Source: Paecilomyces variotii (taxonomy: Eukaryota). Taken from it: 64,000 bases of DNA. The position numbers were made by a program, and so were the translations under genes. The stretch's first letter is position 1. Each line of letters starts with the position of its first letter. The DNA lies in assembly GCA_004022145.1 (NCBI GenBank), contig RCNU01000001.1; one strand, written 5' to 3'. Under the pieces are notes generated by a model that saw nothing but the letters and a program-made list of their open reading frames with translations, did no database searches and was not told where the DNA came from. Positions 1 to 64,000 of this stretch are shown piece by piece.

Positions 1-1332
1 TAGCTTCTGCTGTGTACGCGATGGTGGCTCGGCACCTGGTGGCCGTGATGGAGGCGAGGCTTTCGTCCGCTTCGAGCTCGTACCACGACCCGGAGATGGA
101 GGGGTCTGGGGATGATAATGGGGGAGGAAAGAGGAGGGAGTATTGGGGTCTGAGTCTGTGCGGGACGCCGCATGACGGCCATCCTTGTTGATGATGAAGC
201 GTGACACGCCGCCTTCAATGGAGGAAGATGTAGCCTGTCCGTGTGTGCCTGGTGTAGAAGCCATTGCTGGGTTCGAGGTCGACAAATGACTGCGACGAGA
301 CCCATCATGAGCGGAGGCCAGGTTTGTCAGAGATGCATTACGGGAAGCAGTATTAATCACTGCGGGTTTCGCCATAGCTGATATCGATGACATGGCCGGG
401 GGAGCCTTGGATGGACGTGACTGGCTGAGTAACCGCGAGGCTATATCGTGTTCTGAACCTTTCACGGATTGCGCGTGTTCCTCTTCGGCCTCTTGCCGCT
501 CTCGACTTACTCTGTCTTCTCTCTCTCCGTCTGATTCTCGGTCTTCGTCATCTGAGTGAGAGAGTCCCGTCGAGAAGGTCCTGCTTGTTGGCTCCGGCAG
601 GCTGGTCGCTTGCGGAACGCGAGGATAGGGACGTTTCACAAAGGTCAACGGGTCAACCAGCACCGCACTGTTCTCTGCACTACCTTTTGACGGAGCTACT
701 GAATTCCGTCTCGTGCTCTCTGGTGACTGTGTACTATCTTCCCATTCACCTTCGTCGTCGTCCTCGTCCGGATCACCCAACTCGAAACCCACGACCTTCT
801 TCGGTTGGCCTCTGGCACTTTGCGGACGGTCTGTGACCAACGCCTTCTTTCCTGGCACAGTTGCGGTATTTCGACGAAGAGCCGGAGTGGAGAAGTTCTT
901 CTTTATCGACGCATGTGTTTTGTGGTCGCCCAAGGAAGTCGGAGCATCCCAACGGACGTGGTGGCCCTTTGGGCTGGCAGCTGGAGTCACTGCAGCGGAT
1001 GTCGCTGGAGCCGACTTCTTTCGCTGGTGATGTCTCGTGCCTGTGCCGATCCCGTACGCATGACCTTCAATGATATTCTGGCCCGAAGTCGGTCTCTGTA
1101 ACTTGTTCAGATTCTTGCCAAATGAAGGGTTGCGGCTATGGGTGCGATGGGCACCGCCCACCACATGGGGTCGATGTAGCTTATGTACAGGCGCCCTCTG
1201 AGTGTGCGATTGAGATAGATCTGCGTTATTCGACGATGGGGGCCGCGGGGTGATGATGGCATGCGAGGACACTGAGCGACGGGCCAGTCCTGGCCGTTTA
1301 ACCGGGGAGGAGGTGTTATTTGAGGTTGGCAT
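1..1332 (-). CDS. tco89: TORC1 subunit Tco89-domain protein (5' part; runs off the window start)
   Basis: Not in the ORF track because it has no stop inside the window. The minus strand reads from ATG at 1332: MPTSNNTSSPVKRPGLARRSVSSH...HSRNPSFGKNLNKLQR...KKVVGFELGDPDEDDDEGEWEDS... At the window edge it reads EPPSRTQQKL, the SRTQQKL motif typical of fungal Tco89 homologues. The middle stretch was only partly translated by eye. Confidence 0.65.
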   Translation of the reverse strand, partial: MPTSNNTSSPVKRPGLARRSVSSHAIITPRPPSSNNADLSQSHTQRAPVHKLHRPHVVGGAHRTHSRNPSFGKNLNKLQRPTSGQNIIEGHAYGIGTGTRHHQRKKSAPATSAAVTPAASPKGHHVRWDAPTSLGDHKTHASIKKNFSTPALRRNTATVPGKKALVTDRPQSARGQPKKVVGFELGDPDEDDDEGEWEDSTQSPESTRRNSVAPSKGSAENSAVLVDPLTFVKRPYPRVPQATSLPEPTSRTFSTGLSHSDDEDRESDGEREDRVSRERQEAEEEHAQSVKGSEHDIASRLLSQSRPSKAPPAMSSISAMAKPAVINTASRNASLTNLASAHDGSRRSHLSTSNPAMASTPGTHGQATSSSIEGGVSRFIINKDGRHAASRTDSDPNTPSSFLPHYHPQTPPSPGRGTSSKRTKASPPSRPPGAEPPSRTQQKL

Positions 1333-2270
1333 GCTTGTGAAGAAGGACTAACAACGAACTGAAGTCCACTAGAATAATCTCCGGGCAAGACAGAAGCTGA
1401 CAGGTGTACTCTACATCGTTAGCTAGCTGTTGGGGGCCCTTTGTGTTTCTGCATCGCCTGGTGGTTGAAGCCGTTTGCCGTCTGGAGCTGCTGTCTCCGG
1501 CTGACTAAGCGCCCGGCTAAGGTGGCGCTTTCTTTCACTTTGGATAGAAATAGAAAGCGAACTAGGACAGTCAATTGATTCACTCAAAGGATGAGGTTCC
1601 AGGAGAAATTCACTCCTCATGGCTGATAATCATAATGGACAACTAGGTACTCTAAATACATTCATCAGGCGCCGGATCTCCCCGGTTTTCCCATCTGGGA
1701 AACGGACTGACCTCATAATCATATCGGCCCTTGGCTTGCAGGACGGACACAGAACCAGACATTGACCACAGATTCGAAAGTTCAGCCGGGCCAGGACAGT
1801 CTACGACGAGAGTCACTAACAAAGGCAAATTCAAAATCTTCAAATCTTTCGAGGCTGGCAGCCGCTGTACAGCTATTAGTGTCACATAAAATTCACCGGT
1901 GCCTCGAGCTAATAATGAATTGCGGAGCTGCCAAAATCCACCTCACAGACGTACTGTTTTCGATTCGAAGGTCAATTCCGATAGCAAATGCTATCCCAAT
2001 ACATGCGTTCACACAGGAGATCCCCATAAATTCACTACATACATAGACCCATACAATACATGTTGATGGCATTCACAGCCGCTCGCCGCAAAGGGTCCCA
2101 TATGTTAAGACTAGAAGGGATGTGAGGGTAAAAGCATGGACTTCTTGTTCTGAAAGGAGTGGCCACATCTGGTATCATTAATGCTATGCCGAGAGACGAT
2201 TGTTGGAAAGATCGATGCAACAGGGGTAAAAGAGAAGGAGAAAACGCCGTCGCTAACATGTCCGGTTCAC

Positions 2271-4631
2271 TCATAGATCAATCAGAGACTCTTCTACCAT
2301 CGGCTTAGGTTGCGGAGGTTGCGATTGTTGGGGGTATGCAGTCGCCGGCGGGTTTCCAGCCAAGGCAGGATAAGACCCGTTAGACCAAGCTCCCGTTTCT
2401 GTTGCCTGATATGGCTGCTGGGGCTGTTGGTAGAATGATTGTGGAGGCTGCTGAGACGGGTACGGAGGGTATCCTTGTGCCTGTTCCTGATGAGGTGGAT
2501 AGCCCGGTGATTGCACTGGCTCCCCACCGACAGGCTGGTAAGGCAGACTCTGAGATGAAGGGCTCTGAGGTGTAGCTTGTTGGTACTGAGAGTCACGTCG
2601 GACGACTGAAGGCTGCTGGAAGGGGGCTTGAGGTTCCGCCTGCGTGGGAGGTTGAGGTTGGTTCGAAGGCTGCCTTTGCGCAGGATAATAGCTGTCCGGG
2701 GTTGCTTGTGGCGCAGTACTGCCCGGATAGGGGCCAGCACTCGGAGGAGCAGGTGTAGCATGCTGGTTCTGTTCCGGATTCCACGTCTGAGAAGGTGCGG
2801 CACCATAATGAGACATTTGTGGAGGATACGGAGGACTTGACACTCCAGCAGACGGCACCCCTTGCTCAAGGCCCCTGCCAGCAAACTGCGCCGTAGCACC
2901 TGGAGACTGGGGCTGCTCAGGAGCATTATTTCCGTAGTAGAAGTTTTCAACAGCACCTCTTCCTGTGGGAGGGTTTCCAGAAAGCGTAGGATATATATCC
3001 GAACGTTGCGGGGCGGGCGAGAAGGATCCATAGCTGCCCAGCCTGTGATGCGCATATGCACTGGACAATCGTTCCTCTAGCATGCGATCGTAATACCGCA
3101 CAGCTGTGGAGAGTTTCGCGTGCAGGTCGAGAAGCGTGTCTGCATATATTAGCCAAATTCTTCCAAAGAATATCCGCGCCATGACATACCGTGCTTGCTC
3201 ATCGTCTCCCCGTATGTGCGTGCTAATTTGGGACGTAGAGCTCCGATACTCTCGTACAGTTCTTGAATCTGAGGCTCGCGTAGAATGGTACCCGGCGGTT
3301 GATGTTGGAGACGCTCGACCAGCGTGGCGAACAAGTTGATATTTTCCGCTTCCACAGGGGTGAGCTCATACGGGTTTTTGGGCAAGGGGGTCACCGTCGA
3401 GGCACCGTTAGCTGTTGGGGCAGAGGCTGTTGAGCTTTTCAAGGCGGCTGCGTGCTTCCTCTTTTGTTCCTCCATGTCCCTTAATGATGCCTCTATGGCA
3501 GCCTTCAGATCCGCGTCTTCCTCCTCTTCAGGCATGGGTTCATTCAAAGGCTTGCTGGTTTCTCGGGCTAGCTTGGGCTGCGGAACGTAGCCTGATGATC
3601 CGCCTTGTGCCTCCTCCAAACTCATCTGCAGTGCTCTTCTCAGATCCTCGTCGAAACTGCTATCCACCCTGGCGTCGCGCGGCTCCATCGAGGTGGTTGC
3701 CTTTGTGATAGAGTTGTTTTTAAACGCCGCTCGATCAGAGATCCCAGCTTGGCCAAAGGTCTTCGATGTGAGCTTAGCATAACAGCCATCATCTACTCGG
3801 ACAGGTTGCAGTATTCCCAGATGGGGCAACGGCAGACTCTTGCTGGAACACTGGCTGTCGAAGACATTGCCGCAGTTACGGCAATGGTGTTTTCTATTTG
3901 TAAATGTAAAAGGCGTACGGCATCGCATGCAGACATCGGAGTCAATCCACTCTGGTGGCTAGGAGAGTACGGGTAAAATCAGCAATGCAGTCTTTGGATG
4001 CCCAGAGGACGGAAAACTCACCGCACTACTATCGAGCATGCTGCTGGTGATTTCAGTCTTGGGAGGAAACCGAAAACCTTCATCTTGCAGCTTCCGATAA
4101 GTTTCGCCCACGTATCTGAGATCCATACGTCCTTGCGCTGCCATGGCCCAATTCTGGATAAGCTCCAACATCTTCTCTTGGACGTCATGGTTGAGCGGAG
4201 CGGCATCTGACTTTAACAGTGACACCAAGTTATCCATAAACTCACGGGAGGCAATCTCAGCCAGAAAATGCGTGCCCCCGTTCTTGACACACGTATCTGT
4301 CAACTGGAGACCCGATAGTTAGCGCATCACTGACCCCACGGTCTCCGGACTAGCCACCAACCTTCAACGTCGCAAGTTGTATATTCGGGTTCTTATTTTC
4401 TAGTCGTCGTTTCAACGCTCGCATCGCTTCTTTTGGCTGCACACTCTTCGACCGAATCATGTCTGAAATCTCCAAGTTGAGGGCAATATCCTCCCTATTG
4501 CTCAGTCAGCCCTGTATCGATGCAGCTCAGCTCAATCGCACAGGAGGTAGCGATGCCACTTACAGCGATGAAGCTGTCGCGCGCTCGATTTGATCATCGA
4601 GCGGCGAGGCGGACGAAAACCAGCCCGCCAT
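2271..4631 (-). CDS. vps27: ESCRT-0 subunit Vps27 (VHS-FYVE-UIM-GAT), multi-exon
   Basis: Exon 1 [26 protein letters not shown] segment ([28 protein letters not shown]); FYVE ([12 protein letters not shown]...RVDDGCY); two UIMs ([24 protein letters not shown]); P/Q-rich tail ending in the clathrin box SLIDL. Confidence 0.97.
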
Positions 4632-5430
4632 GTTGACTGTTGTGATCCTAGCGGGCGACAGTGGCTCGAACGACCAAGATCAACGGTTGCGCACCGCAAG
4701 CTTATGACGTTCGGTGAACAGGATAGGACCAGATACGGAATGCGTTGACGACAGCCCTGATGGGAAGCGCTTTCAGTAGCTATAGGCGCGATAGACAGGC
4801 GTTGCACTGGACAAACAGCTGTGTAGATGGCGGGCACTGTTGGATGTTGCTGTCTGGTGTTGATGCTCCAGGCAGATAGTTCGCAGCAGTTCCAGGTCCC
4901 TCCACCTCCACTGGATGCCTGGCTTGGCGTTTCCATGTATCCATGTACATTAACTTAGTAAGGCAGAGTAATGAAGCAGATGACTCAGCTATTCCATGCA
5001 CAACATCTATCTTGGGTTTAGCGCTTCATCTGTCTTCTTCTATCGTGCCCTCTCAGTGGCGTCATCGACGAAGGCGGTGAGATATCCCTCACGTGCGAAT
5101 AATACCGTACGGCCGTGACCGAAACTTTACAGGCTTCCCGTACCCCAGACGGAGACGCCCCGCCTGGTTGGCCCGCGGAGACAAGCCCGAGTCAACTACC
5201 TTCTTTCTCTCTGCTCGCTAATATGTTTCTTCGAGGTCTCTCCTGTCGTGGAATACCTCTGGATATTTCTTGATCTGTCGCTCTTCTTGTCCTTTGTGTT
5301 GCGGTTCTCCAACTGCCCGGAATCGTCCTCGTTCGGCAGCGACACTCGAAACGCCTCTTCGTCCCGGTCACCACCTGTGCTACAGTCACCCTCGGATCAT
5401 GCGTCCTTCCTGGCCCCGGTGCTTTGGATA

Positions 5431-8400
5431 ATGTTATCAGATACAGCTGCGCTCCCATCAGTGCCCAGTTTCGAGCCCTGGAGGGATATCAACGGTTCTC
5501 GATCGGGGGGTGGGATGCAACCTGGCGGCGATCGGAGTAGCTGGGCTGGTCCGTATCGGAATGGCAATGATACCCCACCAAGTGGTCGTCAGCGGCCAAG
5601 ATTCCCGAATATAAAAGATCTTCAGGATGAGGCAGCAGCATTAGGCGTGGACGAGAAGGCTTCTGTAAGTTTCAATACAGTTTATGCCGCTCCAGGATCG
5701 CAGTCGTAGGTCTTTAACATGTACGTACGGTTTGCTAACTGCTCTGCATAGCTGAATGCGCTGTTGAGGACAGCCAAGGATGCCATACGGCAATCTCGCA
5801 CCGCTGTGGACAAGGGAGAGCTAGACGTTGCCTATGTCCTATACTTGCGCGCTTCAGAAATAACTGTCAATACCATACCGCACCATCCAGACTACCGGAT
5901 AGCGATCAACCAACGGCCAGGATGGTATGACCAGTTTGCAGATCTAATGCTGGTATGATCCCTAGTGATTCTCCTTGACTGTCGTTCTGAACAGCCATTC
6001 TGCTGCCTGTCTGCTCTGTATCTCACTGACGTTTAATAATTCCTAGTCTGTTAGGACCAAACAGGCAACCATGGACTCAATCAAACAGCAGATTCTCGAA
6101 GATAACCTTGCCAACAATGTCAAACCTACAGGGGCGCGCACGCTTCCACCATCGGCGTCCTCGAACACGCCCTCACAACCTGGTGGGAACAGCGAAATTG
6201 GCAACAGTATATTGAGAATGCCGAGTCCTTCGGATTTCCAAGCAGGGGACGCGAGAATTACAAATCCTGTTGACGATGTACTAGCCCAGAGATTTGCCAG
6301 ACTGAAGGCAACACCATCATCTATTCAAGGATCTCAGACGCCTGTTACCTCCGTTCAGACGGATGATCCTTCGGTCTCTCCGCCTCATGGGAAGCCCTCG
6401 GACTATCCACCGCGGCCATCTACCACCTCTCCACGCGCATCGCTCATGTCGCCCTCTTTGCGCCCTATGGGTCCGCGGAATATGGGATCACCACATAGTG
6501 TACCTTCGCTCCCCCCAAAAGTTCCATTAGACGCGCCACTTCCTCGCGCGCCCGATCCAGCATATAACCCGATATTCACTGTACCAAACCAATCCCCTTC
6601 TAACCCTCCAAGAACTTCGACCGAAAGCGCACGAGCAGCAAACTCAAGATACTCTCATATCGCCGGTTCTCCAAGAGGTAGCCCTAGTCGAGGTGCATTG
6701 GACGACAATCCTTATCGGTCACGGACTCCAAATGGCGTTCATCCGGCAGCAGAATCAAAAAGCAGTTCTGCCGATTTACCCCACAATCCGACTGTTAGTG
6801 CACAGCAGCTACTGGATTATCTCCGGAAATACAATGTACTTCTGATTGATGTCCGTCCGCGGAACCGTTACGACAACGGACATATATACGCGAAGTCGAT
6901 TATTTGCATTGAGCCCGTTGCTTTGAAGGAGAATGTTTCTGCAGAAGAATTGGAGGAGAGATTGATAGTCTCTCCGGAATATGAGCAGTCATTGTTTGAA
7001 AGAAGAAATGAGTTTGATCTGGTTGTATACTATGATCAAAGCACAGCTTCCGTCAGCTATCTTGCCGGGTCCCCTGTCGGGACAACGGCGCCGCATCTCA
7101 GAGCTCTCTACGACACGTTATATGAGTTTAACGCATACAAGCCGTTGAGGGACGGACGCCCACCGGCTCTACTAGTCGGTGGCCTGGATGCATGGATTGA
7201 CTTGCTTGGCCAGCAGTCCCTCGCTACCTCATCCACGGCTGCTGTCATGGGGTCGCTTCAACCCAAGAGACCCGGCAGAGGACCGGGCAGGCCCATCGGC
7301 AGAGTCCCAACAATGGCCAGTGCAAATTCCAGTTTAGAAGTGAGAAAGAGAAGACTCCGAGAATTCACACCACTTAATGCGGAGGAGCTCACTGCATGGA
7401 TGGAAAGGTCCAGGGTAGAAGAGATTGATCCCGAGAGCTATGAGGGCGAGGACGAGACTATAACCGAAACACCAGAAGAGAGCGTAGCAGAGCAAGAACC
7501 TTCTTCTCCTTTTATCCACTCATATGAGGACTTCCTGCGACGCTTCCCCGAGCCGCATGCTGTCCAGCAGTCAATGATCATGTCCGAGACTCGACCGCCA
7601 CTCCCGTCTGTGCCCAATTATGGCGCTCCTGTGCCTGTTGTACCTTCACGGCCGCCACCTGCTGTGCCGCGACGAAGTTATGGAGGTGTCTCAGATGGCC
7701 GGCAGATTCAGCCTACGCTTGCGCGACAGAATTCTGCAAATAGGACTGCTTTGTACACGTCGAACTCCGTCATCCATCGACTCAAGCTCCCACGAACGGG
7801 TCTTACGAACTTTGGTGTGACCTGCTATATGAATTCGACCATTCAATGCTTGAGTGCAACAATTGCGCTAAGCAAATTCTTTATCGATAACCGTTTCCGA
7901 TTCTATGTACAAAAGAACTGGAAGGGGTCCCAGGGGGTCATGCCTGGTCTGTACGCCAATCTCATTCGTTCGCTGTGGAAGAACGACGTGGAAGTAATCA
8001 TGCCTACGTCCTTCCGAAACTTCTGTGGGCGACTGAACCGGGAGTGGGCAATAGACAGACAGCAGGATGCAAAAGAATTTTTCGATTTTCTCGTCGACTG
8101 TTTACACGAGGATCTTAACATCAACTGGCAGCGGACTCCACTGCGTCCGTTGACATTCGAAGAAGAAATGCAGCGAGAGAGGATGCCGGTGCCCAAGGTA
8201 TCGAAGATAGAATGGGACCGTTACTGTCACCGTGAGGAATCATATATTTCTTCTCTCTTTGCGGGGCAGCACGCAAGTCGACTGCGTTGTACTACTTGCA
8301 AACGTACTTCAACAACGTATGAGGCGTTCTACAGCATTAGCGTGGAGATCCCACCTTCAGGCACTGGCGATATCTACCAATGTCTTCGCAGCTACTGTCA

Positions 8401-8899
8401 AGAGGAGATGCTGAGCGGTGATGAAGTTTGGAAGTGCCCTTACTGCAAATGCGAGCGGGTAGCAACCAAGCAAATCATCATCACCAGAGCCCCCCAGATC
8501 CTGGTTGTACACTTCAAACGCTTTTCTGCGTCGAAAACACAGAGTGCTCGAAAGATTCACACCCCTGTGGACTTCCCTCTCCACGGCCTCAGGATGGACG
8601 ATTTTGTCATCCCTGGCTCTCCCTCCAACGCACCGAACAGTGACGCACAGGGACGATATACCATCTCACCCACCTCCCCACCCTTCACCTACGATGCATA
8701 CGCCGTCCTCCGTCATATTGGCTCAACCTCAAGCGGCGGTCACTATATCTCTCTCATACGGGACGCACAGCGCCAATGCTGGCGTAAATTCGATGACGAG
8801 CGCGTCACGGAGTTCAGCCCGCGCGATCTACGATTTTCTGACCGCCTTCAAAACGAGCAGGCATACATTGTATTCTACGAGCGTGTTCCAGCGAAATAA
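5431..8899 (+). CDS. doa4: Ubiquitin C-terminal hydrolase Doa4/Ubp4 (rhodanese-like + USP domain), 3 exons
   Basis: Rhodanese-like LLIDVRPR..YDNGHI; Cys box GLTNFGVTCYMNS; QQDAKEF; His box GGHY..WRKFDD. Introns start at about 5665 and 5953. The start ATG at 5431 is inferred. Confidence 0.93.
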
Positions 8900-9557
8900 C
8901 CAAGTGCATTTGTTTGAGGCCTTTTTTTTTTCTTTCCATGTAATCACGACTCGCCTTTTCCATTCCCTGGTTTTTCTCTTCCACGTTCAGCTCTTTTTGG
9001 GGGGACGGTTCTTTTTTGCTAGGATGTCTAATTCTTTTGCGCGCCTACGGAGCAATGATTCCTGTCCGTGAGAGACCGCCACGCTTAGATAGAGATATGA
9101 TTACATGTATGTACGGTTTCCATATCATACCCCGGTTTTTTTTATTCTTTTTCTATTTGTTCTTTTGGTAGGGGTGGGCGCGAACGAATTGTGCCTATAA
9201 TCCTCGTGAGAGATATGTGTTTCTATACTATATTATATTTTATAGCATTAGGGGCATTGTAGAACCTCCTACGCTCCATCCAGCTACATGTTCAAGAACG
9301 AATTAATACCCGGTGTCTTCCCCTTTCAAATTTTATAAATATAGTATTATCCTAAATCCTGAAGGGGACAGAAAAAGAAAATTACATTAAAAAAGGAGAT
9401 TCGTAAGAGTCGAGTCATAAGGTCGTAAATCCGTCTACGGTCATCAATCGTCACGGCAGCCAACGAAGAAAAGGACAGAAAAGTCGGTCCAAAAGAAAAA
9501 AAAAAAGAATTATGCGTCGAGACAATGAAAATAAATCCATAGACGCCAGCTCTCTAA

Positions 9558-11570
9558 CTACGCAGAAGCCATACTGATAGGCGATAACGGCACGGCGGAA
9601 ACATTCCGAAGCATTTCATCCTGTTCTAACCTGCCCTTCGCGAACGCGGGAGAGTCAGGAAAAAGCGCACAACCACGATGCAAGATGTGGAATTCATCAT
9701 TAATAGATCTCGATACGACGCGGGGGAAGAGACACCATGGTTCCCATGTCTCGGTGGTGATGACGTCCTTCGAGGAAGAAGCGATGGCATCTCCGTGCAT
9801 ATCTATGCTATCGTAAGCTTCCGCTTCCCAGCCATCGGAGCTCTCTGTTGCTTTCAGTGAAGATGGAGGGGAGAAGTCGATTGAGATGTGGCTGTTGTCT
9901 GCGCGGATACGGGCCCAGAGAGATGCGGCACTCTCGAGAATGTCGGTGAGGTCTTCTTTGAATTTCCCTTTGATATTTTCCCGTACGAGAGGCGATAGAA
10001 TGGCGGCGATGGAGTTGACGGAGGTTTTGATGCAGGTGTCACCTGCCTCGGGCGATGCGGCGGCTGCAACGGCGTCCAGGCCTTTATAGGTCCAGACGCG
10101 CCAGGTGATCTCCTCTTCTTGGTTCAAATCGCGGTATCTTTTAGAGAGTGCTTGGAGGACAGGTGATGGATCTGCGTTTTGTTTCTCGAGAACGCTGGAG
10201 CGGAAGGGTCGCCAGACTTCTCGCTCGAGACATTCTATGATGAAGAACCGAGCGATGCGTATGCGGAGGAAAGTCGAGGCGGGCGTAGGCAGGTTTGGAA
10301 CCATTTCTAGGTCGAATATGTGGTGGAGCCGGGAAAGGTTCTTTAAGATCTTGTAGTATTGCTATTGTTGTTTTAAGCTCATGTTAGTATACAGATCAAC
10401 CCATATGGAAGCGGGAGACAAAAGAGAAAAGACTCACTGCCAAGTCTCCAGCAGGTAAATGTGTAAAGTAGTCTGTCGTCACCATTTTGATCTTCTGGGA
10501 GAGTCTGTCTAGTTCTTCTTTGCTTGAAGTTTGTCAGTTGCCGTAACTAGAAGAACATCCTCGAGCATGATGATGACTTACAATACTCCGGGATCCTCGC
10601 GTTGGATAGGACACTTTGAGTGTGCCACTTCCAGCTCAGCATCAAGTCTCCGGTTGTCCTTGAGTAGCAGCTCGTGGAATTTCGTTCCTTTCGTGATTTG
10701 ATCTCTGGCATCGGCGAGTTCTGCTTTGACCTGTTCATTCTCAGCGACAACGGCCGCCTTTTCTTCCTGTAGCTGGGTCTCTTTCTTTTGGAACTCCTCT
10801 TCCTTAGCGGCCAGTTCTTTTCTAGCCTTTTCTTCTAGTTTCGCTTTCTGCTCCTTCAATTCCTTCTCGTGCTGGTCCCTCTCTTTTTTCCTGTCAGCGA
10901 ACCAGGTAAGCCGGTCTTCCATCCTTTTCCTATCGGCCTTGATCTTGTCCTCTTCCATTCTCTTCTTCGTCTCTTCGAGGGAAGCTTTGTCGGAATTGAG
11001 GAGTTTTATTTTGTTCTGTAGTTCTTTGATTTCATGGTCTTTCTTATCGAGCTCCATGTTCTTGAGACGCTCCATTCCGCTGAGATCGTCTTTCAGTGAC
11101 TGAATATATCTCTCTCGGCTCAACCCCTTTTTTATGCTCTCATTGCTCTCAATCACATCGATCCAGTCACGGTTCTCACGAAAGAGGTTTGCAACACTGG
11201 CCACGCGGTGAATGTATTCGTATAGGGAAGCCAGGTGCTCAGCAGTCTCCCGGGTTTTCTGAAGACCGTAATCGGAGCCCCGAGCACGGCTCGAGTTGTG
11301 TTGATTGATACTCATTTTCGGGTGTGTCATGAGAATAATTTGCTCTCGATGAGCTCTCTTTTCTCTTCGCCGTTCTTCGCGTAGTCTTTGCTCCTCTCTC
11401 CTATCAATAGTCATCCCCTAATTGCCAAAGAAAGCGACATGTCAACATCTTGGATACATGGTGTACTCAAGCGACCCCCTGATACCGTCATGGAAAGTTT
11501 GTATTCTTACCATCAGAGTTGGATTGTCCGTGCGCAAATTACGACAATCGGCAACATCGAGCTTCCCCAT
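9558..11570 (-). CDS. Hypothetical coiled-coil protein (about 4 exons), function unknown
   Basis: ORFs 10578-11414 (E/K-rich heptads) and 9558-10304 join in frame through GT-AG introns and a small exon (KEELDRLSQKIKMVTTDYFTHLPAGDLA). A further GTAAGA..TAG intron links an upstream exon starting MGKLDVADCRNL at 11570. The alternative start is ATG 11414. Confidence 0.7.
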
Positions 11571-14500
11571 AGACCTTTACTCGAGGACATCAAGGATCCA
11601 GTATGAATGGTCCTGCGTAATGCTGGTTCGTTGGCTATGCGGGCAGAATGAAATGTCTCCAGTCAGGACAGCATGTATGGCTGTACCCCTTTAGAGGCGA
11701 CTTCGATATCAGATATCACAACTTCCGTCTTTCTTTTCTATATCGTTCCTCTCAGCATGGGGTCTTGGTGAAATGTTGGGAGTCAGCATCCTCTCGGAAT
11801 GTGGGTGTCCTGTCTGTTGTGGCAGTCCATGATGTGGCATCAATCGAATGGTGGAGCATTGAGCAGTTCGCAGATCTGCTTCGACGACGGTTCATTGTAA
11901 TTCCACATGAAATGGATGCAGCAAAGAGTGAAATGAGGGACCATAACTTGCTCCAAACCAATTGTAGCCCCTCCACACTGCAGCACGAGCATGGCAGAAT
12001 GAACCATTCGGAGCTTAGGCCTACGGCTGGGGCATATGCCAGTGCTTGATGAAGTATGAACAAGAGGGGCGGCGGATACAACAGCCGGCAGCAACATTGA
12101 AGCCACAACGATGATAGAAAATATGACTGGGTACTATGGGTTAGAGGGTATAGGACCATCTTTGACAACAAACTGGCAGGGTAGGGGTCAAAAAGAAATG
12201 AGAATACAACTCCATCGCAGGGTTCGCGCGCCGCAGTTCTAGATCGGGCCTCTTACAATGTTTCCTGAGGCAGGAATGAGGCGTGTCTACCATCTAGTGG
12301 ATAAACATTGTCATCAAAAGATGCAGCTCAGACCGAAGAGTCAGTAACTCCAATCTCTCAACCTGATCATACACCTCGAATGTGAGAAATTCATGCGTGG
12401 ATTGTCTGCATTGACCGAACAGTACCCTCCAGGGGTTAAAGCCATGCCGGTGCGATGGATAAGCGCTCAGCTCCAGTCGCGAAGTGCCAACAAACTCGCC
12501 GGTCAACGGGCCGTGACAGCAGAGATGCATACTCTAGCATATCACCCCCAGTGTGGTGTAGCCATGGACCTCGACAGACGAACGGTCTTTCTGCAACCAA
12601 ACCTCTGATTCAATTAAAACTGGTACTCTCAATGCGCAATACTCAATTTATGGAGACGAAGTCCGTCGGACCAGCCGGCAGCCTGATACGCGACGAACTC
12701 AGTGGGTTGACTCCTACGCTGATAAGACCCCAATGTGACTCAGTCATGAAGACGAAACCGGCGTGTCTAACTTGTCATTTTCAGTGAAAGGCTTATAGTC
12801 GATCTCATTCGTTTGTTGGTGTTTAGTTCGACTGGTGATCGCGGGGACTTCTAGCTCGGCAGCGGGGCTATCTACTGACGCTTCAGTGATACATCTGAAC
12901 TTTGTACCACGTGTTGCAGGAGATTTCATTTCAACATAGAACCGATGGCAGGCTAGATATATATTCTCCGCCGTTCTAGGTTTCATCTCTGTAGGTAGGA
13001 CAGACAGTGAAGGAAAGCAAAAGTGAACTCGAGACACGGTTCGATCTGTGACACGCAGAATCGACTTCCTCGTCTCGTCCAAGGCGGTGAAGATGTCGGC
13101 AGGTGATGAATTAATTCCTTCGCAGTTGTAAAACTGCCGGAGAATCTACCGTCTTCTTTCTTTCTCCGCTTATTCGGATTGAATCATTGCAGTCATCGTT
13201 GGACATGCAGATATATATCATAAGCTACATATATATTCCCTACCCCAAGGGAAGAAGCAAGTAAGTAGCGGAGACAGTCCCCGCAGATGCCACCGGAAAA
13301 GTGGTACTCCACCATGTCTATACGGATTTCACACGAGTCTACTGCTAGGAGATAAACAAGGATAAATACTCTACGCATATCGACACTTTCGCAACATGAG
13401 GGGTTCTCTGGGGAATGTGGGGTAGAAAAGAGCAACTCCACATACCGAGAACGATAATGGACCGATTCTGCTGTTCATCAGTGATCAGCAATGGCCATAG
13501 CACAATAATGGCAAGCTATAGAAGATCGAAAAAGAAGAAGAAGAACAATATTCCGTCGCGTGGCAGATAACCGAAGTTGCTCCGCCAGCTTGTTGCCGAT
13601 GCGAGGGACAGAGCGGAACCAGAGAGATCTCAGCCCACGCGGAAGGACACACTACGAACCGCCCACAGAAGCCTAGTCTAGACGCGAGGGGAGGAGTTGC
13701 GAAAGTCAGCAGAAGGTGGAGAAGTCTGATAGCGAAAAAAAGGCCAGATGGCCAATCCTACCGAAGCCCTTTCTGTTGCTGACTCGCTCACCGCAGAATT
13801 AATAATAATGAGCTTTCCGGGGAGTGGAAGTATTATCCTAAGCGAATATATGCCTCAATAGGTAAAAGGATCCATGGTGGTCTAGGGACATCGTGGAGGA
13901 GAGAGCTCGAAGGCGTCGAATATTGATCGAATCCATCATGGTTGCTAGGATCACTTTCAGCAGATAACTAGATATGCCTGGCGGATTTTGGCCGGACAGC
14001 AACGTCGACCGCCGAGGCTGATCGGCACATCTTGGGGAATAAGCGATTTCCCATTCGCAGACGGTTCACGCCCCATCCATATCAGACCACCGGGGAAAAC
14101 ACAGGAGGAAGAAGTAAAAGGAGACAGACAAGAAAACCCAGAAACGATATCCGGGGGTGAGAACCACTGTTGGGCACGGAATAATGGATGGTGTTCAATG
14201 GACGCGAGAGCAGATCGCACAATGTAGACCGCACGTAAGTAGAGTAGGCAGTTATCTAACTTAATTGAACTCGTCAAAGATGGGGTTGCCGTCCGGAGGC
14301 CTTGTCGAACAGTGTCCTGAACGGGCCCCAAGTACTAGTGACCTGGTCTCTCACCTGAAATCCGCGTGAAACTAAAGTACCCGGTACTTTGACCGCACTC
14401 GCCGACTCGACCTTCCGCCAGCTTTCGTTATCCGACACTTTTCTCCTCCTTTCACCTCCAACTGCCGACTTTTCTCGTGTCATCTTTCTCGACCGTTCCT

Positions 14501-14812
14501 GTGTCTCTCCGTCCACCTTCTCCAGCTGCGGACCTCCCTATCCAGATTCTTTCTTCCGTTTTCCGGTAAGCATCCCCGACTCCCTTGGGATCGCAAGCAT
14601 TGAGATCTTCAGCTCGTCCCCCGAAAAGCCCTAGACTCTGAGCAGCGGTCGAAAGATTCTTGCTTCGTTGTCTATAATTCCCATCCCGAAGAGAGAAACT
14701 GTCGTGCAGCTTTTTAGGGTGCTCAGTTTCCACGCTGCTGCTGCTGCTGATGTTATCCTGTTTCGTGTTGGCTAACTGTCAATTCCATCTACTAGATCCC
14801 CCAGCAGTCATC

Positions 14813-15414
14813 ATGTCCAAGGAGCTCACCACCGCGGAGGTTGCCTCCCACAACACCAAGAAGGATCTATACATGATCATTCACGACAAGGTTTACGATG
14901 TCACCTCTTTCGTCGATGAGCACCCGTATGTGGCCGCCTTTTCGCGACTCCCCCTAAAAAGTTACTAGTTAGATCGCAGCAATTGCTTAGCTAACACGTG
15001 AGTCGGTCATAACTAGTGGTGGTGAGGAGGTCCTTCTCGATGTCGGTGGTCAGGATGGTACGGAAGCTTTCGAGGACGTCGGACACAGTGATGAGGCCCG
15101 TGAGATCCTGGCCGGTCTGGAGGTCGGAACGCTGAAGAGACTGGTATGTTGTGCTTCCCATGGTCTTAAAACACCTGCCCGAAGAAACTTGCGATCCATC
15201 TTGTCCGCTCCACTGCCTCGGCCTGTAGACTGACAAAACACTTTTCGATTAGCCCGGTGAAGCTGGCCCCAAGACTGGCAATCCCTCTTCCGTCAGCGTC
15301 CCTAAGAAAGACAGCACCGGCCTCGGCATTGGTCTCTACGCCGTTCTGCTCATCGGTGGTGCCGCTGCCTACTTCGCCTACCAGTACATCCAGGCCAATG
15401 CTGAGAAGCAGTGA
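14813..15414 (+). CDS. cyb5: Cytochrome b5, tail-anchored, 3 exons
   Basis: Spliced product [69 protein letters not shown]... carries the HPGG and GHS heme-ligand motifs and a C-terminal TM helix ([19 protein letters not shown]). Confidence 0.96.
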
Positions 15415-16343
15415 GCTACCAGCTTTCAATGGCGTTGTATTGGTGTAAAGGAGAGAGTATGTGGAATAGAGGGAAATGAATTCAACACCGAGTGGATACG
15501 GCTACATGAGACTCCTGTGCGAGTGGACAAACTAGAGCTGCGCAAATTGCAGCACCTGCGGCAAGCGACGGGCCTCTCGCGACCGGGAGACGGGGAGAGA
15601 AGCTTGGATCCAAAAAAAGGGAAATGGGTTTAATTGAGTGACTACAGTTGAAGAATCCGGGAGAGGAAAAGGGCGTCCTCTTTTCTTGGTCCCATGTCCG
15701 TTTATTTAATGTTCCATTTTTTTCTTATTCCTTTTTTGTTTTGTTTTTTGCTATGCAGATATGGTAGATATTACCCACGTCTTACTACTTTCTGCCACAT
15801 AGACCATTAGGTATTTATTACCACCACTACTTCAGATGACTCCCACTCCACGATAACCATAAGGACATGAGAAGAGGAAATTGTCTTCTAGACTACATGG
15901 ATAATCCAGTTGAAAAAAGAGGTTTTTAATTCGTATTTCACTTTTTCTTCTCTGCTCTCTTCATTTTCCCTCCCAACCGTGTTATCTTCTGAACGGCCGT
16001 GGCTTTTGTTCATGGTTCGTTCCTTTTTGGTGGCCCTTTTCCTGTTGTTGATATACCATGCTCATTAAGGCTTCATCCAAATTATGAAGCAAACTGAGGC
16101 CGGCCCTCGAGCGAGAACATAACAAAGGTTATACAGAATATATAAATAATGAGACAGGGTGAAAGATAATGATAATAGTAATAGAAGCATATCACAATAG
16201 ATAGATGAAAAATATTGGAATCACCAGAAAAACGCTCATCTGCTAACATCAGGTTGATGAAATACAAGGAAATCCTCCAAACCTCACCACCCATTTTTTC
16301 TTTTGAATCACATAGTTAAATTATGTTGCAAACTGGGTTTTGA

Positions 16344-19300
16344 TCATCTCGAGGTGCCATTCAAACCTGCCTGGACGGCCTCCAGAATCAGGTCCTTGGC
16401 CTGCTCCACGCTCTCTTTAGATCCCTTGATCTCAATTGCTTCTCCCTTTGCCTGGTCCTTGGGCACATTAATGCGGCAGCCGGTCTTCTTCCTGATGGAG
16501 TTGATCTGGCTACCTCCTTGTCCAACAACGAAGCGGTATGTCTTGGGGTCAGGCAAGATGAGGTAGCCAGTAGCCGACTGTTGGGATGCACTTGCGATGG
16601 CCTTTTCCAAGGCAGCCTTTGCCTTGGAAACATTTTCAGACGAGCCGCTGAGAACCCATGGAATCGTGGACTGCTGCGAAGGATCAGCCGCAACGGAACT
16701 GTTGTCAACGACCTTCCAGGAGTGAGCGTCTGCAGCCGCGCCTGGCTCATCAGTGATCAAAGGAAGCGAAGCTGAATCATTCGTGCCATTGCGAGAATCC
16801 ACGCTGGGCTTTGGCGGGATCTGATGACCGGCATGATCGACCGTCACGTGGTAATCATTGCGAAGGCGACGGAAGAATGAGCCATTCTCCGAAATAGCGT
16901 GGTGAAGATGCTTCGGTACTTCAACAGTTTCGCCTTGCTGTTCCTTGAGCAAGGTTAGGATATGCTCCTTGGCTCCCTCGACGGCGTTGCTGGGGCCCTT
17001 AATTCTCACGTCAGAACGGCCCGATCCCTGCTTAGGGACGTCCAGAGTGATGTTGAACTTGGACTCCAAGTCTCTTCTGGTGTCACCGCCACGGCCTATG
17101 AGCAGGCGATGCTGTGACTGAGGCACATCAATTGTAGCGGTCACTTGGTCCTCTCGCTCCTTCACGAAGTCCTGAATAGCAGCAACGATCTTGTCAACGA
17201 CGGCCCCGTTGCCTTCAAGCTTAATCGTACTATCATTGCTTTCTGGACGGGGGAACTTGACAATACGAGCGGCGCTACCGTCGTTGGGACCACCAGCATC
17301 AACAACAATTTTGCGGATATTCGCACCTTTGGGTATGTTAGATAGGCATTAAACGGAGAATACGGAGACAAGACTTACCACCTGCGCCGATCAGAGCCTT
17401 GTGATACTTCTTGTCAACATCAATCGTCTTGGTGACAATAGCATCGAACTCCTTGGAACGCTGCTGAAGGATCTTCTTTGCCTCCTCAACCTGCTTCTTG
17501 GTGCCCTTGATTTTGATTTCAACGCGACCCGACGCATCCGGAGTGTCGTTAGCGCTGGGAACATCAATCTGAGCACCAGTGTCGGCCCTCAGCTTGTCCA
17601 TCTCACGACCACGCTGGCCGATGAGAGACGGGACTTGGGCCTGAGCAACAGACACAGAAGCAGAGTGAGAGTGGTCAATAACCCATTGCAGCAAGCTAAG
17701 AATCTCATCTCTTGCGGCATCAGCGCCTTTACGGGGACCCTTCACAATCACTTCGTCAGGTGCCTGCTGCGGTCGTTGAGGCCGTCCTCCGCCTACTTCG
17801 CTTGCAGTGTCCGCAACAGACTGGTCGTCATTGACCTGCGCTGACACGGCAGCACGAGGGAACTGTACGCGAACATTGTACCGGTCCTGAAGGCGGTTAA
17901 CCTGGCTACCCTTTTGACCAATCAGGTCACGATGGTACTGCGGCGGAACCTTGAGGACGTGAGTTGTCTCGTCTTCAAGCTTCCTTCCCAGAGCAATAAT
18001 CCGGCTCTTCGCAGCATCAGCCTTGGCCTTTGGTCCTTTGACCTCAACTTTTCCGTTCTCGACCTTGATATCCACGTCGAACTCATCACGAAGCTTATTG
18101 ATGTTCTCACCCCTCTTCCCAATGAGGAAGTTGGCGAATTTCTGAGGGAAATCAAAGCTAGTGGTATATCCCCTCTCTAGATCATCCTTTTCCTGCTCAA
18201 CGACAAATGTATCGATCTTCGAGGCCAGATCTTCGACAGAATTGGAGCGACCACGGAGAGAAACTTCACACTGAGGAGCAGCTTTCTGAGCTCCGTTGCG
18301 TTCACTTGGCTCGCCAATGATGACACGGACGGGGATGTGATCTTCACCCTTAGCCTGCTGTTCACGGGCGACAAACCTCCGAAGCTTTTCAGCGTATCTG
18401 AAAATATCTGTTAATATTGATTGAACAATTTCATCAAGGGAAGGCTTGCATACTTCGCAGGTACATTGACCGATTTGGCGACGACGTTCTGCTGGTCTCC
18501 CAGGATACTCAGAATGTGTTCCTGGGCTTCCCGCAGGCTTCTTTCAAAAGCAGCGACTTCCTCAGCTGATGGTCGTTGTCTTGGCGGCTGGTACTCTGGG
18601 CTTGTTGCGGAGGGGCCCTCATAGACCAAGAAGACATTAGGGCTATCAACATCGTCTGGGACGATCAGATGGACACCGAAGTCATTCTTCAGTTGAGAGG
18701 AACTCCGGGAACGGAGATAAGGGTGGAAGTAAGGGTCTACGGAGACAGGGCGGATTCTCGATGGGGGATGGGCTTGAACCAAGCCCATGATATCAGAACG
18801 AGCCCGGATAGTATTCTTTCCATCCCTGGAATACACCTCCCATGTCACTGGCCCATCTGTGGTCGGTGGCAGCACAATACGGGCATCGTACAGCGATTCC
18901 AGATGTCTAATGATCTGGCGCTGCTGCAGATACGACGTAAGAGCGCGCGCATGAGCGTGGGGGCCCACAGGTGCGTTAGGATGTTGCCGGGACAGGTCGA
19001 TGCTTGCCATCTGCATGCTGGTGGCGAGATCCATAGCACGGTTGACACCAACATCGATGTGCTCAGGTGGTCCGGTGATAGTTAGGAACTCGCTCTCGTC
19101 AGACTCTGGAGGCAAGATGATAGCGCAACCGGTTTCCGCAAGGAAACGGTGTAGTGCATCAGCTTCGTCACCCAAGATGAACTGATGTTGGCCACGGTTG
19201 ATAGCCAATTGTCTTAGTGTGAGTTGACGCTGCAGCTCAGCAGCACGTCGCTCGATTTCAGCTCGCGCTTCCTGGGCCGCAGAACGTTCACCCGAAATAA

Positions 19301-20516
19301 GGATGTGCGTACTGGGGTCAGGGACGAAGTTGATCTGACCAGGGACAGCTTCCTGGGGTGGCGGTTGTGTCGTCCATGTATCATAGCGGGGAACCCTTAT
19401 CTGAGCCTTTGTGCGTTCCTCAATCTCATTGAGATTGGTGTTGTGAGGACCTGCGAGGAATGGGAAGAACTCTGGGGGAATGGTCTTCAGGCGCAAGCTG
19501 ATATTGGATGCCCGTTCCTTGACAATAGCTTCTATTTCTCGTCGAGCCATTTCCGCTGCAACAGCATCTCCCTCAATCAGGACGTCAATCGTGACGTCGT
19601 CGTCGTCCTCTTCTCCAGCCGGCGATTCCTCAGCTCGGGGTACCTGCACTCGAGCACCAGTCCGCTGTTGGATATCTTGGACAACTGCACCCTGGCGACC
19701 GATAATGTGGGGCCGGGCTGAAGCTGGGATAGGCACTCGGACAGATTGCTGTTAAGAGTCAAAAACCGTTTCAGAATAGGTGAACTACGGGTTGGCGTAC
19801 CTTAGATCCAACCTGCTGTGCGACGTCCTTCAGGGCCTGTCTAACCGCATCCACTGATCCCTTGCCCTCGAAGATTATGGAACCACCTGGCCCACTACGC
19901 ATATCAACAGTAGCCTTCGAGCGCTTGCTGATGTCTCTAAGAAGGTCGCGAAGTGGCTTCTTGAGCTGGCCACGGGGAAGCATCTGCGAAGGCGCAAGGC
20001 GGAGCTGCTCCACATGCTTCCCAGGAAGTGTCATGATCTTTGGTGCATCACTGACACCGAAACCCTGCGTACCTGTAGCAGCTGTGGACGCGAATTCCGT
20101 CAATTGAGGATCCGAAACTGATATACGGGAGAAGACGTACCGGAAGCCTGTGAGCCATTGGCCAGGCCGTTTGCTACTGCAGCAGCTGAAGATTTCTTAG
20201 CACCCCAAGTCGTCGGAACAGCAGCAGCTCGAGGCTTGGGACCGCCTCCCAGAGCAGGAAACAATTCCTCGGACTTCACATCGAAAGCTGGTGCTTTCTT
20301 CCGTGCAGCAGCAGTTGTTGCGCTACCGGAAGCGGAATCCGGCTTCACTTCCGATGCAGCGGGAGGAGGATGCTGGATTTCATCCTCGTCCGGTACATCC
20401 TCCACTGTCACCTTGTGAGCTTCATCGCGTGCGTGCTGCTCCTCCAACAGAGCAGCCGGTGATTTTGTGGCAGCCGATCCGCCGTTGACGATCAGACCAG
20501 GCGCTTCAGCTGACAT
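16344..20516 (-). CDS. scp160: Multi-KH-domain RNA-binding protein Scp160/vigilin
   Basis: Repeated KH GxxG motifs (IIGRQG, LIGQKG, LIGQRG, LIGAGG, LIGRGG, VVGQGG) across several exons; N-terminal SEELFPALG motif. Confidence 0.93.
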
Positions 20517-21510
20517 TGTAAATAACTTCCCGAAGTTATTGCAGAGAACCGGGGTGATAGGATTATATCAAGAGGTGGGAATGAGCGGAGAGAAATTTAA
20601 AGTCCTAGACAGCGAGAATTGATTAGTATGCAAAGCGCAAGAGCTATCATTGAGTCAGACTAATCGAGTCACACCTGTAACCTGCAATTCTGAAAGAGAA
20701 TGTACAATGCAGAAGACGCCAATGCTCTAGCTGGTGTAAGAAAACCAACAGAATCGCCTACACTAAGGCGGTGGACTGATCTAGAAAGGCTGGGGGTCAA
20801 ATGGTACGGATATCTATCTGGTAAGTGCAACAACGAATTGCATCACACCGGTCGAGCAGCAGACAGGATTAGAAGGGCGGAGAAGAGAGAATAAGAGAGG
20901 TGAAGAGGCGGAGGAGGAGGAGAGATGATGAGAAGGGGACGTGAAGAAAAAGCGTGGTCGATGAGCGTTTCGAGGACGGAGCGGAAAGGACAAGTTCGAG
21001 GTGTCGGAGTTGGGACTTTGGGGCAACGCACCGGACTGTCTCTCTCTGTTTCGTCCGCCGCCGCCTAGCGCACTCTGGGGCCGGAGGAAGCACGCGAGAC
21101 GCCGATGTTGTGCCGTCACCAACAACGGTGATGGTCCCATATAGTTAGTATTTACTCATTGCTGTGGTTCTTCTTCTCTTCACGATATTGCTGTGGTCGC
21201 TCTGCAAGGGCTGTCTCTGGAGCATCGAGAAGCTGCGTGGAGATAGCCAATGCGGGTACTTCCTCGTCTCTGTTAACTAGAACTGAAAGGCAATGACATA
21301 TCTGCTTTTGCTTTGTGTCCTTACTTAGTCCCCCTAGTTCCTTGCGAAGTACTAATCCAATTCACATTATGTGATGCCTTCATTAGGAATCGTACTTGTG
21401 TGGCCGATTCATAAATCTTACGGAGTCTTAATATACCAGGATTACACGTCTCTCTCCGGATGGCGTCAATGTTTATTGGTCTTCTATTACTTACTACAGG
21501 CTCAAACATC

Positions 21511-24126
21511 TCATTTTATTTTCAACCTGTGGTTCAAAAGCCTCAACACCCAGTTGCAATGCCCCGTTTCATCTTCCAACGCTGCGATAGAGTCTGCTAT
21601 CCTCTGTGACAAAGACGCTAGTGTCTGCTCAGTGTACTTCATACTCCCAGCTTTCTGCAGATGATCGAGCACAAACTGCTTCAGAGGCACATGTAGACCC
21701 CCTGACGTCCGTGAGACCTGGAGGATTCCCTGCAGCTGGAAGTCTCCAGGAGGAGACGTCAAGGCGTGAATCAACGGGAAAGAAAACTTCCCTCCATCGA
21801 GATCCTCGCAAAAACCCTTTTTCTCAGCATACTGTTTTATCGAGTGATTGGTCAGAGTCTAAGTATCTTGGCAATCGCTTTATGGACCCGTCTTACCTCT
21901 TCTGTTAGATTTTTGTAATCGTCGCGGATTTGGAAAAACTGACCCAGCAGAGTAGCTAATGAATCCAAGGAGCTATACATTCCATCAGAGCAGTCAGATT
22001 ATGAGGAATATTTGGGCAGTTAAACGAAGACCGATAGCGTACCAACTATGCCCTGTTTTCGCCTTCTGCATCATCATCCGTGTTATCAGTCGAAGAAGAC
22101 CACCGGTTTCTGTATCATGAATGATCAGCACGTTCTATCTTTGGCCACATACAGAGAAAGAGAAGTGTGATTTACTCTGACTGATCATTGCAAGATATTC
22201 ATCCTGCGAGGGGCATTTCCCATGCCTGGTCCAATACAGATCGAAACTTTGTCCGATGAACAAGTTCTGGGTCTCTTCCATGAATATATCCCAACATCGT
22301 TGGTTGTCGAGCTGTCTCACTTGGTCGGCAGCCTGTAACAAAAGGAAGTTTGCAGAATTGATAGTTTGTCCGGCTCCAAATATTACATGAGTTGCTGGTT
22401 GACCGCGGCGGAGAGGGGATGCATCTTCGATGTCATCTAGCCTATACCGGCACAGTCAGTGACATCTGACCAGGTCCTAAGGGTTACGGCGTGTACAGCA
22501 TACATTAATGACGCATTGTGCATAGTCTGCGTAATGGACTTGAATTGGTTGATAAGATGGGGTGGTAAAGTGAACCAGACATTTAGTCCGTCAATAAATG
22601 CCTCCCGGATTCCTTTGGAAGGAAGAGAGCTAATGTAATCTGCTGGTCCAAGAAGATGCTGTGTGATAGAGATGTCAATAATATAATCTCATACACAGTG
22701 AAGATATGGCCACTCTTACCTCACTGCCTAGTTTTGTCTGCTCCAAGAGCCGTCGATCTTCATCTTTTGACGGACTGGACGATATCGAAGATCGCGACGA
22801 AGAGTCAGACCAACTAAAAGACTCATTTGATATACTGTTTTCGGAGATACTCGAGTGTCTGGTTATGTTCCCTGCAGAGGTTTCTTGCCCCGTATTGTCA
22901 TCTTTCTGAATCGTATTCAAGCCTTTTTCTTTATTTCTTTGCAACATGAGGCTCGCCTCATCGCAGAGTCCAGGGTGGTAGCGGGGACATCGAATGCTCC
23001 AGGCAACATTTCCTGGGATTTGATATTCCAAGGCCCTCAAGTAGGTGGCCAGCTTGATATTTCCTTTTCCTTCTCCTGCCAAGAATGCGTCTTTTCGTTT
23101 CCTAAATTCCTCTTCGTACCCATTGGTTACTTCTCTGACACGGCTTTTCGCTTCAGCTGCATCGATCTGGTACCATTTCATAAAGAGCCAAACCAGGTTC
23201 GTCATGGTGCTCTCGCCGCAACGCCCTGACCGGAAATCCTCCCATTCAACATCAAATGAGAAGTAATCATTTGCCAACCCCAAGGCGGCATAGCAAGGTT
23301 TGACTACTGAAGAAAGTCTCTCCTCTTCTTCAGGAGTGAGTCGAATACCCATCCCAAAACGCATCAGCGTATCGACAAACCTGCTTGCTCGTCAGAGAAT
23401 ATTACGAATATATACCATGGTCATGCAACATACGGGGCGCCTGTGTCTATAATCCGATAATCCACGTATTCATCAAGATTCTCAAATATGCGAGATTTGT
23501 CCTGCTTTGCAGTCGTAGAAACCATGGTCTTCCATGAGTCAATCACAACCTCTGCACATGGTGCGTCAATGGAGAGCAGTTGCAAGAGCATTTTGGACTG
23601 TATTTGCTTGGTTCCGATAACTGATTTTACCGTCCGATATTCTGTATCATCGAGAGAAATATCGTCGCCATGAGGGTTCCACTACCTACAATTAGCTTCC
23701 CTCGATTAAAAATTGCTCCAGATGGAAGAACATACAGTGGACTTGGCTGCTGATTCGACAACATTGTCATAAAGAAAGGCGTCTATTCTCATTATCATAA
23801 GTCAGCAAAAGTACATCATTCGTTTCGCCTCGACTTGCTTGCATACATTCGAAAATATATGAAATAACCCCCAGTCTCTCTGGTTTACAAAGTGGGAGAA
23901 CCACTGTTCCAAAATGTCCTTCCCATGGGCTGTTGCAGCCCCAGCGTTCAATTGGACCTATGTATTTCAACCAGTCTTCGCGACATTGTAGAGAACCCTC
24001 GATTGCCTTGTCTTCGAATTTATGTCGTCGCAGGGCATATCCATCACAAAATCCTTCGATATCAGATGATTCTCGAGGCACAGTGTAGGACCTTTCATCA
24101 TCCAATAAGAGATTCAGATGCGCCAT
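21511..24126 (-). CDS. Chimeric (bifunctional) class I terpene cyclase + trans-prenyltransferase, variediene-synthase-like; 9 exons, about 710 aa
   Basis: Hand-spliced through 8 GT-AG introns with no stop or frameshift. Cyclase domain: YDNVVE (about 23754-23771), RIIDTG, NSE motif NDYFSFDVE (about 23245-23271), WSIRCPRY. Ser-rich linker. Prenyltransferase domain: SLPSKGIR, LDDIED..RRG (about 22423-22437), GQSFDLYW, KTGGL, QIRDDYKN (about 21909-21923). It closely resembles, from memory, variediene synthase EvVS. Confidence 0.93.
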
Positions 24127-24917
24127 TTCTCCGGTCTAACAATGCAAACAGTATGCTCACAAAGCGCCAGAGATCATGAACAAACTACCTGGCAGAATTT
24201 TGTGGGCGATCGAGTTCATCAAATTGTCAATTTGCATGTCTCATATTTCTATTTCTACGCAAATTAAGTTACGACCAGTTTCTTCCTCAGCGGTGACGTG
24301 ATCTAAACCAGTTTAGCTTTTAACATAGTAGACTGATCATATACAAAGTCAATCTTACTGTGAACACATGTTCACGCAAGATCGCATTCAGAATTAAGGA
24401 CGCAGATATCATCGTGCAGAACTTGGAATTCGGTCGATTTCTTATCCAATATTGGGCTGCGATGATCCACACGGCTCCACAGCGTAGATTGTTGATGCCA
24501 GCAGAAATTCAATCTGAGATTCTTGCCAGCTTTTACGCTGCATCGTAACCTGATTTTTGATGTCATCACCCTGAAGAAGCACCATACTGTACCTTTGGGT
24601 CTGCAAGGGATCGTGATCATGTCTGTTCAGCCGATCTTACAGATCATACATTATACTTTTGCTACCAATAACAGATTAGCGATTAAAAGAAAGGTAGATA
24701 ACATAATCGAGGTTAACTTTTAATCAAAGTGTGTCTACCATTAAAGTTATCGTCACTGCGCATCATCTGTTCTATATATGGTACATTCCCTACCTGTTGC
24801 TTGTACACTGGATTCTTTACAACCAAATGAAATACTATTTATAGCTCAATTACTGACTTGAGTTCTACCATTCACTCATCAAATAAGACGAACCGCCGCT
24901 GGAGGTAGTATCCTACT

Positions 24918-26145
24918 ATGTCACAGATCACTGCTAGCCAGGCAGCTGCACTGGCTTCCTTCAAGGCATCATGCGCCGAGAGAGGACTTCTTGAGCATGC
25001 TGATGATTTGAAAGATGGAGACTTACCAGATGGGATAACTGACGACAGTACTCTTCTGTGAGTTAACCTTATGAATATAACACTACAATACAGAGGGAGG
25101 GAACTAAATTAGCAGACGTTTCCTGGAAGGCAACCAGATGGACGCTTCAAAAGCTCTCATGCAATTTGAAGAAGCCACACAGTTCCATAAAAAGAATGAA
25201 GCCGTTAAACTGTACGATTTGATAAACGTGACTGATTTTGAGGACACTAGGAAGCTTGTTGGATGGGCCTTTCTTCAATCTCTATTCGATGGAGACTAAC
25301 GAGTACTCTACTCAGTACCCGCACTGGACAGGTCGTCGCGATAACCGAGGCTTGCCCATCATGATGATCGAGATGTCCTCCTTGAATCAAAATTCAGTGA
25401 CCCATTGGCGCCAGACGAAGGACATGCCCAATTGCAGTACCGATACATCCAGAAAGACTATATTGTCTCCCAATATGGCACAGCGAGCTTGTGTACATCA
25501 CGATTATTCGACACGTTTCATATTCCCACTTTGTTCTGCAATGCGAGATCGACCAAACCCGTCTGAGCGAATAAGGAAATCTATCTATATCGTGGATGCA
25601 TCTTCACTCTGTCTGAAACAAGCCTGGGACCTGAGAGAGTTTGCTCAAGACATTAGTTGGATACTGTCGACCTGTTACCCTGAGACCATCGAGCGGATTT
25701 TTGTAAGTACTCTCTTCCTCGGTTCCATTTAATTCAGCGCTCATGTTGATAATGTGATGTGTGAATCTACCAGGTCTGTAGTGCGCCTTTATACTTTTCC
25801 AAGATTTGGGGAGTTCTGAAGAGATTTGTCAACCCAGCAACTGCCGAGAAGATCGTGGTTTTGAGGACAGCTGAAGTTTATCCCACACTGAGCAAGTACA
25901 CCGACCATAAACATATCCCTGTTCAATTCGGTGGAGAGTTTGTCTTTACGAACGGCATGCTTCCCGATCTGGATGATAAGATACGGCAGGAATCACAATG
26001 GGTCGGCCCTTTCAATGGAGATCTTCCTCCTGGTCCCATCAAATGGGTTCGGGAGTCACCAGGACACATGAAGGCAGCAGCCACGGGGACTTCTGATGGG
26101 GTTCGGAGAGCAGAAGATGTTGTTATCATGAAGGACAATGATTGA
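24918..26145 (+). CDS. Sec14/CRAL-TRIO lipid-binding/transfer protein, 4 exons, about 345 aa
   Basis: Spliced product: MSQITASQAAALASFKASCAERGLL...DDSTLL/RFLEGNQMDASKALMQF (CRAL-TRIO N) ...YPHWTGRRDNRGLP...SIYIVDASSLCLKQAWDL...CYPETIERIF/VCSAPLYFSKIWGVLKRFVNPATAEKI...HIPVQFGG. These are the canonical Sec14-fold motifs. The second intron has a weak GTTGGA donor. Confidence 0.88.
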
Positions 26146-27124
26146 AATTGAGGGAATATAGATGGATTCGAAATATAACAATAAGTTCCAGAAAGAGAAC
26201 ACAACAGCACTCGTTTGGCCACTGTTCCGGTAATACTCCCCGCCGATGGTACTTATTTTTCTTCTCCATAACAATAGTCCAGAAGAAGCCACGAACAAGC
26301 TCTATTGGTTTGATTGCGCCTCAACGTTCCGGACCGTGACGGCTATAGCCTTCCCCTCGGCAGGCATTAGTCCTAAGTACCCCGCAAACTCAAGGTTTCC
26401 GCGGGGTGAACTAAGAATTCTTGCTATTCGAATGTTTGTGTACACCAAAGCACTGTGACACATTGGAGAAAAGCCATTCTTCATCAAGATACCGTAACCT
26501 ATCCGAGTACGTGAACTACCAACCCTCGTGGTGTCCACCTCGGCTCGTTTCCGAGCCACTTTCGTGTATATCAGATTCAGGCAAGGGAGCCACTCCCGAA
26601 CGTCGACAATCCACAACCGTCTGTCGGCTGTCTGGACGCCATGTGCTCGAGGGCGGGGATATGTAGGAAAAGCTTGTCCACAGCTTGGCCAGGAGCCTAG
26701 CTTTGTCTTCTGGAAGCCAAAAGAGGCCGATTTGTGTCGGCATTTGCCGAACCTGTGCACACACTAACTAAGTAGGTGCTTATGTCGCACGTAAAAGAAA
26801 AACGCGAAAAAAAACCGAGTGTCGTTCAGACCGTCTGGATTTCTCTGACACTAAACCCCGCGCAGCTTGCCACTATACACGATAGTATGCTAAAAAGCCG
26901 AAATTTAGCTACACGCGATAAGAGATTCCGGAATGGCGACAAGATATGGCCACCGTACCACACTGAAACGCGCTTATTCGTGTCTAGCTTCGGATAACAG
27001 ACTTAAGTGGTATTCTAGAATGTGACCTGTCGCTCTTCTAAGGCACTGAGAATATTCTTCCCCGTGGGGGACGACTTCTTCCTTTTTCTGCTTTCCCTCG
27101 CGCGACTTTCTCTCAGAATCAAAG

Positions 27125-28804
27125 ATGGAGGCAGGATATCTTGAACCAGAGAAGGTCACGGAGACAGCTCTGAGGGAGGTCCCCGTCGAGGAGAGGAACA
27201 TCGTCAAGCCCTCTGGTTTTCTTGCTCGTTTTCGCTACTATGAGGAGCTCTTGGATCGCAAAATGGGGGTTGAGTCGCATAGTCTCGACCGAGTGCATCC
27301 CGAGGACCGCAAACCGCCAAACCCACTTGTGATGGCCTTCATGTGGGCATCGGCGACGATGAATCTGAGCTGTTTCAGTACCGGATTCCTGGGAAACCAA
27401 TTCGGGCTGTCACTATCACAAACCATCCCGATCACAATCTTTGCAACATTGCTTGGTAGTGCTGTTACGGTTCGGAACATTCCCAGCTGATAAGATGAGA
27501 TGCCTACAGATCTAGATACTGGAGGATCTCTGTTTCTCTTACGTCGCTTACTCTTGTCTGTTAGGGATGGTGTGCAACTATGGGCCCCGGTACTGGCCTT
27601 CGTCAGGTAGCGATATCCAGATACTCCTTTGGTTTCTACCCGTCGTCGATCATTGCCGCCCTGAATGTCGTCGAGCAGCTTGGCTGGTCTTCCGTAAGCT
27701 GTATCACAGGAGGCCTCGCCCTCAGCGCCGTATCTGACGGTCGTGTCTCGATTGCGGTTGGAGTGGTTATCGTTGCAGTGGTCAGTCTGCTATTTAGCTT
27801 CGTTGGGCTGAGGGGCGTCCTTGCGTATGAAAAATATGCCTGGATCCTATTCTTCATCATCTTCATGATTATCTATGGAGAAGCTGCGCACCGCGCAGAC
27901 CTGAAAGCACCACCGAAGGTAACAGGAATGACACAGTCCGGCCAGGCCTTGAGTCTCATCAGCGTGGTCTATGGATCGAGCGCGTCCTGGAGCTCAATTG
28001 TGTCTGATTTCTACGTGCATTACCCGGTCAACACGCCAAAGATCAAGATCTTCCTTTACACGTGTCTGGGCATAACCATTCCGACATGTATCGGAATGCT
28101 GCTGGGTTGTGCCGTCAGCTCAGCCCTCGCAACCAATCCTGAATGGTCTGCTGCATACGATGGTGGAATCGGTGAACTCCTCCAAGTTATCATCTATCCC
28201 AGGGGTTTTGCAAAGCTTCTACTCGTATTACTCGTCCTTTCCGGAAGTAAGTACTTAATGATAAGTATTCTCCACCCAAAATTAGTAACTAACAACTCTC
28301 TCTCTCATAGTTGGCGTGAACTGTATCGCCATATACGCCGGCGCGCTTTCCGCTCAACTATTTGCTAAACCATTCCAGGCAGTTCCCCGAACCATCTGGA
28401 CCATCATTGTCTTTGGATGTATCCTCGTCATCGGCATCGCCGGACGAGATCACCTGCTCGAAGTACTCGAAAACTTTCTCTCCCTCCTAGGCTACTGGAA
28501 TACCTCATTTTTCGTCATCCTCTTCTTAGAACACTACCTCTTCCGCGGAGGCAACCTGGCAAACTACGACCTGGACGCGTGGAATACTCCTTCGAAGCTA
28601 CCCGTCGGAATCGCAGGTCTCACGGCCTTCCTGTGCGGAATGGCGGGTTGGGTTGTCGGGATGGTGGAGACGTATTATGTCGGGGTCATTGCGAAGATGA
28701 TCGGTCATTATGGGGGCGATGTTGCTAATGAGTTGGCTCTGGTGTTTTCGGCTGTTTCGTATGTGCCGTTGAGGAAGTTGGAATTGAAGTATATTGGACG
28801 ATAG
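27125..28804 (+). CDS. NCS1-family purine-cytosine (Fcy-like) permease, 3 exons
   Basis: MWASATMNLSCFSTG, GPGTGLRQVAISRYSFG, SWSSIVSDFYVHYP and LENFLSLLGYW motifs; many hydrophobic segments. Confidence 0.9.
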
Positions 28805-29326
28805 ATGAGATGAGATATATATATCTACCAATATATATCAAAAACGGTAATTTATAGGATTGTAAACTTACGCGCCTTGAAATAGAATCACCGGCTAAAT
28901 AAGCAATAATTACCAGGCAGTCGGGATTGGCGCACTGGCGAGGGGGTCGACATAGAGTGATATATTGCAGTCTGGGTCTCCATAGGGGACATGTGATGCA
29001 TTGAAAAAGTATAGGTTTGCGTCTTGGATTCGAAATCGAAAGCCGGGAATACATATATATTGAAAGCCTCTAGACGAACCAACAATGTTTACGTCTGACT
29101 CGAAGAGGAAATTCTGTATTATGTAAATATATATGCAGTTTACCTGACGTGTCGTCAATGTTCTTATGTGTATTACGATGACTCCGAGCATTCAGTGAGT
29201 TAGCTACAAGTGATCTTTGAGCGACACTGAGTATGAGACTTCACTGCTGGGGTTCTCGAACCAAGAAGAGAGTCTACTCGGAGCATCCCACACATTTTGA
29301 TTATTAAATTTGATTAAATGCTTCAC

Positions 29327-29351
29327 AAAAAAAAAAAAAAAAAAAAAAAAA
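29327..29351. repeat. A25 homopolymer
   Basis: 25 consecutive A residues in intergenic DNA. Confidence 0.9.
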
Positions 29352-31780
29352 GAGAGAAGGGAGGGGGTTAGGATAACCGACCGTTATCCGTCAGGCACAG
29401 GTAAAACCATTTTCCGGAGGGGCAGCCCATCTCAACCATGGATTCTTTCATTAACAGTAGAAGCTCATAGGTTCCAAGCTTGCGGCGTCCTGAAATAGAG
29501 GGGCAGGGATTCGGCATCCTACGGCCCTTTTTTGTGGTCTCTGTCGGGTAGAGGGAAGCCGGATGTGTGATTCGTCGTTCGGGAAGAAGTGCGGTGCAGA
29601 TCGCGCTGGATGCTTTGGGTCTACGGTGCGAACGGGATCGATCCGATAAGAGAAAATGTGGAAATTGATGGATTTGAGTGGGCTGCTGCGAGTTTTTGTG
29701 ATGGACCTATGCTTTTCGAGATGGGGTCTAGCCATGAGTTAATAAGTCAGGCAACGGGGTTGATCGCGGTTCATCCAGAGTTTCAGACGTTCTAGACGAG
29801 GGAGTGGGTTGGGTAGGGTTACTGAAGTTCGCACTGTCCTGCACGATCAGTAGAGGGGAGAGATATCACAATTTGGGAGAAGTTTGGCCTCCAGAAAAGG
29901 GATAAAAACATTGATGAGATTCTCGTACTTTCTCACGGCTGGACGCACTGAGTATTGTACAGTACGAGCGCCTGTGAGATGCCAATCTGATTAAGGGAAC
30001 GGTCGGGGCGAGTCGCCTATCTGGTTTCACAAGGACTGTGCTTAGGAACCGCCGCGGAACCTCGGATAGAGATTCGAAGAAAGACCATGGAAACGGCCAA
30101 GCCACGATGGAGAATGAGCAAAAACGACAGGGAAGTCCTTAGGGTTTGTATATGGACAACATTTGCTGCAGACCGATAAGATTCCAGTGATTGTCTACTT
30201 CGGGGGCATTCGGTGTTTATCTGGCCGTGTGCCATCGCCATAGGGTGCGCGGGATCATTCAACTTTGCGGAATCAAGACGGATGAGAGACATGGCCAGTG
30301 ACAGTCCGCGTCGCATGGTACTTTCGACGATTGGTTCGAGGGGCCCTATTTTCAGCACCTTATTTAGTCTGGACGCAGCATGAAGGACTACTAGTTATGT
30401 ACCGATAGAATGCAAGGGTATATCGCCCGTATCGAGTAATACGGGCGATGGAGGACGGAATGATTTCAGCATTGGGCCGTGGACAGGAGGGGCACCTGCA
30501 CTCGGATACGACCGTGTTCCATCCTGACAGAGCGCAAGGGCCGGTTGGGCCAGAGAGACATCTAGTGCCTGCTGTCGTTGAGTTGGACGGTCTCATGAAC
30601 CACGATGGATCAGGCAGAAGGAAAACACGGAGATGTAGATGGCCCTTTCCGCTGTGTTGGTATAATGAAGAATGTTCAGACGCCCTGTTGATGCGCTGTC
30701 CCTTGACGTGGTAACCCCGCCTCATTTGAGAAGACGGTGACATGTATAGAGTAGTCCTCAGTGGTCAAGTTAGTATATTACCCAAATCAGTAAGTAATGC
30801 ACATAAATGGAATCGAGAGTAAGACAGTAGTATATTGGCACATCATCCAGATTGGATTTGAGCTTCCTCATGCGAACTGTATGGATGTCTTGGGACGACT
30901 CGTTGCTAGCTCGTAGCTTGCTTTTGGCACGACGAACATGCTAAGAAATCAGCATCAGCATCACTGCAGCAGTTGGTCCTGGCAGATGCATCCTAGCCAC
31001 AAACTAGTCTATCTAGATACACCATTGTTGGCGGACAAGAGAAGATCCAGCCTGTCGAACCGGGCTGGTGATGATTATCTATGGTGCCTGCGTTTTGCCC
31101 CGTTGGAGGTGTGCCTCTTGTCTTTGCGCCTGAGAGAGGCTGTGCCGCACTGCGAACTCATCGCCCAGCTAGTTAAGTATGGTATCCCAGAAAGAATAAT
31201 AATCTCTGTGGATGAGACGATCGCTGGCGACTCCACCGCAGCAAAGCGTTGTTGTGAGCTTCTTTCCACTTTGCTTCTTCCCGCTTGCTGGGCCAGACGT
31301 CGCTTGTCTGGCTCTCTCGCTTGTCCCCGTCTCTTGTCGTCTGGACCCAAACCTTCATCGTCCTCTCCGTCGAACTCTCTCCATCTCCATGTCGCGTTAT
31401 TCTTCTTTGTTGTAGCTGTTTGTGCGGGCTCTCAGTGTCTCCTGCTGGAGGCTTTTATCCCAGCAGCATTGTTGATTGCGATTCTTTCTTCATTGCCACT
31501 GACCCTCTGGCGTTATTTGCCTTCCCCGAACGCCTTTCCCCGCCCGGTGACTCCACGTGCTTGTTGCTATCACCGGCCCTGTCACAGCTGCTTTTGCCCG
31601 TCTCCCTTGCGTTGCCATCTGCTTAATCCTCCCCCCGCCAGCTGCTCGTGCTGCTGCATTGTCCATCTAAAATCAGATCAAGAAGGCTGGCAGAGCCAGA
31701 CTGCCGCCTTATAGGTGGCTTTGCACCACCGCCCTATCGCCCAGCCTGTCCTGCAACGGCTGCACCCGTCATCTGCCGCC

Positions 31781-34641
<2,861 letters not shown>

Positions 34642-36908
34642 ATGACATTCCCATTTATCTGTCTGTCCCCTTATCACGTCCATTTCCTCTACTCTATTAT
34701 ACCCCGATGTCACCGTGCCAGTTGTCAAGGCTTCTGTCCACATATTACCACCGGAGAGCGGCGATATCTTTTCATGTCTATCATTTGCCACGTTTTAGAT
34801 GTCGATGGTTTCTTCACGGGACTTGCCTTATGTTATTTACCCCCAGGTCAGCGACCCTGTTTTATTCCCGATGTCATGGAATTCCCTCGGCCTTACGGTA
34901 TCATGCCTTATGTGACTCTTTGAGTTTTTATGAATCTGAGATGCTAGTGCAATACGTCCTTTGAGAAAGTCTGATCTGTGTTTTTCAGTTATCCTGCACC
35001 CGTTTACTTGCAGTATCTGAGACACAATATTCCCAACAGAAAAGCAGTCGGCAAAGGCGCAACCTCCGAAAGAATCGATGATTCGTCACGTCCTTGAAGG
35101 TCAGGTAGCCTTACTCATCCATCTCAGGTGTCCTAGGGTGCAGATACCTTGTTATTTTTTCCTTGTCAGAAAGTTGCAAGATGAAGAGATGTTATAAGGT
35201 ACGGGTCAATCCCTCTTGTCATGCTTTCATGAAAAGTATATGCGGGAGTCATCCCTTTTTTTTCTTCTCTCGATCAGGCTCGTCCAAGCCCGTGTCGTTC
35301 GATGTATGTACATAGGCGCAGAACATAGGTACCGCCCGAATTTCCCAGTCAATCTAGTTTGGGGAAATAGATATTTAGAACTTGTGGTGTTCTATTCCAG
35401 TGGTCCGCATTCCTTTCCTGCGACCATCAAGTTTAAGACGCGTGAGATCGAGCGTATTTACCTGTACAAATCTTATCTGGAACGACGAGTTCTAGACGGA
35501 ATATACTAGAGCTGTAAAGAAAGTGGCCTTGTGAAAAAATCATTTTGAGTCCTCACTGCTTACTTTAGGCTGGAAGGGCATTTGATCTTTACCCATGAGA
35601 CATGCCAGTGCGCTAACTACGTAGTACCTCAGTACGGAGTACTACCTGTCCCCCAAAATGCAGCTCACCAAAAGCCATTTCCATCCCGGGACAGGAGCAT
35701 TGCTACTTTACTTATGTGAATGCGAGCTGAAGAAAGCTGTCCGCAACGGTAGGTTGCGTTTTCACAAAACAAGTTTTCTAGCACTGGGCTATTATTCTGC
35801 AATATGAAAACTGCACTGGAACAATCAGAACTATAAAAACGATAGTAAATAATATAGTGCCAACAATATGATCGTTACTCTGCGGCAGCTAGTTATATGA
35901 CGAGTTCACTAGGCCCTGGCAAGTTTGTTTTTGAACTCAGGAATTACTGAAATTTTGTTGCCATAGGCCGTGAGATTAATACGTGCATTCCCTCACCTTG
36001 AAACCTTGGGATGACCTTCGATGGACCGTTGACGATTGCCAGGATCATCAACCTTTGATAGGCAACAGGAGATTTGCAAATTTTAATTGTTTAAGCACAG
36101 CACAAGTTACGGGGATAAATCACTGCTTTTTTGTCTTCATAACTCGTTACAGCATGTCTCGATTTCGCACTTCCAGCAAGACTTCAGATATTGATCATAG
36201 AGATCTCTCACAAGAAAGAGAAAACGGTCAGCACATTTGCTCGTCTTCCGCTGGAGTTACTGTCAATGATTCTCTGCATGTCAGATGAGAGATCTTCAGA
36301 CAAGATCGGCTTAGAAGATGAAAAGAAGGAACTTGTCTGCTGTGACAAGTGAGCTTCTCGCAGAGCAAAAATGGATCATCCAGCATCGTCATAGTTAACT
36401 TAAGTAGCCTTCCCAGCGCCCGCTTACTCACCCGCGCAGTGAGCCACTCAGCGCTTGCGCAGCCGCTCTCCGCCTACTTGATGATCACTCGCTCCGCCCG
36501 CTCCTCCAGGTTGCAGCGTTTCCCATTGCTACCCTCGCCGCAGACTCGTTCTCTCTTCGAGATTATACTGATTAAACTCTGAACTAAAAGACCTCTCACA
36601 TATCACTCGCTCATCTGTGTGGGAGACGACGAAGTCCTCCGCTTCTTTCTCAGTCGCCGTGCCGGGGAGGTTACTTAGGCTGCGAACGTCTCCGCGCTCC
36701 GTGAAATCTATCCAAGGTGTCAACATTTCTGAACTGGTTGGATTGATTGTGCTGCCGGATCTTGGACCCAGTCTACGGTTTATTCCAGGTCGCAATACTG
36801 CGAACAGTTTGATTCTTCTCGGACTGTTTCTCTGTGCTTGGCAGTCGTTATAGAGGGGTAGAAGGGTAGCTTGGTCTAGTGTGGTGGTTGGAGACACCAT
36901 TGTTCGCC

Positions 36909-39365
36909 ATGTTTCGAGCGCAACAGAACGCCTTCGACGACGCCGTCGGTGAGTACCAATTATTTCTTACTGTTGTTCATGAGCGCACGCATGAGTGGAT
37001 TATTAGCTCTTATTCTTGCTTCCATATGATGACCACATCGCTTGACACAATGTACTTCATGCTGACCTTCCTTTTCTATATAGCCAAGGCGACGGATGAG
37101 AACCTTACCTCCGAGAACTGGGAATATATCCTAGTACGTCCTCTATTCCATTCACCCTTTCGATATTATTCTGCGTTCGGATAAGGGAGCTGACCGGGTT
37201 ATTCCGTGCTCTAGGATGTTTGCGATAAGGTCTCCGCTGAGGAGTCAGGGTATGATTATCTGATGGTGTGGGCAGACGGGGAAACGAGATGCTGATGGAA
37301 TGGCATAAATACAGGGCAAAGGATGCTGTTGCGGCTTTGATCAAGAGACTGGCGCACCGCAATGCCAATGTCCAGCTTTACACCCTGGAGGTACAGTCAC
37401 TGGTCTGGCCCTTTGGATATTATGGTCGGTCGCTGATTCTGGAAATTATAGCTTGCAAACGCTCTGTCGCAGAACTGCGGTCCGGTTATCCATCGCGAAC
37501 TGGCGTCTAGGAGCTTTACCGATTCGTTGTTGCGTCTCGCCAATGATAGGGTAAGTTCGACTTTCAAGATCAGCTTCGTTCCTATGATGGATGAATCGCA
37601 GGATTACTGATATACTTTTGTGTCATCCATAGAACACACACCAACAAGTCAAATCAAAGATAGTCGAACGTATGGAGGAGTGGACAGAGATGTTTTCTAG
37701 CAATCCCGATTTCGGTATTATGGAGCAGGCATATATGAAGCTGAAGACAACCAGTGTGTAATTTGCAAAGATATTCTGTTCATTCTCTTACTGACGTTGC
37801 ACAGACCCAAGCCTGCGGCCTCCTTCGAAGCCTACAAAACGCCAAATCACAGACATTGACCGTCAGAAGGAAGAGGAAGAGTTGCAGATGGCCCTTGCCC
37901 TGTCGGTAAAGGACAAGACAGCCGCCGGTCCATCCACACAATCGCAGGCCGCTGCTCCATCCAGTTCATCGCCCGCTGCGCAGACCACTCAGTCAGCCGC
38001 TCCTCAGCCAGTTCCGTCAGGAACAACTGCTGCAACCGTTTCACGTGTCAGGGCGCTATACGACTTCCAGCCATCAGAGCCCGGAGAACTGCAGTTCCGT
38101 AAGGGTGATATCATTGCTGTCATAGAATCCGTGTATAAGGATTGGTGGAAGGGTTCAATCAGAGGACAGACAGGCATTTTCCCGTTGAACTATGTGGAAA
38201 AGCTTCCCGATCCAACAGAGCAGGATTTGCAGCGCGAAGCTCAGATGGAAGCAGAAGTCTTTTCACAGATCAAGAATGTCGAAAAGCTGTTGACACTTCT
38301 GAGTACTAGCGGTTCGGAGCTCAACGTCCAAGACAACGAAGAAATAACCTCATTATATCACTCAACGTTGGCAATCCGGCCAAAGTTGATCGAATTGATC
38401 GGAAAATATTCGCAAAAGAAAGGTCCGTTATGCTGTTATTTACCCTTTGGTGGTTTCCTTCCATACTCACAGTCGTAGATGAGTTTACCCAGTTGAACGA
38501 GAGATTCATCAAGGCGCGAAGAGACTACGAAGCTCTGTTGGAGGCGTCAATGTCCCACCCGGCGCAGCCTCAGTATGGCAGGCCTGCACAGGCGCCTTAT
38601 GGTTATGCCGCTCCAGGCGCACCACAGGTGTACCCTCCTGGGGTTCCGCCTCCAGACCCCCAGAGATATTTCAGCCCCCGTCCTCAAGGTTCGTAGTTGA
38701 GTCGTATGCCAGGATTTCTTAGTTCTAATGTCTTACACTAAGCAGACTCTCAAACGCCGCAGCCAGGCTATTGTGGAGCGGAACAGGCGCAGCCTCCTTA
38801 TCCAACATCCTCTCAGTCGCCTGATCTGCGAAACAGGACACCTACTGGCGCACGTCCTCTGCAGCCCCAGCAACAGCCAGCTCCTGACTCCTACCAGCCT
38901 ACATACCACCGTCCCCAATCCACCTACGACAACCCCCAGGAGCTGGGGACGTCTGTTTACGACACGCCAGTCGAAAGTTCAACCGCGAACCAACCGCCAT
39001 TCTCTCATGGCGCACAGCATCCTCCTGCTCCTCACCAACAATTCCAGCAGGAGCAGCAGCAGCAGGACTATTCGCCGTCTGTCTACTCACCAGATGGTGG
39101 CCCTCCTCCTTCCAGTGCGGGCACTATCCAGCCGCCTCACTCCCAGTTCCCGCCGCCGCAACAACAACCGCCATATCCTACATCAACTATCCCTATGCAC
39201 CAGCCACCACCCTCTCACCAACCGCCTCCGATCCCCTCAGCTAGTCCTCAGCCTACGCCTTATCCATCTCTGAACGCCGGTGCGCCCCAAGGAAGTGGAT
39301 ATGAGGCATACAAGCCGCCACAGGCGAGCTCTGTGAACGCGAATCCGGCGTCGTACTATAGATAA
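36909..39365 (+). CDS. hse1: ESCRT-0 subunit Hse1/STAM (VHS-UIM-SH3-GAT), many small exons
   Basis: MFRAQQNAFDDAV/AKATDENLTSENWEYIL (VHS); EEEELQMALALS (UIM); VRALYDFQPSEPGELQFRKGD..WWKG..GIFPLNYV (SH3); P/Q-rich tail ending NPASYYR*. Confidence 0.95.
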
Positions 39366-39694
39366 GAGGCAGGCACGGGAATTATGAACGGTTGGACGGG
39401 ATCATGAAGGAGATGCGACGGAAATCTAGGTTGAATGACCCCAAACTCAGTTCTTGTCCTCTCACACTTGGCGTGTGCCGTTTCCATAACTGCACATATT
39501 ACTTTTAATGCTGTCATGACAGAAGCGTTGAAACTGTATGCTATTTAGGTACTGCTCTCGCGCGCTAGTAACTTTTTGGTCGAACTTGTAAAACTGAATC
39601 AAGGGGTAGCTCGAAGCATAAATACCCTTTCTAATCCTCCATACTTGAACATTGGCTGGGACCGTTGGAATAAATCCATGGTTCCTTTCCTATC

Positions 39695-39704
39695 ATCACG
39701 TGAT
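39695..39704. promoter_or_regulatory. Palindromic bHLH E-box ATCACGTGAT upstream of pan2
   Basis: Perfect 10-bp palindrome matching RTCACGTGAY (Cbf1/Tye7/SREBP class), about 360 bp upstream of the pan2 ATG. Function is not shown. Confidence 0.3.
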
Positions 39705-40066
39705 ATCGTGTCAACCGATGCTCCGTTGTCTTCAACTGTCTCTCGTCTTCCAACAGCAGCGCAGAGGATTGCGCTGATCCCCTTATTGACATTAACTTTT
39801 CTACTGCTGAAGGGCCTTCTTTTAGAGGGATCTGTCCCGCCTCTTCACATTCTGAACCCCTTGAATGAGACGGCCACTTCGGCATAAGATACGCCATCCC
39901 GCGAAAGCTACCCCGCGCTTCGCGTCCTCACGGTGAGGACGATGTCGCAGTTCACTCGGATTCCCATGCGGGTAGTATGATTGGAATCCTGAGATAACTT
40001 GCAGTCAAATATCATCGATACGTTGGGGCATACGCACCAGCCTCTGTGGTGGGTACCTGAGAGGCA

Positions 40067-43000
40067 ATGGAGGCCGATTGGGACGAGGTGTGTCGTATCG
40101 CGGTGCCTCCGCCGAGCCCGCATGTCCTGCCTACAATTGCGACAGCGGTCGCATTCGACGATGTCCAGGAACTGCTATGGGTTGGAAATGAATATGTGTG
40201 TCCGCTATTCGCCAATATATATATTTTGTTGCTGACTTGTTTTCTCTTCGTGGTTTCTAGGGCAGGATTACCTCCTTCTACAGTGCGGAATTGCAGAGAT
40301 ACACATCAATCAGAGCGCATCCGGTTTCCGAGGGCGCAGTACGCCAGTTCTTATTCCATGACAGAGGCGTGATTTCGCTATCGTCGAGAAGTGTGCATCT
40401 GATATCTCGACGTGGGTTGACACAATGGCACGTTACACATCAGGAGATGACGGATCTCCGCTGCATGAGCTTCACTGCTCAGACGAACAAGATTATTGTC
40501 GCAGGCAGTCAGCGCGTCATGTTTATTATCGATGTTGACAAGGGCCAGATTGTTGACAAGTTGCCAACGGATTACAACTACACTATCATGAAGAAGAGTC
40601 GGTATCTTTGCGCAGCAACGGATACGGGCTCAGTTAATGCGCTTAGCCTGACGGACTTTAGTGTTGTGAAGAGCTGGAAGGCGCACGGGACAGCGATCAA
40701 TGATATGGATGCGCGAAATGACTTCCTGGTCACTTGTGGCTTCTCAGTGAGGCATCTGGGCTCCCCGATCGTCGATCCGCTGGCCAATGTATACGACTTG
40801 AAAACACTTGCACCTTTACCGCCAATTCCTTTTCACGCCGGCGCTGCCTATGTTCGAATGCATCCGAAGCTACATACTACGAGTTTCGTGGCATCGCAGA
40901 CTGGACAACTGCAGGTCGTGGATCTCATGAATCCTAATACCATCAATCTTCGCCAGGCAAATGTGAGCTTTATGCTAGGCCTTGAGATATCACCATCAGG
41001 AGAAGCTCTAGCTATCAACGACGCAGAGTGCTCCATCCATCTTTGGGGCTCTCCATCTAAGATCCATTTCAACGAGTTGAGTAAGGAGACCGAATTCGCC
41101 GACGTCCCTACGCGACCTCCTATGTTGGACTGGTCTCATGATGCCCCGCTGAATCTTGTCGGAATGCCTTATTATCACGAACGACTCCTCTCCGCCTGGC
41201 CCAGTCATCTCATCTTCGATGTTGGAAGTCCACCAGCCCCGATTGACCAATCTCTAATTCCTTATCTCCGCCCCGCTGAGCTCGGGCATTATGCCCCGAA
41301 TCCAAAGAAGACGCGCAGGAACCAAGTGGAAAATACCCGTGTTTTGACTTCTGCAGAGCCGGCGCTGGTCGCACCCAAGTTCTTGAGTGAAAAGGCTAGA
41401 GAGCAATCCAGATCAAAATCTGACGGCTCTGTTGATGATGCCGCAGAAGCGCTTGCGGGCGCCAAACTCAAGAGTGAAGTCGACGAAGACCCACTACTCA
41501 AGTACAGTAATGTCGAAATCAAATATAGTAAATTTGGAGTCGATGACTTCGATTTTAGGTATGTTATTATGGATGGTGATCTCTGGGTCAATGCGGTATG
41601 CTGATCTAGAGCAGGTACTATAACAAGACGGCATTTTCGGGTCTGGAGACTCATATCGCCAACTCATTCACGAACGCCCTTCTCCAGCTTCTCAAATTCA
41701 TCCCGCTTGTGCGAAATATAGCCCTTCATCATGCTGCCAGCAGTTGTATATTCGAGAACTGCTTGCTTTGTGAGATGGGTTATCTTTTTGACATGCTAGA
41801 TAAAGCGAATGGTCAAAACTGCCAGGCTACCAATCTGCTACGGACATTTAGCAGTTTCCGCGAAGCATCCAATCTAGGACTACTCGAAGAAAATCTGACT
41901 AACAAGGCACTGTCCTCTGCCATCCAGTCGGTTAACCGATTCTTTCTAAGCCAGATCTCGCATGACTACCGCATGGTCCAGCCTAATTCTGATGAGCTGG
42001 ATCAGAAAATTGTAACTATTGCATCGGAAGCCATTCGATGTATGTTCTGTCGAAATGAAATCGTCAGACCTGGAAACGCATTTACGACCGAACTAGTCTA
42101 TCCTGCTCTTGATATCAAACATGCTCGTCGCAATCCGGCTTTCCGTTTCTCCAGCATTCTCAAGGCTAGCATCGAGCGCGAGACGCAGAATCGAGGATGG
42201 TGCAACCACTGCCGACGTTATCAACAGGTCGCGATCAGGAAGACCGTGCATCGCATGCCCCTTGTTATGATGATTAATTCTGCTCTCACAAACCCCATAC
42301 ACCGGCAACTTTGGGCCATCCCAGGCTGGCTACCAGAGGAGGTTGGCGTGCTGGTTGAGAACGGACAAGTCATGTGTTTCGAAGGGGAGGATCTCCGAAC
42401 ACGGGTAAGGAACAATACGCCTGGTCTCCTTGTCTATGAGCTTGTCGGCAGTGTCGCGGAGATAGATCATACAGAACACCAGAAGCCACACTTGGTATCG
42501 TTCATTAACGTGTCTATCTCCGCCCGCGAACCGGAGGAAAGGAGTAGATGGCATCTTTTCAATGACTTCCTCGTTACTGAGGTGGACAAAGATGAGGCTC
42601 TTAAGTTTAATCAGCCATGGAAAATACCGTCTATTCTGGCCTATCAGGTCAAAAGCGCAAGGCATTGCTTGGATGATTCGTGGAAGAACGCTCTCGACAC
42701 TACTCTTCTGTTCCACGAGTGGTCAATGAAGTGAGTAACATTGTCCCAATGAGAACTTGTGCTTTGCTAACTCCTGTTAAAGCGGTGGCCGTCCTGTCGA
42801 GTCTCTGCGTGTACTTTCAACTGACGAAAAGCCGCAACCTGGTACCCCTGTTGCTCTTGATACAGAGTTCGTCGACCTTGAGAAGGCGGAGATCGACGTC
42901 AAAGCAGATGGTTCACAGGAGATTATCAGACCAAGCAGGAGCGGCCTTGCCCGTGTCTCTGTACTGAGAGGCTCTGGAATACAGGAAGGAGTTCCCTTCA

Positions 43001-43710
43001 TTGACGACTACATCACAGTCAAGGAAACCATCGTGGATTATGTCACGCAATATTCGGGTATCAAACCGGGCGATTTGGATCCTAGGACCAGTGAACACAA
43101 TCTGGTTCCGCTTAAGGTCGCGTACAAAAAGCTTTGGCTTCTGCTTAACTTGGGATGTGTCTTTGTGGGACACGGTCTGGCGTCTGACTTCCGCAAGATC
43201 AACATCCAGGTCCCTAAATCCCAGACGGTCGACACACAGTACTTGTTCTTTCAGCCCGGTAAGAACAGACGACTTAGTCTCCGTTATCTTGCGTGGGCCG
43301 TCTTCAAAGAGTACATCCAAGAAGAAAGTACGGAAGTCACAGAAGGCCATGACTCAATCGAGGATGCTCGCATGGCTCTTCGGTTATGGAAGAAGTTCCA
43401 AGAGTATGAAGATGCCGGTATCGTCGCCCAGATGCTAGACGAAATATTCCGCGAAGGATTCAGGCTGGGATTTCGACCCCCACCCCGCAACGGCAATAGT
43501 CTTGCCCGTCCGGGCACCGCAGTCACCATGTCGAATGCAAGCGGTCGCAACACGCCTGATGTCTCTGTCGCTGGAAATCTAAACGGCGGTACGAGTGCAC
43601 CGTCGACTCCTAGACAAGCATTCAGACGTTCTATCGCCCTAACGCCAAGTAATGGTACCTTTTCTGGTCCTGGCACGGGAGACTTTTTTGGCGGTAGTCC
43701 ACTAAGGTAA
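40067..43710 (+). CDS. pan2: Pan2 deadenylase subunit (WD40 + pseudo-USP + DEDD exonuclease)
   Basis: MEADWDE start; [21 protein letters not shown]; exonuclease motifs [28 protein letters not shown] and GHDSIEDA. Confidence 0.96.
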
Positions 43711-44018
43711 AACGGACTGCAGCTGGCATGATGATGATTCCTGATTCCGATTACAGTAGTGAGATGACACGACGTCTATGGAAGATCGGATCTTTCTCCA
43801 ATAGCGTTTCAGTGACAATGTTAGCATATTGATGGAAATGAGTGACCTATACCGTGACCGCATGGGATAAAATTATTATTTTTGCCTAGATAGCTATACT
43901 CAAGAAAGAAAGAAAGAAAGAAACATTGGTTAGTCTTGAAAGAAATACTCGTTTGTTTGTTGTTGTTCCATTTCTATAAATACTCCATACCATAACTATC
44001 AGAGCTTATCTGAAGCAT

Positions 44019-44034
44019 TGACGTCATGACGTCA
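44019..44034. promoter_or_regulatory. Tandem perfect CRE palindrome (TGACGTCA)x2
   Basis: TGACGTCATGACGTCA read directly, upstream of the cupin gene. Near-matches at 44231-44238 and 44254-44261. Confidence 0.55.
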
Positions 44035-44106
44035 TTATTCAGGTCATCCCGCTTAGAGCGAGAACGGCCATTCTTAAGTTAAGTTAGGAGGTCCTTTTGA
44101 GTCAGC

Positions 44107-44133
44107 AATAATAATAATAATAATAATAATAAT
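44107..44133. repeat. (AAT)9 microsatellite
   Basis: Read directly from the sequence. Confidence 0.9.
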
Positions 44134-44416
44134 CAGGATTTCGTTTTCAGGCTGTCCGAAGATCACTGATTGTCTAGATCCGGCAAGTTGGAATGACGGT
44201 ATACCATACATGGTAACACTAACGGGTCAATGACGTCCAAGAACGGCGTGGCAGGACGTCACGGAGGCTGGATTTGATGCTCGTATACCACTCATGTTAA
44301 TCGAATTCGGCTTTACGATCCGTAATCGAGACCCCTCTCTCGATTCCCAGCCAATTTATACCCGTGTGTTCCATGTATCGAGTACTTAACCCTTATATAG
44401 TGAAGTGTGGCTAGCC

Positions 44417-45191
44417 ATGTCTGTATTATTCCCACGCCAGCTGAAGATATCATCTACTTTGTCATCACCCCTTCGAGGTGCTCACCTTATCGGTTTAAAT
44501 TATTATATCCTCAAACCATCTCGTCTTGCTTCCGCTGTGTCCTCCCGACAGGTCCGTTCGAAGTCTTCGCAAGCTCCTTCATCGAGGCCATTTAGCTCGA
44601 CCTCCGCAACCATGGCCGAATTCCCGACTCCCTCTAGGGACCCTCCAAAGCATGAAATGGCATACTTTCCCCAGATCACGAGTAGCCTGCCCTCGAAGAA
44701 TTCCGAGTTCAGACGAGTCCTCTGGACAGGCTTGTACTCGCAGCTTGTGCTCATGAACGTTCCCGTTGGCGGTGAAATCGGAGACGAGGTGAGAGAAAAA
44801 CTCGCAATATACCGGAACTTTATTATTACGCCGTGTTGGGAACAAACGCATTCTAACCTTTCCCTTCTCATAGATCCATACTGTCGACCAAGCTCTCACT
44901 TTCACTTCCGGAACAGGACGCGCGACCGTCGCTGGTAAGGATCAGGATGTCAAAGCAGGCGATATGGTCATTGTCCCTGCAGGAACGCAGCATCAGTTCA
45001 TCAACACTGGTGATACTCCATTGATCCTTTATACGTTGTACTCGCCTGCGGAGCATGCGCCGACAACTGTGCATAAGGACAAGGCTCAGGGCGATAGGGA
45101 AGAGGAGGAAGGTATTGATAAAGCTCCCGAATGGAGCCGCAGAAGCAAGAAGGATAATGAAGCTATGGGCCTTGTCAAGGGAGAGGATTAA
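44417..45191 (+). CDS. Cupin-domain protein, 2 exons (alternative start at 44612)
   Basis: FRRVLWTGLYSQLVLMNVPVGGEIGDE/IHTVDQALTFTSG...AGDMVIVPAGTQHQFINTGDTPLILYTLYSPAEH corresponds to cupin motifs 1 and 2. Confidence 0.88.
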
Positions 45192-45725
45192 GTGCATGAT
45201 TCGACGGTGGAAATCCCGAGGAATATGTCATGATAGGTAATAGGTAATAATGAGAATGCAGTACTGTATAAGCTATGCCGGTTGATTCGCATTCTTGTTT
45301 GCACCAACTGGTTGCAACATGTAATATGGAGTATTGTACCTCGTCTCAGTCATGTGTGGGGGTTGTCGCTAATGAACCCATTCTAGCTTGGTCTAGTGTA
45401 ATGCTTCGATCAAAAAGGGGGTCAGCTTTGATGGGAAATGCGCATTAAATAGGGCCGCTATTCAGAAGACTTCGCAAGTATTAATACTCTAGGCAACTGG
45501 AATATGGGTGCATCTTGTAAGTCACAGAGTTGCACGTTGTTGCCTAACTAACTACCTAAGTATACTACTTGCTACTTAGTGAAACTGTGGGGACAGAACA
45601 TATCTCGAAAACATAGAAATAGGCAACACTGCGTCCTGTCCATTGAATATGCTTTCATTATCTTTGACAAACCAGTCGATCTGAACTTTGAAAGCTGTTT
45701 CACTCAATTGCACAATCCTGCTGAC

Positions 45726-47207
45726 ATGTCGCAGTCATATCAGGATGGGTCTTGCATGCTGTCTCCTATCGACCAGCTGATGCCAAGGATATATACCACC
45801 CTATTTCTTGTCTACGAAACAGACCAGTATGAAAAGGCCGTGAGAAAGCTGAACGAGGGCTTAGCCAAGGCCACCTCCCTCCTTCCATTTCTCAGGGGCT
45901 CTGTTCACAAGTCACCCGACGACTGCAATCCACGCAATCAGTTGTCGCTATCGTGGTCGTCTCAGGATCAGCCGCCAGCTGTGGTCGAGATCCCCGCTCC
46001 AGAGTCTCTACCAAGTTTCGAGACGCTGAAGCTGGGTAAAGCGCCGCTATCCGTCTTCCAAGATGGCCTTAGTCCTGTACCAATGGTCATTGACCACCAG
46101 ACTCCAGGCGCAAGAGCACCGGCCCTCGTGGTCGGAGCTACACGCCTGGAAGGGGGTTTGATACTATGTCTGTGCGCTCACCACGTCGTCCTGGACGGTG
46201 CGGGAATGGGCTTGTTTCTCAAGCTCTGGGGCGACTGCACCAGAGACGAGCCGAACAGTGCTCATTTCGATCCCGGGGAAGTCTATCACAGGGAGCCCTG
46301 GCTACGGGATGCCAGCGGTTATTTCGCCGGGACCAAGCCGAAAGCTACTCTTGAGGAGCTTCTCCTTCGACATCCGGAATACGCTCTTCGGTCTCTGAGC
46401 TCGGCTCCATCGTCAGTGTCGACCAATATCCCTGGCCACCCAGTTAAGTGTGCGGCCAAGATCTTTGCCTTTTCCGGCGCCAAGTTACAGGAGATCAAGC
46501 AGGCCATGAGCAGTTCGATCCCGGCCAAGTTCCTAACGGTCAACAACGTCCTGGGAGCTGCCCTGTGGCTCTGCATCACACGTATTCGGCTCGGACGCAT
46601 GCGCCGCGACGGCCTCGCAACAGTGACAGGTTCTACCACCTCGAAGCTTGGTTTTGCCATTAATGCACGCTCGAGGTTAGGTCCCGCCGCGTCGAACAAG
46701 TCATACGTGGGCAACTTGACTATGCTCAAGGTTGTCGAGTTCACTGCTACTAAGCTGGATAGCATTGCTGGGAATGCCATGGCCAGCCCTGCAGCCGCCG
46801 ACCTATCGCCCATGGTACCGGTTATCAGCGCCATTGCTACAGCGACAGCCGCGGTGACAGCAACACACGTCGGCGAGATTATAGCGTTTGCGGATCACCT
46901 CGCGGACGTTGAGGATGTCGGGCCCGGGTGGAACTCGTCCCATTGTTTGGATCTGACATATACAAGCTGGGCAGACTTAGGGATGTACGATTGCGATTTC
47001 GGGCCCAGTTTAGGGGGTAAGCCGCGGTACGTCAGGATCCCATATATGCCTTATATTGACGGCATGGTACTTGCCTTACCGAGACGCAGGCTGGTGGATC
47101 CTCTAGATGGAAAGGCTATAGAGAGAATCGAGGTTGCTGTCATGCTGAACGAGCGAGATATGCGCGCACTGGAGGAGGACGAGATATTGCGAAGCTGGAG
47201 TGTTTAA
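45726..47207 (+). CDS. BAHD/Tri101-like acyl-CoA-dependent O-acyltransferase, intronless
   Basis: LSPIDQLMPR N-terminus, catalytic HxxxDG (HHVVLDG), C-terminal YDCDFGPSLGGKPRYVR (DFGWG-like). Confidence 0.88.
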   Translation: MSQSYQDGSCMLSPIDQLMPRIYTTLFLVYETDQYEKAVRKLNEGLAKATSLLPFLRGSVHKSPDDCNPRNQLSLSWSSQDQPPAVVEIPAPESLPSFETLKLGKAPLSVFQDGLSPVPMVIDHQTPGARAPALVVGATRLEGGLILCLCAHHVVLDGAGMGLFLKLWGDCTRDEPNSAHFDPGEVYHREPWLRDASGYFAGTKPKATLEELLLRHPEYALRSLSSAPSSVSTNIPGHPVKCAAKIFAFSGAKLQEIKQAMSSSIPAKFLTVNNVLGAALWLCITRIRLGRMRRDGLATVTGSTTSKLGFAINARSRLGPAASNKSYVGNLTMLKVVEFTATKLDSIAGNAMASPAAADLSPMVPVISAIATATAAVTATHVGEIIAFADHLADVEDVGPGWNSSHCLDLTYTSWADLGMYDCDFGPSLGGKPRYVRIPYMPYIDGMVLALPRRRLVDPLDGKAIERIEVAVMLNERDMRALEEDEILRSWSV

Positions 47208-47746
47208 CATATCGAATTGTCATCTTCGTGAGCAGACCGGTGTCATGCCTACTTCAACCTTGTTCATAGCTAGGTAGACGGGAGGTGCCTCTTGTATTCG
47301 CAGATGAAACGAGTTGATATCCTGACCATGCTCATCCGGTATATTTTGGCCGTTTGTGAGGGTTGAACAGTCTAGCTTGTAAAGGAGAGTTGGATCAACA
47401 TTCCGAGAATCGCGGTCCATCGTAAATATATAACCATTTGACTGGGCGCTTGATAGTCTTCTCTAGGGTTCAACCAGAGGCTTGATGCTTCATCCGCGGG
47501 AAGTGACGTGGGATCGTTGCTGGATCCACATGACGGGCTTTCCAAGAACCCCTCCTCAGCTGGTAGCCATCGCAAGTTCTTCACGGCTACAGCGCCGCGA
47601 TTCTGCTTGGTTATAGACACGTTTGGTTTGGTCTTCTTATACCGGTCAGTTAGTCGGTTTATCCCACGACTTCTATTCCCACAGCGGCAATTTCTGTCCG
47701 ACAGAGCAACAATCCATCCCCCCGCTCCCCCCCACCTCAGTGCATA

Positions 47747-50536
47747 ATGTCTCGGCATCGCATGAAGACGCTCAGCTACGACGATGAGGATCTCGATGAC
47801 GAAGACTACGAATCGGCCGATGCTGAAGAGCAGGAGCTGCTGGAGCAGTATACCAGTGAAGTTCTCAATCAGTTACGAGCAGGTCAACCATCTGCGAGCG
47901 CGTCCAGAGAAGAGGTACAAGAGGCGTTATGGCACTACTATAACGACGTGGACAAGTCTGTCAATTATCTGAGAAGTATGTGTGGTCTTTTCCTCACTAC
48001 AGATCTATGTTGGGTCATTTGATAATCGATTCCGCCACTGACATTGCTATGCCGCAGACAAGAAGGCGAAGGAGTTGAAGAAACAACAACCTGCTCCTGC
48101 AACCAAATCCAAAGGGTCAGCTGGTAAGTTCTTTCTGTTTGGTTCTTGTCGTAATCATGACTGGGCTCGGTTGTCTACGGTCCCGTTCAATTTCCTTCTA
48201 CACTGTCGGTGTATCCAGAATCGCAAGGTAGGTTGGAATCCTTTGCTTGCTTTTTTCTTTAACGTACCAACTGACAGCTTATTCAAGTGCGGAAAATTCT
48301 AACAGGGCCTCCAGTTTCAGCATATCCTGCACCTCCTATCTCCTCTGCGCCTTGCTCTGCACACCTATCCGCCGCAGATTTCTTTCGTGATTCGCCATGG
48401 TTGAACGTCCCAGCACATCGCAAAGCGGATATACTCGTTGAACCTTTGTATCCCCGCCTTAGACTGTTAGGTGGAGCCCCTGAAAGTAGCGGAAAGGTGT
48501 CGAAGCTGGCTGCGTTGGCTGCTGCGCGCAAGAAGAAAGAAGCTGGTAAACCGGCGGCCACCATTCCCGGGCCTGCAGACCAGCCACCAGCAGAAACACC
48601 AAAGGAGCCTACTGGTCCTTCCCTGACGTTGCAGGAAAGGCTTCGAGGCAATGCTAAAGACCGGCTGGTTGGTGAACATGGGGGTAGGCTGCGCTCTCTG
48701 GGAAAGGGCCTCAATGGATCACGCACGGGGCAGAAAAAACCATCTCCTGAACCCGAAAAGCAAGAGGAGCAGACCCTGTCAGCAGCGAATGAAAATCTGG
48801 TCGACAGGGAAGAAGACAAGAAGCTTCCTGTTACTACGGATATCAAAGCGCCGCCCTCTACCTTCGCCTCGGTCATTGTTGGGGACACGACGCATCCTGC
48901 GACTCCCGAGCCCAGTCATTTGACTTCAAATAGCATTGATGTTATGAGAGTCTACGGACAAGATCTTACTGAAGTCTTTGACTTTGCAGGACCCAGCCCC
49001 GATGATGTCGTACAGAATGCGCAAAGCGCATCTAAAGGTTTGGCGATTCGCAGACGCATATAAAACCCCACCTAATCGCATGCAGGTCTCAAAACAAAGC
49101 ATGGCGTTTCCCAGCCTGTGGGTGACAAGAAAAAGCAGGCCGACTTGGCTGCTGGAATGAAAGCCCTAGCGGTGGAAGAACCTGTCAACGTAAAGAGCAA
49201 AAATCTAGATGTGTTGGCAGAATATAAGAAATCACAAACAAAGAAAGCTGCAAACTTTGTGGTGATAGGTAAGTTTTCTCTTTTCTTTTCCCGGTTATGC
49301 TAAACGGCCCGCTCACGATAAGATGTAGGACATGTTGATGCAGGAAAGAGTACATTAATGGGCCGTCTGCTTGCCGATTTGAATGCAGTAGACCAGAGAA
49401 CCTTGGAGAAATACCGTAAAGAAGCAGAGAAGATTGGCAAAGGATCTTTTGCTCTGGCATGGGTCCTTGATCAGAGCTCTGAAGAGCGGGCTCGCGGAGT
49501 CACCATTGACATCGCGACCAACAAATTCGAGACCGAAAAGACGCGTTTCACCATCGTGGATGCACCTGGCCATCGAGACTTCGTACCCAACATGATTGCA
49601 GGTGCTAGTCAGGCAGACTTCGCCGTGCTGGTCATTGATTCTGGCACCGGCAATTTCGAATCAGGCTTGAAGGGCCAGACCAAGGAACACGCATTGTTAG
49701 TACGCAGTATGGGCGTACAGAAGATCGTGGTTGCTGTCAATAAGATGGACTCAGTTGATTGGTCCAAAGATCGTTATGAGGAGATTGAGCAGCAGATATC
49801 TTCTTTCTTGACAACTGCTGGTTTCCAGGAGAAGAACATCTCATTCGTCCCCTGTTCAGGGTTCCATGGAGATAACATCACCCGGCGCAGTGACAACCCA
49901 AATGCGTCTTGGTACACAGGACGCACCTTGATTGAGGAGCTCGAGACGTCAGAACCTTACACACACGCTCTCGAAAAGCCGCTCCGCATGACTATCGCGG
50001 ATGTTTTCCGGGGCGGCGTGCAAAGCCCGGTCTCCATATCTGGCCGCATAGACGCGGGAAGTCTGCAGATTGGCGACCAGATACTCACCATGCCTAGTGG
50101 CGAGAAGGCAGTTATCAAGAGTCTGGAGGTTGACGGTGAGCCTAGCGAATGGGCGGTGGCGGGACAGAATGTGGTGTTGAATCTAGCCAACATCGATCCA
50201 ATCCACCTGCGCTCCGGAGATGTCATCTGCACACCAACGTCTCCCGTACAGAATATTACTACATTTACTACGAAAGTGTTGGCATTTGATCATCTGATGC
50301 CTATGCTAGTAGACATCCATCGCGGGCGCCTCCACGTTCCGGGACGTATCAGCCGACTAGTGGCCACACTTGACAAGGGAACCGGAGCACCCGTGAAGAA
50401 GAAGCCGAAGATTATACCGCCAGGAACGGTGGCGAGGATCGTTGTCGAGATGGACCAGGCAATTCCCCTGGAGGCACCAGCGAGAATTGTTCTGCGTGCC
50501 AGTGGTGACACAGTTGCCGCTGGATTGCTTGAATAG
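47747..50536 (+). CDS. hbs1: Translational GTPase Hbs1, with an internal Ski7-motif exon
   Basis: HBS1-N domain (EALWHYYNDVDKSV); G1 GHVDAGKSTLMG, ERARGVTIDI, DAPGHRDF and NKMD; eEF1A-like domains II and III. Confidence 0.95.
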
Positions 50537-51312
50537 ACCGAGCTTATGCGGGATATGAGATACGACTTGGCGAGTTTCTCTAGGATCTTAGGAATAGATA
50601 CCATTTTCAGGCTCAGGAATAGGCAGCGGCAATGCGCACAGATCAGTTCAGGATTCGCAAGTGAAGATCTTACTGTGGATTGCCTACTTTCTAAAACAAT
50701 CTTCGTATTATTCTAGAGTGTGTGCAGAGGCAAAGGCATCAATGTGATGGCGAAGTCGTGTAGGCAACATGGGGGAGCCACAGGTACGAAGCTCCCAGGC
50801 ATTTTATGAGTCGTCATACCTAACTGAAGCATGAAGCCACTTGGTCAGTTAGGATCTCCCTAGTTCGCCTCTTTGTCCTCTGCCACCGCCCCCAAGGCGC
50901 ATGGTTCGTGCGGGGCGAGGCTTGTTGCCGGGGGCCTTGTAGAAGTTAACACGTTGAAAGATGATGAGATGCTACTACTTGTCCTTTTCTTGTCGTTTCC
51001 ATCTGTAGAAACGCGATTCAGGTGCTGTGGATCGCCTAGCGATGGTGACAGAACGTAGTACTATGTACTATTCTAGAGGTATGTTCTGAGGCGATGCCAA
51101 GGAGTAATCAATTATGGTACTCTAAGCTGGGAAGCGAACATGTATGGGGCTCCACAAGTCTGACCCGAAGATCCTACCATCTGAGATAGATATCATGTCT
51201 CCGCTGAACATTGGAGAAGTAACGCTTTGTTACTGTGAAGATCCAGATGCCTGCAAACGGAGGCGACAAAGCTGGGATTCCTGAGTGAATCAGGGACGGC
51301 CAGTGTAGTTTC

Positions 51313-51319
51313 CAGCGTG
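51313..51319 (+). promoter_or_regulatory. Candidate UPRE-1 core (CAGCGTG) in the bipA promoter
   Basis: Exact match to the yeast KAR2 UPRE core, about 550 bp upstream of the BiP ATG. CCAAT boxes lie near 51511 and 51592. The motif is short and could be chance. Confidence 0.3.
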
Positions 51320-51862
51320 CTCTAGGGCTGAAGTGCCGCAATAATAATAACAATAATGGGTTCTCTGGTGGTTTTCTACCGGATTCTACCGCGGCGCAGC
51401 TAAACCCGGACGAGTAAACTGCGAATTATATTATTTGTTCTATCCAGAACGACGATTTCCCGGATGGCGGTCGACCTGCTGAGTCAGCAGCTGCTAGCCT
51501 CCGCATCCAGCCAATCGCCACGCGAGAAGTAACCTTAAATGCGCTCCCGCGAAAAGGCCAGCATGGCCGGAGTGGCTCGTTCGCCGCGAGGCCAATACAA
51601 GAACCAACCTGGCCGTGACTTCTCTTCCTTCTCCAGCCAACTGACTCTTCCTTTACCTCCCTCACCCCCTCTTGTCTTTCTCCATTCTTCCCCTCTGCTC
51701 ATCCGGAGTGGTTTGGAGATAGCCTGATCCTCCTGTCTGGACCAGGAAGCGAGACTGGGAATCGAATCTCGAGAGCTCAGCACAGCTGGAAACAGCGCGT
51801 CTTGAAGCTCGAACAGATCGTTTTGAGTTGTCCTCCGGCTCTGCGCTGGCCATATACACATA

Positions 51863-54060
51863 ATGGCGCGTCAGTCGAGGGATATGGCGTCCAAGCCCTT
51901 CGCTTGGACGACCATCTTGTACTTACTGCTTGTCTTTATTGCTCCTCTGGCATTCCTGGGAACTGCCAACGCCTCTGATGATGTACAGGACAACTATGGA
52001 ACTGGTATGTCTCTCTATTGCACAAATAAAAGATTGATAACAATGCTGACCAGAGCCCCGAAACAGTTATCGGTATCGATTTGGGAACAACCTACTCTTG
52101 TGTCGGTGTGATGCAGAATGGAAAGGTCGAGATTCTGGTGAACGATCAGGGTAACCGTATCACTCCTTCGTACGTGGCCTTCACGGACGAGGAGCGTCTG
52201 GTCGGTGATGCCGCGAAGAACCAATACGCATCGAACCCTACGCGGACTATCTTCGATATCAAGTAAGTGTGGTTCCGGGGAAATAGTCGTCTTGAGCTGT
52301 GCAGCTAACATTTTATCTTTAAGGCGTCTGATCGGTCGCAAGTGGGATGACAAGGATGTCAAGAAAGACATCAAGAACTTCCCATTCAAGGTCACCGGAA
52401 AGGATGGTAAGCCCGTCGTTACCGTTGACGTTAAGGGCACCCCCAAGACCTTCACCCCCGAGGAGGTGTCCGCCATGGTTCTTGGAAAGATGAAGGAGAT
52501 CGCCGAGGGCTACCTCGGAAAGGCTGTCACTCACGCCGTCGTCACTGTTCCCGCCTACTTCAACGACGCCCAGAGACAGGCCACCAAGGATGCCGGTACC
52601 ATCGCCGGTCTCAACGTTCTCCGTATCGTCAACGAACCTACCGCCGCCGCTATCGCCTACGGTCTAGACAAGACTGGTGATGAGCGCCAGATCATTGTCT
52701 ATGATCTGGGTGGTGGTACTTTCGATGTCTCCCTCCTGTCTATTGACAACGGCGTTTTCGAGGTCCTGGCTACCGCTGGTGACACTCACCTGGGTGGTGA
52801 GGACTTTGACCACCGTGTCATGGACCACTTCGTCAAGCTATACAACAAGAAGCACAATGTCGACATCACCAAGGACCTGAAGACCATGGGTAAGCTGAAG
52901 CGTGAGGTTGAGAAGGCCAAACGTACTCTGTCTTCCCAGATGTCTACCCGCATTGAAATCGAAGCTTTCCACGAGGGCAAGGACTTCTCCGAGACCCTGA
53001 CTCGTGCCAAGTTTGAGGAGCTGAACATGGATCTGTTCAAGCGCACCCTGAAGCCCGTCGAGCAGGTTCTGAAGGATGCCAAGGTTAAGAAGGCCGACAT
53101 CAACGACATTGTTCTTGTCGGTGGTTCTACCCGTATTCCCAAGGTCCAGGCTCTCCTCGAGGAGTTCTTCGGTGGCAAGAAGGCCAGCAAGGGTATCAAC
53201 CCCGATGAGGCCGTCGCCTTCGGTGCCGCCGTCCAGGGTGGTGTCCTTTCCGGTGAGGAGGGAACCTCTGAGGTTGTTCTCATGGATGTCAATCCTCTTA
53301 CCTTGGGTATTGAGACCACTGGCGGTGTCATGACCAAGCTGATCCCTCGTAACACTGTTATCCCCACTCGCAAGTCCCAGATCTTCTCGACGGCGGCCGA
53401 CAACCAGCCCACCGTGCTGATCCAGGTCTACGAGGGAGAGCGCTCCATGACCAAGGACAACAACTTGCTGGGCAAGTTCGAGCTGACCGGTATTCCCCCG
53501 GCTCCTCGTGGCGTCCCCCAGATTGAGGTCTCCTTCGACCTCGATGCCAACGGTATCCTGAGGGTCAGCGCCAGCGACAAGGGCACTGGCAAGTCGGAGT
53601 CCATCACCATCACCAACGACAAGGGCCGCCTGTCTCAGGAGGAGATCGACCGCATGGTTGCCGAGGCTGAGGAATTTGCCGAGGAAGACAAGGCTGCCAA
53701 GGGCAAGATCGAGGCTCGCAACGCACTGGAGAACTACGCCTTCAGTCTGAAGAACCAGGTCAACGACGAGAACGGTCTTGGTGGCAAGCTCGACGAGGAT
53801 GACAAGCAGACTGTAAGTTTTGACACGATTTTCTTTGTCTTTTTCTCTGGGATATGCTTACTAACTCTTGGTTATAGATCCTGGATGCTGTCAAGGAGGT
53901 CACTGACTGGCTTGATGAGAACGGTGCCTCGGCCACCACCGAGGACTTCGAGGAGCAGAGGGAGCAGCTGTCCAGCGTTGCCTACCCAATCACCAGCAAG
54001 CTTTACGGTGCTGGTGAGGCTGACGAGGACGACGAGCCTCACGGCCATGACGAACTGTAG
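51863..54060 (+). CDS. bipA: ER Hsp70 chaperone BiP/Kar2
   Basis: Signal peptide, [21 protein letters not shown] and [11 protein letters not shown] motifs; C-terminal HDEL* ending at 54060. Confidence 0.98.
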
Positions 54061-54287
54061 GATTATTTAGAGGGCATTATGGAGTTCTGAGTGCTTTTTC
54101 GTGATTCCATCTTTTGTATGCATTAGGAAACGCTGCGTCTTGCAGGTCTCTGGGAGCAACAGCAGAAGAATATGATACCTTAATCATGTTTGGTTAGATG
54201 TGTATAATGTCGCGTAATGGCCTGTTCATTGTTTCCCACATATATCGGGAAGTAAAATCCATGTCTGGTAGTTATAATAATCGAGTT

Positions 54288-55148
54288 TTATTGTCCACCC
54301 TGCTCGATGAACGCCTTGACTGTCTCCACGATAACCTGATGGTCATCCTGCTGCTTCAAGCCACTCACTACTATCACACCCACAATGCCAGCGACTCCCT
54401 TGACACGCACAGGGAACCCACCCCCATGAATCGCATAATCGTCCGGGATATCCCCGCCATTCGAGCTCTTCAGAGCGTACTTCCTCACAAACGCCGCCTC
54501 CACATTTGCCTCAGTACCTCCCAGCCCCGCGACCATCTTGCGTCTCAGCAACCAAGTAGACGAACCCCATCGAAGGACGGCATTCCGCTTGCGTCGCACC
54601 CAATGGTCGTTATCAGGGACAGTACCCGGTTCGGTGGCACACTGGAATATCACATGCGGTTCGGGCCCGTTCAGCGCAATGGAGATCAGGGCTGGTTTGC
54701 GCTGGTCATCGGGAAGAGAGAGGATTCGAGAGCGGAGGGCCAGGCCGAGAGACCATGCCGTAGTGGCTGTGAACGAGGGGAAGATTGCGCTGGGTGAGGT
54801 TTCTTGGAGGGCGAGTTCGGTGGGCTGTTTTTTTTTTTTTTTTAATGATGTTAGCTTAGCTCCAGTTGTGTATTATTGTTTAAGGTAAACTAGTATTTCA
54901 ATTGCATATTTTAGATAGTGTTAATGGAAGATTAATGCTCTGGGATCTCATATAAATGAGTAGTAATAAATGCTGAAGCAATTGTACAGTACAGTACATA
55001 GCTATAGGTACACAGGGCAGTATGAAAGACCACTACCCCGCAGAGCAATCGAGATAGACATGCTTTGAACCTCAATTGGGGGGGCTTTTTGATTGATACT
55101 TACATCCGTCGCCGCCGCACCGAGCCGTCCTTCTAGCTTGGCTGCCAT
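54288..55148 (-). CDS. UPF0303/DUF336 (GlcG/HbpS-like, YBR137W-type) protein, 2 exons
   Basis: MAAKLEGRLGAAATD/PTELALQETSPSAIFPSFTATTAWSLGLALR...PDNDHWVRRKRNAVLRWGSST...YAIHGGGFPVRV...VSGLKQQDDH. Intron 55103-54825. Confidence 0.82.
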
Positions 55149-55749
55149 GTTTGGTGATGTCCAAAGGGAACGTAATTCGACGACTGCAATGTTGTTAAGT
55201 CTGCAGGATGTTGGAGTTTCCAGACGCGGGGAACTCTGCGGGCCCGGTGAAGCTAACTTAGTTATATGATTAATTTGGATGAGATGAGTCAGCATACATC
55301 TATTTCATAGAATTCTATAGAAGGAGTTTATGGGTTATATAGTTAGGTATGCTTGGAAAAAGAGATAAACTGTAGGCTAGAATAAGACTGCATGGATGAT
55401 GATGGATTTGCGATCTATGTGTATAGACCCTGCAAAGCAGAAAGTATTTTGCACGCCCTGCGATCTGCCCCTCTTCCCCCGCTCAGAACCCCGAGTTCTC
55501 CTTCGGTCTGGACTAGAAAGACAGTCTGTTCTGCTTCGTTGGCAGCAAGACTGTCTGCGAACTCGTGACTCTGTTTCAACGCTTCTGTGTATGAATTGAA
55601 TCTGTTATATTTATAATACCCCCGATTAACTTAGTGGCTCACTGTATATATATAAATTCCATGTCCCCGAATCCCTTTTTGCTTGATGCTATTTAGCCAG
55701 AAACTACATATTAATATTAACTGAATTCTTTCATCTTATAAGCCAACCC

Positions 55750-57438
55750 ATGAAACGGGCCTGTGATTCCTGCATTTCTCGCAAAGTCCGGTGCGACGGT
55801 GCGCAACCGTGTCGCTCATGCTTATCCTCAAGCAAGAAAATCGACTGTACTTATTTGAAACCGGCACGAAAGCGAGGTCCGAAGTCGAGGCGTATTTCTC
55901 GAGTTCTAGCCACCGCTGTTAATGCGAGATGGGCTACAAACGATGAGTTAGATGTGGTGGATGCGTCGCAGAATGTTGAGTCGGAGTCCGATGCCGTGGG
56001 GGCGAGATTCCTGGACCCGACTACAGTGGTTGACTCTTCGACTCATGGAGAGGTTTCATGGGATATAACTAATCTGCCTGCTAACTCCATGACTGCATGT
56101 GTGTCCTCGATGGCCCTTGAGACAATTATACATGAGTATCGATCGAAATCGTACAGTGTCTGGCCGGTAGTCAAGGCGGAAGGGCTGCTTGAACGAGTTC
56201 AAGATGGCGGAAATGACCCAGGCACATATTGCCTTGCAACGGCGCTCTGTGCTGCGACCATGGCGCAGTTGGATCTTCCGCCCATTGAACAGGACAGCAA
56301 CATAGTAGACGGTGCCGTGCTGGCTGGCGAATGCATCAGGGTTCGAGAGCAGAGCCATTATAGAGAACATCTTGATCTGCGGAGCGTTCTGGCCTCGTTC
56401 TTCCTCCACGTCTATCATGCCAAGGTGAACAAGCGCAACTCTGCGCTGATATTCATCCAAGAGGCGATTTCGTGTGCAAGGCTTCTGAGGCTGGATTGTG
56501 ATGAGATCATGTCGGAAGTTGCTTCAGATGTGGTTGATAATGAAGGTATATTGTTTTTATTACTCTGGGTTTCGGAAAGGTATGTCCTTTTCTGATGATA
56601 TAAACGAAAATAATTCACCTGATATGCCTTCAGAGGATACGCTATGCATCTAGGATTATCGCCTTCTTACGCCGATATTGTAAAGCTGCCAGACGCGAGC
56701 GCCATATCTGACAATGTCCACGTTCAAGGACTGTTGGAACTAGCTAGGCTATTCGTTGCCTTCGCACAATGCATCGCATCTAATAGCTCATACCCCTTCA
56801 CAGACAAACTTGTCACAACAGAAGATTTCCTCCACGGCCTATCCATGCAGCGAGACCAGGCTGCATTCGTTCGGTTGGCAGACTATCATATAACCAAAGA
56901 ATGGATGCGGACCATCATCTGGCAGCAAGCACTCTCCTTAGGACTACTCTCTTCAACTTCTTATAATGCACTAATGACATTTACTTTTCCTTCCTATGTT
57001 GGTCGTGATCTCTTAAGCTCACTGAAGGACTACAATGCCGAGGATCTCCTCCCACTTGGTCGGGACCAGGTACGTTCTCCATCCTTAACTCTTCTTTAGT
57101 TCTGTATAACTGATGACAAACAACAGCTCTTGAAATGCTTCGAAGTGGCAAATTCACTAGCAGACACTTTACTGTGTAATCCAGCTGTATCTGCAGATTC
57201 CCGTTTCCGTCTTGGACCGCTGGAATTCCTGCACGGGTTATATCAGAAATTGTCACCTTTTCTTGAGCAGGATCCGATACTGGATTCGATATTGCGCCAG
57301 AAAACTGCAGAAGCGCTTCTGAGAGCTCCTTCGCGTCTGTGGACGCTTGATATTGAGAGTACGCATGCGGGTGTAATGGACGATAAGGAGGGAAAATCTC
57401 GACCGGTCAATTTGTCATTTAATATGCCTATCCATTGA
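55750..57438 (+). CDS. Zn(II)2Cys6 transcription factor, AmyR/MalR/InuR-like, 3 exons
   Basis: CDSCISRKVRCDGAQPCRSC..IDC followed by RKRGPK; spliced LWVSER/GYAM and GRDQ/LLKCFEVANSLAD segments are typical of sugar-regulator C6 factors. Confidence 0.88.
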
Positions 57439-57549
57439 TGGAATAGATGCGTTTTCCATATTGGATGATCGGGATGTGTGTGTATAAACCCCAATTCCAG
57501 AGAATTATACCATAATGATTGGCCACTACTCTGACGAAAAATAATATCC

Positions 57550-58889
57550 CTAATCAGCAGCAATTTTCAGCACAATTCTTCCCGAAATATCCCCATTCTC
57601 CATCTCCTCATACACTTTCGGAAGCTCCCTAAATGGCCTAACTATCACATTCGGCTTCACTATACCCCGTCTCACTAACCTCACCGCTTCCATACACTCA
57701 CTTAACGAACCAACCAAATTGCCCGTAATCTTCAATCCCTTGATCACAATCGTCGAAATCGGCGTCTCCAAATGCGGCCTACCAGGAGGTATGCCCACAC
57801 AACTAAGCGTTCCTCCCACTCTCAGCATTTCCGCCGCATGGCTAAAGGCTTTTGCGTTTCCGGCAGTGACGATTACAGCGTGAGCACCGCCGTTTGTGAT
57901 TTCTTTCACTTTCTCAATGGGATCTGTTAGTGCGAAGTCGATAAAGTCTTTGGCGCCGAGGGACAGGACGAAGTCTCGTTTCTCGGCGCCTGTGTCGACG
58001 CCGAGGACGGAGGCGCCTTGGGCTTTGGCGTATTGGACTGTATGGGTGGGTTAGTTGTATCATGGAATGGGCTGATGAATTGCTTTCTGTGATATTCTAT
58101 TCCTTGAATAGACATGCCCTCTAGTACTCACCGGCTAAATGCCCCAATCCACCCCCTGCACCTACGACGACAATCCACTGTCCCGCTCTAACGTTTGCAT
58201 TCAGCACTGCCTGAAACATCATCAGCCTTAATCTCCCATTCTATTCTCCAGACACGACCAAAGAAACAGACTTTATAAGCCGTAACGCCCGCACAAAGCA
58301 CAGGTCCAATAACCACCGGGTCCACATCCTGCGGCAATAGCGTCAAATAACCCGCATCGAGGGCAATATATTCCTGAAAACTCCCATCTTCATGATGTAG
58401 ATGATTCGTGCTTCGGACACAATACTGCTCTGTGCCAGCGAGACAGAACTCACATCGTCGACAGATTCGACTTGAAAAGCGAATGCCGACGAGATCGCCA
58501 ATGTGGAGGTCTGGGTCGTTCTCACATCCGGGACCTAGGGAGACGATACGCCCGACTCCCTCGTGGCCGCCGATGTGGGGGAGCTTGATCTGAGTTATGG
58601 GAGTCCCGTCTGCGCTGGCAGCAGTGCCGGATTTGGTATGTAGGTCTGTAGTTTTTCATTCGTTGGTTACTCATTGGTTATCTGAATGGTGATTCAGATC
58701 GGTTCGATGGGGTCTTATATGCATACCGCTCTGACATACCCCCGTGTAGAGGACTTTGGCTAAGACTTCATTCGGACCAGGGACAGGGACGGGATAGTCA
58801 TCTTTAAACTCGACGGGTCCGCCAATTTCACGGACTAGAGCGACAGTTTGGGCTTTTGGGATTGAGTCGGGGGGTATGTGAGAGCCCAT
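57550..58889 (-). CDS. Zn-dependent medium-chain alcohol dehydrogenase (probably NAD+-specific)
   Basis: GVCQSDLH, GGHEGVG, structural Zn CRRCEFC..QYC, LCAGVTAYK, Rossmann GAGGGLG, acidic VDTG, C-terminal GRIVL. Confidence 0.92.
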
Positions 58890-60372
58890 TGTTCCTGCTT
58901 TCTTCTTTAGAGAGAATACCTGTTATAAAGAATTTTTTTTTGTCTGGAAGATAGATGCTTTCTTCGGATATAATGATCTTTCTGATGAAAAAAAAGAAAA
59001 AAAAAAGGATTATATACCTGAGGTCTCCTCCCCACATAGCATTGTAGGACGAAGGAGAAATAACTATCACGCATAAAACCATAAATTCCCCAAACCATTC
59101 TTAGAACGAACGATCCGATGAATCCGTACACATTGCATGCAGATCCATCATAGCTTATAGCACACGAAGGCCGGAATAATCTCCACATTTGACCATCGAC
59201 ATTGGGATTCCGACTAATCAGACAGAAAGAAACGCGACTTGGTTCGCGGGACATCAAGTACATCCCCGCAGTTTCTCCGTCTGATCGCTATGTTCGGGGA
59301 AATAGGATGTAGGGATATATGCGTTTTGTTTCTTCATGGTGTGGTACCGATACCTATAGATGGATTACTGTTAGATGATTTTGCATCATATGGGCTAAGT
59401 AGGTAATCATCAGAATTCTCCCGAAGCTTTCTTGGTCTATGTGTGGAACTACATTTCTCGATTCATAAGTCCTTATTGTAATAATAAAAACGATAAAATC
59501 AAACTGAATACAACTTAGTTACTTCCTCGCCCTTTGGTAGATTTTCCTAAGCTTCACGATAACTAATCTGCAAATATACCTAACTACCCCGCCTTTGCAG
59601 ATGCAGGTCACAAGTCGCCGGGATCTTGCAGGAGATGTTAGGATTAATTAGTCAACTTGACGGGTAATGCCGAAGGTCTATATTACACTCTTTACTTTAT
59701 CCAGATAGTAGGACACGATATTCATGTCCTAACCATGTCTATTAATCAGAAAATCTTATCGAATTTATGTAGGATTATGGCCATCTCAATGCGAATCTTC
59801 ATCATTTCGCTATCTTTGAGATAATTAAGGGCTTTCTGCAATATATGGATACATGCATACAGTTCACGTATAATCCACATATTTCCATGTAGAGGGACAA
59901 GAAGTATGTAGAGTAGGTAGCTAGGTACTTATTTTATTAACGTCGAGCTAAAGTTTCCCCGACGCTAAAAATGCAATTTCTCCGCAAAACTTTACGACGC
60001 GAGGTGCCCGGGGTCAGAGCCAGATATTCGCAGAACTTTATTTTGGGGCTTGTTAGTTTGATTTATGTGACATCTTTTTGATGAAACGATCCTAGGAGGT
60101 TGGTTCGAGGAGTGACCTAGGCTCCGCAAGGGAGGGGGGTTGGTCGATTATTCCGAGGAATTGTCCGAAGATGACAAGGCGATATGCTTTTGTGGGGGTT
60201 GTAATTTGTATTTATTGATATTGTTCACATCATCTCTACGAGGATTGAGAAACATGAGAAACTGTTGATAATTCGGAGAAATAGTGATTGATTGGACTAG
60301 AACCACATACTATATCATCAGATCATACAGGTCATTATAGAGTGGGAAGGCTTTCTAATTTCCTGATCCGTA

Positions 60373-62011
60373 TTATTGGTCCCGCGATTCGGCCTTTGCA
60401 GATATTTCGGCCGCTTCAATATCCTTCTTCTCCACGTCCTTGCCTTCAGCTTCGTCGTGGCCGGCGAAAACACCTTGCATCTCTTCTAGGGAGTAGCCGG
60501 AGGTCTGGTGAACAACTTGTCAGTAAAGTTAATCATTTCAAGACGGTGAGTTGGGAAACACACCTCTTTTAGGAAGAACCAGGAATATACTATAATTGCG
60601 TAGTTGAAAATGGCAAACATTAAAAATGTCCTCCATCCAATGTTGGTAATGGCATGAGGTGTCATCTGCGACATGACAAAGTTGAATAGCCATTGCGACG
60701 CGCTGCCAATGGCGAGACCAACTTCTCGAGTTCGGTTGGAGAATATTTCACCCAGGTATAACCAGGGCAGAGGGCCCCAGGACATGTTGTAGCTGAACGC
60801 CTCTGCGTAAGTCATGATAACCGCCGCAATTCCGGCCTTCGATGCTCCATGCTGGGCTGCTGTGGCACTAGGCGGGTGCGTGGCTACGATGAGAGCCATG
60901 ATAAGCATGAAGGAGCCCATGGAAAATGCTCCCACCATGAATGGAACGCGACGGCCGACACGGTCAAGGACGAAGAGCTGGAAGACAATCACTCCGACTA
61001 CCTTGACGACACCGAAGAAGCCTGTCACGAACATGTTGTTATTGCCTGCGCCCACGGTAGAGAAGATCTGAGCAGCATAATAAGCCAGCGATGTGTTTCC
61101 GGTCAGTTGAGCGCATAATTGGATGGTGATTGCAATGAAGATACGATATCTGTTTGCCGGGAGAAGGAGCTCTTTCAGACTGAATCCCTCCTTGACGCGG
61201 GCTTCTTCCTCGAGACCGGCAAGGATTTCGTCAAATTCCACTTGCAGCTCTTCAGTCTCTTGGCCTCCACGGACCCATTTCAATGACTCCCTGGCCTTTT
61301 CTATCTTGCCCTTCTGCGCAAGCCAACGTGCACTTTCTTTCACCGTGCACATGCCGATTAGCAGCAGGCCAACGGGCAGAAACTGGAGGCCCAGAGGGAT
61401 CTGCCATTGCCTGGTGACTTTCGGTTGATCGATACCGACCGCATAGGTCACCCAGTACGAGACCATGACTCCGGTCGCAAAGAAGAGCTGGAAGCATGCA
61501 CCCAGCCTGCCTCGGATGTCTTTGGGTGCCATTTCTGCGGTATACATCGGGATCAGCACCGTCGCGGCTCCGATTCCCAGTCCAGCAATCACTCTCCCTC
61601 CATAGAACACGCCAATCGAATGTGAATTGACGACCTGGAGAATGGTGCCGATGATAAAGACGATAGAACTGACCATGAGACCTCCGCGTCGACCGATCCA
61701 GTTGGTGATTGGCCAGATGAAAAAGCAGCCAAAGAAAGCGCCGCCTTGGAGGATTGAGACTGCATTGGAATTGACGTTGGTTTTTTGCTTCTTTGTGTAT
61801 CTGAAGTCTTCCTCGAACGAGGTCAGGGTAAGAACGCCGCCTGTCAGATCGAGTTAGTGAGAATTGCTCTTTGCAATATGTCCATATCCATATCCAGAGA
61901 TCAGACGCTCAACATACTGATCACCCCAGTATCATAGGCAAAGGCAAATGAACCCATGCAAGCGATACAAACGAGGTAAATGGCCCTGAAAAGGCCAAGT
62001 CTGCGGCCCAT
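60373..62011 (-). CDS. MFS sugar-porter family transporter (quinate-permease-like), 3 exons
   Basis: AFAYDTGVI, WIGRRG, GRVIAGLGIG, YTAEMAPKDIRGRL, KESARWL, QLTGNTSLAYYA, SWGPLPWLYLGEIF and KE/TSGYSLEEM motifs. Confidence 0.92.
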
Positions 62012-63334
62012 CTTAGCGGTGGATGCTTGGTCACAACAAGCGTTAGATTGTTGGGTTCTTCCGCACTCGGAAAGGGACGTCAGTATGGCGGGCGAGCTGT
62101 GATGTATCCTCTGTTACCGGGAGTACTCCTGGCTTGATCCAGAGCAAGATGTCTCAAGATGGAGAAACGGCGACGCACACAAGTTCATCAGCTCGAGTGA
62201 TCACAAAGGAAGATTTTAAAAAGTCGCAGCAGATGAATACAAAATGCCAGATCCAGTTCGTCGTTCGTTTTATCCGCAAGCAGTCAAGGACGCGTCAATG
62301 GAACCTGGGAAAAGATCAGACCGTAACAGCTGACTGCACGATCCCCCACATGGATCGTGGCAATGGCTTGACTCGCTCTGAGTCGTAGTTATTATCCGAT
62401 GTTTCTGCCATGCTGAATCGCTCCTTTAGCGATCATGGGAGCCATCGAGCGGCACGAAGCGCTGGCGGGAGGGACCTGGACCATTGACAAGCCTCTCATG
62501 GTGAGCTCAATGTTCTAGGGAGCAGTTTAGGAGCAATCGAGGAGGACGCATGGACGGCAGCTCCGCGCTCGATCCCTGCGTAGTTGACTATCTTGGTTGG
62601 TTATGGATTGCAACAGGACGGCTAGAATTGCGTGCTTACGCCTATCGATAAGAACAGCTTGACGTTGAGCCACGAGTGCTTGTTTACAGCTTGAGAGATA
62701 GTTAGCAGAATCAACTCCGTACTCTCTTCTGGATCTACGGATCCCATCGTTATTCACTTCTCACTCCATGGTTGATCGAAGAGTAGTTTTATACTGCACT
62801 CGACGCTAGAGACAAGGGCCGATGCATACTAAACTAAACTAACTACCCCGCAAAATCGCCAAGCTGACCCCAGATTCTCCCCGGGGAAAATAGAACAAAC
62901 AAGTCCAGTGGTCGGGATGAGGATGCTCTTGGATGTTGATTGTCTATGAGTTTCCTCGAAGACAGAAGTCGAAACCATACTTATCTGTTTCTCTGCGACA
63001 GTGATCGGGTTTCGAAGGGAGATAGATCTTACCTACCGCACAGCTTTGCCACTAGTACTAAATATTACGGACAAGAAGTAGAGGCGCGTTATCATTAATA
63101 TCTTGGGTTCTGATTCCTACTCTAAGAGGCCTGTCGTACACATTAATATTTTTGTCAAGAAGATAGGTACTGATGACCATCTGATGTATCCCAAGCACCT
63201 TTGCCATGTTAAAAGCAACCCTCACAACCGCGAATAGCCTCTTCAGAGCAGCAAAATGCAAAATGCAAATAAACCCCTTTGCGAATGAGAAAAGGCTCGG
63301 CGACGAAAAAGATAAAAAAAAGATATCAAATCCT

Positions 63335-63425
63335 TCCCCCGAGCCGGAATCGAGCCGGCGACCTTTCGGTAACAATGGAAATTCCTATTACAGCCGAACG
63401 CCATATCCAACTAGACCATCGGGGG
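63335..63425 (-). tRNA. tRNA-Tyr(GTA) with a 17-nt intron (63371-63387)
   Basis: Acceptor stem CCCCCGA/TCGGGGG+A; anticodon stem TTCGG/CCGAA with loop CT-GTA-A[intron]A; T stem GCCGG/CCGGC; downstream oligo-T Pol III terminator. Confidence 0.88.
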
Positions 63426-64000
63426 TTTTCCGGATAATTGACGGTCCGGTATAATAACCTTTCAATTTCGAAACTTAGAGATAGTGAGCATTACAATAAT
63501 GTGTCTATGGTATGCACCCAACAGTGACCGGACCTAGACAGCCTTTGCGGCATTGAATCAAGATACAATCATCGTACGGATAACTAGAAGGGATTCCATC
63601 AAGACCTTGGACCCTGCAGTGGCAGGGACCTCTCTAGCACTTGTGATTCCACCCTTGGTGCCGAGATCAGATTAGGATCGACGCTCGGTGTGTCGGTGTC
63701 CAGGAATCCAGGAGTGCAAGTGGATAAGAGTGTCCAGGAACTAAAACCGAGTCAAATTGCCTGAGAGAGCGTCCGCTTCCAACGGCCAACCATAGAAGAA
63801 TGACTGGATGTTCCAAATTGCAAATGCGTTCCTGAGACCGGTAAGCCCTGTTCTTCTCACTTGATGTTATCAAAAAAGCTGTCTCTAGCTGTCGAGAATG
63901 GCGCATTGTTAATCAGCGGTCAGTTCGCAATGGAACAGACTCTATTTGGTGCAAAAGATGATCAGTGCCTGTCGATCCACTCTCTTTCAAGAAGGCCGAT

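Follow-up and report, generated by a model that had tools for sequence, protein, structure and literature searches.

Within a 64,000-nucleotide stretch of the Paecilomyces variotii contig RCNU01000001.1 (hereafter the window), a gene for a chimeric terpene synthase lies head-to-head with a gene for a Sec14/CRAL-TRIO lipid-binding protein, and this arrangement raises the question of whether the two products act together or are simply neighbours. The synthase gene comprises the following features:

21511..24126, minus strand: chimeric class I synthase gene (cyclase plus prenyltransferase), 9 exons, 706 aa
24126-23847, 23782-23736, 23681-23434, 23380-22720 and 22658-22504, minus strand: synthase exons 1-5
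22441-22176, 22109-22043, 21972-21897 and 21831-21511, minus strand: synthase exons 6-9
22951..24126, minus strand: cyclase (TC) domain, residues 1-335
23771-23754, minus strand: TC metal-binding motif YDNVVE
23271-23245, minus strand: TC metal-binding motif NDYFSFDVE
22744..22950, minus strand: Ser-rich, low-complexity linker, residues 336-404
21514..22743, minus strand: prenyltransferase (PT) domain, residues 405-706
22437-22423, minus strand: PT motif DDIED
21923-21909, minus strand: PT motif DDYKN

Translation starts at 24126 and stops at 21511, and the 8 introns (53-70 nt) are all bounded by GT..AG. The spliced translation is an exact match (100%) to P. variotii protein P0001 and scored well above the Pfam cut-offs for Terpene_syn_C_2 (69 bits; cut-off 23.7) and polyprenyl_synt (175 bits; cut-off 27). 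The xDNxxE pattern was present in 50 of 85 aligned synthase relatives, including AbVS of Aspergillus brasiliensis; in alignment A3 the linker was weakly conserved, and PT residues D466, D467, D470, D592 and D593 were invariant. Identity to AbVS (P0005) was 63% over 99% of the length. Judged by its sequence, the enzyme is orthologous to AbVS and EvVS, both of them variediene synthases, and this degree of identity makes variediene or a close C20 hydrocarbon the most likely product.

The partner gene and the region between the two are laid out as follows:

24127..24917, no strand: shared divergent spacer, 791 bp, 40% G+C
24918..26145, plus strand: Sec14/CRAL-TRIO gene, 4 exons, 346 aa
24918-25057, 25116-25257, 25316-25702 and 25774-26145, plus strand: Sec14 exons
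25334..25935, plus strand: CRAL_TRIO lipid-binding domain, residues 101-277
25406-25489, plus strand: variable surface insertion in the CRAL_TRIO domain, residues 125-152
25954..26142, plus strand: C-terminal extension conserved across the Sec14 clade, residues 284-346
26023-26046, plus strand: LPPGPIKW motif in the C-terminal extension

The spliced translation of this gene is likewise identical (100%) to a P. variotii protein, P0168, and matched the Pfam CRAL_TRIO family at 70.8 bits (cut-off 22.6). In an AlphaFold2 model (pLDDT 90.6), the C-terminal extension, which has no counterpart in yeast Sec14p, formed three beta strands (E312-318, E321-326 and E337-343); G284, P287, L289, P308, G310, P311, K313, G328 and R335 of the extension were invariant in alignment A2. 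The best structural matches of the model were yeast Sec14p and Sfh1, with TM-scores of 0.69-0.76 by target and 20-22% identity in the structural alignments. In line with an extension that the yeast protein lacks, the score was 0.62-0.64 when normalised by the query and 0.72-0.76 when normalised by the target. The same two proteins also came out on top by sequence, at E 6e-18 for the single protein and 1.6e-31 for the clade profile. T246, K249 and E217, which occupy the places of yeast Sec14 phosphatidylinositol contacts, were invariant across the clade, so the protein could still bind a phospholipid. The yeast stretch 'LRARKFD' reads 'LEGNQMD' in P. variotii and is variable in the clade, and the Thr that is paired with a Ser in Sfh1 S175I,T177I, a phosphatidylcholine-binding mutant according to the title of entry 6sld, is a Tyr in the clade consensus. 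Some of the phospholipid-contacting positions of yeast Sec14 are thus altered, and the protein belongs to an old separate clade with its C-terminal extension and is no recent duplicate of the housekeeping gene.

The original prediction had described an intact synthase fusion and an intact Sec14-fold gene, transcribed divergently from a spacer of about 790 bp; the measured length was 791 bp, and intactness is borne out by the exact protein matches, the Pfam hits and splicing in a public sequencing run (X2). In two contigs from that run, all 11 introns (8 in the synthase gene, 3 in the Sec14 gene) were removed exactly as modelled, and therefore both genes are real, intact and transcribed. Evidence of co-expression comes from this one run, in which contig depths cannot rank genes. 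The synthase transcript extended at least to 24221, and therefore at most about 700 bp remains as a common promoter region. The spacer had been called AT-rich, and at 40% G+C it does fall below the 49.8% of the whole window, but its composition is unremarkable because other intergenic stretches are equally A+T-rich (for example 28800-29400, G+C 0.39-0.40). Third-position G+C of the pair was the lowest in the window (0.475 and 0.476, compared with 0.477-0.692 in 18 neighbouring ORFs).

The pair is flanked by two genes with Pfam assignments:

16347-20567, minus strand: KH-domain (vigilin-like) gene
27050-28800, plus strand: purine/cytosine-type permease

Beyond the permease lie genes for a PAK-type kinase, an SH3/GAT protein, PAN2, an EF-Tu-like GTPase and Hsp70. 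The original prediction that the pair adjoins no P450, dioxygenase, SDR or regulator held for the ORFs scanned with Pfam (63 translations across the window and a further 85 ORFs of at least 75 aa at 9.5-21.2 kb and 26.3-37.6 kb), a scan that could miss genes split into many short exons. The nearest genes that look metabolic lie far off, at 45.5 kb (Transferase family), 55.7 kb (Zn2Cys6) and 57.5 kb (alcohol dehydrogenase).

Orthologues of the synthase and Sec14 genes were adjacent (consecutive GenBank accessions, positional locus tags or JGI ids) in 19 of the 21 species in which positions could be compared, mostly within one order; related species do not count as independent observations. Consecutive accessions or tags were found in P. 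variotii (14 assemblies) and A. brasiliensis (4 assemblies), where AbVS (OJJ72250) adjoins the Sec14 orthologue OJJ72251. The genes are also adjacent in A. avenaceus, A. homomorphus, A. oryzae, A. flavus, A. minisclerotigenes, A. parasiticus, A. niger (at least 10 assemblies), A. awamori, A. phoenicis, A. hiratsukae, P. longicatenatum, P. argentinense, A. unguis, A. heterothallicus and A. hancockii, and they carry consecutive JGI ids on the same contig in A. oleicola and A. multicolor. In six further species the two genes share a contig, 57-473 kb long. No fused synthase-Sec14 protein turned up in protein searches with either sequence. What lies 3' of the synthase differs between lineages. P. 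variotii has the KH-domain gene there and section Flavi a Zn2Cys6 gene, and the synthase models of section Nidulantes are fused to a DJ-1/PfpI domain or have one alongside. No homologue of the Flavi or Nidulantes neighbour adjoins the pair in the P. variotii window. The notion of a stand-alone module holds in P. variotii but not in Flavi or Nidulantes.

Two species have the genes unlinked. In P. atrosanguineum, N7443_004015 lies on a contig of 4.99 Mb and N7443_006087 on one of 2.41 Mb; in P. nalgiovense, PENNAL_c0031G03069 and PENNAL_c0003G09066 are likewise on different contigs. In addition, about ten Penicillium species, including P. chrysogenum, P. rubens, P. mononematosum, P. desertorum, P. 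egyptiacum, P. expansum, P. coprophilum, P. fimorum and P. robsamsonii, retain a same-clade Sec14 gene with all 34 invariant residues; no variediene-clade synthase from them was found among 112 matches in one search or among the 120 listed of 213 in another. The Sec14 protein is therefore useful without the synthase, and both observations weaken the idea that it is a chaperone dedicated to this enzyme.

Gene trees and metagenome loci extended the comparison. The Sec14 tree consists of two clades. All synthase-linked members fall in one; the other, set apart by a long branch (0.51), contains 62 metagenome loci, and of the 43 among them whose upstream flank runs to 1.6 kb or more, none has a synthase. 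Metagenome contig L039 carries the same head-to-head pair, here separated by roughly 1 kb. The synthase on this contig most resembles enzymes of the Pleosporales (63-69% identity over a stretch of about 100 residues) and the Sec14 protein that of Lophiotrema nucula (41%); compared with their P. variotii counterparts, both are about 35-46% identical. A second contig, L038, falls in the Penicillium Sec14 subclade; no synthase was present in the 4.4 kb upstream of its Sec14 gene, where GFA-domain and DMATS-type genes were found instead. The original prediction had called for a test of whether this Sec14 subclade co-occurs head-to-head with variediene-type synthases and for a comparison of the two phylogenies: co-occurrence is seen in the 19 species, and in head-to-head orientation on L039 also, and the synthase and Sec14 trees proved congruent in topology. 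Both place P. variotii and Talaromyces beside section Fumigati, inside Aspergillus, in contradiction to taxonomy, and monophyly of the Aspergillaceae was rejected for the Sec14 tree (AU p 3.8e-5) and the synthase tree (AU p 6.5e-50; 1.4e-8 without one long branch). From this common placement against taxonomy it follows that the two genes moved or were sorted together.

The pair is thus a conserved, co-inherited, divergently transcribed unit, and its recurrence in related moulds points to a joint function of the two genes without proving one. We found no paper describing it, in keeping with the earlier statement that no characterised case was known. The explanation that we favour, at about an even chance of being correct, is a co-inherited module of a synthase and an isoprenoid-binding Sec14 protein. 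The C-terminal PT domain would build GGPP from DMAPP and IPP, and the N-terminal TC domain would cyclise it to variediene or a close C20 hydrocarbon. The closed hydrophobic pocket of the Sec14 protein, we infer, would then take up the isoprenoid made by the synthase, preferably the insoluble hydrocarbon product and otherwise released GGPP, and ferry it away from the cytosolic synthase, whether to a membrane, to a lipid droplet or to a tailoring enzyme farther off, with possible effects on yield, location and tolerance. Such pockets occupied by isoprenoids were among the structural matches, namely SPF with 2,3-oxidosqualene (4omj), Sfh2 with squalene (7wwd), alpha-TTP and CRALBP. According to the available text of PMC12130500, EvVS does not channel GGPP internally, and the A. 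ustus orthologue makes variediene in vitro, yet its cultures showed nothing variediene-like (accessible sections of PMC4895135); tailoring genes for the diterpene may lie elsewhere in the genome.

In the main rival account, the genes may be chance ancestral neighbours kept together by descent and by a short divergent promoter, which alone can preserve such a pair, with the Sec14 protein fulfilling a phospholipid or trafficking role of its own and never touching the terpene. The intact Sec14 genes of the Penicillium species in which no synthase was found, the two unlinked genomes, the invariance of T246, K249 and E217, the status of the phospholipid carriers Sec14p and Sfh1 as best matches in sequence and fold, and the concentration of the adjacency evidence in one order all agree with this account. 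It is harder to reconcile with the replacement of outer neighbours around an unbroken pair in at least three lineages, with the same head-to-head pair on a Pleosporales-like contig at such low identity, with two trees that place the pair together against taxonomy, and with a sister Sec14 clade in which 0 of 43 loci are synthase-linked; we regard it as possible, though on the doubtful side.

Alternatively, the synthase might serve the Sec14 protein: variediene or GGPP would be a second ligand, a private lipid signal with which phosphoinositide signalling or membrane traffic is tuned. In the heterotypic-exchange model from yeast, a Sec14-type protein needs a second lipid in order to present phosphatidylinositol to a kinase, and retention of T246, K249 and E217 alongside changed or variable phosphatidylcholine-linked positions and 'LRARKFD' basic pair would suit such an exchange. 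However, the basic residues of 'LRARKFD' that are lost in P. variotii presumably belong to the phosphatidylinositol site, in which case their loss would oppose phosphatidylinositol binding in this species. Persistence of the Sec14 gene without the synthase would be tolerated, because another ligand could serve there, and the absence of tailoring enzymes near the pair and of any variediene-like compound from A. ustus cultures, as far as the accessible text of PMC4895135 reports, are also compatible with a signalling role; on balance we think it unlikely. Most improbable of all is a self-resistance role, in which the housekeeping Sec14 protein would be inhibited by the final terpenoid and the neighbouring gene would supply a spare target insensitive to it. 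Fungal clusters are well known to include spare-target genes, and yeast Sec14p is a small-molecule target, structures with himbacine, NPPM compounds, an ergoline and a picolinamide being among the structural matches. But the P. variotii protein is far from Sec14p (20-22% structural-alignment identity, E 6e-18) and in a long-separated clade, the gene persists where no synthase was found, and an unoxidised hydrocarbon would be an unlikely specific inhibitor.

Among known systems, AbVS, EvVS (Emericella variecolor) and Au13192 (A. ustus) have the same cyclase-linker-prenyltransferase order; the unusual first metal motif YDNVVE and the NDYFSFDVE, DDIED and DDYKN motifs of the variediene synthases all match, the P. 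variotii enzyme falls in their tree clade, and Au13192 likewise has nine exons (PMC4895135, in part). The Sec14 neighbour goes without mention in the available portions of the papers on these three enzymes, and the accessible text of PMC9440366 describes the AbVS/EvVS cluster as still unknown. Relative to yeast Sec14p and Sfh1, which transfer phosphatidylinositol and phosphatidylcholine, the P. variotii protein keeps the Thr and Lys of 'pvTvsK' and the Glu of 'ypE', but has 'LEGNQMD' for 'LRARKFD' and Tyr for the phosphatidylcholine-linked Thr, and its clade has a variable insertion of about 17-50 residues and a C-terminal beta extension of about 60.

The isoprenoid holders SPF/SEC14L2, Sfh2/Csr1, alpha-tocopherol transfer protein and CRALBP share the fold (4omj, 1olm, 7wwd, 1r5l, 3hy5), although they match more weakly than Sec14p (TM-score by query 0.44-0.54). 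Human SPF/SEC14L2 holds squalene and 2,3-oxidosqualene, yeast Sfh2/Csr1 holds squalene, and SPF stimulates a sterol-pathway step (as cited in PMC9095633). A pocket of this fold can evidently carry hydrophobic isoprenoids. To our knowledge, none of these four proteins is encoded beside the enzyme that makes its ligand. A small cluster around a variediene-producing chimeric synthase does exist in Didymosphaeria variabile, where DvVS is 31-33% identical to EvVS and AbVS; its partner, the P450 VndE, degrades variediene to norditerpenoids, whereas that of P. variotii is a non-enzymatic lipid binder, and no Sec14 gene is named among orfA-C in the available text of PMC9440366. A parallel to the role proposed here is an engineered one: as the accessible part of PMC9095633 describes, a CRAL-TRIO domain was deliberately employed to carry a terpene, exporting squalene from cells, in that case as a synthetic fusion with a secretion signal and a C30 ligand, whereas P. 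variotii has a natural gene pair.

The synthase gene and its Sec14 neighbour lie head-to-head on opposite strands, and their spliced models correspond exactly to the 706-aa synthase protein (P0001) and the 346-aa Sec14/CRAL-TRIO protein (P0168) of P. variotii. The pair and the two genes that flank it, the latter recognized by Pfam, are as follows:

24126 (start codon) to 21511 (stop), minus strand: chimeric terpene synthase gene (9 exons; 8 GT..AG introns of 53-70 nt; 706 aa)
24918-26145, plus strand: Sec14/CRAL-TRIO gene (4 exons; 346 aa)
16347-20567: KH-domain (vigilin-like) gene, flank on the synthase 3' side
from 27050: purine/cytosine-type permease gene, flank on the Sec14 side

The start codons of the two genes are 791 bp apart. 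The original prediction had described an intact divergent pair with an AT-rich spacer; both genes and the distance were upheld, but the spacer, with a G+C content of 40% against 49.8% for the window, is no richer in A+T than other intergenic DNA of the window. In X2, a public sequencing run, one contig had all 8 synthase introns removed and a second had all 3 Sec14 introns removed, in each case at exactly the modelled borders and with zero mismatches; that sample thus shows each gene to be intact and transcribed, with the two mRNAs present and spliced in it, and contig depth does not rank them. Between 26100 and 26310, gene models differ: in other P. variotii assemblies Sec14 has a further intron at its 3' end and its C-terminus changes (P0113, 364 aa). 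The spliced X2 contig runs unbroken from 25774 to 26228 and so supports a protein of 346 aa, with the gene ending at 26145. Twelve loose letters that precede 24918 in this contig were considered as an upstream 5'-UTR exon and rejected: their sole near-match in the window falls within the gene on the other strand, a match of equal quality arose in 24 of 100 shuffles, and they are probably an assembly artefact. Three further runs (X1, X3 and X5, food-fermentation metatranscriptomes) cover 21400-26300 at 95-99% identity and differ from it by small indels within the spacer and one of the introns. They were set aside as evidence of expression, as their contigs pass unspliced through introns or cover small parts only; nucleic acid of a related strain is thus present, from which expression does not follow.

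The synthase carries an N-terminal class I cyclase domain (Pfam Terpene_syn_C_2, 69 bits) and a C-terminal trans-prenyltransferase domain (polyprenyl_synt, 175 bits) in one reading frame, both covered by a single spliced transcript, and so has both features of fungal chimeric class I TC-PT (PTTS/BFTS) enzymes. The first cyclase motif reads YDNVVE and the second, NDYFSFDVE, is intact, as are the prenyltransferase motifs DDIED and DDYKN, which are invariant in the alignment of synthase relatives. Departure of YDNVVE from DDxxD/E raised the possibility of a dead cyclase; this was rejected, since the xDNxxE form occurs in 50 of the 85 aligned relatives, including the active variediene synthase AbVS of Aspergillus brasiliensis, and 26 of the others are gapped at this position because their gene models miss a 47-nt exon. 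The synthase is 63% identical to AbVS (P0005, OJJ72250) across 99% of its length and is placed by the gene tree inside an Aspergillus-centred clade containing it, as an orthologue of the variediene synthases. According to passages of published work, enzymes 40-64% identical to EvVS, the Emericella variecolor enzyme, yielded variediene in yeast (PMC8307374), and the A. ustus orthologue Au13192, likewise of nine exons, gives variediene in vitro, with variediene-like compounds reported as not seen in A. ustus culture (PMC4895135). Taken together, the kinship with AbVS and the products of these relatives suggest that variediene or a close C20 hydrocarbon is the likely product of the P. variotii enzyme.

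For the partner, a CRAL_TRIO domain was recognized at 70.8 bits (Pfam cut-off 22.6), and an AlphaFold2 model was of high quality (pLDDT 90.6, pTM 0.90). Foldseek matched this model to Sec14p at E 7e-15 with probability 1.00; yeast Sec14p and Sfh1 were the top structural matches, in agreement with sequence searches, followed by a plant Sec14 domain and human SPF (one entry with 2,3-oxidosqualene), and further on by alpha-tocopherol transfer protein, CRALBP and yeast Sfh2 with squalene.

The Pfam scan covered 63 translated ORFs throughout the window, plus another 85 of at least 75 aa lying within about 12 kb either side of the pair. Among these ORFs no P450, dioxygenase, short-chain dehydrogenase or transcription factor was found near the pair, which bears out the earlier observation that no P450, dioxygenase, SDR or pathway regulator adjoins it. 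The flanking genes are housekeeping genes, with a PAK-type kinase, an SH3/GAT protein, PAN2, an EF-Tu-like GTPase and Hsp70 farther out. A small two-exon gene for a cytochrome b5-like heme/steroid-binding protein (14678-15230, plus strand) lies 6 kb past the synthase 3' end, with the KH-domain gene standing between. Four other genes, 19-35 kb from the pair and behind housekeeping genes, show no tie to it: a Transferase-family (TRI-like acyltransferase) gene at 45552-47204, a Zn2Cys6 gene at 55687-56592, a zinc alcohol dehydrogenase gene at 57553-58655 and an MFS sugar transporter gene at 60489-61853.

Adjacency in other genomes was judged from GenBank accessions and positional locus tags, which are assigned in gene order. 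Synthase and Sec14 orthologues had consecutive accessions or tags in 17 species: P. variotii (14 assemblies), A. brasiliensis (4 assemblies, in which AbVS, OJJ72250, stands beside OJJ72251), A. avenaceus, A. homomorphus, A. oryzae, A. flavus, A. minisclerotigenes, A. parasiticus, A. niger (at least 10 assemblies), A. awamori, A. phoenicis, A. hiratsukae, P. longicatenatum, P. argentinense, A. unguis, A. heterothallicus and A. hancockii. A. oleicola and A. multicolor, whose JGI ids follow one another on a single contig, join them on weaker evidence, which brings the total to 19 of 21 comparable species; because the species are related, these are not 19 independent events. In six more species the two genes share a contig of 57-473 kb, with no finer resolution. 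The expectation that this Sec14 subclade co-occurs with variediene-type synthases in other genomes was borne out, and this is the principal result of the analysis. The genes are unlinked in P. atrosanguineum, where their tags differ by 2072 and the two contigs measure 4.99 and 2.41 Mb, and in P. nalgiovense, where they lie on contigs c0031 and c0003. In the P. nalgiovense synthase (P0038, P0040) the first motif reads YGNVLE, with Gly in place of the first metal-binding Asp of YDNVxE, and this gene, on another contig than Sec14, may be a decaying copy.

Beyond the pair, the neighbours change. On the synthase 3' side stands the KH-domain gene in P. variotii versus a Zn2Cys6 gene in section Flavi; in A. 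flavus (KAF7622442/43/44) the latter follows the synthase on the same strand (P0178 and P0186, A. flavus/A. oryzae), and one A. oryzae model of 1139 aa has Zn2Cys6 fused to the synthase. Since the regulator-type gene is beside the synthase there, the section Flavi lineage may have a trio of regulator, synthase and Sec14. In section Nidulantes and relatives, a ThiJ/DJ-1/PfpI domain lies inside the synthase model, after the prenyltransferase domain (17 models, 734-919 aa); these models represent either a true three-domain fusion or a neighbouring gene merged by annotation. The DJ-1-bearing synthase models are:

P0027, P0033, P0037, P0043, P0045, P0047, P0048, P0050-P0052, P0055, P0060, P0063, P0065, P0067, P0088, P0092, P0100, P0107

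Within the window, no homologue of the Zn2Cys6 or DJ-1 proteins was found beside the pair; these queries matched only a 39-residue zinc-finger at 55.7 kb and the terminal part of the synthase's own prenyltransferase domain. The fusions found were those with DJ-1/PfpI and, in one model, Zn2Cys6; no fused synthase-Sec14 protein was seen among the longer Sec14 matches or among the synthase matches, including the best 120 of 213.

Metagenome contigs were scanned with the alignment of the Sec14 clade, which gave 80 loci, and these were then searched with the synthase by tblastn. A single locus, L039, matched the synthase, and a terpene link for the wider Sec14 family was accordingly rejected. On this 2.5-kb contig, the start of a synthase, with the motif YDNIVE, and the start of a Sec14 gene diverge across about 1 kb; the synthase fragment is nearest to Pleosporales enzymes (63-69% identity over about 100 residues) and the Sec14 part to a protein of Lophiotrema nucula (Pleosporales). 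The divergent arrangement is thus found again in a lineage that shares only about 35-46% protein identity with P. variotii. A FastTree phylogeny of 105 rows, comprising 35 named proteins and metagenome-derived pieces, placed all Eurotiales members, Lophiotrema, L039 and three short contigs in one clade of 41 rows, and 62 metagenome loci in a second group behind a long, fully supported branch. At least 1.6 kb was available upstream of the Sec14 match in 45 loci. A synthase was found near none of the 43 of these that fall outside the first clade (including the unplaced L026 and L051); the two inside it are L039, with a synthase, and L038, without. Given 0 of 43 outside and L039 inside, synthase linkage belongs to one Sec14 clade rather than to fungal Sec14-like genes generally. 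L038 falls in the Penicillium subclade and has 4.4 kb upstream without a synthase; at 1223-4086 it carries a GFA-domain gene and a DMATS-type aromatic prenyltransferase gene, the latter encoding another prenyl-handling enzyme. The two genes of the pair are thus co-located as members of a biosynthetic cluster are: they are adjacent in nearly all comparable species, their outer neighbours differ in three lineages, and the arrangement is repeated on L039.

Comparison of the synthase and Sec14 phylogenies, which the original prediction had called for, revealed the same topology. In each, the earliest branch is the Penicillium clade, followed in order by section Flavi (together with A. avenaceus and A. 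hancockii), section Nigri and the Nidulantes/Usti group, and in both trees P. variotii and a Talaromyces species fall within Aspergillus, beside section Fumigati. By taxonomy, Paecilomyces (Thermoascaceae) and Talaromyces (Trichocomaceae) stand outside the family of Aspergillus and Penicillium. Monophyly of that family was rejected for Sec14 (AU p 3.8e-5) and for the synthase (AU p 6.5e-50, or 1.4e-8 without one long branch), in AU tests that were run after the trees had been seen on a group defined by taxonomy. Third-position G+C of the pair, at 0.475 and 0.476, is the lowest of 20 coding stretches, the remaining 18 ranging from 0.477 to 0.692, and the module at 21511-26145 has 44.7% G+C versus 50.1% in the remainder of the window. 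Low G+C and Aspergillus-nested gene trees would fit a joint acquisition of the two genes. Either such a joint transfer took place, or both genes sorted in the same manner after an old duplication; on either account the two travelled together.

The proposal of a "dedicated" Sec14 partner was weakened by the two unlinked species and by retention of Sec14 where no synthase was found. At least nine Penicillium species (P. chrysogenum, P. rubens, P. mononematosum, P. desertorum, P. egyptiacum, P. expansum, P. coprophilum, P. fimorum and P. robsamsonii) keep a Sec14 protein of the linked clade with every invariant residue, and no variediene-clade synthase from these nine was present among 112 matches or among the best 120 of 213; thus the Sec14 protein has some use without the synthase. 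Talaromyces stipitatus, A. wentii and A. thermomutatus likewise have a Sec14 protein and no synthase among the matches listed, an absence made uncertain by clustering at 90% identity and the limits of word search. A complex prediction with three chains (cyclase, prenyltransferase and Sec14), run without controls or alignments, scored 0.00 and is not evidence.

We consider the chances evenly balanced that the pair works as a true functional unit, with the Sec14-fold protein binding an isoprenoid that the neighbouring enzyme makes. The synthase is a large soluble assembly whose likely product is an insoluble hydrocarbon, and the Sec14-fold protein would take up isoprenoid from its neighbour. Such binding is reasonable because the likely product is insoluble, because GGPP is not channelled within EvVS, as stated in a passage of PMC12130500, because CRAL-TRIO pockets holding squalene, oxidosqualene, tocopherol and retinal are known among the structural matches, and because a CRAL-TRIO domain has, according to PMC9095633, been engineered as a terpene carrier. 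The main rival, which seems to us possible and somewhat unlikely, is that descent and a shared promoter preserved the linkage while the two proteins have no biochemistry in common. The synthase transcript in X2 extends to at least 24221, so that less than 700 bp remains as a common promoter region.

Quite improbable, in our estimate, is the reverse direction, in which the diterpene or GGPP serves as second ligand of a Sec14-type signalling protein; it fits the retention of Sec14 without a synthase, the lack of tailoring genes, and the failure to see variediene-like compounds in A. ustus culture in the passage cited (PMC4895135). A spare-target gene for self-resistance appears highly improbable: judged against yeast Sec14p, to which it is 20-22% identical in the structural alignments, the protein is no close paralogue of the housekeeping Sec14 and belongs to a separate old clade, and this reading fits poorly with an old divergent lineage as opposed to a recent copy. 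Returning to isoprenoid binding, a natural system of an enzyme with its private lipid-binding protein is, over its two forms jointly, an unlikely outcome. One form would be the first natural minimal terpene cluster, a synthase with its own Sec14-fold carrier, dedicated to unloading an insoluble hydrocarbon. The other, bolder, would make the diterpene or GGPP the second ligand of a Sec14-type protein, an intracellular lipid signal supplied by a secondary-metabolite-like enzyme and tuning phosphoinositide signalling or membrane traffic, and would explain why the EvVS/AbVS clade is without tailoring genes, the result from A. ustus culture, and why Sec14 outlived the synthase in some Penicillium.

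Few chimeric terpene synthases have been studied as well as the variediene synthases, for which structures, mechanism and product are known. A full-text literature search, with supplements and the original EvVS paper outside its scope, found no work linking a Sec14/CRAL-TRIO gene to a chimeric terpene synthase, in keeping with the original statement, which knew of no characterised case. Papers that bring Sec14 together with fungal terpene clusters include one on a squalene cyclase region, the others appearing unrelated by title and abstract. Judged in the same way, none of the papers found on P. variotii terpene synthase clusters concerns this locus, and the available passages of the variediene literature do not mention the Sec14 neighbour. 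A 2022 paper describes the gene cluster and final products of variediene synthases as undiscovered (PMC9440366). The pair is a compact, conserved terpene locus in which a lipid-binding protein, not an enzyme, is the second member; its interest lies in a conserved pairing around a well-studied enzyme family with a cluster said to be unknown, and the conserved non-enzymatic neighbour gives a concrete handle on the missing variediene cluster. Should Sec14 bind the product or GGPP, it would represent a new type of accessory gene for genome mining, one not scored as biosynthetic by cluster-finding rules, would provide a ligand for an uncharacterised fungal Sec14 clade, and would be a natural template for the hand-built carrier-assisted terpene export described in PMC9095633. 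Should it bind neither, the pair would be a clean example of two genes staying and moving together without a shared pathway.

When the partner is set against the known yeast proteins, it departs from them at several places. The Sec14p residues R65, K66, E207, T236 and K239 are those which we take to contact the phosphatidylinositol head group, and they were located by motif rather than by number, this numbering being one residue off from the alignment count. LRARKFD of Sec14p is replaced by LEGNQMD in P. variotii, so that N and Q take the place of the basic pair, and the clade is variable there; T246, K249 and E217, at the places of other head-group contacts, are invariant in the clade. The Ser/Thr pair S175/T177 of Sfh1 is tied to phosphatidylcholine binding by the title of PDB 6sld, "phosphatidylcholine binding mutant". 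In a register that is likely rather than certain, given alignment gaps nearby, the Ser place is S, A or C and the Thr place is Tyr in both P. variotii and the clade consensus, and the clade protein thus probably lacks this pair. Unlike Sec14p, the P. variotii protein also has a variable insertion and, at its C-terminus, about 60 additional residues, which contain an invariant LPPGPIKW core and are modelled as three strands. The partner is a Sec14-fold protein which, by its sequence, is probably not a classical PI/PC carrier.
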